Assembly (NCBI GenBank): GCA_036383775.1
Contig: DASVNP010000467.1
Location: 5,243 to 69,242, forward strand
DNA: 64,000 bases
Source: Paraburkholderia sp.
GTDB lineage: Bacteria > Pseudomonadota > Gammaproteobacteria > Burkholderiales > Burkholderiaceae
Direction of reading: 5' to 3'
Shown: positions 1 to 64,000 of the stretch, piece after piece
Layout: every line of letters starts with the position of its first letter
How positions within the stretch are numbered: the first letter of the stretch is position 1
Notes under the pieces: model-generated
Databases searched by the model: none
What the model saw: only the letters and a program-made list of their open reading frames with translations
What the model was told of the DNA's origin: nothing
Program-made: the position numbers and the translations under genes

Positions 1-131
1 GATTTTTTATAACGATAGCACAACGGCGTAGGTCGTATGGGCCGAGCCATGCTCCAGTGATCAGCGCCCCTTCCCTCTGAAGTTATCGACCGCAAATGCT
101 AACGTGAGCCCGTTTGCATAGCCATATTTAT

Positions 132-179
132 TTGACGACCTGAAAAACGCCCACTATTATTGTGCTAACGTTAGCGCAA
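132..179 (+). promoter_or_regulatory. Sigma70-like promoter overlapping a LacI-type operator
   Basis: TTGACG (132-137), 17 nt spacer, TATTAT (155-160), followed by palindrome TTGTGCTAACGTTAGCGCAA (160-179). A second degenerate copy TGCTAACGTGAGC lies at 97-109. Confidence 0.6.
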
Positions 180-269
180 CACAAAAACCGGACGCGTCGG
201 TAATCGCAGCGCCCAGCGTCGAAGTCCATTCGCCATTGGCGGGCCAGGCGGGGAGAGGAGGCGGAAGCC

Positions 270-509
270 ATGTTTGAAGAGGGATCCTTGCGGTTCCATG
301 TGGAAAAGTGGTTCGGGCGAACAGCCTTTTCGTCATTGGAGGTGAGCCGCGTCAGGCCCGCGAAGCTGGGACGAAATAGATGTGTCCAGGTCGTGTCGCC
401 GCAATCGGAGACCCGCGTGACGATATTTTTCTTCCAGCACGGCGACGGTCGATGGAGTGTCTTTCCGCCGCCGACCCGGCGCGCCACGCTGACGTTCTCA
501 AGCCGCTAG
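270..509 (+). CDS. Small conserved Burkholderiaceae hypothetical protein (79 aa)
   Basis: RBS GGAGAGGAGG upstream. The pattern SL..VEKW...RCV.V...IFFFQHGDGRWSVFPP resembles a recurrent Burkholderia small-protein family. Confidence 0.65.
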   Translation: MFEEGSLRFHVEKWFGRTAFSSLEVSRVRPAKLGRNRCVQVVSPQSETRVTIFFFQHGDGRWSVFPPPTRRATLTFSSR

Positions 510-599
510 CAACACGCAGCATCGAATCTCGCTTCACTATCGCGGCCTGCATCGACAGGACCGGCGACTTAATAAACGCAACACAAAGGAGACACCACG

Positions 600-1883
600 A
601 TGAACGCCCCTCGGCATGACGTTCGCTATGAACGCGGGACACTTGCGCTGCTCGGCATTGGGTTTGGACTGGTCGGCTTCGACCGCTGGCTGCTCGCTCC
701 GCTGTTTCCGCACATCATGCACGACCTGGGGCTGAACTATTCGCAACTGGGCAGCCTCGTGGGCATACTGGGCGTCGCGTGGGGCCTTTGGTCAATCGCC
801 ATGGGGCCGCTTGCCGACCGCATCGGTCGCAAGAAGATTCTTGTGACGACGATGATCGCCTTCTCGGTGTTGTCGAGTCTTTCCGGATTGGCGACAGGCT
901 TTATCAGCCTGCTGCTGTTGCGCGCCGCAATGGGCGTCGCCGAGGGCGCATTCACGCCGGCGAGCATCGCCGCGAACAGCGAGGCTTCGCTGCCGGCGCG
1001 CCGCGGACTCAATCAGGGCATACAGATCAGCATGATCCCCTTGATGGGTCTCGGCTTCGCGCCTATCGTCGCCACGCAACTGCTTGAGATTGTCCCAAAC
1101 TGGCACTGGGTGTTCACGCTGTCAGCCGCGCCCGGCTTCATCGTTGCAGCGCTGATCTGGCGCTGCGTGCGTGATCGCGATACGCCCACGGTCCACATGT
1201 CGCGGGAATCGGTCGATCGGCCACGCTGGACTGAGCTCTTCGCAAGCCGCAACGTCGCCGTCGCGACCCTCGCCATTCTTTGCGCAATGAGCGGGATATT
1301 CGTGATCGGCGCGATGGTGCCGACGTACCTGGTTTCCGTTGTTCATCTCGACATGCGAAGCATGGGATTCGTTGCGTCGGCAGTGGGATTCGGTGGCTTT
1401 ATTGGGTGTTTTGCGCTTGCCGGTCTCTCGGACTTCATTGGACGCCGCCCGACTGCCTTGATCGGATTTGTCTGCGCGGCTGCTCTTTTGTATCTGTTTT
1501 CATGCACGGGGCCCAATCCGACGATGCTGTTCATTCTGCTGTTCGGTGTCGCGATGTTCTCGATGGGTCTGTTGGGCCTGCTCAGTGGTCCGATCGCGAC
1601 GGAGGCCGCTCCCGTCGGACTCATTGCGTCGACGATCGGTTTCGTCTCAGGTGTGGGCGAGACATTTGGCGGCGGGGTTGCGCCGGTCATCGCAGGTTTC
1701 ATCGCCCAGCATTTCGGCCTTGCACGAACGCTCGATTTCGCGCTTTACAGCCTGGCCACGGGAGCAGTGGTCGCGTTTTTCCTCATCGAAACCGCGCCGC
1801 GCAAGCGCCGTGACGGAGCGCCACACTCTCAGCCGGCCGCGGACGGCATCGGCGGTGTCATCGCGCGTAACGGCGACGCGTGA
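600..1883 (+). CDS. MFS transporter
   Basis: 427 aa with about 12 hydrophobic segments, motif A GPLADRIGRK, RBS AAGGAG. Confidence 0.92.
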   Translation: MNAPRHDVRYERGTLALLGIGFGLVGFDRWLLAPLFPHIMHDLGLNYSQLGSLVGILGVAWGLWSIAMGPLADRIGRKKILVTTMIAFSVLSSLSGLATGFISLLLLRAAMGVAEGAFTPASIAANSEASLPARRGLNQGIQISMIPLMGLGFAPIVATQLLEIVPNWHWVFTLSAAPGFIVAALIWRCVRDRDTPTVHMSRESVDRPRWTELFASRNVAVATLAILCAMSGIFVIGAMVPTYLVSVVHLDMRSMGFVASAVGFGGFIGCFALAGLSDFIGRRPTALIGFVCAAALLYLFSCTGPNPTMLFILLFGVAMFSMGLLGLLSGPIATEAAPVGLIASTIGFVSGVGETFGGGVAPVIAGFIAQHFGLARTLDFALYSLATGAVVAFFLIETAPRKRRDGAPHSQPAADGIGGVIARNGDA

Positions 1884-1934
1884 GTTCACGTTCGAGAAAC
1901 ACGCACGCTCGCCAACGCCAATACGACTACTGCC

Positions 1935-2912
1935 ATGCTCCCAGTACTTGTCAACGTTTCATTCGCTCATTGCACGCCGTTTCCAGCGTTGTCGACTGAA
2001 ACGCGTGCACTTGCGTTGGCCCATTGGGCTCCTGTGGGCTTGCGTGGGGCGGACTGCATCGAGACCTTCTTGCATGAGTGGGACGCCAACGCGGCTTTGC
2101 TAAAGCAGATCTCCGACGATCCCGCGACTGCCGATGCAATCACAAAGCATGGCATGCCGCTTTCGAACTTTCGCTTGCATGCTCCAGTCGCACCACGCCA
2201 GGTCTATTGCACGATCGGCAATTACCGCAGCCAACTCCTGCAAGCCGCTCTCGATGCGGACGATGGACCGGATGGTCCCGGCGCCGCCGGACGCCGCACT
2301 GCCTTGCTGAATTCCGTTGAAACGCGGCGCCGCGATGGCGCTCCCTACATCTGTCTAAAAGGTCCTGCCTGCGTTTCAGGACCGAATGATTTGGTGCCTG
2401 TTTCGCGCGATCTCAAGACGCTCGACTGGGAAGTGGAGATTGGTGTCGTGATCGGCAAAAGCGCGGTACACGTCCGCGCCGAAGATGCGCTTGAGTGTAT
2501 TGCCGGCTATTGCATCGTCAATGACATCACGTTGCGCGAGCGGGTATTTCGGCAGGATGCCCCCGCGTTGGGCACAGACTGGCTGCAATCGAAAGCGCGG
2601 CCGGGCTGGCTTCCTGCAGGACCGTGGATGGTTCCTGCATGGAATATCGCCGATGCGCAACAGCTCAGGTTATGGCTTCGTCTGAACGGATCCATGATGC
2701 AGGACGGAGTAGGCAGCGACATGATCTTCAGTATCGGCGAGCAGATTGCCTATCTTTCGAACTTCACGCGGCTCGAGCCCGGCGATCTCATTTGCACCGG
2801 TACGCCAGCCGGTCTCGGCACCCACTATGGACGGTACCTGCGCCCCGGCGATGTCGTCGAAGCGGGCATTGATGGTCTCGGTTCGCAGCGGTCGACGTGT
2901 ACCGGGGTTTAA
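1935..2912 (+). CDS. Fumarylacetoacetate hydrolase (FAA) family protein
   Basis: Motifs DWEVEIGVVIGK, GYCIVNDITLR, LEPGDLICTGTPAG. Confidence 0.88.
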   Translation: MLPVLVNVSFAHCTPFPALSTETRALALAHWAPVGLRGADCIETFLHEWDANAALLKQISDDPATADAITKHGMPLSNFRLHAPVAPRQVYCTIGNYRSQLLQAALDADDGPDGPGAAGRRTALLNSVETRRRDGAPYICLKGPACVSGPNDLVPVSRDLKTLDWEVEIGVVIGKSAVHVRAEDALECIAGYCIVNDITLRERVFRQDAPALGTDWLQSKARPGWLPAGPWMVPAWNIADAQQLRLWLRLNGSMMQDGVGSDMIFSIGEQIAYLSNFTRLEPGDLICTGTPAGLGTHYGRYLRPGDVVEAGIDGLGSQRSTCTGV

Positions 2913-2980
2913 GTACTTCTTAACCAGAAACTTCGTAGTTTGCAGAAACCAACAACATGCATTTCAAAGAGGAGATCATC

Positions 2981-3331
2981 TTGCATAAATCTTCACGACA
3001 ATGGGTCATAGCGTTGCTCATATCGGCCATGCCGCCTGTGGCGCAAGCACAGGGAGTGGCGGCGAGTGCCCCCGTACAGTCGCAGCCTGACATGACGCCC
3101 GCTTCCGCGAGCAAGACTGACAGCAAGGCTCAGAAGCAGGCGCTCAAGGCGCAACGCAACGCCGAGAGAAAACAGGCGCGTCAGGTGAGGAATGCGGAAT
3201 TGCAGAACCTTCAGCGCAATGGTTACGGGCCGCAGGCGGCGCCCGACCAGTATCCCGAGAACCTGTTGAATGCGGAGCGCAAGTCCGCGCCTCAGAAGAC
3301 AGCGCCGGCAGTGCCCGCATCGTCGAATTGA
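2981..3331 (+). CDS. Secreted/periplasmic small protein (DUF4148-like)
   Basis: RBS AGGAG then TTG start, signal peptide ending AQA, C-terminal AELQNLQRNGY...QYPENL pattern typical of Burkholderia DUF4148-like proteins. Confidence 0.6.
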   Translation: MHKSSRQWVIALLISAMPPVAQAQGVAASAPVQSQPDMTPASASKTDSKAQKQALKAQRNAERKQARQVRNAELQNLQRNGYGPQAAPDQYPENLLNAERKSAPQKTAPAVPASSN

Positions 3332-3365
3332 TCGACCCGGCTGGACGAACCATAAAGGAGTTGAA

Positions 3366-3953
3366 ATGGAAAGGAGACAATACACGTCCATCGCTAAGAT
3401 CCTCCACTGGACGATGGCGCTGGCGATTATCTGCGCATGGATTGCGGGGTACTACTCCAGCACGCTGAGCCTTCCGCAGAAGATTCAAGCTGACAGCATC
3501 ATGCTGCACAAGTCGATTGCGACGATCACGCTGTTCCTGCTGGCGGCACGGATTCCATGGCGGCTCACGCACGGCGCGCCCGCAGCGTCGTGCGGAGTGC
3601 CATCGCTGGAGCGCGCCGCAGCGCGTGCTGGGCATTTGCTTCTCTACTTATGCATGCTTGCACTGCCATTGTCGGGATGGCTCTGGAGTTCGGCGGCGGG
3701 ATACAAGATTCCGGTGGCCGGCCTGTTCTTATTGCCGCCATTGATGGATAAGACGCCTGCGCTTGCACCCATCTTTAAACAGGTGCACATCTACCTCGCG
3801 TATGCCATCGCTATTCTGGTTTGCGGACACGTATTGATGGCGTTGAAGCACTACTTTGTGGATCGCAGCGATTCTCTCGAGTCGATGTTGCCGTCCTGCT
3901 TTGTCCGCCGGCGCGACGGCAGCGAGCAGAAGGCGCGTTCTCCAGCGGGCTAG
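3366..3953 (+). CDS. Cytochrome b561 family protein
   Basis: Y...KILHWTMAL, LHKS, H.LLY..M..LPLSGW and GHVLMALKH heme-ligand pattern; RBS AAAGGAG. Confidence 0.9.
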   Translation: MERRQYTSIAKILHWTMALAIICAWIAGYYSSTLSLPQKIQADSIMLHKSIATITLFLLAARIPWRLTHGAPAASCGVPSLERAAARAGHLLLYLCMLALPLSGWLWSSAAGYKIPVAGLFLLPPLMDKTPALAPIFKQVHIYLAYAIAILVCGHVLMALKHYFVDRSDSLESMLPSCFVRRRDGSEQKARSPAG

Positions 3954-4012
3954 ATGTCGTCCGCCAATAAGCAAAGTGTTTCGTTCATTCGCGCGCGAGA
4001 GCGCGAACTTTT

Positions 4013-4038
4013 GCCCGGCGCAAGCCGGGTTCTTTTTT
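4013..4038 (+). terminator. Rho-independent terminator
   Basis: Hairpin GCCCGGC-GCAA-GCCGGGT followed by TCTTTTTT, downstream of the cytochrome b561 gene. Confidence 0.8.
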
Positions 4039-4111
4039 GCGCGGAGCATTAGACAGCGGCGCAAGGTCGAGTAAATCGCTCAACAACGAACGGCATCCGA
4101 TGCCGGCCGCC

Positions 4112-4273
4112 GGTATCCGGACCGCTGAAGTAGCCCCGGTCAGCCAGCACCTTCAGCTTTGGCTTGCTCATCGTGCTCTTCGCCGACCGAGCAATCCTGC
4201 TGAGTTGCCCGTGATCGCCGCCGACGTTCGTCACCTCGTGTTCGACGATCAGATGGTGCTTCGTATCCACGGC
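4112..4273 (-). pseudogene. IS1182-family transposase internal fragment
   Basis: Translates AVDTKHHLIVEHEVTNVGGDHGQL...KVLADRGYFSG, the DDE region of IS1182 transposases. Neither gene end is present. Confidence 0.75.
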
Positions 4274-4396
4274 GATCAGTGGCTTCACCGCTGTTCGCGA
4301 ACGTGTACCTGCACTACGTCTTCGATCTCTGGACCAACCGGTGGCGACGGCGGGAAGCAAGAGGCAACGTGATCATCCTGCGGTATGCGGATGACA

Positions 4397-6262
4397 GTGT
4401 GCCAAGAACGCAGGCCCCGGCGCATTGGGAACTGCGATGCTGCATGTGAGATGAGGGCGGGCCCCTCGGAGCCGGTCTGCAGGGACAGGCTTCAAACCAC
4501 CTTAAGCTGCATGGGTTAAGAGCTCGTGTGGTGAGCGTTAAGGAAAAGGCAGGGCGTGACTCTGTCAGGTACGGATCAGGAAGACGAACGCAAGTGGACC
4601 ACTGATGAAGTGTCGAAAGCATAGGGACGACGTCAAAACCGGGGGGGAGTCGTTAACCCGGGATAAGAGTGGGAGGCGACCTGCTTACTGCCCACTTGGC
4701 GTCCGGCATGAAGGTGGCGTGAGCCCGATCCAGGCGCACATGTGGAACTTGGGAACCTGTCGCCTCGATGTGAAGGGAGCGACTCAAGCGGAGAACCCGC
4801 AAGAGTCTGAGTACCGATGCGAGGCACAGGGGCGGAGCAACCCGTATGAGCGACGAAGGTTCTGTAATGGAACTGGAGCAAAGGGGTTGCATTATCCGGC
4901 CTTGAATATTGGGCCAACTTGAAAGAGGATGAGCTTGATGGACGAGGCGAAACCGTTTTGTATTCCGAAGCGCGCAGTGTGGGAGGCGTATAAACGCGTG
5001 AAGGAGAATCAGGGCGCAGCGGGAGTGGATGGGCAGACCATCGCGGATTTTGAAGAGGACTTGAGTGGTAACCTCTACAGGATTTGGAATCGGATGAGCT
5101 CAGGCAGTTACTTTCCGCCGCCCGTGTTAAGGGTTGAGATACCGAAGGACAATGGTGCGGGCGTGAGGCCCTTGGGTATACCCACTGTGTCTGACAGAAT
5201 CGCCCAGACGGTCGGGAAAAACTATCTGGAGCCGATGCTGGAGGAGATCTTCGATGAGGATTCCTATGGCTATCGTCCGGGTAGGTCGGCAAAGGATGCG
5301 TTAGGCATGGCGCGCCAGAGGTGCTGGCGTCATGACTGGGTTCTCGAGCTCGATATCCGGTCATTCTTTGATAATCTCAATCATGAACTGCTTCTGCGTG
5401 CGGTACGCCACCACACTGATTGCGAGTGGGTACTGTTGTATGTCGAGCGGTGGCTCACGGCTTCCGTGCAACTGGAGGACGGGAGCACGGTGATGCGTGA
5501 CAAAGGGACCCCGCAGGGGGGTGTGATCAGCCCGTTGTTAAGCAATCTCTTTCTGCACTATGTGTTCGATCGATGGATGCGGAAGCATTTCCCCGACATC
5601 CCGTTCGAGCGCTACGCGGACGATGCTGTTTGCCACTGTAAGACGTTGGTCCAGGCGCAGCAACTGCGCGCCGCGTTGGAGCAGCGCTTTGCGGAATGTC
5701 ATCTGGAACTGCATGCGCAGAAAACCCGGGTGGTGTACTGCAAGGACGATGATCGTCGGAGGACTTATCCTGATCACAGCTTTGACTTCCTTGGCTTTAC
5801 GTTTAGGCCACGGCACTCGAAGAACAGGTGGGGTAAGTTCTTCATTAGTTTTACTCCGGCGGTTAGCAACAAGGCTGCGAAGGCGATGCGACGCACAATG
5901 CGAAGCTGGGGCCTCCATAACAGGAGCGACAAGTCGATCGAGGATCTGGCAGGGATGTTCAACCCGGTGGCACAGGGCTGGATTAACTACTACGGCAGAT
6001 ACTACAAGTCGGCGCTCTATCCCACGTTGCGCCACCTGGACCTGGTGTTGGCCCGGTGGGCGGCGAAGAAATACAAAAAGTTGCGGGGCCACCTTCGGCG
6101 AGCCAGGCACTGGTTGGCGCGTGTAGCGCAAACCCGGCCTGGGCTGTTCGCTCACTGGAAGCTCGTGCAGCCGACGGTTGGATAATGGGAGCGGAGTGAG
6201 TCGAGAGGCTCATGCTCCGTTCTGCGAGAGCCTGGAGGTGCGATTCCTCTGGGCTACTCACC
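4397..6262 (+). mobile_element. Inner group II intron, class D (RmInt1-like), apparently complete, 1866 nt
   Basis: 5' end GTGTGC. DV GAGCGGAGTGAGTCGAGAGGCTCATGCTCCGTTC. DVI ends CTACTCACC. Precise excision restores the host reading frame. Confidence 0.93.
4929..6185 (+). CDS. ltrA: Group II intron reverse transcriptase/maturase (no endonuclease domain)
   Basis: 418 aa. GAAGVDG, RPLGIPTVSDRIAQ, SYGYRPGRSA, GTPQGGVISPLLSNLFLH, RYADD, FDFLGF and X-domain GWINYY motifs; closely resembles the RmInt1 IEP as recalled. Confidence 0.96.
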   Translation: MSLMDEAKPFCIPKRAVWEAYKRVKENQGAAGVDGQTIADFEEDLSGNLYRIWNRMSSGSYFPPPVLRVEIPKDNGAGVRPLGIPTVSDRIAQTVGKNYLEPMLEEIFDEDSYGYRPGRSAKDALGMARQRCWRHDWVLELDIRSFFDNLNHELLLRAVRHHTDCEWVLLYVERWLTASVQLEDGSTVMRDKGTPQGGVISPLLSNLFLHYVFDRWMRKHFPDIPFERYADDAVCHCKTLVQAQQLRAALEQRFAECHLELHAQKTRVVYCKDDDRRRTYPDHSFDFLGFTFRPRHSKNRWGKFFISFTPAVSNKAAKAMRRTMRSWGLHNRSDKSIEDLAGMFNPVAQGWINYYGRYYKSALYPTLRHLDLVLARWAAKKYKKLRGHLRRARHWLARVAQTRPGLFAHWKLVQPTVG

Positions 6263-6930
6263 TCGTTGTCGGCTTCGAGCACGAAGCCGACGCGCGGCTC
6301 TTCTGGGACGCGATGCGATCGAGGCTGGAAGAGTTCTCGCTTGAGCTACATCCGGACAAGACGAGGCTGCTGGAGTTCGGCCGCTATGAAGCGGTCAACC
6401 GCCAGAATCGGGGTCTTGGCCGGCCGCAGACCTTCACCTTTCTGGGTTTCATCTTTATCTGCGGCAGATCTCGTCGCGGGGCTTTCCAGTTACAACGGAA
6501 GACCCGAGGGGATCGCATGCGGGTGAGACTCAGGCAGATCAAGGAGGCGCTACGGAAGCGCATGCACGAACCGATTCCAGTGCAAGGGCAATGGCTCAGG
6601 CAGGTGGTTCGCGGATACTTCGCGTATCACGCGGTGCCTACCAACTCGCGGGCACTCGTCGAATTCCGGCATCACGTCACCGATCTATGGCGGCGCACGC
6701 TCCGGCGGCGCAGTCAGAAGGACGCCATGACGTGGGAGCGAATGAGACGAATCGCCAATGCCTGGCTTCCGCCCCCTCGAATCCTTCATCCGTGGCCTGA
6801 TCGGCGCTTCGCCGTCAAACACCCGAGGTAGGAGCCCGGTGCCAAATGTGTTCGCCAACATACTATGCCCGAATCGGGTACGCCGGGATCTGCGCGGGCG
6901 GTGTCCAGCAATGGACATTCCTACCGCGAT

Positions 6931-7422
6931 AATCTACCGATAACTCCGGGGTGCGTCGCGTCGGCAGAAGAGGCTCAATGGAACACTCTGAAAACCGCAG
7001 GCTAATAGAGTCCCCGTTGTCATCGTACTGCTCAGGCGTGCACAAGCAGGATACGACTCGCGGCACTTTAACCTGTACTCTGCCAAGTGCCGTCGAAAAG
7101 GTGCGGGAACGCCAATCCTTGATGCGCCGATAGCCGCCGCATTCCCGACAGTTCCGACGAAGCTTATCGTAGGCGTTATTCTGGTCTTGCGCCACGAGTT
7201 GTTGCAGCGTAGCTAGTAGTTCACGACCTTCGGCAAGAGATAATCCGAAATCGGCCGGGGTAGCGCCATTGACCGGGCGCTTAACGGAACAAACCGGAAC
7301 CGTCTCGTCCGTTCCCTGTCGTTGCAGCAGGATCTTCCAGCGCAGTTCCATGGCCGTCTCCCGAGTAGGTCAACTGTTGCAGTTTAGACCAGACGTGCCT
7401 CCCCCAGATTTCGTCCACTCCC
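6931..7422 (-). mobile_element. ISKra4-family IS remnant (left end plus transposase N-terminus, about 6940-7351)
   Basis: FGLSLAEGRELLATLQQ...CRECG...FSTALGRVQVKVPR..SCLC...TPEL pattern. Terminal sequence GGGAGTGGACGAAATCTGGGGG on the minus strand at 7401-7422. Truncated at the intron 3' end. Confidence 0.78.
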
Positions 7423-7513
7423 GTCATGAACGCCAGACGCCGCTAAGTGCATCATCTGGGCGACGATTTGTTCTTGTCCATCTGCTGCTCGAACGTCGCG
7501 GCAACCCACGTCA

Positions 7514-7536
7514 GAATCGCACTACTAGTGCGATTC
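7514..7536. repeat. Perfect inverted repeat (terminator or operator)
   Basis: GAATCGCACT-ACT-AGTGCGATTC downstream of the acyl-CoA synthetase gene. Confidence 0.5.
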
Positions 7537-7667
7537 ACTCGACTACTTTAGCGAAGAAGGGAGCAGTCGCTGCACCACTCGTGCCTTCGGGCACCCCATC
7601 GGGTCGATAGCCGCGGATAAGCGGCCATCGATGCGCGACACCGAATACATCCAATATGCCGCCAATC

Positions 7668-9341
7668 TTACGGTTTGCGGCAGAGCTGACCGCCGTCATC
7701 ATCCGTCAAGTCAATCGCACTCCCCGAGTTCACACGTGTGCGCAATTCGAACTTCTGAATTTTGCCGGTAGACGTCTTGGGCAGTTCGCCGAAGCAGACC
7801 GCTTTGGGCAATTTGAAGCCTGCCAGAAAAAGCCGGCAATGCGCGACGATCTCCTCCATGGTGACCTGTGCGCCCTCCTTCAGTTCGACGAACGCGCACG
7901 GCACTTCACCCCACTTCGGGTCGGGCATCGCTACAACCGCGGCCACGGCTACGGCTGGATGGCGGTACAGGGTGTCTTCGATCTCGATGCTCGAGATGTT
8001 TTCGCCACCGGAAATGATAATGTCCTTGCTTCGATCCCTGATGCGGATATAGCCATCGGACATTAGTACACCCAGATCGCCCGTGTGAAACCAGCCGCCC
8101 CTGAAAGCGTCTTCAGTGGCAGGCTCATTCTTGAGGTAGCCCTTCATGCAGATGTTGCCGCGAAACATGATCTCGCCGAGAGTCTCGCCGTCGTTAGGCA
8201 CCGGCTCTAGCGTATCCGGATTCAAGACCGTCACGGCCGACTGCAAGTGGTAGCGCACACCTTGTCGGGCATTGAGCCGGGCCTGCTCGTCATTGCTCAG
8301 CGTTTCCCATTGCTCCTGCATTGCGCACACCGCGGCCGGTCCATACACTTCAGTCAGCCCATACACGTGTGTCAAATCGAAGCCGATTTCCTTTATGTTC
8401 GCAATCATCGCAGGAGCGGGCGCTGCACCCGCGACCATCGTCGCCACGTGGTGATCGATGCCATCACGCCATCGCTGCGGCGCATTGGCGAGCGCGCTCT
8501 GGACAATCGGCGCGCCGCAGTAATGCGTGACGCGCTCGCTGCGAATCAAGTCGAACACAGTTTTTGTGTCGAACTTCCGCAAGCAAACGTTAACCCCGGC
8601 TCTTGCCGCTACGGTCCACGGGAAACACCAGCCGTTGCAATGAAACAGCGGAAGTGTCCAGAGATACACCGCGTGTTTAGGCATATCCCATTCGAGGATA
8701 TTGCTCAGCGCATTCAGGTATGCGCCGCGATGGTGATAGACGACACCCTTGGGATCGCCCGTGGTACCGGACGTATAGTTCAGCGCAATCGCATCCCATT
8801 CGTCAGCCGGTGGTTGCCACGCGAATTCCGGATCGCCGCCTTGCAGAAAGATTTCGTAGTCAGTGGCGCGCGCAAACTTGTCAGGATCCGCCGGCTTGAC
8901 GTCGTTCACGCTGACAATGCGCAAGTCCGGAAACTCGAGCGAAGCGCACCAAGCCAGATCGGCAAACTCGGTATCGACGATCAGCGCCTTCGCTTCGCCA
9001 TGCCTCAGCATGAACAGGATCGACGACGTATCCAGCCGCGTATTCAGCGTATTGAGCACGGCGCCCGCCATCGGCACGCCGAAATGGGCCTCAATCATTG
9101 GGGGAATATTGGGCAGCAGCACCGCCACAGTATCGCCGCGGCCAATTCCTGCCTGCTGTAGAGCGCTGGCTAGACGCCGGGTGCGGTCGTAGGTCTCGCC
9201 CCAGTTGCGGCGAATCCCCTCATGGACGATCGCAAGTCGGTCGCCGTAGACTTCGGCAGCACGCACGATGTAATCAATTGGCGAAAGCGGAACATAGTTT
9301 GCTGTACGCCGCACCAGACCTTGCTCAAATGGATGAGTCAT
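7668..9341 (-). CDS. Acyl-CoA synthetase (AMP-forming)
   Basis: YTSGTTGDPKG, YGLTE, FHTGDL, DRSKDIIISGGENI and PKTSTGKI motifs. Start set at MTHPFEQ with RBS AAGGAG. Confidence 0.93.
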   Translation of the reverse strand: MTHPFEQGLVRRTANYVPLSPIDYIVRAAEVYGDRLAIVHEGIRRNWGETYDRTRRLASALQQAGIGRGDTVAVLLPNIPPMIEAHFGVPMAGAVLNTLNTRLDTSSILFMLRHGEAKALIVDTEFADLAWCASLEFPDLRIVSVNDVKPADPDKFARATDYEIFLQGGDPEFAWQPPADEWDAIALNYTSGTTGDPKGVVYHHRGAYLNALSNILEWDMPKHAVYLWTLPLFHCNGWCFPWTVAARAGVNVCLRKFDTKTVFDLIRSERVTHYCGAPIVQSALANAPQRWRDGIDHHVATMVAGAAPAPAMIANIKEIGFDLTHVYGLTEVYGPAAVCAMQEQWETLSNDEQARLNARQGVRYHLQSAVTVLNPDTLEPVPNDGETLGEIMFRGNICMKGYLKNEPATEDAFRGGWFHTGDLGVLMSDGYIRIRDRSKDIIISGGENISSIEIEDTLYRHPAVAVAAVVAMPDPKWGEVPCAFVELKEGAQVTMEEIVAHCRLFLAGFKLPKAVCFGELPKTSTGKIQKFELRTRVNSGSAIDLTDDDGGQLCRKP

Positions 9342-9386
9342 CGGATCGTCTCCTTGGGAGCGCAGCCCCCATTTGTTCTCGTTACT

Positions 9387-10230
9387 GGATCTGGTGCAAA
9401 TAGGTGGTCCGGGCGAGACATTTGTTATAAATACGGATGCCTTATCAATTGAAAAGGACAGCGTTCCAAACGGTAGGCGAAGCGGCGTCCATGAACCCGA
9501 GAGCGGAGAGATCAAACTGGCCCCTGCGAATGCGATGCATCAGCTCGATGCCTGAAATCGTGATCGCGACATTCTTGAACCGTTTGAAACCGAGCATCAC
9601 CTTCGTTCTCGACTTGATGTTTCGATGATCCTGCTCTATCAGATTGTTCAGATACTTCGAGTACCGCACCTTCGTGTCTGCAGGTAGCAGACCATCGACC
9701 TTCATCTCACACACGGCCCGGTGTGAGGCGGCATACCCATCGAGCGTGATCGTCTCTGGCGGCGGGCCCTGATGTTTGATCGCCCTGCTGAAAAAGGCAT
9801 TGGCTGCGGCCACATCGCGTTTCGCTCTGAGCATGAAGTCCACCGTCTGGCCAGTTCGATCTACCGCTCTGTACAGATAAACCAATTTGCCACGGATCTT
9901 CACGTAGGTTTCGTCAACGCGCCGCGACCGGCCGGCTGCCGTAGCCAAGCGATCCCAGCGCTTGACGAACTCCGGCGCGAACCGCTTGACCCAGCGCATG
10001 ATCGTCGTGTGCGCCAGAGAAAGGCCCCGTTCGGACATCATCTCGACCAGATCGCGCAGGCTCAGCTTGTAACGCAGGTACCAACGAACGCACAAGACGA
10101 TGACTTCGCGATCGAAATGTCGACGTTTGAGCAGCCTGTCAATTTTCCCCAACTCACTCATCTGTTTCGTCCTGCGCGCGTCAATAAACCCGTGAGCCTA
10201 ACCCAACCGCTTCATATTTGCGCCAGATCC
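9387..10230 (-). mobile_element. IS6-family insertion sequence (844 bp)
   Basis: Inverted repeats GGATCTGGTGCAAATA (9387-9402) and TATTTGCGCCAGATCC (10215-10230), one mismatch. No target duplication is visible. Confidence 0.92.
9445..10161 (-). CDS. IS6-family transposase
   Basis: [48 protein letters not shown]. Confidence 0.93.
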
Positions 10231-10361
10231 AGTTTGGGTTGGCATCGCAGTTACAACCCCAGGGTTTTTAGCACTCCCTTTCCGACGGCCCAACTGTGCG
10301 TCGCGCGCCTACGCTGCGCTACGACGAGTCATGCCTCACGCCGAGTCAATCCATGGCGTGA

Positions 10362-10380
10362 TTCTAACGATGATAAGTTT
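10362..10380. promoter_or_regulatory. Putative TetR operator, copy 1
   Basis: TTCTAACGATGATAAGTTT resembles the palindromes at 13366, 37705 and 50421. Confidence 0.45.
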
Positions 10381-10523
10381 GACTGAAATTAGGGCATTCC
10401 CGGTGCTGTGGACGGGCCGACTGCGATTAGCATGTGCGCCGGGATAGCGGCACGCGACTTGACTGGCGCGTTGCGAAGCCGGATTTATAATTTTCAATGG
10501 TCTGAACACTTCATGGTGTCATC

Positions 10524-11210
10524 GTGGGTCCAAAAGCATCTACTGTCGTTTCCGCGCCTTATCACCACGGAAATCTGCGAAATACCCTGATTGCGGAGGG
10601 GCGTCGCGCTCTGGAGGAAATAGGCGTCCACGAACTCAGTTTGCGCTATCTGGCGCGAAAAGCCGGTGTTTCCGAAGCAGCGCCTTCTCGTCATTTCGCC
10701 GGCAAGGAAGGCCTACTTGCCGCCATCGCGGCCGATGGTTTTCGCGATCTTGCGGCGCTGCGCGCTGCCATATCGGAATCCGAAGAGACAGCGCATTCAA
10801 TGGCATACCGGATGATGAAGGTCTATGTCGAATTCGTGCAGCGCTACAAAGGCCTGTTCGAGTTAATGGTCGGTCCCCGGATTGTCGCGCGCGATTCCTA
10901 CCCGGAGTTGAGCAGGGAAATCTCGGCTTCGTTCCGGCTTTTCGCTTCGTCCATCGAGCAATTCGCGCTCGAAAAAGGCTGGGAAGACCAATCTCTGAAG
11001 CTCGTGACACATGCCGCATGGAGCATGGAGCATGGACTGGCAACCCTGATCCTGTCAGATCGCGTGCCGTCCCCCGGTCTTTCGCTGTCAATCGATAAGA
11101 TCGTGGAGTTCTCGATCAGCATGTTACTCAGTGCGGTGGCAGCAGGCGCGTCGAGCCTTGAGGAGGTCATGAAGCATATCGATGACTTGCGTAGCGTTAG
11201 CGACGCATAG
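10524..11210 (+). CDS. TetR/AcrR family regulator (WHG-type C-terminus)
   Basis: YHHGNLR...LSLRYLARKAGVSEAAPSRHF HTH and AWSMEHG motif. Confidence 0.92.
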   Translation: MGPKASTVVSAPYHHGNLRNTLIAEGRRALEEIGVHELSLRYLARKAGVSEAAPSRHFAGKEGLLAAIAADGFRDLAALRAAISESEETAHSMAYRMMKVYVEFVQRYKGLFELMVGPRIVARDSYPELSREISASFRLFASSIEQFALEKGWEDQSLKLVTHAAWSMEHGLATLILSDRVPSPGLSLSIDKIVEFSISMLLSAVAAGASSLEEVMKHIDDLRSVSDA

Positions 11211-11587
11211 CGAACTCGGCTTGAGCGTCGGGATCGGCCTGCGTGCAGGGAGTCTGGTAGGCTGACTCGTTGCCTCAATGCTAATGACTGGCTCGGTTGA
11301 GCGGCGCGCGAAATCGAACCGATTTATTCGCAAATAGATTAGTAGGCCAATTTATATCGATCATCGGACATAGCTGGATGTTTGCACCTTCGCCAATGCC
11401 GCCCGATGGTCCCGCTTTCGGAGCCTTGGAGCCGGAATAGGTCCTACTGCCGAATTTCCGTGTGGATAGTATCTTGTAAGGGGTATTCAGGACGAGAGTC
11501 CGGCGAAAGAAAGGGCAGACGTCTGGCAGTCGGTGTTCGGTACCAGTTCCCACGCGCGCACTGTCGTTGCGAAAACGCAGCAGATAT

Positions 11588-11790
11588 ATGACTAGAACGT
11601 CGACAGACCGCTCCCGACGAAGCATTGACGAGCGAACCAATTGCGGGCGGCGAAGCGCCCTTTAAGCCCGGCGACGATGGTTTGACCGACGCGCCCCGCG
11701 TAGGGGTGGGAACATATGTCTGGCCTGTCGCGGGGCAGGCCCAAGTCGAGGGCATACGCTGCATGATCGAGTCCGTCGCGATCCCGTCAC
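11588..11790 (+). pseudogene. Decayed small Cys-rich (CxxC) protein
   Basis: FKPGDD... in one frame and ICLACRGAG in another, resembling small PGDEA...CPxCxGxG proteins. Confidence 0.3.
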
Positions 11791-11939
11791 AGCGCGAACC
11801 CATCGCGAATGCAATCGACGCACAGGAAGCGTTCGACATCCGCCGGCCGAGATGAGTATCGTCGGGATCGGCGACCAAGCCGAATCATCCTCGATGAGGC
11901 ATGTTGAGTTCAGATTCGAAACAGCGGGCCGATTACCGG

Positions 11940-13007
11940 ATGATCGACGTCCGCAAAGCCCCGGTCACCGACAGGATGACGCGCGAAGCGTTTCGCGACC
12001 GGTTTATGAACCGCTTCGATGACCCGGCGTTCAGGGTGGAAGACGAGGTCCTTGCCCGGCTTGAACGATTGCATAGGACGCCTATTCCCACGCGCGCGAA
12101 TCGTCCATTACGAAAAAAGCGGGGGCTGGCCTCGTGGATCCTGACCACGACCTATCCGTTGAATGGCGGGCGGCCAGTGAGCGGATCAAGGCCACTCAGG
12201 CACGGCAGCGCGACGCGGCGACGTTCTCCCTTATTCTGATTGTCAATGCGTCGGCAAGGAACGATTGCACGTGACCGGGAGAAATTTCGAAGAGATTTCG
12301 CTTTGGCAAACTCGCCGAGCAAATGTTGGAGGGTAGCGGCTGTGACGTCGATTTCCTCGATCTCCCGCCTCTGAGTTCGGATCGAGATCTGCATATCCAT
12401 CCTTGCAAGGGCTGCATGTCGACGGCGATGCCGTTTTGTCACTGGCCATGCAGTTGCTATCCAAACCATTCTCTGGGGTTGGTGAACGACTGGATGAACG
12501 AGAATTACGAGCGATTCGCGGCGTGTCACGGCTTGCTGTTCGTGACAGCCTGTCTACTGGTATGAGGTAGGCGGCCCACTCAAGCTGTTGATGGAACGTC
12601 TTGTCTGCGCAGACGGCGGTAACCTGGATCCCACGTCGACACACGACAGGAAGCCGGACGAAGCCAAGCGGTTCGAACTCGCCGGATGGGACTATCCGAA
12701 GCATCTGGCCGGCAGGGCTTATGGTGTCATCGTTCATGGCGACGTCGCGTGCATTGAAGGCCCCCGCGGTGCGCTGACCGACTGGCTTGACTGGATGGGT
12801 TTTGTCGCGTCCGGCGTGAAGTCCCGTCTTGAACGCTTTATCGACTACTACGAGCCTTATGCGACGAGTCATGCTGCTCTTGATCAAGAAGATGACATGC
12901 AGAAGGAAGTCGTCAATGTGGCTCGCGCGATAACTGTTTGCGTCAATCAGATCCGCAAAGGGCGCAAGGAGGCGGATGAAAACCTTATGTCTGCGCGCAT
13001 GAAATGA
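11940..13007 (+). pseudogene. Flavodoxin-like / NADPH-dependent FMN reductase family pseudogene
   Basis: Three consecutive fragments (MIDVRK...; IHPCKGCMSTAMPFCHWPCSCYPNHSLG; RLVCADGGN...WDYPKHLAGRAYGVIVHGD) separated by frameshifts and stops. Confidence 0.82.
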
Positions 13008-13365
13008 CGGGCGAAGCGCTTCACTTGCCGTCGATTGCGGTGAGCTACCGGGCGGCCGGCGGGGAGGCCTCTGCGCGAGAATGGGCGGGAATCTCGATAT
13101 TAAGTTAGTTATCCTATATGTATGACAAGGATCCGTCCGACGGTCATCTAGCTTGGCGCCTTGCGCCAGTTCGTACCAAGCAGTCGATTCAGCTGCTCCG
13201 GCCGCTCGTCGATAAACGCCTCTCTATCTTCCTGAGCGAGTTCGCGCCTCTCAGAGTCGCCAGTACTACAGCGCAAAGCAGCGGTTCGAATTCAAAGCGC
13301 TTTCCCCGCGCTTTGCGACAGTCACCCTACCGACGAGAGGTGTCGGGAATACCCTGATTGCGCTA

Positions 13366-13384
13366 AACTTATCCATGATAAGAT
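13366..13384. promoter_or_regulatory. Putative TetR operator, copy 2
   Basis: Near-perfect palindrome AACTTATC-CAT-GATAAGAT. Confidence 0.6.
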
Positions 13385-13792
13385 CATAGCGCAAGCGTTG
13401 CATGGCTCCATGCAACGACTTGGCCGCCGGCGCGGCGAATACTGTGAGCGAATGGCGAGTCATCGGCTTGCCCCTGATCGAGCGGTTCTGTTAGGCGCCT
13501 AACAGACTTGTACAGCGACGCCGACTCGGTCTGTAACGGGTACAGCTACACGAGCGGACCTGTCACGGCAGCGCGCATGCGAGTTGTGGCGGTGCTCGTC
13601 CTGCGATGGCGTTGCGACGGGAAAACTTTCTTCGTGGAGAACCGCGGTTTCCGTCGCTGCCTCCGCGCTTTCACTGCTAGCGACCGCGGATCGTGCCCAC
13701 GTCGGTCACGGTATATCGCGAGCCAGCATCCGGCGCTCGCGACCAAAGACGATCATCTAACTGAACTGTTCTGACTTTCGATAGCTATTGCC

Positions 13793-14230
13793 ATGTCTGA
13801 AAAGCCCCAGCCGCGTGCACGCGATGAGTACCAGTACTTCCTGACGATCCCAACTCGTTGGATGGACAACGACGTGTATGGACACGTGAACAACGTCGTC
13901 TACTACAGCTATTTCGACACGGTTGTCAACGAGTATCTGGTCGGCGCCGGTGTGCTCGACTACGAGCGCGGTCGGACGATTGGTCTCGTAGTCGAGACGA
14001 AATGCAACTATTTTTCGCCGATCGCGTTTCCGCAACAGGTCGATGCGGGGCTGCGCGTCGCTCGGCTTGGTACGTCGAGCGTGCGCTACGAGATTGGCCT
14101 GTTCGCGACCCGTGACGCGTCTCCCGCCGCGCAGGGGCATTTCGTACACGTGTATGTCGATCGCGACACGCGACGGCCGGTGCAGTTGCCTGACCCGATG
14201 CGCTCAGCACTTGCCGCACTCGTTGTCTGA
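13793..14230 (+). CDS. Acyl-CoA thioesterase (hotdog fold)
   Basis: RWMDNDVYGHVNNVVYYSYFD motif. Confidence 0.92.
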   Translation: MSEKPQPRARDEYQYFLTIPTRWMDNDVYGHVNNVVYYSYFDTVVNEYLVGAGVLDYERGRTIGLVVETKCNYFSPIAFPQQVDAGLRVARLGTSSVRYEIGLFATRDASPAAQGHFVHVYVDRDTRRPVQLPDPMRSALAALVV

Positions 14231-14421
14231 CACGGGCGCGCTTTTGGCGCAGACGCAAATGAGGAGTGGGTCGCGTGTTTACCTCGACGTAACGATCGTG
14301 GGAGGCGACGCGAGCGAGTGGACTATCCAGACGTGCGACAAACCTGTCCGATCGGTTTCAAAGGTCGCAGACGAGTTCCACTCGGTCATTCACTGCAGTT
14401 TCAAAAGGAAAGGGAAGCAGC

Positions 14422-16500
14422 ATGACAACACAATATCAGGACCGCGGCGGCGTGGTCGTCATTACACTGGACAACCCTCCCGTCAATGGGCTCAGCCACC
14501 GCACGCGAACGGGGATCTTGGACGCGATGGTTCGTGCACTCGATGACGATGGCGTGAACGCTATCGTCATCGCTGGCACGGGTAACGCATTCTCGGGCGG
14601 TGCGGATATCCGTGAGTTCGGTACGCCGATGGCGTTCCAAGAGCCTACCCTGCAGACGGTGATCGACACTATCGAAGCTTCGCCCAAGCCCGTCGTGGCG
14701 GCGATTCATTCGGTGGCCATGGGCGGCGGGCTCGAGTTGGCACTTGGTTGCCACTACCGCGTCGCGGCGAAAGACGCGCTCATCGCGCTGCCGGAAGTGG
14801 AGCTCGGGCTGCTGCCGGGAGCCGGCGGGACGCAGCGGCTGCCACGCGCTATCGGCCTTGAGGCAGCATTGAACATGATTGTGTCCGGTAAGACGACGAC
14901 CGCCGGTGCGTTAGCACATACACGGCTTTTCGACCAAGTCGTCGAAGATGGTGTGCTCGAGGCTGCCGAAAAATATGCGCGAAACGTAGCTCATTCGCCG
15001 GGCGCACATCCGCGCTTGCGGGATCTTGCCGTGCAACACGATAGCGCTGAAGCCTATCTCGGATACGCTGGAGCAACTATCGCCGCTGCGGGTAACTTGC
15101 CGGCACCACTGAAATGTGTCGAGGCCGTGGCGGCATCTCTTAAGCCGTTCGACCAGGGCTTGCTGGAGGAGCGCGACGCTTTCCAGTATCTGATGTCCAC
15201 ACCGGAGTCGCGCGCGTTGCGGCATGCGTTCTTTGCCGAGCGAGCCGCTAGCAAGATTCCCGATGTACCCGCCGATACGCCTGTCCGCAAGATCGCTAAA
15301 GTCGCGGTGATCGGCGGAGGTCTTATGGGAAGAGGCATCGGCATGAGCTTCCTTAACGCTGGCCTGCCCGTTACTCTGCTGGAGACGAATTCCGACGCGC
15401 TCGCACGCGGCATAGAGACCATTCGACGAAGTTACGAAGACACTGCAAAAAAGGGCAAGCTTAGTCAGGATCAGATTGCGGAACGCATGTCGCTGCTCAC
15501 CACGACGTTGTCCTACGACGACATCAAAGGCGCCGACCTTGTGATCGAGGCGGTGTTCGAGGACATGAGCGCCAAGGAGGCAGTATTCAGGAAACTCGAT
15601 GAAATGATGAGGCCTGGCGCGATTTTGGCATCGAACACGTCCACGCTGGACGTCAACATCATCGCATCGTTCACGAAGCGCCCGCAAGACGTAGTCGGCA
15701 TGCATTTTTTCAGTCCCGCCAACGTGATGAAGCTACTCGAGGTTGTGCGGGGGAAGAAAACGGGTCGGGACGTTCTCGCCACGGTGATGGCGCTCGCAAA
15801 GCGGATTGGGAAGACCGCGGTGGTATCGGGCGTCTGCGACGGTTTCATCGGTAACCGGATGATCGAGCAATACAGCCGCCAAGCCGGCTTCCTGCTGGAC
15901 GAAGGGGCGCTACCCGAGCAGGTCGACCGCGCCGTCGAGCGATTCGGATTTGCCATGGGGCCGTTTCGCATGATCGACATGGCCGGCAACGATATTGCAT
16001 GGGCGATTCGAAAGCGCCGCGCCGTCGAAAATCCGGCGTTCAATTATTCAAAGGTCGGCGATCTTCTTTGCGAGATTGGGCGCTTCGGCCAAAAGACGGG
16101 CAAGGGCTGGTACGACTACAAACCAGGTGATCGAAAGGCGTATCCCAGCAAAGAGGTGAATGACATGATTGTCGGGCATTCAGAGGATCTAGGTATCGCC
16201 CGGCGGCGAATCAGCGATGAGGAAATCGTCGAACGCCTCGTGTACGCGCTCGTCAATGAAGGTGCGCTAATTGTTGAGGAAGGCATCGCGTCAAAGGCCT
16301 CCGATATCGACACCGTCTACCTGAACGGCTATGGTTTCCCGCGATTCCGCGGCGGTCCTATGCGTTATGCCGACGAGGTCGGACTTTACAACGTCGCGCG
16401 TTCGATCCGGCAATACGCACGCGGCTACCAAGGGCAGGCATGGCAGCTCGCACCGGTCTTGAAGAAGCTCGGCGACTCGGGCCAAGGGTTTAACGATTGA
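14422..16500 (+). CDS. Bifunctional enoyl-CoA hydratase / 3-hydroxyacyl-CoA dehydrogenase
   Basis: N-terminal crotonase (GGGLE, LPEVELGLLPGAGGTQRLPR), then GGGLMGRGI, IEAVFE, SNTSTL, GMHFFSPA and GFIGNR. Confidence 0.95.
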   Translation: MTTQYQDRGGVVVITLDNPPVNGLSHRTRTGILDAMVRALDDDGVNAIVIAGTGNAFSGGADIREFGTPMAFQEPTLQTVIDTIEASPKPVVAAIHSVAMGGGLELALGCHYRVAAKDALIALPEVELGLLPGAGGTQRLPRAIGLEAALNMIVSGKTTTAGALAHTRLFDQVVEDGVLEAAEKYARNVAHSPGAHPRLRDLAVQHDSAEAYLGYAGATIAAAGNLPAPLKCVEAVAASLKPFDQGLLEERDAFQYLMSTPESRALRHAFFAERAASKIPDVPADTPVRKIAKVAVIGGGLMGRGIGMSFLNAGLPVTLLETNSDALARGIETIRRSYEDTAKKGKLSQDQIAERMSLLTTTLSYDDIKGADLVIEAVFEDMSAKEAVFRKLDEMMRPGAILASNTSTLDVNIIASFTKRPQDVVGMHFFSPANVMKLLEVVRGKKTGRDVLATVMALAKRIGKTAVVSGVCDGFIGNRMIEQYSRQAGFLLDEGALPEQVDRAVERFGFAMGPFRMIDMAGNDIAWAIRKRRAVENPAFNYSKVGDLLCEIGRFGQKTGKGWYDYKPGDRKAYPSKEVNDMIVGHSEDLGIARRRISDEEIVERLVYALVNEGALIVEEGIASKASDIDTVYLNGYGFPRFRGGPMRYADEVGLYNVARSIRQYARGYQGQAWQLAPVLKKLGDSGQGFND

Positions 16501-16691
16501 AAAGCTATGGTTGCCTGATGCCTGAATGTTGCGCCCCGCGGCACGTTCCGTAATTGCAAACAGAAGTGATGAATGACGCAGTGATCATTTCCCCGGCGAG
16601 GGTCGAGTCTGCGTTTGGACACCAGCGCCGCTAATCGAACGGTTGCTGGCGGAAAGCAAATCGTTTAGCTAATCGAATACAGGAAACCGAG

Positions 16692-17867
16692 ATGAGCAAC
16701 GCAGTGATCGTATCCACCGCCCGAACTCCGCTGACCAAAAGTTGGAAAGGCGCATTCAACATGACCCATGGCGCTACGTTAGGGGGACATGTAGTTCAAC
16801 AGGCGCTGGCGCGTGCAGGCATCGACGGAGCCGAAGTCGAGGACGTGCTGATGGGTTGCTCTGCACCGGAAGGTGCCACTGGCTACAACATCGCGCGCCA
16901 GAGCGCGATCAAGGCGGGGTTGCCTGTCTCCGTGCCGGGGCTAACCCTTAACCGCTTTTGCGGTTCGGGCCTGCAATCCATCGTGCTGGCCTGCCAACGT
17001 ATTGGCATGGGGGAAGGCGAGGTCTATGTAGCCGGCGGGGTGGAAAGCATTTCTTGCGTGCAGAACCAATCGAATCGGCATATGTCGATCGACCCTTCGT
17101 TGGAACAGATCAAGCCTGAGATTTACTGGAGCATGCTGCAGACGGCCGAAGAGGTAGCCAAAGTATACGGCATTAGCCGAGAAGCGATGGACGTGTATGG
17201 CGCGGCGAGCCAGCAAAAGGCATGTGCGGCGCAGGCAGCAGGGCGCTTTGAAGCTGAAATTGCGCCAATCACCGTCACGAGGGGGCTCGTCGATTCCGGG
17301 CTTGGTTTCGTGACGCGCGAGGTAAATGTCTCGCGCGACGAGGGGCTACGCGAAGGAACCACGGTGGAGAGTATTGCCGGAATTCGGCCCGCGCTGCCAG
17401 ATGGCGTCGTAAGCGCGGGTAACGCAAGCCAGTTTTCCGATGGCGCGGGCGCGTGCGTGGTTGTAAGTGAAGCTTATGCCGAGCGGCACGGCCTGGCACC
17501 GCTAGGGCGTTTTCTTGGCTTCGCAGTGGCCGGTTGCGAGCCAGGCGTGATGGGAATCGGGCCAATCTTTGCCGTACCCAAGGTGCTAGGGCGCTTGGGC
17601 TTGAATACGGACGATATCGACCTTTGGGAGCTGAATGAGGCATTCGCGGTTCAGGTGATTTATTGCCGTGATTTCCTTGGCATTCCAGACGAGAGGTTGA
17701 ACGTGAACGGAGGTGCCATCGCGCTTGGCCACCCCTACGGCATGTCGGGCCAGCGCCTGACTGGCCACGCGCTGATCGAAGGCCGGCGGCGCGGAGCTAA
17801 ACGCGTCGCCGTGACGATGTGCATGGCCAGTGGCATGGGTGCAGCGGCCATTTTCGAAGTGCTCTAG
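16692..17867 (+). CDS. Acetyl-CoA C-acyltransferase (thiolase)
   Basis: NRFCGSG, NEAFA, GHPYG and C-terminal TMCMASGMG motifs. Confidence 0.93.
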
Positions 17868-18084
17868 GGAGCCATGCAAGTCGTGATCGTCGCTTTCACC
17901 TGAGTACACGTGCTGCACCTTAGTGAGGTCGGCTCTGTTTAAACGAGCAAGCCGGTTGACGCATTTTCTCTCGCGGGGCCCAAGATGGGATTTCCGCTAA
18001 AAGCTTAGGAGGATGTAGAGATTTTTCTGCCACCTCTTATCTGATTCTTCTACACACAAACCGGTTGCGTAACGCACAAAGAGG

Positions 18085-18378
18085 ATGTTTTCGATGATCG
18101 TGATCTTGGTCAATCTGAAAATCAAACCCGGGACATCCGAGGCGTTTATCTCGACGGCCCGACAGCTGGTCGATGCCTCACGCGCCGAACCCGGATGCAT
18201 GGGCTACGAATTGCTCAAAGGCAATGCGGACACGTCGTACTCGTTCCTTGAGCGCTACCGCGATGAAGAGAGGGCCGCCGCCCACCGCAAGTCCGACCAC
18301 TACCGCGTTCTCGGACGAAAGCTCGGGGACTACATCGATGGCAAGCCTGAAGTGATTACGCTTCACGGCCCAACGTGA
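18085..18378 (+). CDS. Antibiotic-biosynthesis-monooxygenase (ABM) family protein
   Basis: SRAEPGCMGYEL...FLERYRD...AHRKSDHY pattern. Confidence 0.85.
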   Translation: MFSMIVILVNLKIKPGTSEAFISTARQLVDASRAEPGCMGYELLKGNADTSYSFLERYRDEERAAAHRKSDHYRVLGRKLGDYIDGKPEVITLHGPT

Positions 18379-18689
18379 TTCTTCAGGGAGGCACACCAAG
18401 GGTGTCGTTTGATTTGAGCAGAGCCCGCCTTACGTATGCTTCTGCTCGCTAGAAATCAGCCGTATCCGGATTGGCGAGTGGCGGCAGGAAAGTAATTGAA
18501 ACGTGATAACGAGAGTTGCCAGACTTTCCGGCATTAAGCATCGGATCGTTCAGGGCAGCATGCAATTCGCGATATCCCGACCGTTAAGGACTTAAATTGA
18601 TCGCAGGTGTACCGCGCTGTCAAGTGCCTGCGCCTGCGAGAGGACTTGGCTGGCTAGGCCGGCAAACACCTTATGTAGAGACGTTAACC

Positions 18690-19457
18690 ATGTGTGAATT
18701 CATTACAACGAGAATTGAGGATGGCGTCCTAGTCGCGACCCTTAACAGGCCTGGCAAGATGAACGCGATCACCGAGCCTATGTACGCTGCGCTGGCTGAT
18801 CAGATCGACGCTGCGCAGGGGGATTCGGAGATTCACGTCGTTCTCCTCCTATCGGAAGGTGATACGTTCACGGCTGGAAACGATATCTCGGCGTTCGCAG
18901 GCTGGGCGCAAGCTGAACGTAACGAAATCCCAGTTAGCGTGCACCGTTTTCTGACGGCCCTTGCCACAACCCGTAAGCCGCTCGTCGCTGGCGTGCAAGG
19001 GCAAGCGATCGGCATAGGTGTAACTTTGCTGCTTCACTGTGACTTTGTCGTCGTTGCGCACGATGCGAAGCTTGTCGCCCCTTTCGTCAATCTCGCCCTG
19101 GTGCCAGAAGCTGCATCTACGTTGTTGATGGTTGCACGCATTGGGCACGCGAGAGCGTTCGCACTCTTCGCAATGGGCAAACCCATGGATGGCGACACCG
19201 CGGTATCGTGGGGCATTGCCAACCTGGCTGTCGAGAAGGGGAAGGTGCGCGAAGAAGCCTTGTCTGCCGCAAAGCTGTTGGCATCTCGGCCCCTGGGTGC
19301 GATGACGGCCACCAAGCAACTCATGCGGGACCAAGAGTCAATCCTTGCACAAATCGCGGCGGAGAGCCAGCAGTTCGCGAGGCAGCTCGGCTCCCCCGAG
19401 GCCCGAGAAGTCTTCCAGTCCTTCCTTGCGAAGCGGCCACCGAAGGACCTCGATTGA
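18690..19457 (+). CDS. Enoyl-CoA hydratase/isomerase (Delta3,Delta2-isomerase-like)
   Basis: LNRPGKMNAI, FTAGNDI, AIGIGVTLLLHCD, PFVNLALVPEAAS. Confidence 0.9.
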   Translation: MCEFITTRIEDGVLVATLNRPGKMNAITEPMYAALADQIDAAQGDSEIHVVLLLSEGDTFTAGNDISAFAGWAQAERNEIPVSVHRFLTALATTRKPLVAGVQGQAIGIGVTLLLHCDFVVVAHDAKLVAPFVNLALVPEAASTLLMVARIGHARAFALFAMGKPMDGDTAVSWGIANLAVEKGKVREEALSAAKLLASRPLGAMTATKQLMRDQESILAQIAAESQQFARQLGSPEAREVFQSFLAKRPPKDLD

Positions 19458-19571
19458 ACCTGTGGCCCCTGCGCCGAGATTGAGCGGACGGGGCTCTTTT
19501 AATTTTGCACGTCACGGACGCTCAGCTTTTTGCGCGAGTGTTGGCTTTTCACGTCAGGAATAAACGTGTAT

Positions 19572-20078
19572 ATGATCCCATGCCTGCGAGGCGCAGTTGT
19601 TAGGGTGGAGGACGATCTGCAAACCACGCCGGACAACGGGGGGCGGTCGCTTGAGGGAGCTGTCGAGCACACTCTGGAGGAGGACTACTGCTTCGCAGTG
19701 AATCAAGCTAAGCGTTATGTTTCGAGAATCTACAACCGGCACTTGGCGCAGGCATCGGTTACCGTAGGGCAGTTAGAAATACTTATGGTATTGCGAGAAC
19801 ATGAATTCATGACGATGAACGAACTCAGCAAGATTCTAGTCATGGAGCGTACGTCCTTAGTGCGCGCCATCAAACCCCTTATATCCGCGAGACTGCTATT
19901 GAAAGCACGCCATGCACACCACGGCCGACGCTGCGTACTCTCGCTAACCGAGGTCGGCCTTGCAAAGGTGGAACGGGCTGGCGTGCACTTGAGGGCCGCA
20001 CAACTGGAGCTCGAAAAGGTCTATGGCAGTGCGAAGGCCACACGATTGCGGGCAGAACTGTTTTCTCTTGCGCGATGA
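19572..20078 (+). CDS. MarR family regulator
   Basis: CFAVNQAKRYVSRIYNRHL...MERTSLVRAIKPL...LSLTEVG; start codon uncertain. Confidence 0.85.
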   Translation: MIPCLRGAVVRVEDDLQTTPDNGGRSLEGAVEHTLEEDYCFAVNQAKRYVSRIYNRHLAQASVTVGQLEILMVLREHEFMTMNELSKILVMERTSLVRAIKPLISARLLLKARHAHHGRRCVLSLTEVGLAKVERAGVHLRAAQLELEKVYGSAKATRLRAELFSLAR

Positions 20079-20139
20079 CGTTCCTGTCCCACCGGTTCGG
20101 CTTGACAGCGGACCACGATGTGCGCAGAAAAGTAAGGAG

Positions 20140-20898
20140 TCAGGTAGGGCGAACCGATGATGACGGCCAACCCCCATTGAAGTCGATAATCGCGCCGGTA
20201 AGGAACCGTGCTTCCGTTGAAGCCAGAAACCTGATGACATCGCCGATTTCATCTGGTCGACCGAGTCTTCCAGCCGGAACGTTCTTGGTTACATAATCTT
20301 TCCCTCTCTCGTCGTCGATGAATATTGCTTTCGGATAATAGGCTTCGCTATACAAAAAGTTGGGAGATACTGCGTTAACCGCGATCGCATCCGGAGCCAG
20401 CTCTACCGCCAGCGACTTTACCAGCGCGTTGGCCGCAGCCCTTGCTGCATCAGGAATGGCGCCACCTCGAATAGGCGCGTGCGTGCGGCACGACGTGATC
20501 ATTACAATGTTTCCACCACCTTGATCCCTCAAAAGAGGAATCGCTGCCTGCAGCAATGCAAACGGATTGAGCACGAGATATTCGAGCGTTTGTCTAAACT
20601 CGTCTAAAGACGCCTTTTCGGATGAGATCTGTACCGCTGGGTAGTGGTCGTTGCAAATGATCGCGTTGAGCTGCCCCTCCGTCTTCCACGCCTCGGTTAC
20701 GAGTGTCGCAGGGTTGTCCGCGCAAATGACTTCTGCAAGCGGATGCATTTGGAGGAAATGTGCTATCGCTACAGGGTCCTTGAACGTCGCATCATGCACG
20801 AAGACCCTGAACCCCGAGTCGCTCAATGCGGTCACGGCTGGCGGTCCAGCGTATCCAGCAGCGTTCGTCACAAGAGCTGTTTTCTTCGCATCAGGCAT
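20140..20898 (-). CDS. Halohydrin-dehalogenase-like SDR-fold protein with atypical catalytic triad
   Basis: T-X4-Y-X-G motif (TNAAGYAG) instead of TGxxxGxG, S-X12-P-X3-R in place of S-X12-Y-X3-R, PNFL loop, C-terminal FNGGWP. Confidence 0.75.
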   Translation of the reverse strand: MPDAKKTALVTNAAGYAGPPAVTALSDSGFRVFVHDATFKDPVAIAHFLQMHPLAEVICADNPATLVTEAWKTEGQLNAIICNDHYPAVQISSEKASLDEFRQTLEYLVLNPFALLQAAIPLLRDQGGGNIVMITSCRTHAPIRGGAIPDAARAAANALVKSLAVELAPDAIAVNAVSPNFLYSEAYYPKAIFIDDERGKDYVTKNVPAGRLGRPDEIGDVIRFLASTEARFLTGAIIDFNGGWPSSSVRPT

Positions 20899-21147
20899 GG
20901 CGGTCTCGGTACAGATCGTCGACGTTCGTATCTTAGCCTACGAGATGCCCAACTTGACAGTTTGCCTCGTCACCGTTGGTTTTGGGCTGATCGATCAGGT
21001 CGATCTGCATGTAGCGGGCTTCCACATGGCCGAGTCCTTCCGAGTTCGTTGGCGCTCATCCCGCATGAACAGCAGGTCGTCTACTCGACCTCGAACGTCA
21101 AAGAGCAAATGCCTATTTTGCTTGCGTCCGTTCGGCGCCGCATGCGT

Positions 21148-22194
21148 TTAACTTCGAGGGCCCGTGGTGTCGCGACGCACCAACTGGATCGGCAGTACAT
21201 CATGTGCATACGCTCCCATTCCTCCCGCGCGGATCCGCTCAACGAGCCGGCGCGCCGCAGTACGGGCCATCGCCTCGACGGGCTGGCGTATCGAAGTGAG
21301 CCCCACTAGTGGCGACCCCGCGAGTGGCATGTCGTCAAAACCAATGATGGAAAGTTGGTCCGGCACGCGAATGCCTTGCCGTTTCGCGGCCTCCAAGACG
21401 CCCAGCGCGATCATGTCGTTCCCGGCGACGATAGCTGTAACCGGATCGGCCTCACGGAGCATCGAGATCGTGCTCGAATAGCCAGAGTCGGTCGTGTAGT
21501 CGCCCCAGACAAGCGATATCCACTCCGGTGGCAGGCCAACTTCCTTCAGGCAGCTCGATACACCGATCGCACGATCACGACTCGTGGAAGTGTTTTGCGG
21601 TCCCATCACGAGGCCGATTCGCCGATGACCCAGCTCGTACAGATGCTCCGCTGCGACCGCTCCTGCGTAAACATTGTCAATCTCCACGGTGTCAACCATC
21701 ACGTGGTCGACTGAGCGGACGACCAGCACAAGTGGGATTCCTCGCCGTTGCATCTCGGCGACTACAGGGGAATCAAGCGTCGCTGTGGCGAAAATCAGAC
21801 CGTCCAGATAGCCGTCTATCAGGGGCCGGAAGGCAAGGAGGTTCCTAGAGTCGTTCATCGAATCGATCATCAAGGTGATCTGATAACCAAGTTCCTGCAA
21901 CGCGCCGTGCAGATGTGTCAGCAGCACAGTCATGAATCGGTTATGAAGCGCACCGACCACGACACCTATCAACTTGGTCGCCGATTTCTTCGCTCGCCGC
22001 CCTTGCGCAGGAACCCGATAGCCGAGTTCGGCAGCCGCCGCCTGCACTGAACCCCGGGTCTCGCTGCTGATCGCGGGGTGGCCTGCCAGCGAGCGTGAGA
22101 CCGTCGACACCGAGATGCCCAGTTTTTTGGCCACGTCCTCGAGCCTAACTTTGACGGGTTTCGCGTCGGCAGGATGTTTTGCATCAGTTTGCAT
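21148..22194 (-). CDS. LacI family regulator
   Basis: RLEDVAKKLGISVSTVSRSL HTH; PDQLSIIGFDD and LTSIRQP motifs. Confidence 0.95.
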   Translation of the reverse strand: MQTDAKHPADAKPVKVRLEDVAKKLGISVSTVSRSLAGHPAISSETRGSVQAAAAELGYRVPAQGRRAKKSATKLIGVVVGALHNRFMTVLLTHLHGALQELGYQITLMIDSMNDSRNLLAFRPLIDGYLDGLIFATATLDSPVVAEMQRRGIPLVLVVRSVDHVMVDTVEIDNVYAGAVAAEHLYELGHRRIGLVMGPQNTSTSRDRAIGVSSCLKEVGLPPEWISLVWGDYTTDSGYSSTISMLREADPVTAIVAGNDMIALGVLEAAKRQGIRVPDQLSIIGFDDMPLAGSPLVGLTSIRQPVEAMARTAARRLVERIRAGGMGAYAHDVLPIQLVRRDTTGPRS

Positions 22195-22368
22195 AATGAA
22201 TTAATAGCTCGCCTCTGGAGATGGCCCGAATACAGTGCCTTTAGGGTAATCGTCTACCGTTTGCATCCCTTTGCACGAAATATTTGCGATAGATTTGCAT
22301 CAATGGTAGCGCAAGCCCTCCGTCACCAGGACGGCAAATCTGGTCAACCATCCTGACAGGAAAAGCAA

Positions 22369-23682
22369 ATGGCAATCCAATATCTGAAGCACGGCCGCAG
22401 CGCTGAAGAATCGTCCCTGGACGCTGCAAAAGTGCGCGACACGGTCACTGAAATCCTTGCCGATGTCGCCAAACGCGGAGATGCAGCGGTGGCGGAGTTG
22501 TCGAAGAAATTCGATAACTGGTCTCCTGAAAGCTTCCGGCTTTCGGAAAGCGAAATCGCAGGTTGCGTCGGTGCTTTGTCGCAAGGTCAACTCGACGACA
22601 TCAAGTTTGCACAGACGCAGGTGCGCAATTTTGCGCAGGCGCAGCGCGAGGCGCTCCGTGACGTCGAGGTGGAGACCCTGCCGGGTGTCGTCCTTGGCCA
22701 CAAGAACATGCCGGTGGACAGTGTTGCGTGTTACGTGCCCGGCGGGAAATTCCCGCTCGTTGCGTCGGCGCACATGAGTGTCGTAACGGCGAAGGTTGCC
22801 GGCGTGCCACGCGTCATCACTGCCTCGCCCCCGGTGCACGGCAAGCCAAATCCCGCAGTGGTTGCTGCGATGCACCTCGGTGGCGCCGACGAGATTTATA
22901 CGTTCGGCGGTGTGCAGGCGATCGCTGCGATGGCTCTCGGCACCCAAACAATCGATCCCGTAGCGATGGTGGTGGGGCCGGGCAACGCGTTTGTTGCCGA
23001 GGCGAAGCGTCAACTGTTCGGTCGCATCGGTATCGATCTCATCGCTGGTCCGACGGAAACGCTCGTTATTGCTGACGACAGCGTTGATGCCGAGATGTGC
23101 GCGACCGACCTACTGGGTCAGGCTGAACATGGTTTCAATACGCCGGCGGTCCTCCTGACGAACTCGCTGGCGCTCGCGCAGGACACGATCGCCGAAGTCG
23201 AGCGTTTGCTGAAGATTCTGCCCACTGCAAACACCGCGGGTGCTTCATGGCGCGACTATGGCGAAGTTATCGTCGTCGACACGCTGGAAGAAATGGTGCA
23301 GGAAGCGGACCGCATCGCTTCCGAGCACGTCCAGGTGATGACTCGCGATCCGGACTATTTCCTCAACAACATGAAGAACTATGGTGCGCTCTTCCTTGGC
23401 CCGCGAACGAACGTGGCCTTCGGCGATAAGGTCATCGGCACGAACCATACGCTGCCGACTGGCAAGGCCGCACGTTATACAGGCGGTCTGTGGGTTGGCA
23501 AATTTATCAAGACCTGCACCTATCAGAAGGTCCTGACCGACGAGGCCAGTGCGATGATTGGGGCTTACTGCTCACGGCTCTGTGCCATCGAAGGCATGAT
23601 TGCTCACGGCGAACAAGCCAACATTCGCGTCCGCCGGTATGGGCATCGGGACGTGCCGTATGGATCCGCCGTGGTCGCGTGA
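22369..23682 (+). CDS. Histidinol dehydrogenase family, HpsN (sulfopropanediol 3-dehydrogenase)-like
   Basis: [56 protein letters not shown]. These motifs mark the catabolic HpsN branch, and no his operon is nearby. Confidence 0.85.
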
Positions 23683-23694
23683 GACGATTAAAGA

Positions 23695-24456
23695 ATGATA
23701 CCGACGCTTCCGAGTTTCAGGCTAGATGAGAAGACGGCGCTGGTAACAGGGGCCGGCAGGGGAATTGGTCTTGCCGCCGCGGCTGCCCTTGCGCAGGCTG
23801 GTGCCCGCGTCACACTAGCGGCGCGAACGGCGGAAGAGCTCGAAAAGGCATGCGAAGCGATCAACGCTGCAGGCGGCGCCAGCGACTACGTCGTGCTCGA
23901 CGTCACGGATTCCGCCGCGGTGACCCGTGAGGTCTTCGCGCGTGGGCCGTTCAACGTGCTCGTCAACAGCGCGGGAATGAACCGGCCGACGGACCTCGTA
24001 GCGGTGAAAGACGAGGACATCGACGCAATGATGGCGCTGAACGTGAAGGCGGCATTTTACGCGTCGCGCGCCGTGGCAAAGGGTCTGTTGGAGGCCAGGC
24101 AGGGCGGGTCGTTCATCAACGTTTCGTCGCAGATGGGGCACGTGGGAAGTCCCGGGCGCACCGTTTACTGCGCGACCAAGCATGCAATCGAAGGGATGAC
24201 CAAAGCTCTCGCCTGGGAACTCGGGGCGCACGGGATCCGAGTGAACACGGTTTGTCCGACCTTCATTGAGACGGTATTTACCGAAGAGATGTTCAAGGCG
24301 CCCGGATTCCGCGACTGGGTAACGTCGAAGATCGCACTCGGACGGGTCGGGCAGGTCGAGGAGGTCATGGGTGCCGTGGTTTTTCTTGCGAGCGAAGCTT
24401 CATCGCTCGTGACCGGTAGCGCACTCATGCTGGATGGCGGCTGGACCGCCGCCTGA
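23695..24456 (+). CDS. SDR oxidoreductase (HpsO-like)
   Basis: TGAGRGIG, SSQMGHVG, YCATK, VCPTFIET; directly downstream of the hpsN-like gene. Confidence 0.88.
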   Translation: MIPTLPSFRLDEKTALVTGAGRGIGLAAAAALAQAGARVTLAARTAEELEKACEAINAAGGASDYVVLDVTDSAAVTREVFARGPFNVLVNSAGMNRPTDLVAVKDEDIDAMMALNVKAAFYASRAVAKGLLEARQGGSFINVSSQMGHVGSPGRTVYCATKHAIEGMTKALAWELGAHGIRVNTVCPTFIETVFTEEMFKAPGFRDWVTSKIALGRVGQVEEVMGAVVFLASEASSLVTGSALMLDGGWTAA

Positions 24457-24664
24457 CGAGTATAGGAATCGTAAGGAGAGTCGACTGGCCTGTGTCGCGG
24501 GCACCGACGAGCAAAGAGCACAAGGGATCGCTTGAACGTTGATCGTATGTAGGTGTTCGAGAAACCTTGAATCCGATTGGTGCTGGCACGGGCATCGACA
24601 AAATGTACAACCCGGTCGGCCCCGCCATCGGAAGTCAAGCCAATCTGACTTTGCAACAGAGGAA

Positions 24665-25666
24665 ATGATGAAAGCCGTTCAATCATTTATTGGCGAGCCG
24701 GTGGCGATCGTCGGTGCCGGACTCGTCGGCGCGGGGTGGGCCATCGCCTTTGCTCGCGCCGGACTCACCACGCGGGTGTATGACGCCAATCCCAGCCTTT
24801 CGGAAAAGGTGCTCCCATGGGCCGCGGAACAACTGTCGGCGCTGCACGCTCATGGGCTTCTTAGCGAACCGCCACAGGTGGTCGCAAACCGTCTCGTACG
24901 GGTGAACTCCCTCAAAGAGGCGGTTGATGATGTCGCGTATGTGCAAGAGTCGGTGCTTGAGCGACTGGATGTGAAGCGCCAGTTGATGGAGGACCTGGAT
25001 GCGATCGCAGATGCAGATGTCATCATCGGGAGCTCCAGCTCGGGCATCCCGGCGTCGGCGTTCGCCAACGATCTTGCAATTTCACCGCGCGTGCTTATTG
25101 CTCACCCGGTTAACCCGCCTCATCTCGTGCCGGTGGTCGAACTGGTTCCGTCGACACAAACATCCGAAGACACGGTCGAATTCGTTGACAGACTGATGGT
25201 TACGATCGGCCAGAGCGTCGTTCATGTCCGCAAAGAAGTCGAGGGGTTCGTGCTCAACCGCCTTCAGGCGGCGTTGCTCCGGGAAGCATGGGCATTGCAA
25301 CGCGACGGGGTAGCAAGTTGCGAAGACATCGACAAGACGGTGAGGGATGGGCTCGGATGGCGATGGTCGTTTATGGGACCGTTTGAGACCATCGACCTCA
25401 ATGCTCCCGGCGGCATTGCCGACTACGCCAACAGGCTCGGCGCGCTTTATTACTCGATCGCCAGATCGCGGGTTGATGATGGCCCCTGGAATGCGGAGCT
25501 CATTGCGCAAGTTGAAAAAGACCGGCGACAGCACCTCTGCGCGGACGACCTCGCGGCGCGCCGGGATTGGCGAGACGAAAAGCTGATGGAGTTCGCGGCG
25601 CGAAAATCTTCGATAACCGGCCAGTCAGTAAGTGAACTCGATGGTTCTACCGGTGCTTCACGCTGA
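24665..25666 (+). CDS. 3-hydroxyacyl-CoA dehydrogenase family (lambda-crystallin / L-gulonate or carnitine 3-dehydrogenase-like)
   Basis: [58 protein letters not shown]. Confidence 0.85.
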
Positions 25667-25862
25667 ACGTGCGATGCCGTCGAAGCCGCCGACGATCGAT
25701 GCTTCGGCCCTCGATCGGGTGGGTTGCGCTGATACGCTCGGGCGTCTGCTGAAGGATCTGCGTCTCTCGGTCATCGACCAGTGCAACTTTCGCTGCACCT
25801 ATTGCATGCCGAAGGACGTGTTCACGAAGGACTATCTTTTTTGCCGTCTGCGGAGCGCCTAT
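25641..25862 (+). pseudogene. moaA: GTP 3',8-cyclase N-terminal fragment truncated by a Tn3-family element
   Basis: [27 protein letters not shown] (radical SAM CxxxCxxC). The sequence ends at the transposon inverted repeat. Confidence 0.85.
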
Positions 25863-25900
25863 GGGGGATGAACAAGGTATGCGCAATTTTCTATCTTAAG
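25863..25900 (+). mobile_element. Tn3-family 38-bp terminal inverted repeat
   Basis: GGGGGATGAACAAGGTATGCGCAATTTTCTATCTTAAG is 38 nt, starts GGGG, ends TAAG, and lies about 100 bp upstream of tnpA. Confidence 0.8.
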
Positions 25901-26003
25901 CCATCGGTTATGAAAATTGCGCTGATCATTACGACTTGGTGCGGTAACGTCTGATTTATCTTGCGCTAATCTGAGCGGCTCTCTGCGATCTGGACGACTC
26001 GCG

Positions 26004-27300
26004 ATGGCTACCCTCGAACGCACCGCGTATCCGCGCTTCCCCGAGGTTCTGGCACCCCGCGAACTGCAAGCCTGCTACACGCCGCTGTCCGACGAACTCG
26101 ATGAACGTGAAGCCGTATTACGGCACCGACGCGAACGCGATCGCGACACGGGAGGCGCACACGGCGTCTCTGACGATGGACCAGCCTGTCGACATCATCA
26201 ACGCGACGATCGACGAGCTGATCGGGCAGGATATCGAACTGCCAGCGTCCTCCACGCTCGACCGGTTGACCGAGCAGATTCACGCGCGGGCGCAGTCCCG
26301 ACTCTTCAAGCGCGTCAAGCGACGCCTGACCACTCGCGCTCGACCGGCTGCTGCACGCGATCTGTCGAGCCGGCAGACTGCTTACAAGCGGATAAAGCGG
26401 CATGCGAGACGCCCATCGCGCAAGCACCTGGACCTGCTGGTTGACCAGATCGCCTGGCTCGACGAGATCGGCGATTTTTCACTGGCCGCCGCCGGAATTC
26501 CAGCCTCCAAGCTGCGCTCGCTCGCGAATCAGGCGATGGCGCTCGATGCATCGGCACTCAGGAACGACACACTGCCCGAGAAGCGCTACACATTGATCGT
26601 CGCGCTGCTCAACCGCATGCGCGTGCGCGCCCGGGACGATCTCGCCGAAATGCTTGTACGGCGCATGGGCGACATTCACAAGCGCGCGAGCGACGAGCTG
26701 GACTTGATCCAGCGCAAACAGCGTGATCAGGTCGAGGATCTCGTGGCCGTGCTTGACGGCGTCGCCGACATCCTCGCCGACGAATCCGACGAAACGGCAA
26801 TCGCCAGGGCACCACAGCATGGCGCACGCGGTCTTGAACGGTGCGCCATCGGTGCCGTCGCGACACGAAGGCATTCGTAACTGGAAGGACCTCGTCCTAT
26901 ACCGGTCGGACAGCAAGGCCAAATACAGGCACATCGACAAGCTGTTCACGGCGACCATCGACTGGGTGCTGATTGAGCCGCACTGGCAGGAGTTGATGCA
27001 AGTCGCGCTGTCGATTCAGGCGGGCACGATCTCGTCGCCGCCGGTGCTGCGCCGGCTCGGTTCCGAAAGCCGCAAGAACCGCCTGTGCCTGGCCGCGCGC
27101 GAGCTCGGCAATGTTGTTCGTACGGTGTTCCTGCTCGAGTGGGTCGGCAGCCTCGAATTGCGGCAGGAGGTCACCGCGAACACGAACAAGATCGAGTCGT
27201 ACAATGGCTTCTCCAAATGGCGGTCGTTCGGTGGCGACGTGATCGCCGAGAACGAACCAGATGAGCAGCAGAAACGGCTACGCTACAACGACCTGGTCGC
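26004..27300 (+). pseudogene. tnpA: Tn3-family transposase, frameshifted with large internal deletions
   Basis: MATLERTAYPRF N-terminus, NVKPYYG...DIINATIDEL middle part, and C-terminal IRNWKDL...IDWVLIEPHWQELMQVALSIQAG...NKIESYNGF...EQQKRLRYNDLVA. Confidence 0.88.
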
Positions 27301-27645
27301 TACCATACCGGAGCAGGTGCTGGCTGCGCTCGATCTGATCGACGACTTCATCGCAGAACTGACGCGGGTGAGGACGTTCCTTGAGCCGCTCGAAGCACTG
27401 TCTCTGAACGACGACTGCGGCGACGTCTTAGAGACATCATCTTCAACGGTTCGCCGCGTCGGGCGGCGACCGGCCAAAAACGGTCCTCCATCGCTTCTCG
27501 TAAACGAACGTCTATCGGTCCGTTCTGCTGATATTGCGGTCGTTCGTCCACTCGGCCGCCCGCGTGCCGCCATGCCAAGTCGCGACGCGCGGTTTCAGTT
27601 CTCCAGATTGGTCAAGGTCTCGGGCAGATTTTGCCCGGTCGGCGG

Positions 27646-28470
27646 TCATCGGGCGTGCGCCAGCGCCCGCTCCATGCCAGCAATAGCAGCTTCGACATAT
27701 GCCCTGAAACTGGAGTCCATGGCGGCGTCCGTTCCGTTCTGCCAGCGAACGATAAACGACTTGTTCGCCATCGCCGGGAGGTACCTCGCCAGCGTCGGAA
27801 ACTCAAGCGCCCGGATCGAGTTCACCTTTTCCTGCAGTTGCGCTGCCCATCCCGCGGGGTCGTCCGTCGGCATAGAAGCGAACTCAAGTGTCGAAAATCC
27901 CACCATCGTTGCGATAACAACGTTATACGAGTCGACAATCTGATCATCTTTGAATCCGGCCGCAACAAGCACAGAGAGAATCCTGTCGATCATGCTGGGG
28001 CTCAGGCTTGCGTTGGCGACGAGGTGCCCGCCAAGAAGCGGCGCTACGTTCGGGTGTCGGCGGATCACCTCGCGGCACCGGGAAAACAGTTCCCTGAGCC
28101 AGTCCTGCCACGACAACTTGCCGGGTTCGGGCGCCACGTCGGCCATTGTGGCTTCGACAACCGAAGCGAGCAGGTCGTCACGCGTCGCAACGTGCCAGTA
28201 CACCGCGGACGGATAGACGCCAAGCGATCGCGCCACATCGCGCAAGCTGAATCCCATGAGCCCGTTGCGATCGATCTGCTCAATCGCCGCAGCAACGATT
28301 CTTTCCTTGCTGAGCCCGGAACCGCTCGCCTCGCCTTTCTTTGTGCGCGTGCGCGACGCCGAAGAAGCTCCGCCGGCACGAGCCCGGCCGGTATCTTCGC
28401 CAGTTCCGCGGACCTTCCTGACGCCGCCTGTTTTCTCCACGCGGGTCGCCTTGCGAGCTGATGTCGTCAT
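27646..28470 (-). CDS. TetR family regulator (TetR_C-type)
   Basis: LSKERIVAAAI...FSLRDVARSLGVYPSAVYWHV HTH; divergent from the transaminase operon. Confidence 0.9.
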   Translation of the reverse strand: MTTSARKATRVEKTGGVRKVRGTGEDTGRARAGGASSASRTRTKKGEASGSGLSKERIVAAAIEQIDRNGLMGFSLRDVARSLGVYPSAVYWHVATRDDLLASVVEATMADVAPEPGKLSWQDWLRELFSRCREVIRRHPNVAPLLGGHLVANASLSPSMIDRILSVLVAAGFKDDQIVDSYNVVIATMVGFSTLEFASMPTDDPAGWAAQLQEKVNSIRALEFPTLARYLPAMANKSFIVRWQNGTDAAMDSSFRAYVEAAIAGMERALAHAR

Positions 28471-28599
28471 TTGTCTGTTTGATGTCGAAACGCGATTGTG
28501 CGGTGAACAAGGCGTCATTGTAGACCGGGCAAGCGGCCGAGAGACTTTCGCCGCAGGCGGCTCGCAATCGTCATGCTGCCTTACGCAGTACACAGCAAC

Positions 28600-28627
28600 T
28601 TGCACTTTATCTTGTTCAGTGTACAAT
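28600..28627 (+). promoter_or_regulatory. Promoter with overlapping TetR-type palindrome
   Basis: TTGCAC-N16-TACAAT; palindrome TTGTTCAGTGTACAA (28612-28626) covers the -10 element. Confidence 0.5.
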
Positions 28628-28699
28628 GAATCATAGTTCATCGTTATATGAGTGCGGCTCCGCCAGAGGGCCGCGAAGGCCATGCACAGGGACATCACG

Positions 28700-30016
28700 A
28701 TGGAAAACTCCACTACGTCAGCCTTTCCTAGGCTTGCAGAGGCGATCGATCGCGCGGTCGAGCGTTATACCCAACGCAACCCGCAAAGCGCGCTTCAGTA
28801 CGAGCGGGCCGTTCAGGTCATGCCTGGCGGCAATACGCGGTCGGTGCTCTTTTACGGTCCATTCCCGCTCGCGATCGCTCGCGGTGAGGGTTGCCGTCTC
28901 TGGGATGCGGATGGTCATGAATACATTGACTTCATAGCGGAGTTCACGGCGGGTCTCTATGGGCACTCGAACCCCGTCATCCGGGAGGCCATCGATCGTG
29001 CGCTCGATGCCGGGATCAATTTGAGTGGGCACAACCTGCTGGAGTCTGAGCTTGCGCGTCTGATCTGCAATCGCTTTCCGGCGGTCGATGCGGTGCGATT
29101 CACGAACTCGGGTACCGAAGCGAACCTCATGGCGATCTCGGCTGCACGCGTCCATACCCGCCGTGACAAGGTCATCGTCTTTGCCGGTGGATATCACGGC
29201 GGGGTGCTGACGTTCGCAAGAGGCAACAACCCGGTGAACGTTCCGCACGACCTGTTGATCGCGAACTACAACGATCTGGCGAGCGTGCAGGACCTATTCA
29301 AATCGTATCCTGCCGAGGTGGCAGCCATCATTGTCGAGCCGATGCAGGGAGCCGCGGGTTGTATCTGTGCCGAAAGGGACTTCCTGGCCGGGCTGCGAGA
29401 GCTTGCATCGAATTACGGTGCGGTGCTGATTTTTGACGAAGTCATGACTTCGAGACTGGCGCCCGGTGGGATGCAGGAAGCACTTGGGATCGAGCCGGAC
29501 ATCACGACGCTCGGAAAGTACATTGGGGGCGGGATGTCTTTTGGCGCGTTCGGCGGGCAGGCATCCATCATGGATCAGTTCGATCCGCGCAAGCCTGGCG
29601 CCACGCCGCATGCGGGCACGTTCAATAACAACGTCCTCAGCATGGCGGCCGGCGCAGCAGGTCTATCCAGTCTCTACACCGCGGACGTCGCGCGCGAAAT
29701 GAACGCCAATGGCGATCGGCTTCGCGAGCAACTTAACGCGATTTGCGCGGAGCGCAGCGTCCCTCTCCAGTTCATCGGGAGAGGGTCCCTGATGAATCTT
29801 CAGGCCGGTAGGCACGCAATACGATCGGTGAAAGATCTGCTGCCAGAGGGCAACAGCGTCAAAGATCTCTTTTTCTTTCAGATGGCTGAACACGGCATCT
29901 ATTTGGCCCGCCGTGGCTTCATCGTTTTGAGCATGCCAATTACCGAAAAAGAGATCGGGTGCCTGCTATCGGCCTTCGATACGTTTGTGGAGCGCTACGC
30001 CGGCGTCCTCGCTTGA
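28700..30016 (+). CDS. Class III aminotransferase, beta-phenylalanine transaminase-like
   Basis: MPGGNTRSVLFYGPFPL, DFIAEFTAGLYGHS, GINLSGHNLLE, FDEVMTSRL, LGKYIGGGMSFGAFGG, HAGTFNNN; closely follows the Variovorax/Mesorhizobium beta-transaminase sequences as recalled. Confidence 0.85.
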   Translation: MENSTTSAFPRLAEAIDRAVERYTQRNPQSALQYERAVQVMPGGNTRSVLFYGPFPLAIARGEGCRLWDADGHEYIDFIAEFTAGLYGHSNPVIREAIDRALDAGINLSGHNLLESELARLICNRFPAVDAVRFTNSGTEANLMAISAARVHTRRDKVIVFAGGYHGGVLTFARGNNPVNVPHDLLIANYNDLASVQDLFKSYPAEVAAIIVEPMQGAAGCICAERDFLAGLRELASNYGAVLIFDEVMTSRLAPGGMQEALGIEPDITTLGKYIGGGMSFGAFGGQASIMDQFDPRKPGATPHAGTFNNNVLSMAAGAAGLSSLYTADVAREMNANGDRLREQLNAICAERSVPLQFIGRGSLMNLQAGRHAIRSVKDLLPEGNSVKDLFFFQMAEHGIYLARRGFIVLSMPITEKEIGCLLSAFDTFVERYAGVLA

Positions 30017-30068
30017 AACCAATTGCTGTCGCCGCACAAGGTAGTGCGCATTGAAGAGGAGCATTGAA

Positions 30069-31466
30069 ATGGAAGATACGGCTGGAAAACGTCTCGTAGG
30101 AGACACTTCTCGCGGCGGAAGCGTGATGAGTTTCTACCTTCCGAAGGGCGCGGTGCGTCCGCCGCGTATCGCGCGCGGCGAAGGTGTCCACCTGTACGAC
30201 GAGCTAGGCACCCGCTATCTGGACGCAACGTCGGGCGCAGTTGTGAGCAACCTGGGACACTCCAATCCGCGCGTCGTTGCTGCGATGGCGGAACAGGCTC
30301 ACCGCGTCACCTTTGCGTATCCGCGCTTCTTCGAGAGCGAGCAAAACGTCCGCCTGGCCGGCAAGGTGACTGAACTCGCCGGGGATGGCTTCGACCGCGC
30401 GTTCTTCGTCTCGGGAGGTTCGGAGGCCAACGAAGCAGCACTCAAGCTTGCAAGGCAGTACGCAGTCGCCTGTGGACAGTCGACTCGCTGGAAGGTGATC
30501 TCACGCGACCCGAGCTACCACGGCTCGACCATGGGCGCCATGGCCGTCACGGGCGACTCGTTCACGGAGTCGATCTACGGCCCAATGTTCCAGCCGATGC
30601 CGAAGGTTCCTGCGCCGCTGACTTATCGGCTATCGCCCGGCGTGACGGCCGAAGAGCATGTCGCAGCCTGTGCGGATGCGCTCGAACAGCGAATCGTCGA
30701 GGAGGGGCCCGACACCGTGCTTGCGTTCATTATCGAGCCGATAGGCGGCCTGTCCAGCGGCGCGCTGGTCTCGCCGCCGTCGTACTACCGTCGGGTCCGC
30801 GAGATCTGCGACCGTTACGGCGTGTTGCTGATCCACGACGAGATCATGTGTGGTGCAGGTCGCACGGGCGCTTTCCTGTCCTCGCATCACTGGGAAGGCT
30901 CACGTCCAGACATCGTTACGTTGGCCAAAGGTCTTGCCGCTGGCTATACGCCATTTGGCGCGGTGCTCGCGTCAAACCGGATCGTCGAAACGATTGGCGC
31001 GCACGGCGGTTTTGTCCACGGGCATACCTACTTTTCGAATCCATTCTCCTGTGCTGTTGCTGAAGCCGTTATCGACGAGGTGGTGGAACAAGGGCTTGTC
31101 GAACGGGCTGCGAGGATGGGGCAGTATCTTGATCGAAGACTTTGCGATCTACAGAAGGTGAGCCGCCTGATCGGTGAAGTGCGTGGCAAAGGCTTGCTCA
31201 TGGCGATCGAACTCGTTGCGGACAAAGGGTCCCGACGTCAGCTTTCGCCAGTGATGAATGCGCCTGCCCGTCTGACGAACTACGGACTCGCGCACGGCAT
31301 CGCGCTTTACAACCGGCGTGCTAACCGCGGGCAGTTCGGCGATATCCAGCTGATTGCGCCGCCGCTGATCATCACGGAGCCGGAAATCGATGATCTCGTT
31401 GAACGGCTCGGGCGATCGTTGCTTGATTTCGAACGTGATCTCGAGCGTGAAGGCGCACTTGATTGA
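30069..31466 (+). CDS. Class III (omega) aminotransferase
   Basis: YLDATSGAVVSNLGH, SGGSEANE, SYHGST, DEIMCGAGRTG, TLAKGLAAGY, HGHTY. Confidence 0.92.
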   Translation: MEDTAGKRLVGDTSRGGSVMSFYLPKGAVRPPRIARGEGVHLYDELGTRYLDATSGAVVSNLGHSNPRVVAAMAEQAHRVTFAYPRFFESEQNVRLAGKVTELAGDGFDRAFFVSGGSEANEAALKLARQYAVACGQSTRWKVISRDPSYHGSTMGAMAVTGDSFTESIYGPMFQPMPKVPAPLTYRLSPGVTAEEHVAACADALEQRIVEEGPDTVLAFIIEPIGGLSSGALVSPPSYYRRVREICDRYGVLLIHDEIMCGAGRTGAFLSSHHWEGSRPDIVTLAKGLAAGYTPFGAVLASNRIVETIGAHGGFVHGHTYFSNPFSCAVAEAVIDEVVEQGLVERAARMGQYLDRRLCDLQKVSRLIGEVRGKGLLMAIELVADKGSRRQLSPVMNAPARLTNYGLAHGIALYNRRANRGQFGDIQLIAPPLIITEPEIDDLVERLGRSLLDFERDLEREGALD

Positions 31467-31514
31467 AATGCAACTCGCGCTTTGGCACTAGAGGCGTCGG
31501 ATGGGAAAAGTACC

Positions 31515-31949
31515 ATGAATGTTGCAGGCTTATTCGAATCGCAAAAGCTCGTTCGCTTTCAGCATTGCGACCCGGCAGGCATCGTCTTCTACCCGCAGTA
31601 CTTCGTCCTCTTCCACGAGCTGATCGAGGACTGGTTCAACGATGGACTGCGCGTGAACTACGCGGATTTTATTGCCGTCCGGAAGCTAGGCGTGCCGACG
31701 GTCTGCATGGAAGTGGACTTTTTCGCTTCCAGCAAAATCGGTGACGTGCTGCAAATGCGGCTGGCAGTGAAGCGGATCGGGACACGCTCTATCGTGCTTT
31801 CGCTCGCAGCCTTCGCCGAGGACGTGCTACGCGTACGTGTTCAACAGACGATCGTCCTTTTTTCACTTGAGCGGAGGGCATCCGTCGCCATTCCGGACGA
31901 TCTTCGTCGGCGCCTTTCTTTGTTTTTGACCGAGCAGACCGCGCAATAG
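31515..31949 (+). CDS. 4-hydroxybenzoyl-CoA thioesterase-like hotdog thioesterase
   Basis: VRFQHCDPAGIVFYPQYF motif. Confidence 0.88.
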   Translation: MNVAGLFESQKLVRFQHCDPAGIVFYPQYFVLFHELIEDWFNDGLRVNYADFIAVRKLGVPTVCMEVDFFASSKIGDVLQMRLAVKRIGTRSIVLSLAAFAEDVLRVRVQQTIVLFSLERRASVAIPDDLRRRLSLFLTEQTAQ

Positions 31950-32018
31950 CACAGCTTCTTGTGGCCGAGGCTCGAGTCGCGGTCCCAAAACTATCCAACT
32001 TTTCATGGAGACACAGGC

Positions 32019-32942
32019 ATGGCTACGAACAAGGTTATTGTCCTCGTCGCACCCACCGGAGGGATGGCATTCAAGTCACAGAACCCTCACTTGCCCACGC
32101 AGCCCAACGAGATCGCAAGAGACGTGTACGACTGCTACAACGCCGGTGCGAGCGTTGTGGCTGTGCATGCGCGGCGGCCTGACGACGAGGCGACGTGCAA
32201 TGCCGACATCTATCGCAATATCAACGAGCTGATTCGCGCCAAATGCGACATCGTGATCAACAATTCGACGGGCGGCGGCGTTCATGGCGACATGGTCCGA
32301 CAGATCGACGGCGCGATGTGGGATACCGTCTGGGAAGAGCGCCTCAAGGGCATGGAGGCCGGTGCTGAGATGTGCACGCTGGACGCCTGCACATTCGTGG
32401 CGAGCTTCGGAGGCAAGGAAGTCTTGCTCAATACATCACCCTCGCGATGCCAGTCTCTGGCCGAGGAGATGAGGAAGCGCGGGATCAAGCCCGAGTGGGA
32501 AGTTTTCAGTCCGACACATATCGTTCAGGACGCCACCATGTTGATCCAGATGGGACTTGACGAACCACCGTACGTATTTAACTTGGTGATGAATGCGCAT
32601 CGAGGTTTTCAGAATGCGATGCCATATAACCCGAAGTCATTGCAGTTCATGGTCGATCTGCTGCCCGAAGGCAGCATCTTCTGCGTGAGCGGTATCGGGC
32701 CGGCCCAACTACCCGCGGGCGTCAACTCGTTGCTGCTCGGCGGACAGATCATCCGCGTGGGCCTCGAAGACAATCTTTACTATCGCCAAGGGCAACTCGC
32801 GCGCAACGTCGAACTGGTCGAGCGCACCGTGCGGATTCTGCGTGAAATGGACTACGAAATCGCGACACCCGCTGAAGCGCGCCAGATGATGGGGCTGCCG
32901 CGCAACGATACTTCGGCGAGACCGTACTTTTCGGTAGCGTAG
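32019..32942 (+). CDS. Beta-keto acid cleavage enzyme (BKACE/DUF849, Kce family) 1
   Basis: VAPTGG, AGASVVAVHAR (metal-binding HxH reads AVH), NSTGGG, KPEWEVF, RVGLEDN, IATPAEAR. Confidence 0.9.
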   Translation: MATNKVIVLVAPTGGMAFKSQNPHLPTQPNEIARDVYDCYNAGASVVAVHARRPDDEATCNADIYRNINELIRAKCDIVINNSTGGGVHGDMVRQIDGAMWDTVWEERLKGMEAGAEMCTLDACTFVASFGGKEVLLNTSPSRCQSLAEEMRKRGIKPEWEVFSPTHIVQDATMLIQMGLDEPPYVFNLVMNAHRGFQNAMPYNPKSLQFMVDLLPEGSIFCVSGIGPAQLPAGVNSLLLGGQIIRVGLEDNLYYRQGQLARNVELVERTVRILREMDYEIATPAEARQMMGLPRNDTSARPYFSVA

Positions 32943-33424
32943 GCGGTACATGGGCCGTGAGTTGCACGTCAGTGACGTGAATACCCCAATCGGCTTTGAG
33001 CCGAATCCAGGCTGCAGTGCTAGATTCATTCCCAAGCTTTCGGCGCTGCGGCCACGTTTCTCGCAAATGACTATCGGCGATCGTTACTCAATTCGCTGTT
33101 ACTGGCCACGCGTCGTGATGGTTCAATTGCCCGTCCTGTAGTCAACGGTGCCTTGTGGACTCCACGCCGGTCATCCGCTAGATCTGGCAACGAATGCCTG
33201 TTGAGGGTCGAGATGGAATGGACACCCTGGCGGACGAAAACGCAACAGCGCTAGCCACCTGCGGATCGCGATCGATGGACCGATATTGAGCGCCAACCTA
33301 TTCCAGGAAGTTCGCAAACTCGAAGTCATCGCCGGCAGGGTCGAGCGCGATGGCCAAATGGCGCGAAGGTTTGTGTCCGCTTTGCAGCGTCCGAGCTTGA
33401 CCCGTGTTCTTGTGGCGGGCGCGC

Positions 33425-33663
33425 TCGATCAATGTGGCTCTTTCGAGAAACCGGTAAAGCTGTCGGCGGTTGATTCGCGTTACGGTTTCGATACTTCCTA
33501 CCGGCTCACCGCTCGCGTAACGCTCAATGGCGTCGATATGTCTCTGGACGCGACTGCGCTCTGCTGCGTCGAGTTCAGTCCATGCGAGAGTCGACCACGA
33601 GGCGAAATCCAGTGCCTGCAATTCGGTCTGCGGCGGCTCATGATTTGGCCTGGACCGCAACAA
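33425..33663 (-). pseudogene. N-terminal fragment of a TnsB/Mu-like integrase
   Basis: SW...WTELDAAERSRV...AIERYASGEPVGSIETVTRINRRQLYRFLERA resembles the HTH N-terminus of Burkholderia TnsB-like proteins. A possible TGT-starting end (TGTCACCTCAATCG, minus strand) lies at 33807. Confidence 0.5.
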
Positions 33664-33875
33664 AGCGAGTCAGAAACGACAGGCTTTCATTGTGTAGCTC
33701 CAGCGCCTGAATGCGACCGTACCGCAACAGTTCGAAGACAACTGCGCGGATCAGCGCAGGGTCGCTAGCTGAGAAACGCTCTATCGTCGTAATCGATTGA
33801 GGTGACATGACGAAGCGCCGGATCGCGCCGGGCAGCGAAGGCTTTACGAGGCCGCGCGCGGCAACAAGTACGGGT

Positions 33876-34188
33876 GTAAGCGCTCAACTCGCCACACGTT
33901 GGCGGTCGGATCGAAGCTATGCGCTCGGTCGTTTAGGGCGACGGCGGCGCAGCAGTTTGCCCTTCGACGAAGTTAAACGACTGCAAGTCCGTAATGTCGG
34001 CATCCGGTGCCCGCTGAGGCAATTCGGTGAGCACGTGAAGCGGGTAGGCATACGGCTCGACGTTGCATGCGCGACACGTGAGCATGAAGCTGTAGACCGT
34101 CGCGCTTGCCTTCGCGCCAGCGACCGTGTCACTGAACAACCAGGACTTGCGGCCTGTGCAGAAAGGCCTGATGTCGCGCTCGATAACG
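33876..34188 (-). mobile_element. tnpC: IS66-family remnant (tnpC C-terminus plus right end)
   Basis: NVIERDIRPFCTGRKSWLFSDTVAGAKASATVYSFMLTCRACNVEPYAY; terminal GTAAGCGCTCAACTCGCCACAC at 33876. Confidence 0.88.
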
Positions 34189-34275
34189 TTATGCCGACTC
34201 CGCGATTATGCCGCGTCATGCATGCGCGTGACGGTGGGTATGGTCTTTTGTGATTGCTGTGTCGGCATAACCGTA
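34189..34275. mobile_element. RIT (recombinase-in-trio) element end remnant
   Basis: TTATGCCG direct repeats (34189-34196, 34206-34213) plus an inverted copy CGGCATAA (34263-34270), starting exactly where the IS66 tnpC breaks off. Confidence 0.65.
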
Positions 34276-34354
34276 TGATTTCTCAGGCTGGCTATCCGAC
34301 CGTGCGGATGTCACTGGTCGGCGGCTGACCGCCCGCGCGACCCTCCTTTTTCCT

Positions 34355-35284
34355 TTACAGTCGGATCTTGTCTCGGCCTTTGAGGCCAATCATCTGACGC
34401 ACGTCGGTGGGCGTTGCGATTTCGAAGCCGAACCGCGTCAGGATTTCCCGAATCATCTCGACCTGTTCGGCATTCGATGTCGAAAGCCGGCCCGGCCCGT
34501 TCGACAGCGAATCCTCGAGGCCCACGCGGACGTGTCCGCCCATCAAGGCCGCCTGCGTGATGAGCGGCATCTGGTGTCGACCGGCGCCAAGCACCGACCA
34601 TTGATAGGTATCGCCGAACAGCTTGTCCGCGATGCGTTTCATGTGCACGAGATTCTCCGGATCCGCGCCAATCCCACCGAGGACGCCCAGCACGAACTGC
34701 AGGAAAAGCGGCCCCTTGATAATCCCGCGATCGAGGAAGTGCTTCAGGTTGTACAGATGGCCGACGTCGTAGCACTCGAATTCGAAGCGCGTGCCGTGCT
34801 CGTGACCGAGCTGGGTAAACACGTCTTCGATATCGGCGAAGGTATTGCGGAAAATCGTGCGGCGTGTGCCTTCGATTTGGTCGCGCTCCCACTCGTACTT
34901 GAAGGTCTTCAACTTGTCGAGCATCGGAAAGATCCCGAAGTTGAGCGACCCCATGTTGCACGAGGCCATTTCCGGGGAAACGTCGATCGCCCCCGCGAGG
35001 CGTTCGTCGAGCGTCATGTTGTACGAGCCGCCCGTGGTGATGTTGATCACCGCGTCGGTGGCCGCGTGAATCTGCGGCAGGAATTGCCGATAGATCGCCG
35101 GGTCGAATGCGGGCCGTCCATCTCTCGGGTTGCGCGCATGCAGATGCAGGATGGCGGCGCCGGCTTCAGCGGCAGCGATTGACTCACGCGCTATTTCGTC
35201 GGGCGTGATGGGCAGATAAGGCGACATGCTCGGAGTATGGATCGAGCCTGTCACTGCGCAAGTGATGATGACTTTTCGTGCCAC
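34355..35284 (-). CDS. Beta-keto acid cleavage enzyme (BKACE/DUF849) 2
   Basis: ITCAVTGSIH, AAILHLHAR, ITTGG, SCNMGSLNF, FEFECYD, HVRVGLEDS; RBS GGAGGAGGAG. Confidence 0.93.
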   Translation of the reverse strand: MARKVIITCAVTGSIHTPSMSPYLPITPDEIARESIAAAEAGAAILHLHARNPRDGRPAFDPAIYRQFLPQIHAATDAVINITTGGSYNMTLDERLAGAIDVSPEMASCNMGSLNFGIFPMLDKLKTFKYEWERDQIEGTRRTIFRNTFADIEDVFTQLGHEHGTRFEFECYDVGHLYNLKHFLDRGIIKGPLFLQFVLGVLGGIGADPENLVHMKRIADKLFGDTYQWSVLGAGRHQMPLITQAALMGGHVRVGLEDSLSNGPGRLSTSNAEQVEMIREILTRFGFEIATPTDVRQMIGLKGRDKIRL

Positions 35285-35451
35285 GGTTAGCTCCTCCTCC
35301 TATCGGGCCAGTCCGGCCACGACAGCGTTCTCGATGGGGCCCTCGCTCTCGATCGGGTATGACGTCTCCGCAAAGGCCCAGGCTTCTTTTGATAGTTTGG
35401 GTAGTGACATAGTCAGGGGCGTGCCACCGACCCAATGCGGCCCGCCTGCAA

Positions 35452-36357
35452 TCAGCGCCCGAGGAACCGGACGATGCGGTCCCCGATCTCGTCCGGTCGC
35501 TCGATATGAAGGAAGTGACCAACGCCCGGGATGACCTCCCGTTCGAGGCCTTTTGGAAACAGCGGTTCCATGCCCTCGCTGAGATACGTCGCCATGCAGC
35601 CGTCTTGCTCGCCGTGCAGGTAGAGCGACGGGACGTTGATTGGCCCGTTCGCCTGAGCCTCGAGAGTCCGGAGCGTCGAATCTTCTGGCGGCGGCGCGAA
35701 CAACTGACGGTAAAAGCCGAACGTCTGGGGCAGCACGCCTGGCTTCGCCAGGCTTTCCTTAAGCAATGCGCGCTCGCCCTCAGGCAAGACGTAGCTCGGC
35801 GACCATTCGCGCCAAAGCCGGTCGATGAATGCGAAATCATCGCGCGGTACCCCGACCTCGGCAAGGCGAGTCTGGAAGTAGAACATGTACCAGCTACGGC
35901 GTTGCTGGTCTCCGTCGGCAACTAGGGAGGCGCCAAATTTCTGCCCGTACGCAACAGCCATGCCAACTAGCTTGCCGACGCTTTCGGCCCCAAGGCTCGC
36001 CGCGGCGTACGCAGCTCGCGCACCGATGTCATGTCCAATCAGGTTCGCGGTCTCGCGTCCAAGAGCCGCGATCAGCGCTAAGACGTCCTGCCCGAGAGCC
36101 GAACCACCGTAGCGGCCGTCGGGCGCCGCACCGCCCGGCCAGTATCCCCGCATCGCTGGTGCCACCGCCCAGTAGCCTTCCTGGGCAAGTCGCCGGAGAA
36201 TCGGAATCCAGCTGCGCGCGTGGTCGGGAAAGCCGTGCAGGCAGAGTACGAGTGGGCCGTCCCCAGCCTCGAGAATGGGGAATTCGAGGCCATTGGCGGC
36301 GACTGTTCGCTGCCTCACACCCTCGTCGTTCCAAAGACCTGAATTTGTTAGCAACAT
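35452..36357 (-). CDS. Alpha/beta hydrolase (epoxide-hydrolase-like)
   Basis: HGFPD, MRGY, GHDIGA (Asp nucleophile), SWYMFYFQ cap, GEQDGC, GHFLH. Confidence 0.88.
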   Translation of the reverse strand: MLLTNSGLWNDEGVRQRTVAANGLEFPILEAGDGPLVLCLHGFPDHARSWIPILRRLAQEGYWAVAPAMRGYWPGGAAPDGRYGGSALGQDVLALIAALGRETANLIGHDIGARAAYAAASLGAESVGKLVGMAVAYGQKFGASLVADGDQQRRSWYMFYFQTRLAEVGVPRDDFAFIDRLWREWSPSYVLPEGERALLKESLAKPGVLPQTFGFYRQLFAPPPEDSTLRTLEAQANGPINVPSLYLHGEQDGCMATYLSEGMEPLFPKGLEREVIPGVGHFLHIERPDEIGDRIVRFLGR

Positions 36358-36464
36358 CCGGTTATCCCTCTTTCATATGGTTAGGCTCGGTCGCAGGTCT
36401 GCACTGATGTTGCGGCGCCTGACGCTCGAGGTGATGCTATGGGCGAGAATGACGAGGCCTTCGG

Positions 36465-37496
36465 TTAGCTGGCGGTGAAACGCTGCCGCTTGAAGTCCTT
36501 TAGGTCCCCATGCTGAAGTTGATTGGGCACGCCCTTCTCGAAGCGCCAGGCTTCCGCCTCGATCACCGCTTTCAGCGGGGTCGCGGGCCGCTTTAGCAAA
36601 TGTTCCACGTCGTTCCCGGCCTCCGCGATGTACTTGCCGCCGCCGTTCTGCAAGGCCAGGTTCTCGAGGTGGAGTGAGACATGCTCTGGAAGGCCCGGTG
36701 CGAGCGCCCGCAGCTGGTCTCGAAAGTCGTCGATTGTCGTGGGGACATAGGTGATCTTGCGCCCGAGCGCCGCCGAGAAATCTTCGGCGAACTCGTACCA
36801 GTTCTTCCGCGTAGGGCCAGTGAGGACGTAGGACTTGTGCTCATGGCCCCGAGGTGCAGCGAGGACGTTGATGCAGACGTCAGCGACATCGACCGTGGCT
36901 ACTGGCGCGGTCTTGGCGTCGCCGAATGGAAGCCGGATGGTGTCATCTTCCTTGATCGTCGCCGCCGTCATCCATAGCGTGATCGGGTTCTCAACGAAGA
37001 TCGCAGCCTGAATGTGGCAGACAGGAAGGCCGGACCAGTCGAGGGCGCGCTCCGCCGCCCAATGCACGCGCTGCTGGGGCGACCACTGCACATCGGCGCC
37101 AAGGATCGCAATGCGTTCGGCGTCGGGCCGAGACATGTTGTCCAGAGTCATATAGCTTTGCTCGACGTTCGACATATTCACAAAGATTTCGCAGCTGCCC
37201 TCGCGCTTCGCTGCAGTCGCCATGAGGACGGTCGCGTCGGCATAGGAGGGGTTGGGGCTCATGCTGAAGTAGATTCGCCCCACACCCTGGACAGCACGTG
37301 TCACGTCGCGCGGGTTGAACAGATCCCCGACAAAGACCTCGGCGCCCATCTCCCGCAGGTCCTGGGCCCGCCTGTCGTCAGTGCGCACGAATGCGCGGAC
37401 GGGGAGCCCGAGTGCGCGAAGGCCGCGCACGATGCTTCGTCCGACGGAGCCGGTACTACCGCCGGCGCTGGTTACGAGAATTGGTGCGTCAGTCAT
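36465..37496 (-). CDS. NmrA-like NAD(P)H-binding protein
   Basis: ILVTSAGGSTGSVG, GAEVFVGDL, HWAAERALDWSGLPV, YVLTGP. Confidence 0.88.
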   Translation of the reverse strand: MTDAPILVTSAGGSTGSVGRSIVRGLRALGLPVRAFVRTDDRRAQDLREMGAEVFVGDLFNPRDVTRAVQGVGRIYFSMSPNPSYADATVLMATAAKREGSCEIFVNMSNVEQSYMTLDNMSRPDAERIAILGADVQWSPQQRVHWAAERALDWSGLPVCHIQAAIFVENPITLWMTAATIKEDDTIRLPFGDAKTAPVATVDVADVCINVLAAPRGHEHKSYVLTGPTRKNWYEFAEDFSAALGRKITYVPTTIDDFRDQLRALAPGLPEHVSLHLENLALQNGGGKYIAEAGNDVEHLLKRPATPLKAVIEAEAWRFEKGVPNQLQHGDLKDFKRQRFTAS

Positions 37497-37520
37497 GGTT
37501 TGTACCTCGTTTTTCACAAA

Positions 37521-37538
37521 ATATGGGCATATGAGACT
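37521..37538. promoter_or_regulatory. Putative MarR operator, copy 1
   Basis: ATATGGGCATATGAGACT; recurs at 53645 and 55154. Confidence 0.6.
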
Positions 37539-37704
37539 ATCATCTGATGCGCATGGAAGCAACGCTGATTTCCCTAACGTCCCTTTCCGGGTAATTCGAT
37601 GCTGTTCGGAAGCACCCTTTGCCTCATGCCGACAATAAAAAGTGCCTATATCTAGGGGAAATCCCGCTGTTGACCAGGTTCAGACAGGGGCTTAGAGTCC
37701 TTCC

Positions 37705-37723
37705 ATCTTAGCAGCGATAAAAT
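37705..37723. promoter_or_regulatory. Putative TetR operator, copy 3
   Basis: ATCTTAGCAGCGATAAAAT about 23 bp upstream of the first gene of the Mo-hydroxylase operon. Confidence 0.55.
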
Positions 37724-37746
37724 AATCGCAAAACAGGAGAGATCGA

Positions 37747-38583
37747 ATGAGTGAAGACGTAGTCCTAAAGGAAAAGCACGGGTATGTGACCGTGCTTTCC
37801 ATGAACCATCGCCCGTATAACCTTATGAATGCGACGCTGATGGACCCCTTGCTGGCGGCAATGCAAGAGGCGGTCGAGACGGGCAGCCGCGCCATCGTGC
37901 TGAGGAGTAACCTGAGGCACTTCTGCGCGGGGGCGGACGTCACGCAGTTCAGCGCTCTGATGCAGGCGGCCACAGAAGTCGAGGCTGGTGGCGAGGTCGC
38001 GAGTGCTAAGGAGGTGGCGCCCGCTGTCGATGGGCCGCGTGCATTCGCCCCTGTCGACGTACTGCGTGCGTTCGAAACGCTGCCGATCCCTATCGTCACG
38101 AGCATCCACGGTGCCTGTTTGGGTGGGGGCCTCGAACTCGCGCTCGCTTCGGACTATGTCATCGCTGCGCGATCGGCGAAGATCGGTTCGGTCGAAAGTG
38201 CGCTCGGGTTGCATCCGCTGATGGGGGGCATCCAGCGGCAGGTCCAGCGTATCGGCGTGGCGCGTGCGAAGGAGATGTCGATGCTGGGACGCCGCTACGA
38301 CGCCGAAACACTCGAACGATGGGGCCTTATCAATCTGGTCGTCGCGGACGAGCAGCTCGAATCGGCGACCCTCGCCGTGGCTCAGGAGCTTGCAAATGGG
38401 CCGACGGTCGCACACCGGGTGACAAAGCAGATTGTGACCATTGCCGCCAATGAGGGCGTCGAGGCGGCTGATCTGGCGATGGGCGAATTGCAGAAGGCAA
38501 TCTGGGGATCCGCTGATGTAGAGGTCGGGCTCAAGTCCTTCCTGGCGGAAGGCCCCGGCGCAGCCATGTTCAGGGGGTGCTGA
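37747..38583 (+). CDS. Enoyl-CoA hydratase/isomerase
   Basis: FCAGADV, GGGLELALASD, VESALGLHP. Confidence 0.9.
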   Translation: MSEDVVLKEKHGYVTVLSMNHRPYNLMNATLMDPLLAAMQEAVETGSRAIVLRSNLRHFCAGADVTQFSALMQAATEVEAGGEVASAKEVAPAVDGPRAFAPVDVLRAFETLPIPIVTSIHGACLGGGLELALASDYVIAARSAKIGSVESALGLHPLMGGIQRQVQRIGVARAKEMSMLGRRYDAETLERWGLINLVVADEQLESATLAVAQELANGPTVAHRVTKQIVTIAANEGVEAADLAMGELQKAIWGSADVEVGLKSFLAEGPGAAMFRGC

Positions 38584-38585
38584 TT

Positions 38586-39872
38586 ATGGCTGGACCACTG
38601 CAAGGCCTGAAGGTCGTTGATCTTTCTCGAGTGTTGGCGGGTCCGCTGTGTGCTCGCACGCTGGCGGACCTGGGTGCGGAGGTGATCAAGGTCGAGCCGC
38701 CGCGGCCGGATGTCTCTCGCTTTGCCTTCCCCAATACGGATGGCATGTCCGGCTACTACGCGCAGCAGAATGTCGGCAAGCGCAATGTCAGCATCGATCT
38801 GAATGTGGCAGGCGCGCGGGAACTGGTCCTCAAGCTCTGCAAGGATGCGGACATCTTTGTCGAGAACTTCCGCGCGGGCACACTCAAGTTCTTCGGACTT
38901 GACTACGAAGAACTTTCGAAGATCAACCCGAGGCTGATCTATGTGTCGATCTCGGGCTATGGCCAAGGGGGGCCTTGGGCTTCGCGCATGGCCTATGCAC
39001 CCACGGTTCAGGCGGAGGCCGGGTTCACCCACAACACGCTGCGTCATTACGGCGGCGCGCTTTCCAAGCTGAGATCTGATCCGTTGTCGCATGCCGATGT
39101 TTATGCCGGCCTCCAGGCTGCAGTTGCCGTGCTGGCAGCGGTGCACCGGCGCCAGACCACCGGACGCGGCCAGTACATTGACGTTGCTATGGCTGCCGTC
39201 ATCATGGCGATCAACGAGCGCGCGCATGTGGACATTGCCGGCATCGATACGGGCGCGGAACCCGCCATCATTGGTGCCGCCGACGGCTCGTTCTTCGTTG
39301 GCCCTCACGGCGAGCGCATTCTCACACCTGCAAGCCTGGTGGGCAGCCTGACCTTCCCGTCATATCTGCACGCCATGCGGCGCCCTGATCTGGCAAGCGA
39401 TCCGCGTTTTGCCACGGCAGCACTACGCGCTCAGAACGTCGACGCTCTTCATGGGATTGTCCAGACGTGGATGCTGACGTTTCGCGATATGGCAGCACTC
39501 GACGCCCAACTCGACGAGTCCAAGATCGCGATTGGGGAGATTCGCAGCATGCAAGAAGTGGCGCAGACGGAATGGGCCGAGTACTGGGGCGCCGTGCTGA
39601 ACGTGCCGGACAGGTTCGGAGGCACCTATCAGCTGCACGGACGCCCCTGGCGGTTCTCCGAAGACACGCTGGATGCACCGTCCGCCCCTGCATTCCGAGG
39701 CGAGCATAACGCCGAGGTGTTCGCTGAGCTCGGCATGAGCGCGTCGGAGATCAGCGCTTTGATTGAGGCGCAAGCGCTGGTCGAGCACCCACGCCAGAGT
39801 CCGCCCTTGGTTGGTTCGGCGTCGGACGCGACGCCGGCAGCCGAAGCGGATTCTGGCCCAGTCACTGCATAG
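38586..39872 (+). CDS. Family III CoA-transferase (CaiB/BaiF)
   Basis: PLQGLKVVDLSRVLAGP...LADLGAEVIKVEPP, ADIFVENFRAG, INPRLIYVSISGYG. Confidence 0.92.
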   Translation: MAGPLQGLKVVDLSRVLAGPLCARTLADLGAEVIKVEPPRPDVSRFAFPNTDGMSGYYAQQNVGKRNVSIDLNVAGARELVLKLCKDADIFVENFRAGTLKFFGLDYEELSKINPRLIYVSISGYGQGGPWASRMAYAPTVQAEAGFTHNTLRHYGGALSKLRSDPLSHADVYAGLQAAVAVLAAVHRRQTTGRGQYIDVAMAAVIMAINERAHVDIAGIDTGAEPAIIGAADGSFFVGPHGERILTPASLVGSLTFPSYLHAMRRPDLASDPRFATAALRAQNVDALHGIVQTWMLTFRDMAALDAQLDESKIAIGEIRSMQEVAQTEWAEYWGAVLNVPDRFGGTYQLHGRPWRFSEDTLDAPSAPAFRGEHNAEVFAELGMSASEISALIEAQALVEHPRQSPPLVGSASDATPAAEADSGPVTA

Positions 39873-39890
39873 CGTGCAAGAGGTGTCATC

Positions 39891-41213
39891 ATGAGCGAAG
39901 CGATCGACCATACTCACGACCCGCGTGCACGCAGTTGGGTGCAGAGCGCCAATTCACCGAATACAGAATTTCCGATCCAGAATTTGCCGCTCGGCGTCTT
40001 CGAGCACGATCAGTCGCCGAACGGCCGGATCGGAGTAGCTATCGGTGATCAAGTTCTCGACATCGCCGCCGCCCTGGACAAAGGTTTGCTGCCTGAGTTG
40101 GCGGAGTTCGACGCCGAGTTGCATATGTCCGCGCTCAATGCGCTGATGACGCACGGCCGGCGGGCAGCCCGTGCACTGCGCCACGCCGTGTTCGGAATGT
40201 TGCAGGAGGACAGTGAACACGAGGCCCTAGCCTCGAAGTGTCTGCTGCCCATGCGCGAGGTGAGAATGCAGGTGCCGGCGAACATCGGCGACTTCACGGA
40301 TTTTTTCACCTCGATCCACCATGCACGTCGCACCGGCGAGCTATCGCGACCCGATATGCCGGTGGCAGCGAACTTCAGACATATGCCTATCGGCTATCAC
40401 GGGCGCGCGTCGAGCGTGGTCCAAAGCGGTGTGTCGTGCATACGGCCCCGCGGGCAGGCGGCACCGTCTTCCGTCGCGGCGGTAGCGGCGCAGGAATACA
40501 TGCCCACGCGGGCGCTCGACTTTGAGCTTGAAGTGGGTTGCCTGATCGGGAAGGGCAACGCGCTGGGATCGACAATTCCGATCGATGAGGCCGAGGACCA
40601 TATGTTCGGGCTCTGTCTGGTCAATGACTGGTCGGCGCGCGATATCCAAGGCTGGGAAAGCTATCCCTTAGGTCCGTTCCTCGCCAAGAGTTTCATGACC
40701 ACTGTGTCGCCGTGGTTGGTCACGCTGGAGGCGCTGGCTCCGTTCCGGGTGGCCGCGCCCGCTCGGGCCCCAGAGGATCCGCCTTCGCCACCGGCCCTCA
40801 CATCGGCGAAGCATGCGGCAGTAGGAGCCATCTCAATCTCGCTTGAGGTTCTTCTGCAGACAGCCGTCATGCAGGAACAAGGTCTGGAGCCCGTGGTCCT
40901 GACCCGCCCGCAGTTCAACGAGCAGTACTGGACGCTTACGCAGATGCTCACGCATCACGCCAGCAATGGATGCAACTTGCGTACGGGGGATTTGCTGTCC
41001 AGTGGAACGGTCTCCGGTGTGGAACGTGAGAACAGCGGATGCATGGTGGAACTCACCACGTTAGGTAAGGAACCATTGCGCCTGCCGTCGGGAGAAACAC
41101 GTCCCTTCCTGGAAGACGGCGACGTCGTATGGCTGCGCGGCGTCTGCCACCGGGACGGCTACCAGTCCATCGGATTCGGCGAATGCACGGCTCAGATCAA
41201 GGGGGGGAGATGA
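39891..41213 (+). CDS. fahA: Fumarylacetoacetase
   Basis: FPIQNLPLG, GDFTDFFTSIHHA, GYHGRASS, LDFELE, NDWSARDIQGWESYPLGPF. Confidence 0.92.
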   Translation: MSEAIDHTHDPRARSWVQSANSPNTEFPIQNLPLGVFEHDQSPNGRIGVAIGDQVLDIAAALDKGLLPELAEFDAELHMSALNALMTHGRRAARALRHAVFGMLQEDSEHEALASKCLLPMREVRMQVPANIGDFTDFFTSIHHARRTGELSRPDMPVAANFRHMPIGYHGRASSVVQSGVSCIRPRGQAAPSSVAAVAAQEYMPTRALDFELEVGCLIGKGNALGSTIPIDEAEDHMFGLCLVNDWSARDIQGWESYPLGPFLAKSFMTTVSPWLVTLEALAPFRVAAPARAPEDPPSPPALTSAKHAAVGAISISLEVLLQTAVMQEQGLEPVVLTRPQFNEQYWTLTQMLTHHASNGCNLRTGDLLSSGTVSGVERENSGCMVELTTLGKEPLRLPSGETRPFLEDGDVVWLRGVCHRDGYQSIGFGECTAQIKGGR

Positions 41214-41719
41214 CGCGACAACAAGTCACCATCACGGTCAACGGAGCCCCGGTGAACGCGGTTATCGAACCGCGGGAGCTGCTCGTGCATTTCCTGCGAG
41301 ACCACGCAGGCATGACGGGAACCCACATCGGGTGCGACACGTCGCAATGCGGCGCCTGCACCGTTCGGATGGACGGGAAGACGGTCAAGTCATGCACGGT
41401 CCTGGCGGTGCAGGCGCAGACGCACAGCGTAACGACCATTGAAGGTCTGGGCACGCCGAAGAACATGACGCCGCTACAGCAGGCCTTCACGGAAATGCAT
41501 GGTCTGCAATGCGGCTTCTGCACGCCGGGCATGATCTTCGCCGCGCAGGCGCTGCTGGATCGGGTCGCAAACCCGACCGAAGCGCAAGTACGCGAAGCTT
41601 TGCACGGCAATCTGTGCCGCTGCACCGGGTATAAGAACATCGTGGATGCGGTCCTGCTAGCTGCAAGCCGTGCGAATCAGGCGGCCGACGACGCCAGCAG
41701 ACCGAAGGAGAACGCGTAA
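41210..41719 (+). CDS. Molybdenum hydroxylase small (2Fe-2S) subunit, CoxS-like
   Basis: GCDTSQCGACTV, QCGFCTPG, NLCRCTGY; ATGA overlap with the upstream stop. Confidence 0.95.
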   Translation: MTRQQVTITVNGAPVNAVIEPRELLVHFLRDHAGMTGTHIGCDTSQCGACTVRMDGKTVKSCTVLAVQAQTHSVTTIEGLGTPKNMTPLQQAFTEMHGLQCGFCTPGMIFAAQALLDRVANPTEAQVREALHGNLCRCTGYKNIVDAVLLAASRANQAADDASRPKENA

Positions 41720-44106
41720 TGAGCATGCTCGATCACGCAGCGTCTTCGCGCCTCGTTGGGCAATCTATCACTCGCCGCGAAGACCCGCGCCTGCTAACTG
41801 GCCGTGGACGGTACACCGATGACATCGCGATCGAGGGGCTTACCTGCGCCATGGTACTGCGCTCGCCCCATGGTCACGCACTGATCGAATCTATCGATAC
41901 ATCGGCGGCATTGGCCATGGAAGGGGTGGTGGGCATCCTGACCTACGAAGACCTGCGCGGCAAGGTCGGCGACATCCGTCCCAACTGGGTCGTGAGCGGC
42001 GCCAAGGTGCCCCCTCATCCCCCACTGGCCGATGGACGTGTGCGTTATGTCGGCGAAGCGGTCGCGCTTGTGGTGGCCCATACACGCCAGCAAGCGGCGG
42101 ATGCACTCGAAGCTATCATTGTCGACTACGACGTACTGTCGGCCGTTGTCGATGAGGAGGCTGCCCTCCAGGAAGGCGCACCGCAATTGCACGACAACGT
42201 GCCCGGCAACCTCATCGGAATATACCGCGGCGGCGGCGGTGACTACGAGGCAGCAGCGGAACAGGCCGATCAGCTGGTCAAGGTGCGGCTGGTCAACAAC
42301 CGGCTGATTCCGAGTCCCATCGAGCCTCGCGCGGTGCGCGCGGTATTTGACGAGAACGACGACAGGCTCACTATCTACCTGCCGTCACAGGTTCCGCACA
42401 TGTCCAGGCGCTGGTTGGCTGAAACCCTGGGCTGGCCCGAACACAAAATTCATCTTATTGCGCCGGACATTGGTGGCGGGTTCGGGTCCAAGATGCACTT
42501 GTACGCCGAGGAGATCCTCGTCGCGTTCGCTGCGAGACACTTCGGGCGACCCGTGGGCTGGACCGAGACGCGCAGCGAGGCGCACACTGCCACCACGCAC
42601 GGTCGCGCACACATCGAGTACGTGGAAGCAGCGGTCAGAAAGGATGGCCGCGTGCTCGGCATCAAGATGCGCTCGTTGGCCAATCTGGGTGCGTATCTGT
42701 CCAACATGGCGACCGGCATCCCGACCATCAATACGGTTTCGTTCGCCTGCGGCAACTATGACATCGCCGCGCTCGATGGAGAGATGCGGCTCGTGACGAC
42801 CAACACTACGCCGGTGGATGCCTACCGAGGCGCTGGTCGGCCGGAAGCCACGTATCTCATCGAAAGAACGATGGACGCAGTCGCTGCCGAGCTGGGTATG
42901 GATCCGGTCGAACTGCGCCGGATCAACCTGATTCGAAAACATCAGTTTCCCTACCATCCTTACGAGAGCCCTGTCTTTACCTGGGACACCGGCAATTACG
43001 AGGGCTGCCTCGAGGCTGCTGTGGAGGCAATTGGCTACAGCGAATGGCGCGAGCGACAGGCCGCGTTGCGGGCGCAGGGGCGCTATGTCGGCATCGCCGT
43101 GACTTGCTATCTGGAAATGGTGGGCGTCGGCAATTCAGTTCCGCTCAAGTGGGTCGGATTTGATCGCGGCGGATGGGAAAGCGCGCTGTTGCGCGTCCAT
43201 TCCGATGGGAAGGTGACACTTTTCACGGGCTCCATGCCACAAGGACACGGGCACGCCACTGTCTACGCACAGATCGTCGGTGATGCGCTGCAGTTGCCCA
43301 TGGACCACATCGACGTCGTTTTCGGCGACACGGACAGAGTCCCGGCTGGGCATGGCACGTTTAACTCGAGGTCCATACCTGTTGGCGGCTCGGCTGCGCA
43401 TATGGCGGCTAAGAAAGTGCTGACCAAGGCAACCGCAATCGCGGCTGCGATGCTGGGCACGACACCCGAAGAGGTGAGTCACGCCTCGGAAGCCTTCTTC
43501 GTGAGTGGGCACCCCGAGCGGCGAGTCAGCTTCGGCGAGGTTGCGCGGATGGCATACGTGAGCTCCGAACTGCCGCTTGGCATGGAGCCCGGACTGGAGG
43601 AAACAGTGTTCTTTCAGCCCGAAGATGGCGTTACAACGTTCGGCAGTCACGCTGCGGTAGTCGAGGTGGACATCGAAACAGGGTTGGTGAGCGTTCTCGA
43701 TTATGTAGCAGTTGACGACATCGGAAATGTCATCAACCCCATGCTTGTCGACGGGCAAGTTCACGGCGGAGTCGCGCAGGGAATCGGCCAGGCCTTGTAT
43801 GAAGGCGCCGAATACGATGAAAACGGGCAACTCCTCACTGGTTCGCTGCTCGATTACGCGGTGCCGAAGAGCGAACAGATCCCACGCGTGCGTACGAGCT
43901 TCCAGGTGACGCCTACCCCGATAAATCCGCTTGGCGCCAAGGGCATCGGCGAAGCCGGCTGTGTCGGTGCGCCGCCGGTCATCGTTGGAGCCGTTTGCGA
44001 TGCGCTTAGCAGCTTTGGCATCACCCATATCGACATGCCGTTGACGCCGCCCAAAGTGTGGCGCGCTATCAGTGCTGCACAAGTCGACAAAAGGAGCCCA
44101 GCATGA
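41719..44106 (+). CDS. Molybdenum hydroxylase large subunit (xanthine dehydrogenase family, CoxL form II-like)
   Basis: REDPRLLTGRGRYTDD, GGGFGSK, AYRGAGRPEA, QGHGHAT, GQVHGGVAQGIG, KGIGEAG. Confidence 0.95.
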   Translation: MSMLDHAASSRLVGQSITRREDPRLLTGRGRYTDDIAIEGLTCAMVLRSPHGHALIESIDTSAALAMEGVVGILTYEDLRGKVGDIRPNWVVSGAKVPPHPPLADGRVRYVGEAVALVVAHTRQQAADALEAIIVDYDVLSAVVDEEAALQEGAPQLHDNVPGNLIGIYRGGGGDYEAAAEQADQLVKVRLVNNRLIPSPIEPRAVRAVFDENDDRLTIYLPSQVPHMSRRWLAETLGWPEHKIHLIAPDIGGGFGSKMHLYAEEILVAFAARHFGRPVGWTETRSEAHTATTHGRAHIEYVEAAVRKDGRVLGIKMRSLANLGAYLSNMATGIPTINTVSFACGNYDIAALDGEMRLVTTNTTPVDAYRGAGRPEATYLIERTMDAVAAELGMDPVELRRINLIRKHQFPYHPYESPVFTWDTGNYEGCLEAAVEAIGYSEWRERQAALRAQGRYVGIAVTCYLEMVGVGNSVPLKWVGFDRGGWESALLRVHSDGKVTLFTGSMPQGHGHATVYAQIVGDALQLPMDHIDVVFGDTDRVPAGHGTFNSRSIPVGGSAAHMAAKKVLTKATAIAAAMLGTTPEEVSHASEAFFVSGHPERRVSFGEVARMAYVSSELPLGMEPGLEETVFFQPEDGVTTFGSHAAVVEVDIETGLVSVLDYVAVDDIGNVINPMLVDGQVHGGVAQGIGQALYEGAEYDENGQLLTGSLLDYAVPKSEQIPRVRTSFQVTPTPINPLGAKGIGEAGCVGAPPVIVGAVCDALSSFGITHIDMPLTPPKVWRAISAAQVDKRSPA

Positions 44107-44969
44107 TTCCGCGCGCATTCGAGTATGTACGGCCCGACAGCTTGTCAGAGGCTATTCGCCTGCTCGTCGGCGGGGGCGAGGAGGCGAAGTTGCTGAGCGG
44201 AGGCCATTCGCTGCTCCCGATGATGAAGCTGCGCCTGGCGAGTCCAGGCACGCTGATCGACGTGAGCGAACTAGCGGACCTTCGGGGCATCACCATCGAC
44301 GCGAACGAGGTCGTCATTGGCGCTGCGACCACGCATGCCGAGCTTGAACACCACGTCGAGCTGAACAGAGTGTTGCCGATGTTTGCGACTGTCGGCCACC
44401 AGATTGCGGACCCGACGGTGCGCAATCGCGGCACCCTGGGTGGCTCGTTAGCGCACGCGGATCCTTCGGCCGATTGGCCGGCTGCGATGCTGGCCCTCGA
44501 AGCGAAGCTCGACGTCATCGGAGCGAAGGGCGCGCGTTCGATTGCTGCAGATTCGTTCTTCAAGGGGCTCTTCGAGACAGATCTGGAACCCGACGAGATC
44601 ATCGTACGTGTGCGTGTTCCGGTGGTGGTGGACCGGCGTGTGGCCTATCGCAAGTTCCGCCATCCGGCCTCGGGCTACGCCGTCGCCGGCGTGGCCGTTG
44701 TCCTCGCTCAACAGGCCGGTCAATGTACCGGTGGACGAATCGCGGTGACAGGCTTTGCCGATCACGCCTACCGTGCAAAACACGCCGAAGAGGCGCTGGC
44801 AGGATACGCCGGCCAACCGGCGCAGACGGAGCATTTGCTGGATCTGGCGTTTTCCGGGGTCATCCCGTTGGAGGACCGCTTCGCCGATGCCAACTACCGC
44901 ATCCAACTCGGCCGAACGTTGCTTCGGCGCGCGCTGGCTGATGCGATGTCGACGGACGGTTGTCATTGA
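44103..44969 (+). CDS. Molybdenum hydroxylase FAD subunit, CoxM-like
   Basis: LSGGHSLLPMMKLR, VRNRGTLGGSLAHADP, HPASGYA. Confidence 0.95.
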   Translation: MIPRAFEYVRPDSLSEAIRLLVGGGEEAKLLSGGHSLLPMMKLRLASPGTLIDVSELADLRGITIDANEVVIGAATTHAELEHHVELNRVLPMFATVGHQIADPTVRNRGTLGGSLAHADPSADWPAAMLALEAKLDVIGAKGARSIAADSFFKGLFETDLEPDEIIVRVRVPVVVDRRVAYRKFRHPASGYAVAGVAVVLAQQAGQCTGGRIAVTGFADHAYRAKHAEEALAGYAGQPAQTEHLLDLAFSGVIPLEDRFADANYRIQLGRTLLRRALADAMSTDGCH

Positions 44970-45216
44970 TTCGCGGTCGGAGCGCAACATGAGTCAACTA
45001 GCTGGCAATTTGCTCGAACTGTTGCGCCTTGGCGCGAATAAGCCGGGGGCTCTTATCGAACACTTGTTGTGCGAACTTGCGTTGAATCTCATTGCGCCGG
45101 GCTGTGCTGCCGTGCCGGCGCTCGATGTCTAGCCTGACCACGCAATGCATTTTAGCAAGTGATATCCGTGTCGAAGTCGCGGGCCTGACCGAACGGAAAT
45201 ATGCCGGAGAGATTGA

Positions 45217-46377
45217 ATGGAACTCGTTGGAAAAAGACTGATTCCCGCGCCGATTGCCACCACTTGGGAGGCATTGAACGACCCCGACGTGCTCAAGTCG
45301 TGCATTGCGGGATGCGAGTCGCTGGAATTGGTGCAGCCTGGCACGCTGATGGCCGTACTGGCGGCGCGGGTAGGGCCGGTCGCCGCGCGCTTCAAGGGAA
45401 CGGTGACATTGAGCAATGTGCAGGCGCCGCGCAGCTATATGTTGTCCTTCGAAGGGCAGGGCGGGATCGCCGGTTTTGGCAAAGGGTCGGCAGACGTTTC
45501 GCTGACGGAACAGGGGGATCAGACGTTGCTGAGTTACTCGTCTCGAGTCCAGGTGGGAGGTCGGTTGGCTCAGGTCGGTTCCCGCTTGATCAATGCGGCC
45601 GCGTCGAAGATCACGGAGGATTTCTTCTCGGCGTTTGAAGCCCGGTTGGGGCCGGCCACGGCCGAATCGGCCACTCCTGAGGTCGCCACCCGCAGCGACA
45701 CCGACGTGCCGACGATATCTCGCCTTGTCGCTACTACTGCACCGAAGCACAGTCGGAGCTTGCCGTCGGTTGCCGAGCTGAGATCGCAACCGAAGCCGAC
45801 CAAGGCGGTAGCGAACGAGCCACACATGCTCCCCAAGACCGAGGCGGCTCCAGCGAAACTGAGTCATGTCGGTGCTGGCACGTCGATCAAGCTTATCGGA
45901 GAAAGACTGGTTGCGGCGCCGATATTGGCAACCTTCAACGCACTGGCTAATCACGAGGTGCTCAAGGTGTGCATTCCAGGAATCCAGTCGCTGGATCAGG
46001 TGCGGCAGGATAGGCAGGTGCTAGTCCTGGCGCCGATGGGGCCGTTGGGTCCGCGATTCAGGAGCAGCCTTCGAGTGCATAACGTCCATGTACCGATGAG
46101 CTTCATGGTGTCGTTCGTCGGAGAGCGTGGGTCAACGGGGTTGGTCAAGGTCTCGCTGATCGAGGAGGGAAGGCAGACGCGCGTGTGCTACGACCTGCAG
46201 GCACAGATACACGGTTTCGTTGGCAAGGCTGGACCGCGGGTACTCGAGTTCATTGGCTCGCAGATCGGCAAACAATTTTTTTCGGCGCTCGATGCCCGGT
46301 TTCACGCGTCGATAGCCCGGATGGCAGCGGATGCGGGTCGCGGTAAGCACCGATCGAGGGCAAAGCGAGGGTTGTAG
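45217..46377 (+). CDS. CoxG/SRPBCC protein with two tandem domains
   Basis: WEALNDPDVLKSCIAGCE in domain 1 and FNALANHEVLKVCIPGIQ in domain 2, joined by a Pro/Ala/Thr-rich linker. Confidence 0.85.
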   Translation: MELVGKRLIPAPIATTWEALNDPDVLKSCIAGCESLELVQPGTLMAVLAARVGPVAARFKGTVTLSNVQAPRSYMLSFEGQGGIAGFGKGSADVSLTEQGDQTLLSYSSRVQVGGRLAQVGSRLINAAASKITEDFFSAFEARLGPATAESATPEVATRSDTDVPTISRLVATTAPKHSRSLPSVAELRSQPKPTKAVANEPHMLPKTEAAPAKLSHVGAGTSIKLIGERLVAAPILATFNALANHEVLKVCIPGIQSLDQVRQDRQVLVLAPMGPLGPRFRSSLRVHNVHVPMSFMVSFVGERGSTGLVKVSLIEEGRQTRVCYDLQAQIHGFVGKAGPRVLEFIGSQIGKQFFSALDARFHASIARMAADAGRGKHRSRAKRGL

Positions 46378-46550
46378 GCTGCGGTCCGTCCCCGCGTCCG
46401 CTGAGCCGCATGACGATCGATAAATTGGACCGGCTGCGCAGGCCGGCCTTCATCTACATCGGCAATCGCACGACTCGCCGCAGATCTCGTAGGTTTTGAG
46501 AAACACGTGTTGCACGTAGCCACTATATAAATGAAAGGAGACGGAGACAA

Positions 46551-47276
46551 ATGATAAAAGGAAGCCAAACAACCACTGCCCTGGCCATAGGGTTATCAAT
46601 TGCTTTTACGTGCTCGGGCGTGCGAGCTGACGAATCTGCAAACGCACAAGTCGACGAACCCGCAAACACGGTGAAGATGGGATATGTCGGCGTCTTATTT
46701 AACACCAACTCCGGCTACTTATCCGGTCCGCCGGGCAGCACACCCCCCGGTATTCAGATCGACGTGAAGAATACAAGCATTCTGGGGTTGAGCTATCAGA
46801 GAAATCTGTCCGACCACTGGTCGGTCCTCTTTCAGGCGGGAAGTCCTGTCGCCGTACGTAGCGAAGGAGCCGGCAATGCAGCCGGTGTAGGGGCGCTCAC
46901 AACAGCCAAGGCGTGGTTCCCGGCCCTTATGCTTGACTACACCTTCACGGACTTCCATGGCATTCGGCCTTACATGGGTCTTGGTGTGAACTACACCTTC
47001 TTCACGAATCAAAAGGTCAATGCCACCTACACGAACGCGTTCCAGGGGACTCAAACTTCGATAAAGATGAAAGATTCCTGGGGTCCCGTCGCGCGACTAG
47101 GCGTCGAGTATCTGGTTAACAAGCATTGGGTCGTCGATTTTTCCTATTTGCACTACTGGGTGAGAACGACACTCACGCTCACCACGGCGACACCCGGATT
47201 CGGCAATGTCACCCGGACCATCGGAGTCAAGATCAACCCCGATCTGCTCGGTCTGGTGGTTGGGTATCGCTTCTGA
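46551..47276 (+). CDS. OmpW/AlkL family outer membrane protein
   Basis: Signal peptide, IRPYMGLGVNYTFF, KDSWGPV, C-terminal NPDLLGLVVGYRF. Confidence 0.9.
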   Translation: MIKGSQTTTALAIGLSIAFTCSGVRADESANAQVDEPANTVKMGYVGVLFNTNSGYLSGPPGSTPPGIQIDVKNTSILGLSYQRNLSDHWSVLFQAGSPVAVRSEGAGNAAGVGALTTAKAWFPALMLDYTFTDFHGIRPYMGLGVNYTFFTNQKVNATYTNAFQGTQTSIKMKDSWGPVARLGVEYLVNKHWVVDFSYLHYWVRTTLTLTTATPGFGNVTRTIGVKINPDLLGLVVGYRF

Positions 47277-47347
47277 CGACGCGTCCGCGTTCACTCAAGC
47301 TGGACCACTGCATAACTGAAATCTATTCAATCAAAGTAATGCTTACC

Positions 47348-48532
47348 ATGAGCAACAATATCGTCATCTGTTCCCCCGTTCGCACGGCCATTGGCGCTTT
47401 TGGCGGATCACTGAAGAGCACGCCCGCAGCAATGCTGGGCGCGCACGTCATTGCCGCGACACTGCGCCGCTCGAAGCTCGATCCAGAGCGTGTCGACTCC
47501 GTTGTGATGGGCAACGTGGTGCAGGCCGGCAACGGTATGAACGTCGCTCGGCAGGCGGCGATCTATGGCGGTTTGCCTGTGAGCGTTCCGGCAATGACGA
47601 TCAACCGGGTTTGCGGTTCCGGCGTGCAGGCCGTGGCAAGTGCGTACGCGGAAATCGCGAGCGGACTCTCGCGCCTCCTGATTGCCGGCGGGGCGGAAAA
47701 CATGGAGCGCGCACCGTACCTGTTGCCCGGCATGCGTTTCGGGACTCGCATGGGCAATGCGGAGGTTATCGATTCCGTGTTGTCCGACGGATTGAGCGAC
47801 GCCTTCTCGGGCAAACATTCGGGCTGGCACACCGAGGATCTTGCAATGAAACTCGGGATAACTCGCGACGCTCAGGATTCGTTTGCGGTGCAAAGCCAGC
47901 ACCGGTTCGCCAAGGCTCAGGCTGCCGGATGGTACGAAGCAGAGATTGAGCCTCTGACCTTGAAGGGGCCGAAGGGAGCCACGGTTCACTTTTCATCGGA
48001 TGAATCGAACCGGCCGGATACCACGATGGAGACGCTCGCCAAGCTTAAGCCTGCCTTCCGCCCCGAGGGTACGATTACGGCAGGCAACGCTCCGGGCGTC
48101 AATGCAGGTGCTGCTGCGATGATCGTTTGTGATGAGGCCGTGGCTCGCGACAACGATATGCAGCCCATGATCGCGATTCGCGGTGTGGGTGTTGCCGCGG
48201 TCGAACCCGCGTTCTTCGGGCTGGGGCCGCTCCCTGCGATCCGTCTGGCACTCCATCGAGCAGGGTGGAGGGTCGAAGACGTCGACCGCTATGAGGTCAA
48301 TGAAGCCTTTGCTGCCATCGCAATCGCTGTGCGAGATGAGTTGAAGATCGATCCGTTGAAATTCAACATCGACGGCGGCGCGATTGCCCATGGGCACCCA
48401 ATCGGCGGTACCGGTGCCATCCTGATCACTAAGGTCGCGCACGCGCTCGAGCGCACCAAGACGCGTAGAGCGGTGGTCTCGCTGTGCATTGGAGGCGGGC
48501 AGGGGATTGCCTTGTGCCTCGAACGGATCTGA
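47348..48532 (+). CDS. Acetyl-CoA C-acetyltransferase (thiolase)
   Basis: NRVCGSG, NEAFA, HGHPIG, SLCIGGGQG. Confidence 0.94.
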   Translation: MSNNIVICSPVRTAIGAFGGSLKSTPAAMLGAHVIAATLRRSKLDPERVDSVVMGNVVQAGNGMNVARQAAIYGGLPVSVPAMTINRVCGSGVQAVASAYAEIASGLSRLLIAGGAENMERAPYLLPGMRFGTRMGNAEVIDSVLSDGLSDAFSGKHSGWHTEDLAMKLGITRDAQDSFAVQSQHRFAKAQAAGWYEAEIEPLTLKGPKGATVHFSSDESNRPDTTMETLAKLKPAFRPEGTITAGNAPGVNAGAAAMIVCDEAVARDNDMQPMIAIRGVGVAAVEPAFFGLGPLPAIRLALHRAGWRVEDVDRYEVNEAFAAIAIAVRDELKIDPLKFNIDGGAIAHGHPIGGTGAILITKVAHALERTKTRRAVVSLCIGGGQGIALCLERI

Positions 48533-48596
48533 TATCGGATGTCTTGGGCTGCGGCGACAGCGATCGCGCTACTCGCCATCATGGAAGTAGGTCATC

Positions 48597-49631
48597 ATGG
48601 ATGCGGAAGACTTGCAAGTTTTGCGTAATTGCAGTTTATGGGCGTCTCAAAAGCATGAGGTTTTGCTCGTTACCGTAGTCAGGACGTGGGGATCTTCTCC
48701 GCGTCCGCCCGGCGCAATGATGGCCATTCGCGACGATGGACGCGTAACGGGTTCGGTGTCGGGGGGCTGTATCGAGGACGACTTGATCACCCACGTGCGC
48801 GAACGAAGCATCGAGGGACTTACGCCACGGAGTCTGCCTAAGGTTGTCTCTTACGGCATCAGCGCTGACGAGGCACATCGCTTTGGGCTGCCCTGCGGCG
48901 GAACACTTCAGCTGGTTCTCGAGCCCCTTTCTCGCATCAGTCGCATCGACGAATTGGTGGTCAGGCTGGACTCGCGGCGCCTGACGTGTCGGGCCTTGAA
49001 TCTGAAGACGGGTACGGTCGAATTGTCCGATGCGGATCGTGGGAATCGGCTCGAGCTCGCGGGGGACTTGCTCCAAACAGTCCTCGGTCCCCGGTATCGC
49101 CTCCTGGTCATTGGCGGCGGTCAGCTTTCGCGGTACCTCTGTGCAACGGCCATCGGGTTGGGCTTTGAGGTCACGGTTTGCGACCCCCGCACGGACTACC
49201 TCGATGATCATGAGTTTGGGTCCGTTTCGATCACACGAGACATGCCAGATGACGCGGTGCAGGCCTTTCAACCGGACGCTCAAACGGCGATTGTGGCGCT
49301 GACGCACGACCCCAAGCTCGACGATCTAGCGCTCATGGATGCCCTTAAGACGCCTGCCTTCTACGTAGGGGCGCTCGGCTCGAGATTAAACAACGCAAAT
49401 CGGCGAGCGCGCATGAAGGAACACTTCGAAATGACCGATGAGGAGTTGCAGAGACTCGATGGGCCTGCGGGAATCTACATCGGCAGTCGAACTCCAGCCG
49501 AAATTGCGCTGTCGATACTCGCCGCGATCGTTGCTGCCAAGAATGGCGTGAAAATACCTGAGCAGGTGATGGTGTCCTCGGCCAAGGAAGTCTCTTCGAT
49601 GGCCGCGCGGTTTGCCGTTTGCGGCATCTAG
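48597..49631 (+). CDS. xdhC: XdhC/CoxI family molybdoenzyme maturation factor
   Basis: TWGSSPRPPG, GSVSGGCIE, GLPCGG, LTHDPKLDD, YVGALGS, TPAEIALSI. Confidence 0.92.
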   Translation: MDAEDLQVLRNCSLWASQKHEVLLVTVVRTWGSSPRPPGAMMAIRDDGRVTGSVSGGCIEDDLITHVRERSIEGLTPRSLPKVVSYGISADEAHRFGLPCGGTLQLVLEPLSRISRIDELVVRLDSRRLTCRALNLKTGTVELSDADRGNRLELAGDLLQTVLGPRYRLLVIGGGQLSRYLCATAIGLGFEVTVCDPRTDYLDDHEFGSVSITRDMPDDAVQAFQPDAQTAIVALTHDPKLDDLALMDALKTPAFYVGALGSRLNNANRRARMKEHFEMTDEELQRLDGPAGIYIGSRTPAEIALSILAAIVAAKNGVKIPEQVMVSSAKEVSSMAARFAVCGI

Positions 49632-49663
49632 CGCGGCCTCGCTAACACACTGAACTCTCGCCT

Positions 49664-50332
49664 TCAGGTCACTACCTTCGCGATGGCAGCGCGAGGGTCA
49701 GGCCCGGCTGCGATCCCGCTCAGCATGGTCGATACCGAGAAGTTGATCATCTGCTGCACATCGACTTCGTGGCCAGGAAAGGGTACGCGCTGAGCCAGGA
49801 TTAGTGCGGCCAGTCCGTGTTCTACCGACCACGCGGCATGCAGGACGAGATTGAGATCTTTTTTAGCCCAACCCTTAGTCCGCGCAAAGTCGCACACGGC
49901 GGACGAGAATAGCTCGAACGATGCCACTGATGCAGCCACAAGATCCTCGTGTGCCGTGGCCGGGAGGCGTGAGCCCACCATAAGATCGAAGAGTCCCCTT
50001 TCGCGCTCGGCGAAGTGCACGTAGCACTGCATCATGCGGAAGACCTTGATCATCGGGTCGACCTTCGATGCGGCGATTTCGCGGCGCAGTGCCGCCAGTT
50101 CGTTGAATCCCTCGGTAGCGATCGCCGCCAGCAAGTGTTCCTTGCTCTCGAAGTGATACGACGGCGCTGCGATGGAGACGCCTACGGAGCGCGCGACATG
50201 CCGGAGGCTCAGTTCGTGCGCTCCGAGCTCGTCGAGCAGGCGCCGGCCTTCTGATATCAGCGCGTTACGCAGGTCGCCGTGATGATACGGAGTCGCTGTG
50301 GACTTGACAGCCCGAGTGCGTGGTCTTGTCAT
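49664..50332 (-). CDS. TetR/AcrR family regulator (WHG-type), paralog of 10524..11210
   Basis: YHHGDLRNALISEGRR...LSLRHVARSVGVSIAAPSYHF and AWSVEHG; start could be up to 50404. Confidence 0.92.
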   Translation of the reverse strand: MTRPRTRAVKSTATPYHHGDLRNALISEGRRLLDELGAHELSLRHVARSVGVSIAAPSYHFESKEHLLAAIATEGFNELAALRREIAASKVDPMIKVFRMMQCYVHFAERERGLFDLMVGSRLPATAHEDLVAASVASFELFSSAVCDFARTKGWAKKDLNLVLHAAWSVEHGLAALILAQRVPFPGHEVDVQQMINFSVSTMLSGIAAGPDPRAAIAKVVT

Positions 50333-50420
50333 TGAATGATACGAACGAATGGTTTTGTTGAGCCTGTTACGCGCTACACCGTCCGTGATCATATCAGTGC
50401 TCACGCCAAGCCTGTGATCT

Positions 50421-50439
50421 AACTTGGCAAAGATAAGAT
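50421..50439. promoter_or_regulatory. Putative TetR operator, copy 4
   Basis: AACTTGGCAAAGATAAGAT upstream of the second TetR gene. Confidence 0.55.
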
Positions 50440-50578
50440 AAACTCATACTCACGCGAGAGAGGCTCGCGCGTAATGGCGAAGCGTTCACCCTGAATTCGT
50501 CGGCGCGGGTCATTGGAGTGGGCGAAGAACCGGTCAGAACCCCATGGATCGCGCGCGACCCCGTTCCTTACCGTCGAT

Positions 50579-51769
50579 TTACGAGCCGGGCGCCGCTTTC
50601 GTCGGTTGACGATCCGGTTGCGAAATTCGCTGGTATGCGCATTCGGCAACAAAAAATCCCACCGTTATGAATGCCGCGCCGACGAGGCCAAGGAAGTGGC
50701 GATCGAACCAGGTGATGACCGCTCCGCCTATAACCCCTGACATTGATACGCCGGTATAGATGGCGGTCGAGTTCAGGCCCAACAGCACCGGCGCAGCAAC
50801 GGGTGCGATGCTGATGAGGCGGTGCTGCTGCGGCACGAGCAGGCCCCAGCCGCACATGCCCCAGACGACGAGGGCGGGTGCGGCGGTCGCGAGCGACGCC
50901 GAGGTCCAGGGCAGCAGCGCAAAGTCCAAAGCGACGATGGCGATGGCCACGTTGATGATGCGGCGGCTCCCAAAGTGATCAGTCAAGCGACCGGCGGCGA
51001 GATTGCCAACCGTAGCGGCCACGCCCCAGAGCAGTAGTAAACCGGCGAGCACGCGCGCGTCACCGCCGGTGGCGCGGTCGAAGGTCAGGCCGATGTACGT
51101 GTAGGTCAGAAAGAGGCCCGTATACACGAGCCAAGTGGTCAGGAGCGTGAGCAGCACGGGTGTATCGCCGAGCGGCGCGAGCCTGCGCTCGAGACTGACG
51201 GCCGGCGCAGTCGGGATGTCTCGCAGGCGCCACGTCACGCCCAGCGCGGCCACAGCGCCGATCGCGGCGACGAACCACATCGTCGCGCGCCAGTCCAGCC
51301 ACCCCCCAATGAAGGTGCCGAGCGGGGCGCCTAGCGCTGTCGCACTGGACAGGCCGGCGATCACGACGGCGAGCGCTCGGCCACGCTGCTCGGGCGGCAC
51401 CAGCGAAGCACCGGTGGCGGTTGCCGTCGGACTGAACATGGCCGCACCGAGGCCGGCCAGCAACCGGCTCCCGAGCACGAGCCCGATACTCGGCGCCAAG
51501 GCGGTTATAACATTGGCGAGCACGAAGACTGCGAGCCCTGTGAGTAGCAGTCGCTTGCGCGGCCATTGCGCTGCTGCCGCGGCGATAACAGGCGACAGCA
51601 GCGCGTAGCTCAACGCGTACAGCGTGACCATCTGCCCGGCGAGCGCTACGGGCACGCGAAGGGAGGCGGAAACCTGCGGAAGCACACCGGCGACCACGAA
51701 GCTGTCGGTGCCGATTGCGAACATGCCGCAAGCTAGAACGAGGAGGCGTCTATCCATCGAGAAATCCAT
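50579..51769 (-). CDS. MFS transporter (efflux-type)
   Basis: About 12 hydrophobic segments; FAIGTDSFVVAGVLP, RGRALAVV and GRLTDHFG motifs. Confidence 0.9.
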   Translation of the reverse strand: MDFSMDRRLLVLACGMFAIGTDSFVVAGVLPQVSASLRVPVALAGQMVTLYALSYALLSPVIAAAAAQWPRKRLLLTGLAVFVLANVITALAPSIGLVLGSRLLAGLGAAMFSPTATATGASLVPPEQRGRALAVVIAGLSSATALGAPLGTFIGGWLDWRATMWFVAAIGAVAALGVTWRLRDIPTAPAVSLERRLAPLGDTPVLLTLLTTWLVYTGLFLTYTYIGLTFDRATGGDARVLAGLLLLWGVAATVGNLAAGRLTDHFGSRRIINVAIAIVALDFALLPWTSASLATAAPALVVWGMCGWGLLVPQQHRLISIAPVAAPVLLGLNSTAIYTGVSMSGVIGGAVITWFDRHFLGLVGAAFITVGFFVAECAYQRISQPDRQPTKAAPGS

Positions 51770-51882
51770 CGGGGCGTCCGACCGCGAGCGGGCCGTGGCC
51801 AGTAAGAAACAAATAAGTTTCGTGATGAAACTTACGGACGACAGCGGCGTGCCGACCAACAACGAAAATTTCTTGCGCTTTG

Positions 51883-53439
51883 TCAGACGTTTAAGAGCTT
51901 GAACATGGATACGGCCTCCTTCAGGCTCACCGCTTGGGACGAGAGTGACTGCGCGGCGCTAGCCGCTTCTTCGACGAGGGCGGCGTTGTGCTGGGTCACT
52001 TCGTCCATCTGTGTAACAGCCTGATTGATCTGCTCGATGCCGCGGCTTTGCTCTTCGGATGCAGTCGCGATGCCGCCTACAAAATCGGATACTCTCGCAA
52101 TTGCATTTTTAAGTTCCAGAATCGTCGTCGCGACGTGCGCAGAGTCATCGACGCTCCGCTCGATCACCGCTACGGATGAGGCAATCAGTTCGGAAATGTC
52201 CTTCGCGGCAGTCGCCGAGCGTTGGGCAAGGCTGCGAACCTCGCTAGCTACCACGGCAAAGCCACGCCCGTGCTCGCCAGCGCGGGCGGCCTCAACGGCC
52301 GCGTTGAGCGCAAGGATGTTGGTCTGGAAGGCAATTCCTTCAATAAGGCCCGTGATCTCGCCAATCTTGGCCGAGCCACTACCGATGTCCTTTATTGCTT
52401 GGACCAGGCCTTGAACGGCTTCATTTCCAGCGTCGGCCATCTGGGCGGCATAGACTGCTGAACTATTCGCCTCCCTCGCGTTGTCGGTGTTCTGATTGAC
52501 GGCCTGTGTCAACTGCGCCATGCTTGCGGCCGTCTCTTCGAGGGATGCTGCTTGGCGCTCTGTGCGCTCGGACAAATGTGCATTGCCGCCTGCAATCTCG
52601 TTCGATCCTCGGTTGACGTCCTGAACGACCCGTGCCACGTTTCTTACGAGACTCGACAGACCGACCGTGATGCCGTTCAATGCCTCGAGGATTTCTCCTA
52701 CTTCGTCGTTCCGCGACAGCGGCTCCTGTTCGGTCAAGTCGCCTTTGGCCAGGCGCTGCGCCGCTGTTTGCGCGCGACGTAGGGAGACACTCACTTTGCT
52801 CTCGACAAGCCAATAGACCCAGGCACCGGTCAGAGTCAGCATTGTCAGTCCCAATACTGCCGAAGGAAACGCTGGAGGTCGCATGCTGACAGGCGCCCAC
52901 ATGGCGAATGCAGTGGCAGTCCCTCCCGTGAGCATTCCGAGCCACGCAGTGACAGCGAAACTGATCTGGAGCGCCAGACGCGGCCCTTTTTTTGTGCTCA
53001 TGCCAACACCGATGGCGCCAACGACCGATCCATGCGCATCCACAAGAGGCATGTAGAGGATGGCCAGCTTCATGTCGGAGAGGGACGTGTACCCAAAATA
53101 ATGGCGCCCGGAGGAGAGGGCCCGGTTTGCCGGATTCGTCGGCTCGAGGTCGACGCCGAGCAAGCGCTTGCCGTTAGGAAGAATGGAAGTAGTGACCCGG
53201 ACGAACGAATCACCGTTCCGGACGAAGATGGACCCTCCATAGCCGGTCCGAGATCTGAAGTCATCCAGTATCTCGTGCGCGAGATTGACGGTGCGGCCGC
53301 CGTTCTTTAACACGGGCGTTTGCTTGCCGACTACGTCAACCCAAGCTGATTCATCCAGAGAGAAAACTGGCTCATATTGCGAAATCAAGCTTTTATGGAG
53401 GCGTCGAAGCAGCGCTTCTTCTGAAAACAGCTTCATCAT
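51883..53439 (-). CDS. Methyl-accepting chemotaxis protein with N-terminal Cache-like domain
   Basis: IFVRNGDSFVRVTTSI (Cache 3/Cache 2 fusion-like), two hydrophobic segments, HAMP, and IAFQTNILALNAAVEAARAGEHGRGFAVVASEVR. Confidence 0.92.
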   Translation of the reverse strand: MMKLFSEEALLRRLHKSLISQYEPVFSLDESAWVDVVGKQTPVLKNGGRTVNLAHEILDDFRSRTGYGGSIFVRNGDSFVRVTTSILPNGKRLLGVDLEPTNPANRALSSGRHYFGYTSLSDMKLAILYMPLVDAHGSVVGAIGVGMSTKKGPRLALQISFAVTAWLGMLTGGTATAFAMWAPVSMRPPAFPSAVLGLTMLTLTGAWVYWLVESKVSVSLRRAQTAAQRLAKGDLTEQEPLSRNDEVGEILEALNGITVGLSSLVRNVARVVQDVNRGSNEIAGGNAHLSERTERQAASLEETAASMAQLTQAVNQNTDNAREANSSAVYAAQMADAGNEAVQGLVQAIKDIGSGSAKIGEITGLIEGIAFQTNILALNAAVEAARAGEHGRGFAVVASEVRSLAQRSATAAKDISELIASSVAVIERSVDDSAHVATTILELKNAIARVSDFVGGIATASEEQSRGIEQINQAVTQMDEVTQHNAALVEEAASAAQSLSSQAVSLKEAVSMFKLLNV

Positions 53440-53644
53440 TGTTCTGTGGCACCTCTTGAAATTTTTTAACGCTGATGTTTGCTAGCTCCAACTTATCGTG
53501 GGTTGCCCGGCAGCACCGAGAGATGCGTGGCCGGGTAGCGGTGTACTCTCGTACCCACGATTCGCTGCAGATCGATCACGGGGCGCTCAGCGGCGCGCGT
53601 CGCCCTCCACGCGAAACTTGGTACCTCTCCTCTTAGACCACAAA

Positions 53645-53662
53645 ACACGGGCATATGAGACT
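53645..53662. promoter_or_regulatory. Putative MarR operator, copy 2
   Basis: ACACGGGCATATGAGACT upstream of the MCP gene. Confidence 0.55.
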
Positions 53663-53963
53663 AATACTATGCCGGAAATGTGGAACCACGCAACACAATT
53701 GGACAGACTCTGGACGAGGACGATGGCCGCATCATGGTAGGGCCGACACAGCTGCGTTCCTGACCGTCAGTCATCTGGTTCTTATGGAATGAGATCAGGC
53801 GTACCGCAGTTTCGGTCTGCTGCGCGAGAATGTCCTCGGTGTCGGCGAGTGCCGTTGCGGCCATAGTCGTGACGTGAACGCTGCGTCAAGCATTCTCCGA
53901 TGCAGGCGTGCATTACCAGCAATCCGCGGCCTTTATGCTGGCCGGGAGGAGAACAACACAATC

Positions 53964-55028
53964 TTACCTATCAGCCAACGGAGGGTAGTCGTTGTACCCG
54001 GTTTCGTCATCTGCATATATCGTTTGGGCATTGACGGTGTTGAGCGGTGCGCGGCGCCGGAACCTCTCCACCAAGTCGGGGTTGGCGATAAAGGGACGCC
54101 CGAATGCGGCAGCGTCCGCCTCGCCGCGTTCGATGGCCTGCTGCGCGCGTTCCTTGGTAAGCCCCTCATTGACGATGTACGCGCCTTTGAAGATGCGTCT
54201 CACGTCGTGCCCGATTTGCTGTGCACCCCGATCGAGAGCTTCTCGTGCAAAGATAAACGCGATATCGCGGATGTTCAGTTGCTCGGCCGTATAGGTGAAT
54301 AATTGGCGCGGATTCGAATCGTGCATGGAGTTCGAACTCGACATTAGATTCAGATGCACACCCACTCGGCCGGCCGGCCAAACTGTAAGTATCGCATCCA
54401 CCGCCTCCAGCATAAAGCGAACGCGGTTCTCAATCGATCCGCCGTAGCGATCGGTACGCTTGTTCGAACCGTCATGCATGAACTGATCGAACAAATATCC
54501 GTTGGCCGCGTGAAGCTCCACGCCATCGAAGCCGGCACGCTTAGCGTTTGCCGCAGCGACTCGAAAACTCTCCGTGATCCCAGCGATCTCGTTTGTCTCT
54601 AGTGCCCGTGGCACCGAATACGGGCGTTGAGGTCGCAGGATGCTGACCTGGCCTTCGGGCGCAATCGCACTAGGGGCGACAGGAAGTTTGCCGTTATGAA
54701 ACGTTGGGTCCGAGACTCTTCCCACGTGCCAAAGCTGACAGACGATGAGGCCGCCTGCGTTGTGTACCGCGGAAGTGACCGCTGCCCACCCGTTAATCTG
54801 CCGTTCGGACCAAATACCTGGTGTGTTTGGGTAACCAACCCCTTGCGGAATGACCGAGGTGGCTTCGGTGATGACGAGTCCAGCACTGGCCCGCTGAGCA
54901 TAGTGGTCTACGTTGATCTGGCCGGGGCTGCGTTCGTCAAAGGCGCGCATCCGGGTGAGCGGCGCCATCACGATGCGATTTGGCAGTTTCAAAGCACCGA
55001 TCTGAATTGGGTCAAAAAGCGTCGGCAT
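53964..55028 (-). CDS. Alkene reductase (old yellow enzyme, NemA/XenB-like)
   Basis: NRIVMAPLTRMR, QLWHVGR, ELHAANGYL, NKRTDRYGGSIENR, FGRPFIANPDL. Confidence 0.95.
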   Translation of the reverse strand: MPTLFDPIQIGALKLPNRIVMAPLTRMRAFDERSPGQINVDHYAQRASAGLVITEATSVIPQGVGYPNTPGIWSERQINGWAAVTSAVHNAGGLIVCQLWHVGRVSDPTFHNGKLPVAPSAIAPEGQVSILRPQRPYSVPRALETNEIAGITESFRVAAANAKRAGFDGVELHAANGYLFDQFMHDGSNKRTDRYGGSIENRVRFMLEAVDAILTVWPAGRVGVHLNLMSSSNSMHDSNPRQLFTYTAEQLNIRDIAFIFAREALDRGAQQIGHDVRRIFKGAYIVNEGLTKERAQQAIERGEADAAAFGRPFIANPDLVERFRRRAPLNTVNAQTIYADDETGYNDYPPLADR

Positions 55029-55153
55029 GAGTATTCCCGTTTCGTCATAGAGTTAGAAACCGTTAAGCATTGCGCCCGAAAAGACGAATCCCACGGTTGC
55101 GCCGCGATGCCGCCAAGTTCGACAAGAGGTTAACACCGTTCAGAATTACTTAA

Positions 55154-55192
55154 AGTCTCATATGCGCATATTATAGTCTCACATGCTTGTAG
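55154..55192. promoter_or_regulatory. Putative MarR operators, tandem copies 3 and 4
   Basis: AGTCTCATATGCGCATAT (55154-55171, reverse complement of the 37521 motif with one mismatch) and AGTCTCACATGC (55175-55186). Confidence 0.6.
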
Positions 55193-55351
55193 ATCGGTAA
55201 GAGAAGCCTGCCCTTGTTGATCGGGAGTAGGGGGAATTTCAGGTCGATGGAGGCGAAGTGTTGAGCGGAGCGCGTGGTTCTTCATGTCCGAAGAGGGCGC
55301 TTTGCCGAAGTGCGCCGTCCTCTGTCCACATTGATGGACACGCCAGGCGTC

Positions 55352-55807
55352 TCAAGATTCGAGGTGCTGCTCCGTGGCGCGATCAAGCATGTGCCGCAAT
55401 TGCGCCGACCGAGTCTTTCCGAATCCCGACTCGAAGCGATCTTGCGCCAGCATCCAGTGCGGGTGCGCCTCCAAGATTTTGGCAATTCCAGCCTTGGTGA
55501 CGCTGATCAACCGGGCACGGCGGTCCGTATTGTCGACAGCGATTGTGATGTAACCGTCGCGTTCAAGCGGCTTCAGATTGTGTCCGATCGTGGCACGGTC
55601 CATCGCAAGCAGTTCGGCGAGCGCCATCATCCGTAGTGGCCCGTGCTGTCTAAAGAGATAGCCCAGGATCGTAAATTGGTTCGTGTTTATCCCGGTGGGA
55701 GCAAGGTACTCGTCGTACAAACGTGTTACAACGCGAGCGGCACGCCGCAGGCGCGCGCAGTTGCAGTGCAACGGTGTGTCAGGATCGATTTCGTTTCTCT
55801 TGGTCAT
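55352..55807 (-). CDS. MarR family regulator
   Basis: CNCARLRRAARVVTRLYDEYL...MDRATIGHNLKPLERDG...DRRARLISVT. Confidence 0.92.
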   Translation of the reverse strand: MTKRNEIDPDTPLHCNCARLRRAARVVTRLYDEYLAPTGINTNQFTILGYLFRQHGPLRMMALAELLAMDRATIGHNLKPLERDGYITIAVDNTDRRARLISVTKAGIAKILEAHPHWMLAQDRFESGFGKTRSAQLRHMLDRATEQHLES

Positions 55808-56314
55808 TGATGAAGATTCATTGGGAAGCAGCAAGCGCGGACTGGCATCGACCGCGGTGGGCTCGGTGCCGCCACGATGCTGTCATCTTTCCTCCACAAC
55901 GTCAAAAGCGTTGCGTAGCTTGCGTTTCCGGAAAATGTTGGTCTCGTATGATAGTATTATTCGGATTGTTGGTCGAGCGAAGGCGAAGAGATGAGGGTGC
56001 GAATGGGCGCTAATGGCCGAGCAGGTGCCTGCCCGACTGAAGCCGTCTCGCAATGCTGCTACCATCAACGCCGAGAACCAGCAGCGGTTGCGCATGTAGG
56101 AAGTCACGCCGCGCTTCGGTAATAGCGGCGTGGATACGAACTGTCGCGGAGTCCGGGTGGCGCGCCGGCGAAGATCTTAGGCACCGGCTTTCTGCCGATA
56201 ATTGCAATTTAACGACCATGCTGGCGATATGCGGCAAGCACGGAGCGCTCGCCGGGCGGGAAGTTTCTGATCGGGGCGCGGCCTGGCAGTCCAGACAGCG
56301 AGCGCCCCGGGTCA

Positions 56315-57061
56315 CTACTTCAGCGGACTCAGCGAACGATTCATCGCGACGACGTCCTCATGGCTCGGGCTGGCCCCCAGCTTCGCAAAATGCTCTGGCA
56401 TCTGGTCGCGCTTCTCGGCGGCTTGCCCTTTAATTGCTGCGGCAAGTGCTCGGCGCATTGTTTCGGCGTCATAGTCGCAGCAATACGCCGGCGTGTTGGG
56501 CTGTTGGCGCCACGAATCCTCGAGTGAGCCTGCATCGACGGGATCAAAACCGGCCTGATTGACAAGCGACATCACGATCTGTTTCGATCGAGGGTCGTCT
56601 CCGGCCACGGCCATGGCCAAACGACCCGGATGGCCATCCGGTAGGCCAAGCGTCTGCAGCGAGTACGCCAACACATTGTTGAACGCCTTAATCACGGGCC
56701 GCCCGAGTTGCCGGGAAACCCATACGCTTTCTGTCATCCCGTCGTCAATCTCTGGGATCCGGGCGTCACGGAGGCCCGGATAGTAATTGCTCGTGTCGAC
56801 GACGGGTACGTCCTGCGGCACGGCATTGAGCAGATCGGAGGGTAGTTCGCTAACTGCTGGTAGCGGGATGGAGAGTACGATGGCGTCGACGCCATCGACC
56901 GCGCCGTAGATATCCGCCGCTCTGGCGCCGATCTCGTCCGCAAATTTGTGCACGCCTTCCAAGCCATCTGCGTTTGCGACACATACGTCGTGCCCTGCTG
57001 CTTTCATTTTGCGTGCGATGGTGCCGCCAATGTTACCGGTTCCGATGATCCCAATCTTCAC
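56315..57061 (-). CDS. NADP oxidoreductase (F420-dependent NADP reductase family)
   Basis: KIGIIGTGNIG, DTSNYYP, VIKAFNN, SWRQQP.TPAY. Confidence 0.88.
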   Translation of the reverse strand: MKIGIIGTGNIGGTIARKMKAAGHDVCVANADGLEGVHKFADEIGARAADIYGAVDGVDAIVLSIPLPAVSELPSDLLNAVPQDVPVVDTSNYYPGLRDARIPEIDDGMTESVWVSRQLGRPVIKAFNNVLAYSLQTLGLPDGHPGRLAMAVAGDDPRSKQIVMSLVNQAGFDPVDAGSLEDSWRQQPNTPAYCCDYDAETMRRALAAAIKGQAAEKRDQMPEHFAKLGASPSHEDVVAMNRSLSPLK

Positions 57062-57157
57062 GACAGCTCCTTGTCTGACTACATTGTTGAACTACGATTT
57101 TAGGTGGTTCATGTCATAATGGTAAGTACATACCAAAAAGTAAGTAACTAACCTGCT

Positions 57158-57544
57158 ATGCCGACAGATCGCGACTGGAAGTGCAACGATCCGCAGAAGA
57201 GAATCGAATGGGCTGCTGCGACGACAGAGGCTCTCCGTGTCCTCGAAGGGAAATGGAAGATCATCATCCTGTGTCAACTCTTCGCTGCAAAAGGCCCGCT
57301 ACGGTTCTCTGAGTTGGAGCGGTTGATTGAAGGAGTTAACCAGAAGATGCTCATTCAACAGCTCAAGCAGTTGGAAAAAGATGACATCGTCCGACGAACG
57401 GTATATCCCCAGGTGCCCCCGAAGGTCATGTACGAACTAACCGAAGCCGGGTTTGCACTAGGACCATCGATCGAGGCCCTAATCGATTGGGCGGAATCGA
57501 CGCGCCTACATGCAGTTCAAGCGCGCCCTGGCGCAGACGCATGA
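57158..57544 (+). CDS. HxlR family regulator
   Basis: LEGKWKIIIL, RFSELER, QKMLIQQLKQLE, YPQVPPKVMYELT; divergent from the oxidoreductase, with a CATACCAAAAAGTAAG site between them. Confidence 0.92.
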   Translation: MPTDRDWKCNDPQKRIEWAAATTEALRVLEGKWKIIILCQLFAAKGPLRFSELERLIEGVNQKMLIQQLKQLEKDDIVRRTVYPQVPPKVMYELTEAGFALGPSIEALIDWAESTRLHAVQARPGADA

Positions 57545-57574
57545 TTGTCACCGTAGGGGGGCTTGGCTGCGCAG

Positions 57575-58525
57575 TCATTGCCCGACGGCGGACGCGGCTG
57601 ACGACTGAACGATCATTCTGACGAAGTCGGCGATGTCTTCCATTGCGTTAACGGAGTGATGCAAGCCCCCATCCATCGTCAGAAAACCGTGGATCGTGCC
57701 GTCGTAGCGCTTGACACGCGTTGGCACTCCGGCTTCGGAAAGCCTTTGCGCATATTGCTCGCCCTCTGCACAAAGCAAGTCATACTCAGCAGTCAGAACG
57801 AACGCTGGCGGCAAGTTGCGCAAGTTCACAGCGTGCAAAGGTGCGAACCGTGGGTTTCGCCGCTGTGGTTTCTCCGGGATATATTGATCGAAAAACCATG
57901 CGATCTCATCTCGAGTCAGAAACGGTGGCTCGAACTCGCGCATGGATTCGGAATCGATGTCGCCGGCTACGCTCGGATAGATGAGAATCTGCGCGGCGAT
58001 TGTCGGTCCCGCAGTATCTCGGGCAAGCTGCGATACCACAGCAGCAAGATTACCGCCCGCACTATCGCCCGCCACGATCATCGGCACCGTCTTCCCGGCG
58101 ACGCCCTCGATATTGTTTGCTGCCCAGCACAGCGCAGTGTAAGCATCGTCGACGGCGGCCGGAAACGGGTGTTCAGGAGCGAGTCGGTAGTCGACCGATA
58201 CGATCGCGCAGTTTGTGCGGGTGGTCAGCTTTTGGAGGACCGCATCGTAATCCTCAAGCGTCCCTACGGTCCAGCCGCCGCCGTGGTAATACACCATTAG
58301 CGCCGTCGGCTGCTCGCGAGGCAGATACGTTTTGACAGGAATTGCCCCGTACACTGTGGGCGCCGCGCGGTCCTTGGTGCTACACGGCTCGGACCCGTGC
58401 AGCGCGCGAGCGCTGAGGCTCCTTGTTAGCTCTCGAAGGTCGGCGACAGAAATGCCGCCGACCTTCGGGATACCGGCGGCAGCCATTGCGTCGAGAAGTT
58501 CTTGTACACGAGGATCAAGCGGCAT
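57575..58525 (-). CDS. Family IV (HSL-like) esterase/lipase
   Basis: YHGGGW, DYRLAPEHPFPAA, GDSAGG, EYDLL, IHGF. Confidence 0.93.
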   Translation of the reverse strand: MPLDPRVQELLDAMAAAGIPKVGGISVADLRELTRSLSARALHGSEPCSTKDRAAPTVYGAIPVKTYLPREQPTALMVYYHGGGWTVGTLEDYDAVLQKLTTRTNCAIVSVDYRLAPEHPFPAAVDDAYTALCWAANNIEGVAGKTVPMIVAGDSAGGNLAAVVSQLARDTAGPTIAAQILIYPSVAGDIDSESMREFEPPFLTRDEIAWFFDQYIPEKPQRRNPRFAPLHAVNLRNLPPAFVLTAEYDLLCAEGEQYAQRLSEAGVPTRVKRYDGTIHGFLTMDGGLHHSVNAMEDIADFVRMIVQSSAASAVGQ

Positions 58526-58681
58526 GGCATTCTCCGACTGCAAATACGCACGGCACACGTTCACACAGAGGCCCAGTTTGTTCGGTAGGCAAAAAGGTTC
58601 CCACCTTCGGGATCATTTGCAGTTGTGCGTCACATGGGTGAAACGGAAGCATTTTCGTATCAACCATCTTCAAGGATTTTG

Positions 58682-59080
58682 CTAGACCGGAATCTGCATC
58701 GGATCCATGTATTCCCGAATGGACGACACCTTCTTGTCACGAATCCGAATCAGGAAATGGTACCTATTGCGATACAGTCGGCCATCATGCCACTCGCCTT
58801 CTGCTTCCAACTCAACGGCGACTCGATCTCCTTCCGCAGTGAGGCCAAGAACTCGGTGCTCCATCCCGTGCGGCAATACCCGATGCATATTGCTCATCAT
58901 CCGACGCGTTCGTGCAGCATCCTTGTGGCCTGCGACCTTGACGCGCTCAGGGTCGCCGATGACCCACCAGGTTGCATCATCGGTGAGCAACAAGCTCGCG
59001 TCCTGCATTTTCATTTCGAAGGCAAGTGCAAGAAAGCGAAGTGCTGTTTGTTTGTTTGCATCAAGCTCATTGCTGGGCAT
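58682..59080 (-). CDS. NTF2/SnoaL-like (ketosteroid-isomerase-like) protein
   Basis: LLTDDATWW, TAEGDRVAVE, YRNRYHF, IREYMDP. Confidence 0.87.
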   Translation of the reverse strand: MPSNELDANKQTALRFLALAFEMKMQDASLLLTDDATWWVIGDPERVKVAGHKDAARTRRMMSNMHRVLPHGMEHRVLGLTAEGDRVAVELEAEGEWHDGRLYRNRYHFLIRIRDKKVSSIREYMDPMQIPV

Positions 59081-59146
59081 GTTGTCCTCCGCTCGCAGAT
59101 GCGTGTATGGGTTTCGGTGGACGGTATACGCGGATGACATAACCAT

Positions 59147-59938
59147 TCAGTCGAAGCTGCCACGTTGCTTTCCCAATGCGGCCTCAATCCCCTTGCGAAA
59201 GTCGTCGGTGGCGGCGCAGTGAGCAATCGCGGTCGCTTCCTCCGACAATTGGTCGTTGAAACTTCGGTAGGCGGCACGGTTGAGAAGGGCCTTTGTTTTG
59301 GCCATGGCGGTGGCCGGGCCTGCGGCTAGGCGCCGTACCAGCTTTTGGGTCACGTCCTGTAGCTCCGGCTCATTTACCACTTGGGTGACGATGCCTAAAT
59401 CCATGGCCTGCCTTGCGTCAAGCCGCTCGCCGAGTAGCGCGAGCCGCTTCGCGGCCTTTATGCCCATCGCTGCCGTAAGCATTCCACTCAGGCCGCAGTC
59501 CAACGACAAACCAACGAGCACGTGCGCGGCAATGAAGTACGTGCTCTCGGCGCTGATGACGAAATCGGCCGCCAGGCAAAGCGATAGCCCCGCGCCGGCG
59601 ACCGCGCCACGCGTGGCAACGACGATCGGTTTGGGCGAATCCAGTAGCACCTTGGGCAGTCGGTTGCCGACCAAAAGCTTTTGTTCGAACGCATCGAACC
59701 GCCTTTCCGACGAAAGGTGGAGAAACTCGCTGAAGCCTTTCACGTCTCCACCAGCGCAAAAGGCTTCGCCTTCTGCCTGAATTACAATGCATTTGACCAC
59801 TGGGTCGGCGCTCGCCAAACGGACTTTTTGAATCAGATCGCCCGTGAGTTCGGGGTTTAAGGCATTGCGTGCCTCTGGCCGATCCAATGTGATGGTTGCG
59901 ATCCGTTCGTTGACAGCAAACTTGACGTATTCGAGCAT
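59147..59938 (-). CDS. Enoyl-CoA hydratase/isomerase (PaaG-like)
   Basis: LDRPEARNAL, FCAGGDV, AGAGLSLCLAAD, VGLSLDCG (Asp-type active site). Confidence 0.88.
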   Translation of the reverse strand: MLEYVKFAVNERIATITLDRPEARNALNPELTGDLIQKVRLASADPVVKCIVIQAEGEAFCAGGDVKGFSEFLHLSSERRFDAFEQKLLVGNRLPKVLLDSPKPIVVATRGAVAGAGLSLCLAADFVISAESTYFIAAHVLVGLSLDCGLSGMLTAAMGIKAAKRLALLGERLDARQAMDLGIVTQVVNEPELQDVTQKLVRRLAAGPATAMAKTKALLNRAAYRSFNDQLSEEATAIAHCAATDDFRKGIEAALGKQRGSFD

Positions 59939-60059
59939 GTTCAGTTCCTCTTTCGAACCGGAATATCCGGCGACAACGGCACCGGTCACGACTGTGTCGA
60001 AGGTCTTGTTGTAGCCGTTGTTCTGTTCATCAGTAGCGTGCGGTCGCGACTAATCGAAA

Positions 60060-60917
60060 TCACGCTGCATCAACTTCGGCGCGCCCATTGTTGAGCACGA
60101 CAACATCTCGCTCGGCCACACGCGACCGGAAGCTGAAGATTTCACCGTCTCGCCAAATTTCGGTGACGACTGTCTCCCCGGGGTAAACAGGCGCGGAGAA
60201 ACGCAATTGCATAGCGCGTAGCCGTTCGGGGCGGTTGTCACAGCATGTCTGCAAAATGGCCCGCGTGGCGACACCGAACGAGCACAGTCCGTGCAGGATG
60301 GGCCGCTCGAAACCGGCCTTCCTGGCTAGTTCAGGGTCCGCATGAATCGGGTTGTAGTCACCCGACAGGCGGTAGATAAGGGCCGCTTGGGGCAGCGTTT
60401 CGACGGTACATTCAAAATCTGCCGGACGCTCCGGGATCGAGTGGACCGGCGCTGCGTTGGCAATGGTGCTCCCGCACCCCCCGTCCCCGCGCAAGACATA
60501 TGTGGAGGTGACTGTGCTGACTATCTCCTCGTGATCCTTCTCGCGAAGCTGTTTTTCGAGGTACAGCATGGCACCCTTGCCGGCACCCTTATCAATGACG
60601 CCGCTGATCCGATAAGAGCCGACGTAAGTCTTCCCAGGCTCGAGAGGGCGGTGAATCGTGAATGACTGTTCGCCGTGCAAAATCTTGACCCAATCCACCT
60701 CCAACTCAGGTTCCTTGAGCCAGGCCCCTGGATGGCTGATTACGTTAACCATGGAAGGGAACACTTTCAGCCCATCCTCGTAGGTGAACTGCAGATGATT
60801 CCTGTCGGCCGGCGCTGCACCGACACCTATGCCGAGCGAATAGAGAATGCAATCCTGCGGGCTAATGTGCTGGGCAATAGGCGAAAACCGCTTGGCAAGT
60901 AATCTTTCGAGGTTCAT
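60060..60917 (-). CDS. MaoC-family (R)-specific enoyl-CoA hydratase, double hotdog
   Basis: ILYSLGIG, LHGEQ, hydratase-2 motif YRLSGDYNPIHADP...PILHGLC. Confidence 0.92.
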   Translation of the reverse strand: MNLERLLAKRFSPIAQHISPQDCILYSLGIGVGAAPADRNHLQFTYEDGLKVFPSMVNVISHPGAWLKEPELEVDWVKILHGEQSFTIHRPLEPGKTYVGSYRISGVIDKGAGKGAMLYLEKQLREKDHEEIVSTVTSTYVLRGDGGCGSTIANAAPVHSIPERPADFECTVETLPQAALIYRLSGDYNPIHADPELARKAGFERPILHGLCSFGVATRAILQTCCDNRPERLRAMQLRFSAPVYPGETVVTEIWRDGEIFSFRSRVAERDVVVLNNGRAEVDAA

Positions 60918-60938
60918 AGGTCACTGTCCTTCCAGAGT

Positions 60939-61853
60939 TCAGACCGGATCCCAGGTGAATACGTCGCGTGACCGGTCCAGCGGAGAGAACGATCCACGCA
61001 GCATCGGAATAGCGCGCTCGACACAGCTGTCGACGGTCCATCCATCGCTGGCGTGCGCAGTTCGGATGGGGCGAGGCTGCGAGAACAGATAGATTTCGTT
61101 GCTGCGCACCCCGAATATCTGACCTGTGACGTCCTTTGTGCCGTCCGTCAGGAGGGCGCAGGCGAACGGGGCGATCTTGGCCGCTTCCATGCGCATGTTG
61201 ATCTTTGTGCGTTCGATACCCTCCGGGGTGTCGGTGGGAATGGTTCCTACCATACGAGTGAATGCGAACGGGGCGATGCAGTTGGAGCGAACGTTGAAGC
61301 GCTGCATGTCCAGTGCGATTGCCTTGGACATGCCGACGATGCCCATTTTCGCTGCGCAATAGTTGACCTGACCGAAATTTCCGATCAAACCAGACGTGGA
61401 GGTCATGTGTACGAATGCGCCGCCCTCTTGAGCCTTGAAATGCGGGGCGGCGGCACGTGACATGTTCCAGCTGCCTTTCAGATGTACGCGGATCACCGCA
61501 TCAAAATCATCCTCGCTCATCTTGTGGAAGATGATGTCACGAAGGTTGCCCGCGTTGTTCACAATGCCATCGATACGTCCATATAGGTCTACGGCTTGTT
61601 GGACGATTGACTGTGCCGCGTCCCACTCGGCCACACTATCTGTGTTGGCGGTCGCGATGCCGCCAGATTTTTGAATCTCCTCGACCGTCTGCTGCGCCGG
61701 GCCGGTGTTGCTTCCCGAGCCGTCGATGTTGACGCCGAGATCGTTGACGATGACGCTTGCGCCCTGACGAGCTGCTTCAAGGGCAATGCATTTGCCAACG
61801 CCAGCCCCGGCGCCCGTGACGATGATGACTTTTCCTTCCAGAAGGCGTTCCAT
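60939..61853 (-). CDS. SDR, (R)-3-hydroxyacyl-CoA dehydrogenase-like
   Basis: TGAGAGVG, VNDLG, NNAGNLRD, GNFGQVNYCAAK. Confidence 0.9.
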   Translation of the reverse strand: MERLLEGKVIIVTGAGAGVGKCIALEAARQGASVIVNDLGVNIDGSGSNTGPAQQTVEEIQKSGGIATANTDSVAEWDAAQSIVQQAVDLYGRIDGIVNNAGNLRDIIFHKMSEDDFDAVIRVHLKGSWNMSRAAAPHFKAQEGGAFVHMTSTSGLIGNFGQVNYCAAKMGIVGMSKAIALDMQRFNVRSNCIAPFAFTRMVGTIPTDTPEGIERTKINMRMEAAKIAPFACALLTDGTKDVTGQIFGVRSNEIYLFSQPRPIRTAHASDGWTVDSCVERAIPMLRGSFSPLDRSRDVFTWDPV

Positions 61854-61937
61854 AGGAAGATGCTCTCGACTTTAAGTTGCGGTTAGGCGGAACGTCCCCT
61901 AGTCAGGGAACGTTTTGAGAAATATCATGCATGACTA

Positions 61938-61955
61938 TAGTATGCAACAATACTA
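61938..61955. promoter_or_regulatory. Palindromic operator in the divergent promoter region
   Basis: TAGTAT-GCAACA-ATACTA, with partial copies immediately downstream (AGTATGCAAC) and near 62204 (TGCAACCATACTA). Confidence 0.55.
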
Positions 61956-62403
61956 AGTATGCAACGCGGCCTTGAACGGCGTCAACTGTGAAATTCCCGT
62001 TGATTCGTCGCACCGGTTCGATGCGGCGCCGCGGCAACGGAAACCGGCCGTAGATTGCGGTGGAAGATTACTCGTGCTTCGCAACGGGCGCCGCCCTTAA
62101 GCATTCTTCTCAAGCCGTAGCCAGCTGTCCCGTTTGCACAGTGGACTACGTTGTACGCATCGGCCATCGACATTGCACAAATCTTAAACGCTTGCATATC
62201 GTCTGCAACCATACTATAGTTGTTTGTGTCATCGCACGGCCGGTCCCATGTGCCTTTGGTTCGGGTTGCGCGCTCCCGTCCGTATCGAGCGACCGGTGCA
62301 ATCCTAGGGTGCGAGTGTCTGCCAAGAAAGAGAGCTTGGTTTAGGGGCGATTTGGCGACGACATTTGTCGGGACATCACAGCGGAGCGGCAAGGAGTTCG
62401 ATC

Positions 62404-63561
62404 GTGAACAACATGCGATATATCGAGGCGATTGATCGAGGAAGTTTGCAGGTCGAGGGGCGCACTTCGAGCGGGGCGCCCGTGACGTGTCGGGTTATCA
62501 ATCGCGTGGCGATCATTACGCTCAATCGGCCTTCGGCGCTCAATACGCTGTCGCCGAAGACGGTGCGTGAGTTGACGTTGTTGATAGAGCGCTGTGGAGT
62601 CGACAGAGGCATCGCGGCGGTCATCATGACGGGGAAGGACGATGTGTTTTGCGCGGGTTTAGATCTTCGAACCTTGTATCTAGGCGCCATGGCAGGCGAC
62701 AAGACGTGGCGTCGGCTTGTTGCCGACGAATACCGGCTTATCTTCGCCTTCCAACAACTCAAGAAGCCGCTAGTGGTGGTGATGGACGGCCTTGCGACAG
62801 GGGCGGGCATTGGGCTGGCGCAGTGCGCGTCGCTGCGAGTTGTCAGTGAAAGAAGCCGGATTCAGGTACTTGGGCCCCGCATTGGCTTCGTTCCGGATGG
62901 AGGCGCCACATGGTTTCTGAACAAGCTGCCCGTCGAGTTGATGTTATACATCGGTCTGACATCCGCAACGATAACCGGCGCCGATGCGATCAGCTGCGGT
63001 CTGGCTGACGCTTATGCGTCGAGTTCATCCCTTCGGGGATTTGAAAAACGTTTAAATCTGCTGGACGCAAGCGATCTTCGGCAAAGCTTAAGAGAGGTGT
63101 TCGTGTCTCCATCGGATGTCGCTCCTACCGCCTCTCTGGCGAGTCTCCTTCCGTTGATTCGCGAACACTTTGCTGCTCATTTCTCGCTTGAGAGGTGCAT
63201 TGAATCGCTCTCGAGAGGGCTGACTTGCGAGTTGGACCCGGCGAAACGTGACTGGTTTCAAGCGACGCTTGATGCCCTCCGGGCACATTCTCCGCTGATG
63301 CTGAACGTGATGCGCGAAGCTTTGCTGCGCGGACGGCAAATGACGCCTGCCGCCAACTACCGTATGGAGTTCGACCTGGCGATGCGGGCAATAGAGGTAG
63401 GGGATTTTTGCGAGGGGGTTAGGGCGCATGTAATTGACGGTGACAACGCTCCGCGCTGGATATTCCCTACTCTCGAAGACGTCAATTCGGCTGTTTTCGA
63501 CAAGTTCTTTTCGCCGTGGACATGCTGCGCGCCACATCCGCTCGCGGCGCTCGCGGCATGA
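62404..63561 (+). CDS. 3-hydroxyisobutyryl-CoA hydrolase-like crotonase family protein
   Basis: LNRPSALNTL, FCAGLDL, IGFVPDGG, GDFCEGVRAHVIDGDNAPRW; RBS AAGGAG before a GTG start. Confidence 0.85.
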   Translation: MNNMRYIEAIDRGSLQVEGRTSSGAPVTCRVINRVAIITLNRPSALNTLSPKTVRELTLLIERCGVDRGIAAVIMTGKDDVFCAGLDLRTLYLGAMAGDKTWRRLVADEYRLIFAFQQLKKPLVVVMDGLATGAGIGLAQCASLRVVSERSRIQVLGPRIGFVPDGGATWFLNKLPVELMLYIGLTSATITGADAISCGLADAYASSSSLRGFEKRLNLLDASDLRQSLREVFVSPSDVAPTASLASLLPLIREHFAAHFSLERCIESLSRGLTCELDPAKRDWFQATLDALRAHSPLMLNVMREALLRGRQMTPAANYRMEFDLAMRAIEVGDFCEGVRAHVIDGDNAPRWIFPTLEDVNSAVFDKFFSPWTCCAPHPLAALAA

Positions 63562-63649
63562 GAGAACGACCGTCGGGGGCGGACGCTCGTCCATCTTTTC
63601 GGCAGGCGCGACCAAACTGATTTGAAGAAGTCATTGAATGGAATGAGAA

Positions 63650-64000
63650 ATGAAAATACTGGTGGCGGTCAAGAGGGTCGTTGACTACAACGTCAAGGTC
63701 CGAGTCAAGTCGGACGGCACGGGCGTCGACATTTCGAACGTGAAAATGTCGATGAATCCGTTCGATGAAATTGCTGTGGAAGAAGCGGTTCGTTTGAGGG
63801 AAGCAGGCATTGCAACGGAAGTGGTTGCAGTGTCAGCAGGGGAGGCGCAATCGCAGGAAACGCTGCGCACGGCCCTCGCGATCGGCGCGGACCGCGCGAT
63901 TCTGATCGAGGCCCAAGAAGAGCTACAGCCGCTAGCCGTTGCCAAACTGTTGAAGGCGTTGGTGGACAAGGAGCAGCCGCAACTCATCATCCTCGGCAAA
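63650..64000 (+). CDS. etfB: Electron transfer flavoprotein beta subunit (runs off the window end)
   Basis: [49 protein letters not shown]...QLIILGK; absent from the ORF track because it has no stop in the window. Confidence 0.95.

Follow-up and report, generated by a model that had tools for sequence, protein, structure and literature searches.

The window, i.e., the whole stretch of 64,000 nucleotides that was analyzed from contig DASVNP010000467.1 of a Paraburkholderia sp. assembly, carries one group II intron inside the reverse transcriptase (RT) gene of another. The features at this locus are as follows.

4112 to 4274, minus strand: transposase (DDE) fragment adjoining the truncated host intron (weak Pfam match to DDE_Tnp_1, E 0.001; borders approximate)
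4276 to 4396, plus strand: 5′ remnant of the host intron RT gene, all further upstream being lost (alignment to the intact C417 allele)
4384 to 4396, plus strand: IBS2, linker and IBS1, which are the Y-A-D-D codons of the host RT plus one base (sequence)
4397 to 6262, plus strand: inner intron, a seemingly intact group II intron of class D spanning 1,866 nt (four 94%-identical relatives and B.th.I3 have this length too)
4619 to 4623, plus strand: EBS2, GCAUA (lineage consensus GCGUA), 5/5 pairs with IBS2 at −13 to −9
4648 to 4654, plus strand: EBS1, AGUCGUU, in the loop of stem 4639-4643/4657-4661, 6/7 pairs
4711, plus strand: EBS3, A, pairing with +1 T (same position as the G of RmInt1, which faces +1 C; covaries with +1)
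4938 to 6185, plus strand: RT/maturase encoded by the inner intron, 415 aa long (418 aa if begun at the ATG at 4929), endonuclease domain absent (Pfam RVT_1 and GIIM only)
6187 to 6262, plus strand: domains V and VI of the inner intron (Rfam RF00029, 51.3 bits; domain V identical in close relatives)
6263 to 6831, plus strand: 3′ half of the RT/maturase gene of the host intron, with an open frame up to the stop at 6829-6831 (weak GIIM match, E 0.0009)
6832 to 6930, plus strand: domains V-VI of the host intron, with a 26-nt insertion (6837-6862) within domain V relative to the C417 allele (comparison with C417)

The host codons TAT GCG GAT GAC occupy positions 4384 to 4395 and are followed by A4396 and then by the inner intron, which starts with GTGTG at 4397 and ends with CTCACC at 6262, the +1 T being position 6263. 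Removal of the intron by its coordinates leaves the host in one frame (...IILRYADD-IVVGFEHE...). Contig C417 of this assembly carries an intact, uninterrupted host allele of 493 aa, whose DNA is 82% identical and which confirms both junctions, and contigs from three other runs that contain intron-less relatives join 4394/4396 to 6263. The segment 4397 to 6262 is thus confirmed as a complete class D group II intron nested one base past the YADD codons of another intron's RT. A preliminary description of this DNA had placed it correctly in the span 4384 to 6263, except that 6263 is the first exon base.

The assignment to class D rests on the protein and the RNA. The protein contains the C-terminal motif LX3AX3PXLF[V/A]HW, as given in an excerpt of PMC4615759, and groups with RmInt1, away from other classes, in a protein tree; it shares 54.6% identity with the RmInt1 protein, compared with 32 to 38% with the other intron RTs of this genome. 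The RNA is IIB-like, with EBS1, EBS2, EBS3 and domains V and VI, and matches Rfam RF01999 and RF00029; the domain I family match spans 4453 to 4570. The same assembly contains a second class D intron with different EBS, at G000:C187:14808-16671. In addition, contig C417 carries the host-type intron in intact form, C434 an intron RT whose longer tail is HNH-like, and C48 an RT of DGR-like type.

The host intron does not belong to class D, its protein being 38% identical to that of the inner intron. The copy found here is a relic that died for reasons other than the inner intron, namely the loss of its 5′ end and the 26-nt insertion in domain V, and the outer intron is unable to splice. The region is flanked by a transposase-like fragment without a Pfam match (6863 to 7351, minus strand) and by an IS6/IS240-type transposase (9445 to 10161, minus strand). 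A terminator-like site at 4013-4030, together with the lack of any recognizable sigma-70-like promoter in 3800-4950, suggests little transcription here, and the window copy is nowadays probably seldom transcribed. A 94.6%-identical relative is contained in a soil RNA library, although presence in the library does not show transcription.

We assessed the exon-binding sites (EBS) by alignment with RmInt1, represented by a 1,884-nt locus from an S. meliloti plasmid (L197) that we take to be RmInt1 from its host, length and target. The RmInt1 stretch that pairs 7/7 with −7 to −1 and the partner of its +1 base fall at window positions 4648-4654 and 4711, in agreement with the EBS1 and EBS3 proposed earlier. 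Its 5-nt stretch for −13 to −9 falls one base off the proposed EBS2 at 4619-4623, whose 5/5 pairing with TATGC was upheld on recounting. In an alignment of 18 sequences, 98.9% of the cells of the stem that closes the EBS1 loop are paired, with compensatory changes. Three domain I stems taken together covary, none of 500 shuffles reaching their score and all slid controls being beaten, results that the relatedness of the sequences inflates. The local 141-nt fold was no more stable than shuffles (z 0.65). By chance, at least 12 of 13 pairs were formed at 94 of 2,331,160 sampled genome positions (4e-5).

Relatives were drawn from GTDB, the family, metagenomes, plasmids (15 records hand-picked from 368), viral contigs and an RmInt1-seeded phylum search; five genomes of the family search were left out of scoring. 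An intron was considered to carry the EBS code if it contained matches to AGTCGTT and GCGTA with at most one mismatch each, which applied to 125 of 182 intron 5′ regions. After removal of 17 without a usable 5′ exon and of 20 duplicates, 88 distinct junctions were left, including those of the window intron and B.th.I3; these rows are mutually related, and the searches that gathered them were seeded with the window intron. Some short-read loci unite halves of different hosts, and we therefore analyzed the 5′ and 3′ sides apart.

Eighty of the 88 code-carrying junctions lie at [YF]xDD plus one nucleotide (68 YADD, 8 FADD, 2 YVDD, 1 YTDD and 1 YCDD), and the other eight read something else. This strongly supports the earlier proposal that the lineage homes into the active-site codons of RTs. 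The 40 junctions outside the definition comprise 4 near-variant codes at [YF]ADD, 1 at YAD-stop and 35 that are not at YADD. None of the 35 rows with unrelated EBS is at YADD (one row was mis-called), and RmInt1 is among the rows without a called start. Pfam RVT_1 was found in 61 of the 69 5′ halves of at least 60 aa, nearly all ending at the Asp-Asp columns. Inspection by eye of 19 shorter halves gave 15 that were RT-like, 3 that were not, and 1 tandem copy; the short 5′ half in the window is RT by homology. In all, about 77 of the 88 junctions lie in RT genes, so that relatives with the same EBS are not found mainly in other targets. About 10 junctions lie in non-RT DNA, including a SusD gene (L034) and an epoxide hydrolase gene (L183), and one junction is a head-to-tail copy. 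The target is therefore a sequence, not a gene class.

The hosts are diverse. The 51 long host halves form 22 clusters at 55% identity, and group II RTs gave the best score for most of the 30 halves scanned. A retron-like RT is the host at L205/L212. At L012:1760-5014, the intron cleanly splits at YVDD a UG17 RT, a candidate defence RT, both halves of which match the PADLOC model end to end. The 5′ half at L146 is closest (36.7%) to the RT on contig C48; this RT, and hence the L146 host, is presumably DGR-like, to judge from its motifs. Record titles assign the code carriers to 16 phyla including one archaeal, and plasmids add Bacillota, making 17 phylum labels, although some bins are possibly wrong. 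In the phylum of the Methanobacterium bin, the EBS pattern occurs in 1 of 151 genomes, that bin alone. A scan of viral contigs with the inner-intron protein gave no match; the junction pattern occurs there in two contigs, both B.th.I3-like, and GenBank phages contain one 51% match.

Guide and target covary across the junctions. Position −1 is a purine in 12 of 13 junctions whose EBS1 starts with U, compared with 23 of 75 where it starts with A. Junctions with G as EBS3 have C at +1 in 7 of 21 cases, those with A as EBS3 in 1 of 52. EBS3 pairs with +1 in 58 of 75 cases, a count lowered in part by collapsed assemblies, in which halves of different hosts are joined. Target positions −11, −5 and −2 hold either C or T, and −8 is unconstrained. 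These are the third bases of the codons: a guide G lies opposite the third base of Tyr and of each Asp, and the third base of Ala is the unpaired linker. EBS2 would thus read Tyr and the first two bases of Ala, and the two G's of EBS1 would face the third bases of the Asp codons, where C and T can consequently both pair. Each synonymous position of the YADD codons is predicted in this way to coincide with a G-U wobble or the unpaired linker. The wobble tolerance for Asp codons suggested at the outset is therefore reflected in the junctions, and so is the YADD reading of the ideal target. The formula TATGC-N-RAYGACT needs amendment, since the IBS1 consensus with wobble allowed is RRYGRYT and the lineage usually has GCGUA as EBS2.

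Of the 88 sites, 81 retain G at −15, and so do 9 of the 11 non-RT junctions, which were sorted by eye. Conservation of this G even at non-RT sites suggests that the protein probably also reads this base, which lies in the preceding Arg codon, as the RmInt1 protein reads T at −15. EBS2 of the window copy has A where the 94%-identical relatives have G. The TAT codon of the site fits this A, and the four other YADD RT genes of the assembly, the intron's own included, use TAC; this is one case and only a lead. With GCAUA in place of GCGUA, a TAC tyrosine codon should be lost as a target.

Taken together, comparison of the junctions makes it very probable that the intact class D intron was brought to this site by retrohoming, under the guidance of EBS loops that pair with the host YADD codons; relatives likely occupy the same RT spot because their guide loops read those codons. 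The lariat-protein particle would reverse-splice into the sense strand at TAYGC-N-GAYGAY-N, with EBS3 reading the second base of the codon that follows, which mostly specifies a hydrophobic residue. As the endonuclease is absent, cDNA synthesis would presumably be primed at replication forks, a route that an excerpt of PMC4615759 describes for endonuclease-less class D introns of the RmInt1 type. For the intron, the likely advantage lies in a common and non-essential target, one that is difficult to mutate without killing the RT and that rides on other mobile elements. The intron's own gene appears to be a slightly poorer target, which would allow occasional self-nesting: over 75 rows, its site forms 11.2 of 13 pairs on average and the occupied one 12.1, and it pairs worse than the latter in 55 rows, equally well in 16 and better in 4. 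The simplest reading is that of a parasite exploiting a common, conserved and non-essential landing site.

Alternatively, the intron might be a host-beneficial or competitive suppressor that breaks the RT active sites of other retroelements, much as the preliminary description had supposed that it could disable or control them. The insertion does cut the catalytic motif, and retron-like, UG17 and DGR-like RTs are among the hosts; repression of mobile elements was raised as a possibility by Waldern 2020 (in an excerpt of PMC7306698), and in Singulisphaera one host RT present in five copies contains the intron in all five. In contrast, among 11 RT genes chosen for their full length in four genomes with several copies of such introns, 5 carry a 13/13 target that is empty, and in 2 others the target reaches 12/13. 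The intron lies in the sense orientation, such that splicing would restore the host frame, and 34 of the 45 hosts with enough flank keep at least 200 codons open before and at least 150 after it. Introns of its own class are also struck (8 of the 51 long host halves), and the host in the window was disabled by other lesions. We therefore consider a suppressor role unlikely and do not retain the idea of control.

The YADD junctions could also stem from a single old insertion that was passed on as a composite twintron, or from survival bias for harmless sites. Identical host junctions do recur within genomes (the 20 duplicates dropped), and composites may thus move as a unit, but near-identical intron copies occupy different hosts within one genome (G303, G304), and the number of host clusters also argues against common inheritance. 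As for survival bias, the site is exact to the base, even though any position in an RT gene would be equally harmless. This highly improbable explanation is already largely refuted by the same-genome copies in unrelated hosts. Finally, an assembly artefact of two repeated introns can practically be dismissed: the assembly is fragmented (496 contigs) and some metagenome loci do show chimeric junction pairs, but the inner intron is present in a single copy, both host halves match one intact allele in frame, one run contig, possibly from the source sample, covers the whole stretch without differences, and a relative (L115) has the identical host type on both sides.

Class D introns with other guides were encountered during the survey. 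In a descendant at L194 (Neochlamydia plasmid pS13, 1455), EBS2 is kept and EBS1 is altered jointly with the target, which reads YAD-stop and lies outside an RT gene; from its sequence, it appears to be a case of re-targeting caught in progress. At L017:4287 and L060:2456, a class D intron with EBS1 CAGAACG sits where domain V of other introns ends, and it also occurs head-to-tail. Further class D introns lie directly after HLDE (L192), VTDI (L093), FIDE (L197) and VKYEEV (L057/L066/L084/L199/L200), which we take to be transposase-like motifs. A large number of RT matches in G304 and G305 break off at model positions 251-254 or begin at 123, which suggests other elements with fixed insertion places in RT genes.

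The EBS code is present in most major branches of the protein trees, in proteins down to 52% identity, and other specificities are nested among its carriers; these trees are quick searches whose root is not placed, the outgroups being two other intron RTs on long branches. RmInt1 sits in a group with a support of 99 together with B.th.I3 and five other code carriers. At least 12 state changes are required on a tree of 54 representatives that omits two outgroups and three long-branch rows. An exclusive clade of 34 code carriers (L194 included), a group defined by EBS letters after a first tree had been seen, was rejected in an AU test (p-AU 2e-48). The main sampling was seeded with the window intron. 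We also rejected the notion that this intron type dominates class D: none of the 12 introns retrieved with RmInt1 as seed has the code, and 2 of the 15 retrieved in the family search do.

For the same 12 letters, repeated loss would be more economical than repeated gain. A single origin of the YADD-code introns with later losses fits the data, recombination of domain I being another possibility. As RmInt1 and transposase-targeting introns lie among YADD-homers, YADD homing is perhaps ancestral in class D. We put forward tentatively, with somewhat less than even confidence, the full proposal that it is ancestral to much of class D; that one 12-nt code persisted over proteins with identities down to 52% and about 17 phyla, reaching retron-like, UG17 and DGR-like RTs; and that RmInt1-like and other transposase-targeting introns derive from it by repeated re-programming, often onto other catalytic motifs (FIDE, HLDE and VTDI).

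As a single locus, the window intron carries little weight, because its habit is already published and its host was already dead. What is possibly new is the spread of the code over 17 phylum labels rather than one clade. Its presence on both sides of the deepest class D splits sampled bears on how introns change targets, and the codon-aligned wobble offers a clear rule for the reading of a protein motif by an RNA guide in spite of synonymous changes. With UG17 and DGR-like RTs among the hosts, the intron could reach defence and diversity-generating systems. In the same tentative proposal, the reach of the code beyond introns could make it a naturally occurring means of insertion into nearly any RT gene, anti-phage ones included. 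Our search, whose coverage of subscription journals is thin, found no paper on the breadth or ancestry of YADD homing; on the habit itself it yielded PMC2504315 and a review that repeats it, PMC6199540.

The closest known systems are the RYADD introns, among which M.a.I5 reportedly dates from 2003 (Dai and Zimmerly, RNA 9:14). The homing habit is not new, and the same specificity was published for B.th.I3, M.a.I5 (Methanosarcina acetivorans), UA.I3 and P.l.I2 (Photorhabdus luminescens): according to Tourasse and Kolsto 2008 (PMC2504315), these introns have the RYADD motif as their insertion site, measure about 1.8 kb, are 58-67% identical, lack an endonuclease and probably have a common origin. 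RYADD homing is restated for B.th.I3 in a section of the review PMC6199540. Like the window intron, they have RYADD plus one more base as target and an RT ORF without an endonuclease domain. Their hosts are RTs of other introns or a retron-like RT, whereas the window host is a dead, truncated intron. B.th.I3, a Bacillus thuringiensis (israelensis) plasmid intron that we named (L212) by species and published target, is likewise 1,866 nt long and is 59.5% identical over its length, with 55.9% protein identity. EBS1, EBS3 and the register of the junction are the same, and EBS2 differs at 1 of 5 positions (GCGUA versus GCAUA). In the features compared, i.e., site, size and identity, lack of endonuclease and EBS, with B.th.I3 as the sequence compared, the window intron agrees with the RYADD group. 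The identity range of 58-67% is not diagnostic, since RmInt1 also gives 61.1% to the window intron.

RmInt1 of Sinorhizobium meliloti shares with the window intron the class D C-terminal motif and the lack of an En domain (excerpt of PMC4615759), as well as a 7-nt EBS1, a 5-nt EBS2, a 1-nt linker and EBS3, at 61% nucleotide and 54.6% protein identity. In contrast, its EBS letters differ, it sits after the F-I-D-E codons of an insertion sequence and not in an RT gene, and it needs T at −15 (same excerpt), whereas the YADD-code introns conserve G there. Site-specific homing also nests one group II intron in another in the Methanosarcina arrays, the Thermosynechococcus TeI3/TeI4 pair and Trichodesmium, as described in parts of PMC4424553, PMC2882425 and PMC4649490. 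Unlike the window intron, TeI3 is ORF-less and inserted between two start codons according to those parts, and, unlike in the known twintrons, the outer intron of the window cannot splice. RYADD homing is thus an already published habit, to which the window intron adds a further case.

What the first reader, a model, noticed from the sequence alone, without database searches (positions are those of the whole stretch)
27646..32942. Candidate beta-aryl-amino-acid catabolic operon: transaminase, BKACE and aroyl-CoA thioesterase
Seen: TetR divergent from a beta-phenylalanine-transaminase-like gene, a second class III transaminase, a 4HBT-like thioesterase and a BKACE. Established: beta-Phe transaminases yield unstable benzoylacetate; BKACE enzymes convert a beta-keto acid plus acetyl-CoA into an acyl-CoA plus acetoacetate, and aromatic beta-keto acids are among the reported family substrates. 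Inference: beta-Phe or beta-Tyr goes to (hydroxy)benzoylacetate, then (hydroxy)benzoyl-CoA, then the free acid. This would capture carbon otherwise lost as acetophenone. I do not know of this being described as a complete pathway.
Basis: partly seen in the sequence, partly recalled or inferred. Interest (0 to 1): 0.75.

Follow-up and report, generated by a model that had tools for sequence, protein, structure and literature searches.

The report
Both-enantiomer beta-phenylalanine breakdown operon
A soil bacterium carries a conserved four-enzyme operon that likely strips nitrogen from both mirror-image forms of beta-phenylalanine or beta-tyrosine and is predicted to cut the unstable product down to benzoate, and its second transaminase is a candidate for the so far unassigned enzyme that acts on the (R) form, the form reported from maize and yew.

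Summary
The five genes and the operator at 28612-28626 are real, and the cluster recurs, partly rearranged, in Paraburkholderia and Trinickia. Gene 1 is a close relative of the (S)-beta-phenylalanine transaminase VpAT and keeps its signature residues.

The unexplained second transaminase (TA2) is the new point. In 213 genomes of the window's genus, 6 of 6 close orthologues of N-acetyl-(R)-beta-phenylalanine acylase (PDB 8HUY) are followed directly by TA2. Two genomes carry TA2, thioesterase and BKACE but no VpAT-like gene. TA2 therefore likely deaminates the (R) enantiomer, an activity a 2018 paper calls unreported.

The BKACE clade sits in several other aroylacetate settings.

Against: the whole clade has Ala in place of one zinc-binding His; several relatives carry the transaminases without BKACE; the natural substrate is unknown; nothing was assayed. 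Verdict: a new variant assembled from known parts, with one testable orphan enzyme.

The parts
27646..28470 (-). TetR-family repressor, divergent (start codon uncertain; the open frame runs further upstream)
   Evidence: PF00440 + PF02909; 68-90% identical copies in 10 related loci
28496..28510 (.). second, one-mismatch copy of the operator palindrome, just upstream of the likely tetR start (autoregulation inferred)
28612..28626 (.). predicted TetR operator, palindrome TTGTWC-N3-GWACAA
   Evidence: conserved in related intergenic regions; only exact match in the assembly; in relatives copies precede the transaminase, porin, PTE-like hydrolase and BKACE genes
28700..30016 (+). VpAT-like beta-amino-acid transaminase, predicted (S)-beta-Phe/beta-Tyr selective
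   Evidence: 4ao9 E 9e-150; R47, V49, E81, F82 align with VpAT signature R41, V43, E75, Y76 (alignment with a 20-residue tag offset that I inferred from chain length; motif)
30069..31466 (+). TA2, class III PLP enzyme of an uncharacterised clade; candidate (R)-beta-Phe/beta-Tyr transaminase
   Evidence: PF00202; invariant K287, D257, T320 in 57 of 57; adjacent to 6 of 6 close (R)-acylase orthologues in the genus
31515..31949 (+). hot-dog fold thioesterase, predicted aroyl-CoA thioesterase
   Evidence: PF13279/PF03061; D19 aligns with D17 of 1bvq (catalytic role of D17 recalled)
32019..32942 (+). BKACE-fold enzyme of a clade with Ala at the first zinc His; predicted aroylacetate:acetyl-CoA cleavage enzyme
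   Evidence: PF05853 E 1e-79; model pLDDT 89, TM 0.80-0.84 to Kce, 3c6c and 8rip; residues

Best explanation
This TetR-linked operon likely breaks down both enantiomers of beta-phenylalanine (or beta-tyrosine): the first transaminase is predicted to deaminate the (S) form, the second likely the (R) form, and the BKACE and thioesterase would turn the shared product, (hydroxy)benzoylacetate, into (hydroxy)benzoyl-CoA and then the free acid. Step 1 (homology, strong): (S)-beta-Phe + 2-oxo acid -> benzoylacetate. Step 2 (gene context only): TA2 does the same for (R)-beta-Phe. Step 3 (family chemistry plus context): benzoylacetate + acetyl-CoA -> benzoyl-CoA + acetoacetate, competing with spontaneous loss as acetophenone. 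Step 4 (homology, precedent VceB): benzoyl-CoA -> benzoate + CoA. Benzoate or 4-hydroxybenzoate would enter BenA or PobA, benzoyl-CoA could enter BoxB directly, and acetoacetate could be reactivated by a 3-oxoacid CoA-transferase; all are encoded elsewhere in the assembly. The transaminase pair is the nitrogen-scavenging core and thioesterase/BKACE an optional carbon-capture module. In relatives, N-acyl hydrolases and transporters feed the same enzymes; the window's copy lacks them. My odds by step: 0.9, 0.6, 0.7, 0.7.
For: VpAT match and signature. The gene abutting TA2 in L008 matches 8HUY over its whole length, E 0, 1521 bits. In 213 genomes of the genus, 6 of 6 acylase orthologues at 76-100% identity to it are directly followed by TA2, and 6 of 9 TA2 genes have that neighbour. 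The genomes of L008 and L011 hold TA2 + thioesterase + BKACE but their best match to the beta-transaminase is 35-36%. Of 33 TA2 loci (55% identity or more) with at least 2.5 kb of flank on both sides, out of 73 counted, 21 have a DMFase-family acylase, 13 a beta-transaminase, 9 the BKACE clade and 1 none within 8 kb (several loci are near-duplicates). The window's TA2 groups with the acylase-linked TA2s (SH-aLRT 99, quick tree). Seven of 7 triple-operator clusters that I picked by DNA motif alone hold the beta-transaminase and a BKACE, from two sub-lineages (90-92% and 71-72% identity) (four of the seven repeat loci already seen). The BKACE clade also sits beside a BzdR/BoxR-type regulator in 25 of 79 loci and between a thioesterase and biotin-carboxylase genes near pobA on pBAR1. 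Benzoylacetate and 4-hydroxybenzoylacetate are BKACE substrates. VceA/VceB precedent. Sinks: BenA and BoxB over cut-off, PobA 535.8 against 538.7, ScoB/PcaJ family over cut-off.
Against: Ala48 replaces Kce His46 in 30 of 30 aligned and 119 of 120 homologues; BKACE-family proteins lacking a catalytic residue were inactive in the family screen. Four of 8 relatives with the beta-transaminase, and one more with TA2, show no member of this BKACE clade, and three metagenome loci from one near-identical group plus L154 have the transaminase pair without it. The thioesterase is absent beside the 71-72% BKACE sub-lineage. Fourteen more distant acylase homologues (42-64%) are not beside TA2. Some TA2 homologues sit with gamma-glutamyltranspeptidase or malonyl-CoA decarboxylase instead. 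No acylase-family gene was found in the own assembly (84% complete; the control rang nowhere), its MIO enzymes score best as histidine or other ammonia-lyases, and the locus has no transporter, so the source of substrate is open. Lysate of Paraburkholderia BS115 showed no (R)-transaminase activity with 2-oxoglutarate. VpAT-like enzymes also take aliphatic beta-amino acids.
Confidence: 0.55

Rival explanations
1. The chemistry is the same but the natural substrate is another beta-amino acid, such as an alpha-hydroxy-beta-amino acid (3-phenylisoserine type) or an aliphatic beta-amino acid, and beta-Phe is a side substrate.
For: In L017/L050, genes for an FMN alpha-hydroxy-acid dehydrogenase, a ketopantoate-reductase-like protein and an enolase-superfamily enzyme lie between TA2 and BKACE. 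VpAT relatives accept aliphatic beta-amino acids. The acylase was named from a screening substrate (recalled).
Against: Those extra genes are missing in the window. The BKACE clade's other settings point to aryl products, and the thioesterase is 4HBT-like.
Confidence: 0.18
2. The BKACE-fold protein, having lost a zinc His, is not an acetyl-CoA-dependent cleavage enzyme but a hydrolase or decarboxylase of aroylacetate, or of its CoA ester.
For: Ala at His46 throughout the clade. One family group shows decarboxylation and another no BKACE activity; cis-epoxysuccinate hydrolase shares the fold.
Against: His50, Ser83, Thr120, Glu161, Arg246, Glu250 and Asp251 are invariant, including the Glu and Arg proposed as catalytic. 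Repeated coupling to thioesterases and a benzoyl-CoA-type regulator suggests a CoA-ester product.
Confidence: 0.14
3. TA2 is a racemase for beta-aryl amino acids, or a helper transaminase that recycles the amino acceptor of the first enzyme.
For: Class III includes epimerases (5wya among hits). TA2 lies near a beta-transaminase in 13 of 33 loci, including a distant pair at 56-57% identity.
Against: TA2 with acylase, thioesterase and BKACE occurs in a genome with no VpAT-like gene, where a racemase or helper would have no partner unless an unrelated (S)-enzyme exists.
Confidence: 0.13

Closest known systems
beta-Phenylalanine aminotransferase VpAT of Variovorax paradoxus (PDB 4ao9); MesAT (2yku); VboTA (PMC9850050)
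   Same: Gene 28700-30016 matches at E 9e-150 and keeps three of four signature residues, the fourth Tyr to Phe.
   Different: Those enzymes are described as single biocatalysts; I found no downstream pathway or regulon for them.
VceA/VceB of Sphingobium lignivorans SYK-6
   Same: Acetyl-CoA-dependent conversion of an aroylacetate (vanilloylacetate) to aroyl-CoA, then a thioesterase (passages).
   Different: Fed from lignin ether or acetovanillone breakdown, not amino acids; not essential in SYK-6. That VceA is a BKACE is recalled, and I could not obtain its sequence, so kinship is untested.
BKACE family (Kce 2y7d; BKACE15 8rip; G3 subgroup acting on benzoylacetate)
   Same: Same fold, catalytic Glu/Arg/Asp kept.
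   Different: About 30% identity; Ala for His46, Asp for Asn108, Met for Glu14; below all NCBIfam cut-offs.
N-acetyl-(R)-beta-phenylalanine acylase (PDB 8HUY, 8I59, 8I5A)
   Same: Its orthologues are the standing neighbour of TA2 in the genus.
   Different: Not in the window or found in the own assembly. The papers on it were not available, so I cannot say whether they mention the neighbouring transaminase.
beta-Phe use by Paraburkholderia BS115 and PsJN (PMC6150868)
   Same: (S)-transamination with acetophenone loss; BS115 also uses (R)-beta-Phe, only when (S) is present, by an unknown route, which a co-induced two-transaminase operon would explain.
   Different: No genes were identified there, no (R)-transaminase activity was seen in lysate, and I did not examine those genomes.

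Membership tests
aromatic beta-amino-acid transaminases (VpAT/MesAT group) - gene 28700-30016 | class III fold and best hits in the group | tested here: met
aromatic beta-amino-acid transaminases (VpAT/MesAT group) - gene 28700-30016 | signature R41, V43, E75, Y76 | tested here: met
   R47, V49, E81, F82 (conservative); motif
aromatic beta-amino-acid transaminases (VpAT/MesAT group) - gene 28700-30016 | (S)-selective activity on beta-Phe | not testable with these tools
   needs an assay
class III PLP aminotransferases - TA2 | PLP lysine, aspartate, phosphate-binding Thr and GG-S motif | tested here: met
   K287, D257, T320, G116-G117-S118 invariant in 57 of 57
named NCBIfam transaminase families - TA2 | score above a curated cut-off | tested here: not met
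   best PRK07483 440 against 485; all 25 shown are below cut-off
(R)-beta-Phe transaminase (proposed) - TA2 | transamination of the (R) enantiomer | not testable with these tools
   context only; Ala57-Val58 replace the Leu-Trp of omega-transaminases such as 6gwi and R86, R416, R417 are invariant, which fits a roomier small pocket (pocket roles recalled) but does not fix stereochemistry
BKACE (PF05853) | Pfam profile and TIM-barrel fold | tested here: met
BKACE, canonical active members | three zinc ligands His46, His48, Glu230 (Kce numbering, recalled) | tested here: not met
   Ala48, His50, Glu250
BKACE, canonical active members | Ser82, Thr106, Asn108, Glu143, Arg226, Asp231 (Kce numbering, recalled) | tested here: met
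   Ser83, Thr120, Asp122 (for Asn), Glu161, Arg246, Asp251 invariant in 30 of 30
VceA orthologues | sequence kinship to SYK-6 VceA | not tested
   sequence not obtained
4HBT type I thioesterases | hot-dog profile and the Asp aligned with D17 | tested here: met
4HBT type I thioesterases | preference for aroyl-CoA | not testable with these tools
   only about 26% identical to the thioesterases beside BKACE on pBAR1 and pAt1D1609a

The most novel reading that the evidence does not exclude
TA2 defines the first natural family of (R)-selective beta-aryl amino acid transaminases, built on the fold-type I scaffold that normally gives the (S) product, and together with a two-ligand-zinc aroylacetate cleavage clade it completes an undescribed regulon that lets root-zone bacteria eat plant (R)-beta-tyrosine and (R)-beta-phenylalanine as nitrogen and carbon.
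Probability: 0.45. Interest if true: 0.78.

Novelty: new variant of a known kind. Interest (0 to 1): 0.62.

Why it matters
How bacteria use (R)-beta-phenylalanine was left open in 2018, with the statement that no (R)-converting transaminase had been reported (PMC6150868). This names a gene that can be tested in a week. (R)-beta-tyrosine is a maize defence metabolite, 98% ee (PMC13586772), and yew makes (R)-beta-Phe, so the route could matter in the root zone. An (R)-selective wild-type enzyme would complement the (S)-selective ones used to make chiral beta-amino acids. The work also flags a large BKACE clade with an altered metal site whose neighbours point repeatedly to aroylacetates.

Tried and rejected
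Sigma-70 promoter and terminator scan: nothing above chance. Other operator copies in the own assembly: none, so no wider regulon was seen. A source of beta-Phe in the own assembly: five MIO matches, the three full-length ones far below the aminomutase cut-offs. Acetoacetate-CoA ligase in the own assembly: below cut-off. TA2 in five Variovorax/Xenophilus genomes carrying the BKACE clade: 0 of 5. Finding VceA by homology: no named hit among the best 120. Reading the acylase structure paper: not held; two guessed ids gave unrelated papers. Bisphenol literature on the pBAR1 cluster: nothing usable in the listing. Paired operator-like sites in L237 and L238 belong to unrelated loci. A PbfA-like ammonia-lyase role for TA2 was considered; it scores 257 against a cut-off of 525 and beta-Phe has no leaving group, though it stays possible for a hydroxylated substrate. 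The careful tree did not finish; only the quick tree is used. Earlier scan notes on this place or on TA2: none. No complex prediction was run, since no binding is claimed.
Full report
Observation. The window holds a divergent tetR (27646-28470) and four closely spaced enzyme genes on the + strand: a class III transaminase (28700-30016), a second one, TA2 (30069-31466), a 4HBT-type thioesterase (31515-31949) and a BKACE (32019-32942). Broken Tn3 pieces lie to the left. The nearest named relatives are Paraburkholderia franconis and Trinickia (94-97% for BKACE).

First transaminase. Its best solved relative is VpAT (4ao9, E 9e-150), well above glutamate-semialdehyde aminomutases (E 1e-70 or weaker). 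The residues said to bind the carboxylate and ring of aromatic beta-amino acids (R41, V43, E75, Y76; passages of PMC9850050) map to R47, V49, E81, F82. Such enzymes deaminate (S)-beta-Phe but also aliphatic beta-amino acids. The product, benzoylacetate, decays to acetophenone in Paraburkholderia cultures (PMC6150868, parts 3-5 of 7 read).

Conservation. In relatives the beta-transaminase travels with a porin, an MFS transporter, an amidase and a PTER-like hydrolase, plausibly (S)-side N-acyl hydrolases (inference). Searching 213 genomes of the genus for the operator alone gave single chance-level hits and some triple clusters; I fetched the 7 triples visible in the truncated listing, and all 7 were beta-transaminase regulons with a BKACE, of two sub-lineages, one with its own operator and no thioesterase (four repeat earlier loci). 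The link is not obligatory: in a family sample, 9 of 297 genomes had the beta-transaminase, and 4 of the 8 others had this BKACE nearby while 4 showed none of the clade. I read this as a nitrogen core with an optional carbon module.

TA2. It passes no NCBIfam cut-off but keeps the PLP residues. In L008 the gene ending 2 nt before TA2 is an orthologue of N-acetyl-(R)-beta-phenylalanine acylase (8HUY, E 0), in the order acylase, TA2, MFS, porin, thioesterase, BKACE. That genome and the one of L011 (tetR, TA2, thioesterase, BKACE) have no VpAT-like gene (best 35-36%). Across the genus, 6 of 6 acylases at 76-100% identity are directly followed by TA2; 14 more distant ones (42-64%) are not; 6 of 9 TA2 genes have the acylase neighbour. 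These genomes are kin, so this is not six independent events. Wider support: the same acylase type flanks TA2 in three separate parts of the quick tree, and a second DMFase-family type, about 25% identical to the first and of untested function, flanks TA2 in Comamonadaceae-like loci, often followed by an acetoacetate-CoA-ligase-family gene, in one case by the BKACE clade. In a sample of 401 genomes of that family, 8 had TA2: 5 beside an acylase, 2 in an operon with a beta-transaminase, 1 with neither. In L007/L217 and L017/L218 the (R)-acylase-TA2 arm and the amidase-beta-transaminase arm flank shared BKACE genes. The simplest reading is that TA2 deaminates what the (R)-acylase releases. Against it: no (R)-transaminase activity in BS115 lysate with 2-oxoglutarate, and some homologues in other settings.

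BKACE and thioesterase. The fold is that of Kce and BKACE15 and most catalytic residues are invariant, but Ala replaces the first zinc His in 119 of 120 homologues and in the plasmid homologues at 54-69%. By the family's own rule (NetSyn section 14) that is a failed membership feature, so I say it likely works like a BKACE, not that it is a canonical one. Context supports an aroylacetate substrate and a CoA-ester product: a BzdR/BoxR-type regulator with enoyl-CoA hydratase, a carnitine-dehydrogenase-like gene and an acyl-CoA synthetase in 25 of 79 loci; thioesterase, BKACE (60%), biotin carboxylase subunits and a HAD phosphatase near pobA on pBAR1, which resembles the acetovanillone carboxylase set; and hydantoinase/acetophenone-carboxylase-like genes in L070. 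Benzoylacetate and 4-hydroxybenzoylacetate are listed BKACE substrates (passages and Table S2 of PMC4922564). The assembly encodes BenA, BoxB, a near-cut-off PobA and a 3-oxoacid CoA-transferase.

What is known. The cleavage-plus-thioesterase step is described as VceA/VceB (passages of 10.1101/2022.04.28.489975, 10.64898/2026.08.18.745639, 10.1101/2024.03.22.586352, PMC11575180). PMC11961710 (passages) gave the catalytic Glu and Arg; PMC6449761, PMC12712682 and PMC10589169 (passages) added background only; PMC13586772 was read whole. Bastard 2014, Crismaru 2013, Higuchi 2019 and the acylase papers were not seen; bioRxiv supplements, which may give VceA's sequence, are closed. I found no description of this pathway or of a natural (R)-beta-Phe transaminase in searches, but the library lacks most subscription journals and all patents. 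Earlier scan notes (unchecked) describe aminomutase-fed routes through beta-Phe to benzoyl-CoA in other bacteria; none mentions an (R) arm.

Verdict. It is a new variant built from known chemistry, whose most valuable part is TA2 as a testable candidate for an orphan activity. Interest 0.62; whole scheme 0.55.

Noticed in passing
window 34355-35284 (-): A second, unrelated BKACE (29% to the first) with the canonical two His, above the NCBIfam cut-off for 3,5-dioxohexanoate:acetyl-CoA acetone transferase, behind an alpha/beta hydrolase and an NmrA-like gene.
   Followed up: partly
window 26004-27325: Fragmented Tn3-family transposase (DUF4158 and DDE pieces) just left of tetR.
   Followed up: no
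G000:C437:31518-33384 (L146): A paralogue of the same Ala-clade BKACE (64%) in a conserved Crp - MFS - BKACE - carnitine-dehydrogenase-like operon with an SDR, seen in several other genomes; could cover 3-hydroxy-3-arylpropionates.
   Followed up: partly
L020, L023, L025-L029 and others: BzdR/BoxR-type regulator, enoyl-CoA hydratase, carnitine-dehydrogenase-like gene, BKACE, binding protein and acyl-CoA synthetase, common in Pandoraea: a possible undescribed side-chain shortening route for phenylpropanoids.
   Followed up: partly
L208:8558-15327: Plasmid pBAR1 of Sphingomonas bisphenolicum: thioesterase, BKACE, biotin carboxylase subunits and HAD phosphatase near pobA; a candidate 4-hydroxyacetophenone route in a bisphenol degrader.
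   Followed up: partly
L017:26-8921, L050:228-8921, L218: (R)-acylase and TA2 followed by an FMN alpha-hydroxy-acid dehydrogenase, a ketopantoate-reductase-like gene and an enolase-superfamily gene before BKACE; suggests an alpha-hydroxy-beta-amino acid such as phenylisoserine.
   Followed up: no
L172:9380-13931, L188:3208-12351: A second DMFase-family clade (755-790 aa, about 25% to the 8HUY type) beside TA2, followed by a PEP-mutase-family gene or an acetoacetate-CoA-ligase-family gene: likely other ways to cleave the keto acid.
   Followed up: partly
L070:1494-8918: Dactylosporangium: acyl-CoA ligase and hydantoinase A/B (acetophenone-carboxylase-like) genes directly before the BKACE clade gene.
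   Followed up: no
L210:683-11129: Agrobacterium plasmid: molybdenum hydroxylase, BKACE (54%), thioesterase and cyclase-family gene; may be a heteroaromatic ring-opening route.
   Followed up: no
L228:1352-9192, L229: A distant pair of beta-transaminase (50-52%) and TA2 (56-57%) around a polyamine-type ABC transporter, with SIS and SDR genes.
   Followed up: partly
L001:7462-8214: The thioesterase frame of P. franconis runs on into BKACE and matches only 131 residues; possibly a frameshift.
   Followed up: no
window 37747-48532: Enoyl-CoA hydratase, family III CoA-transferase, fumarylacetoacetase-like gene, molybdenum hydroxylase, CoxG and thiolase: another catabolic cluster of unknown substrate.
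   Followed up: no
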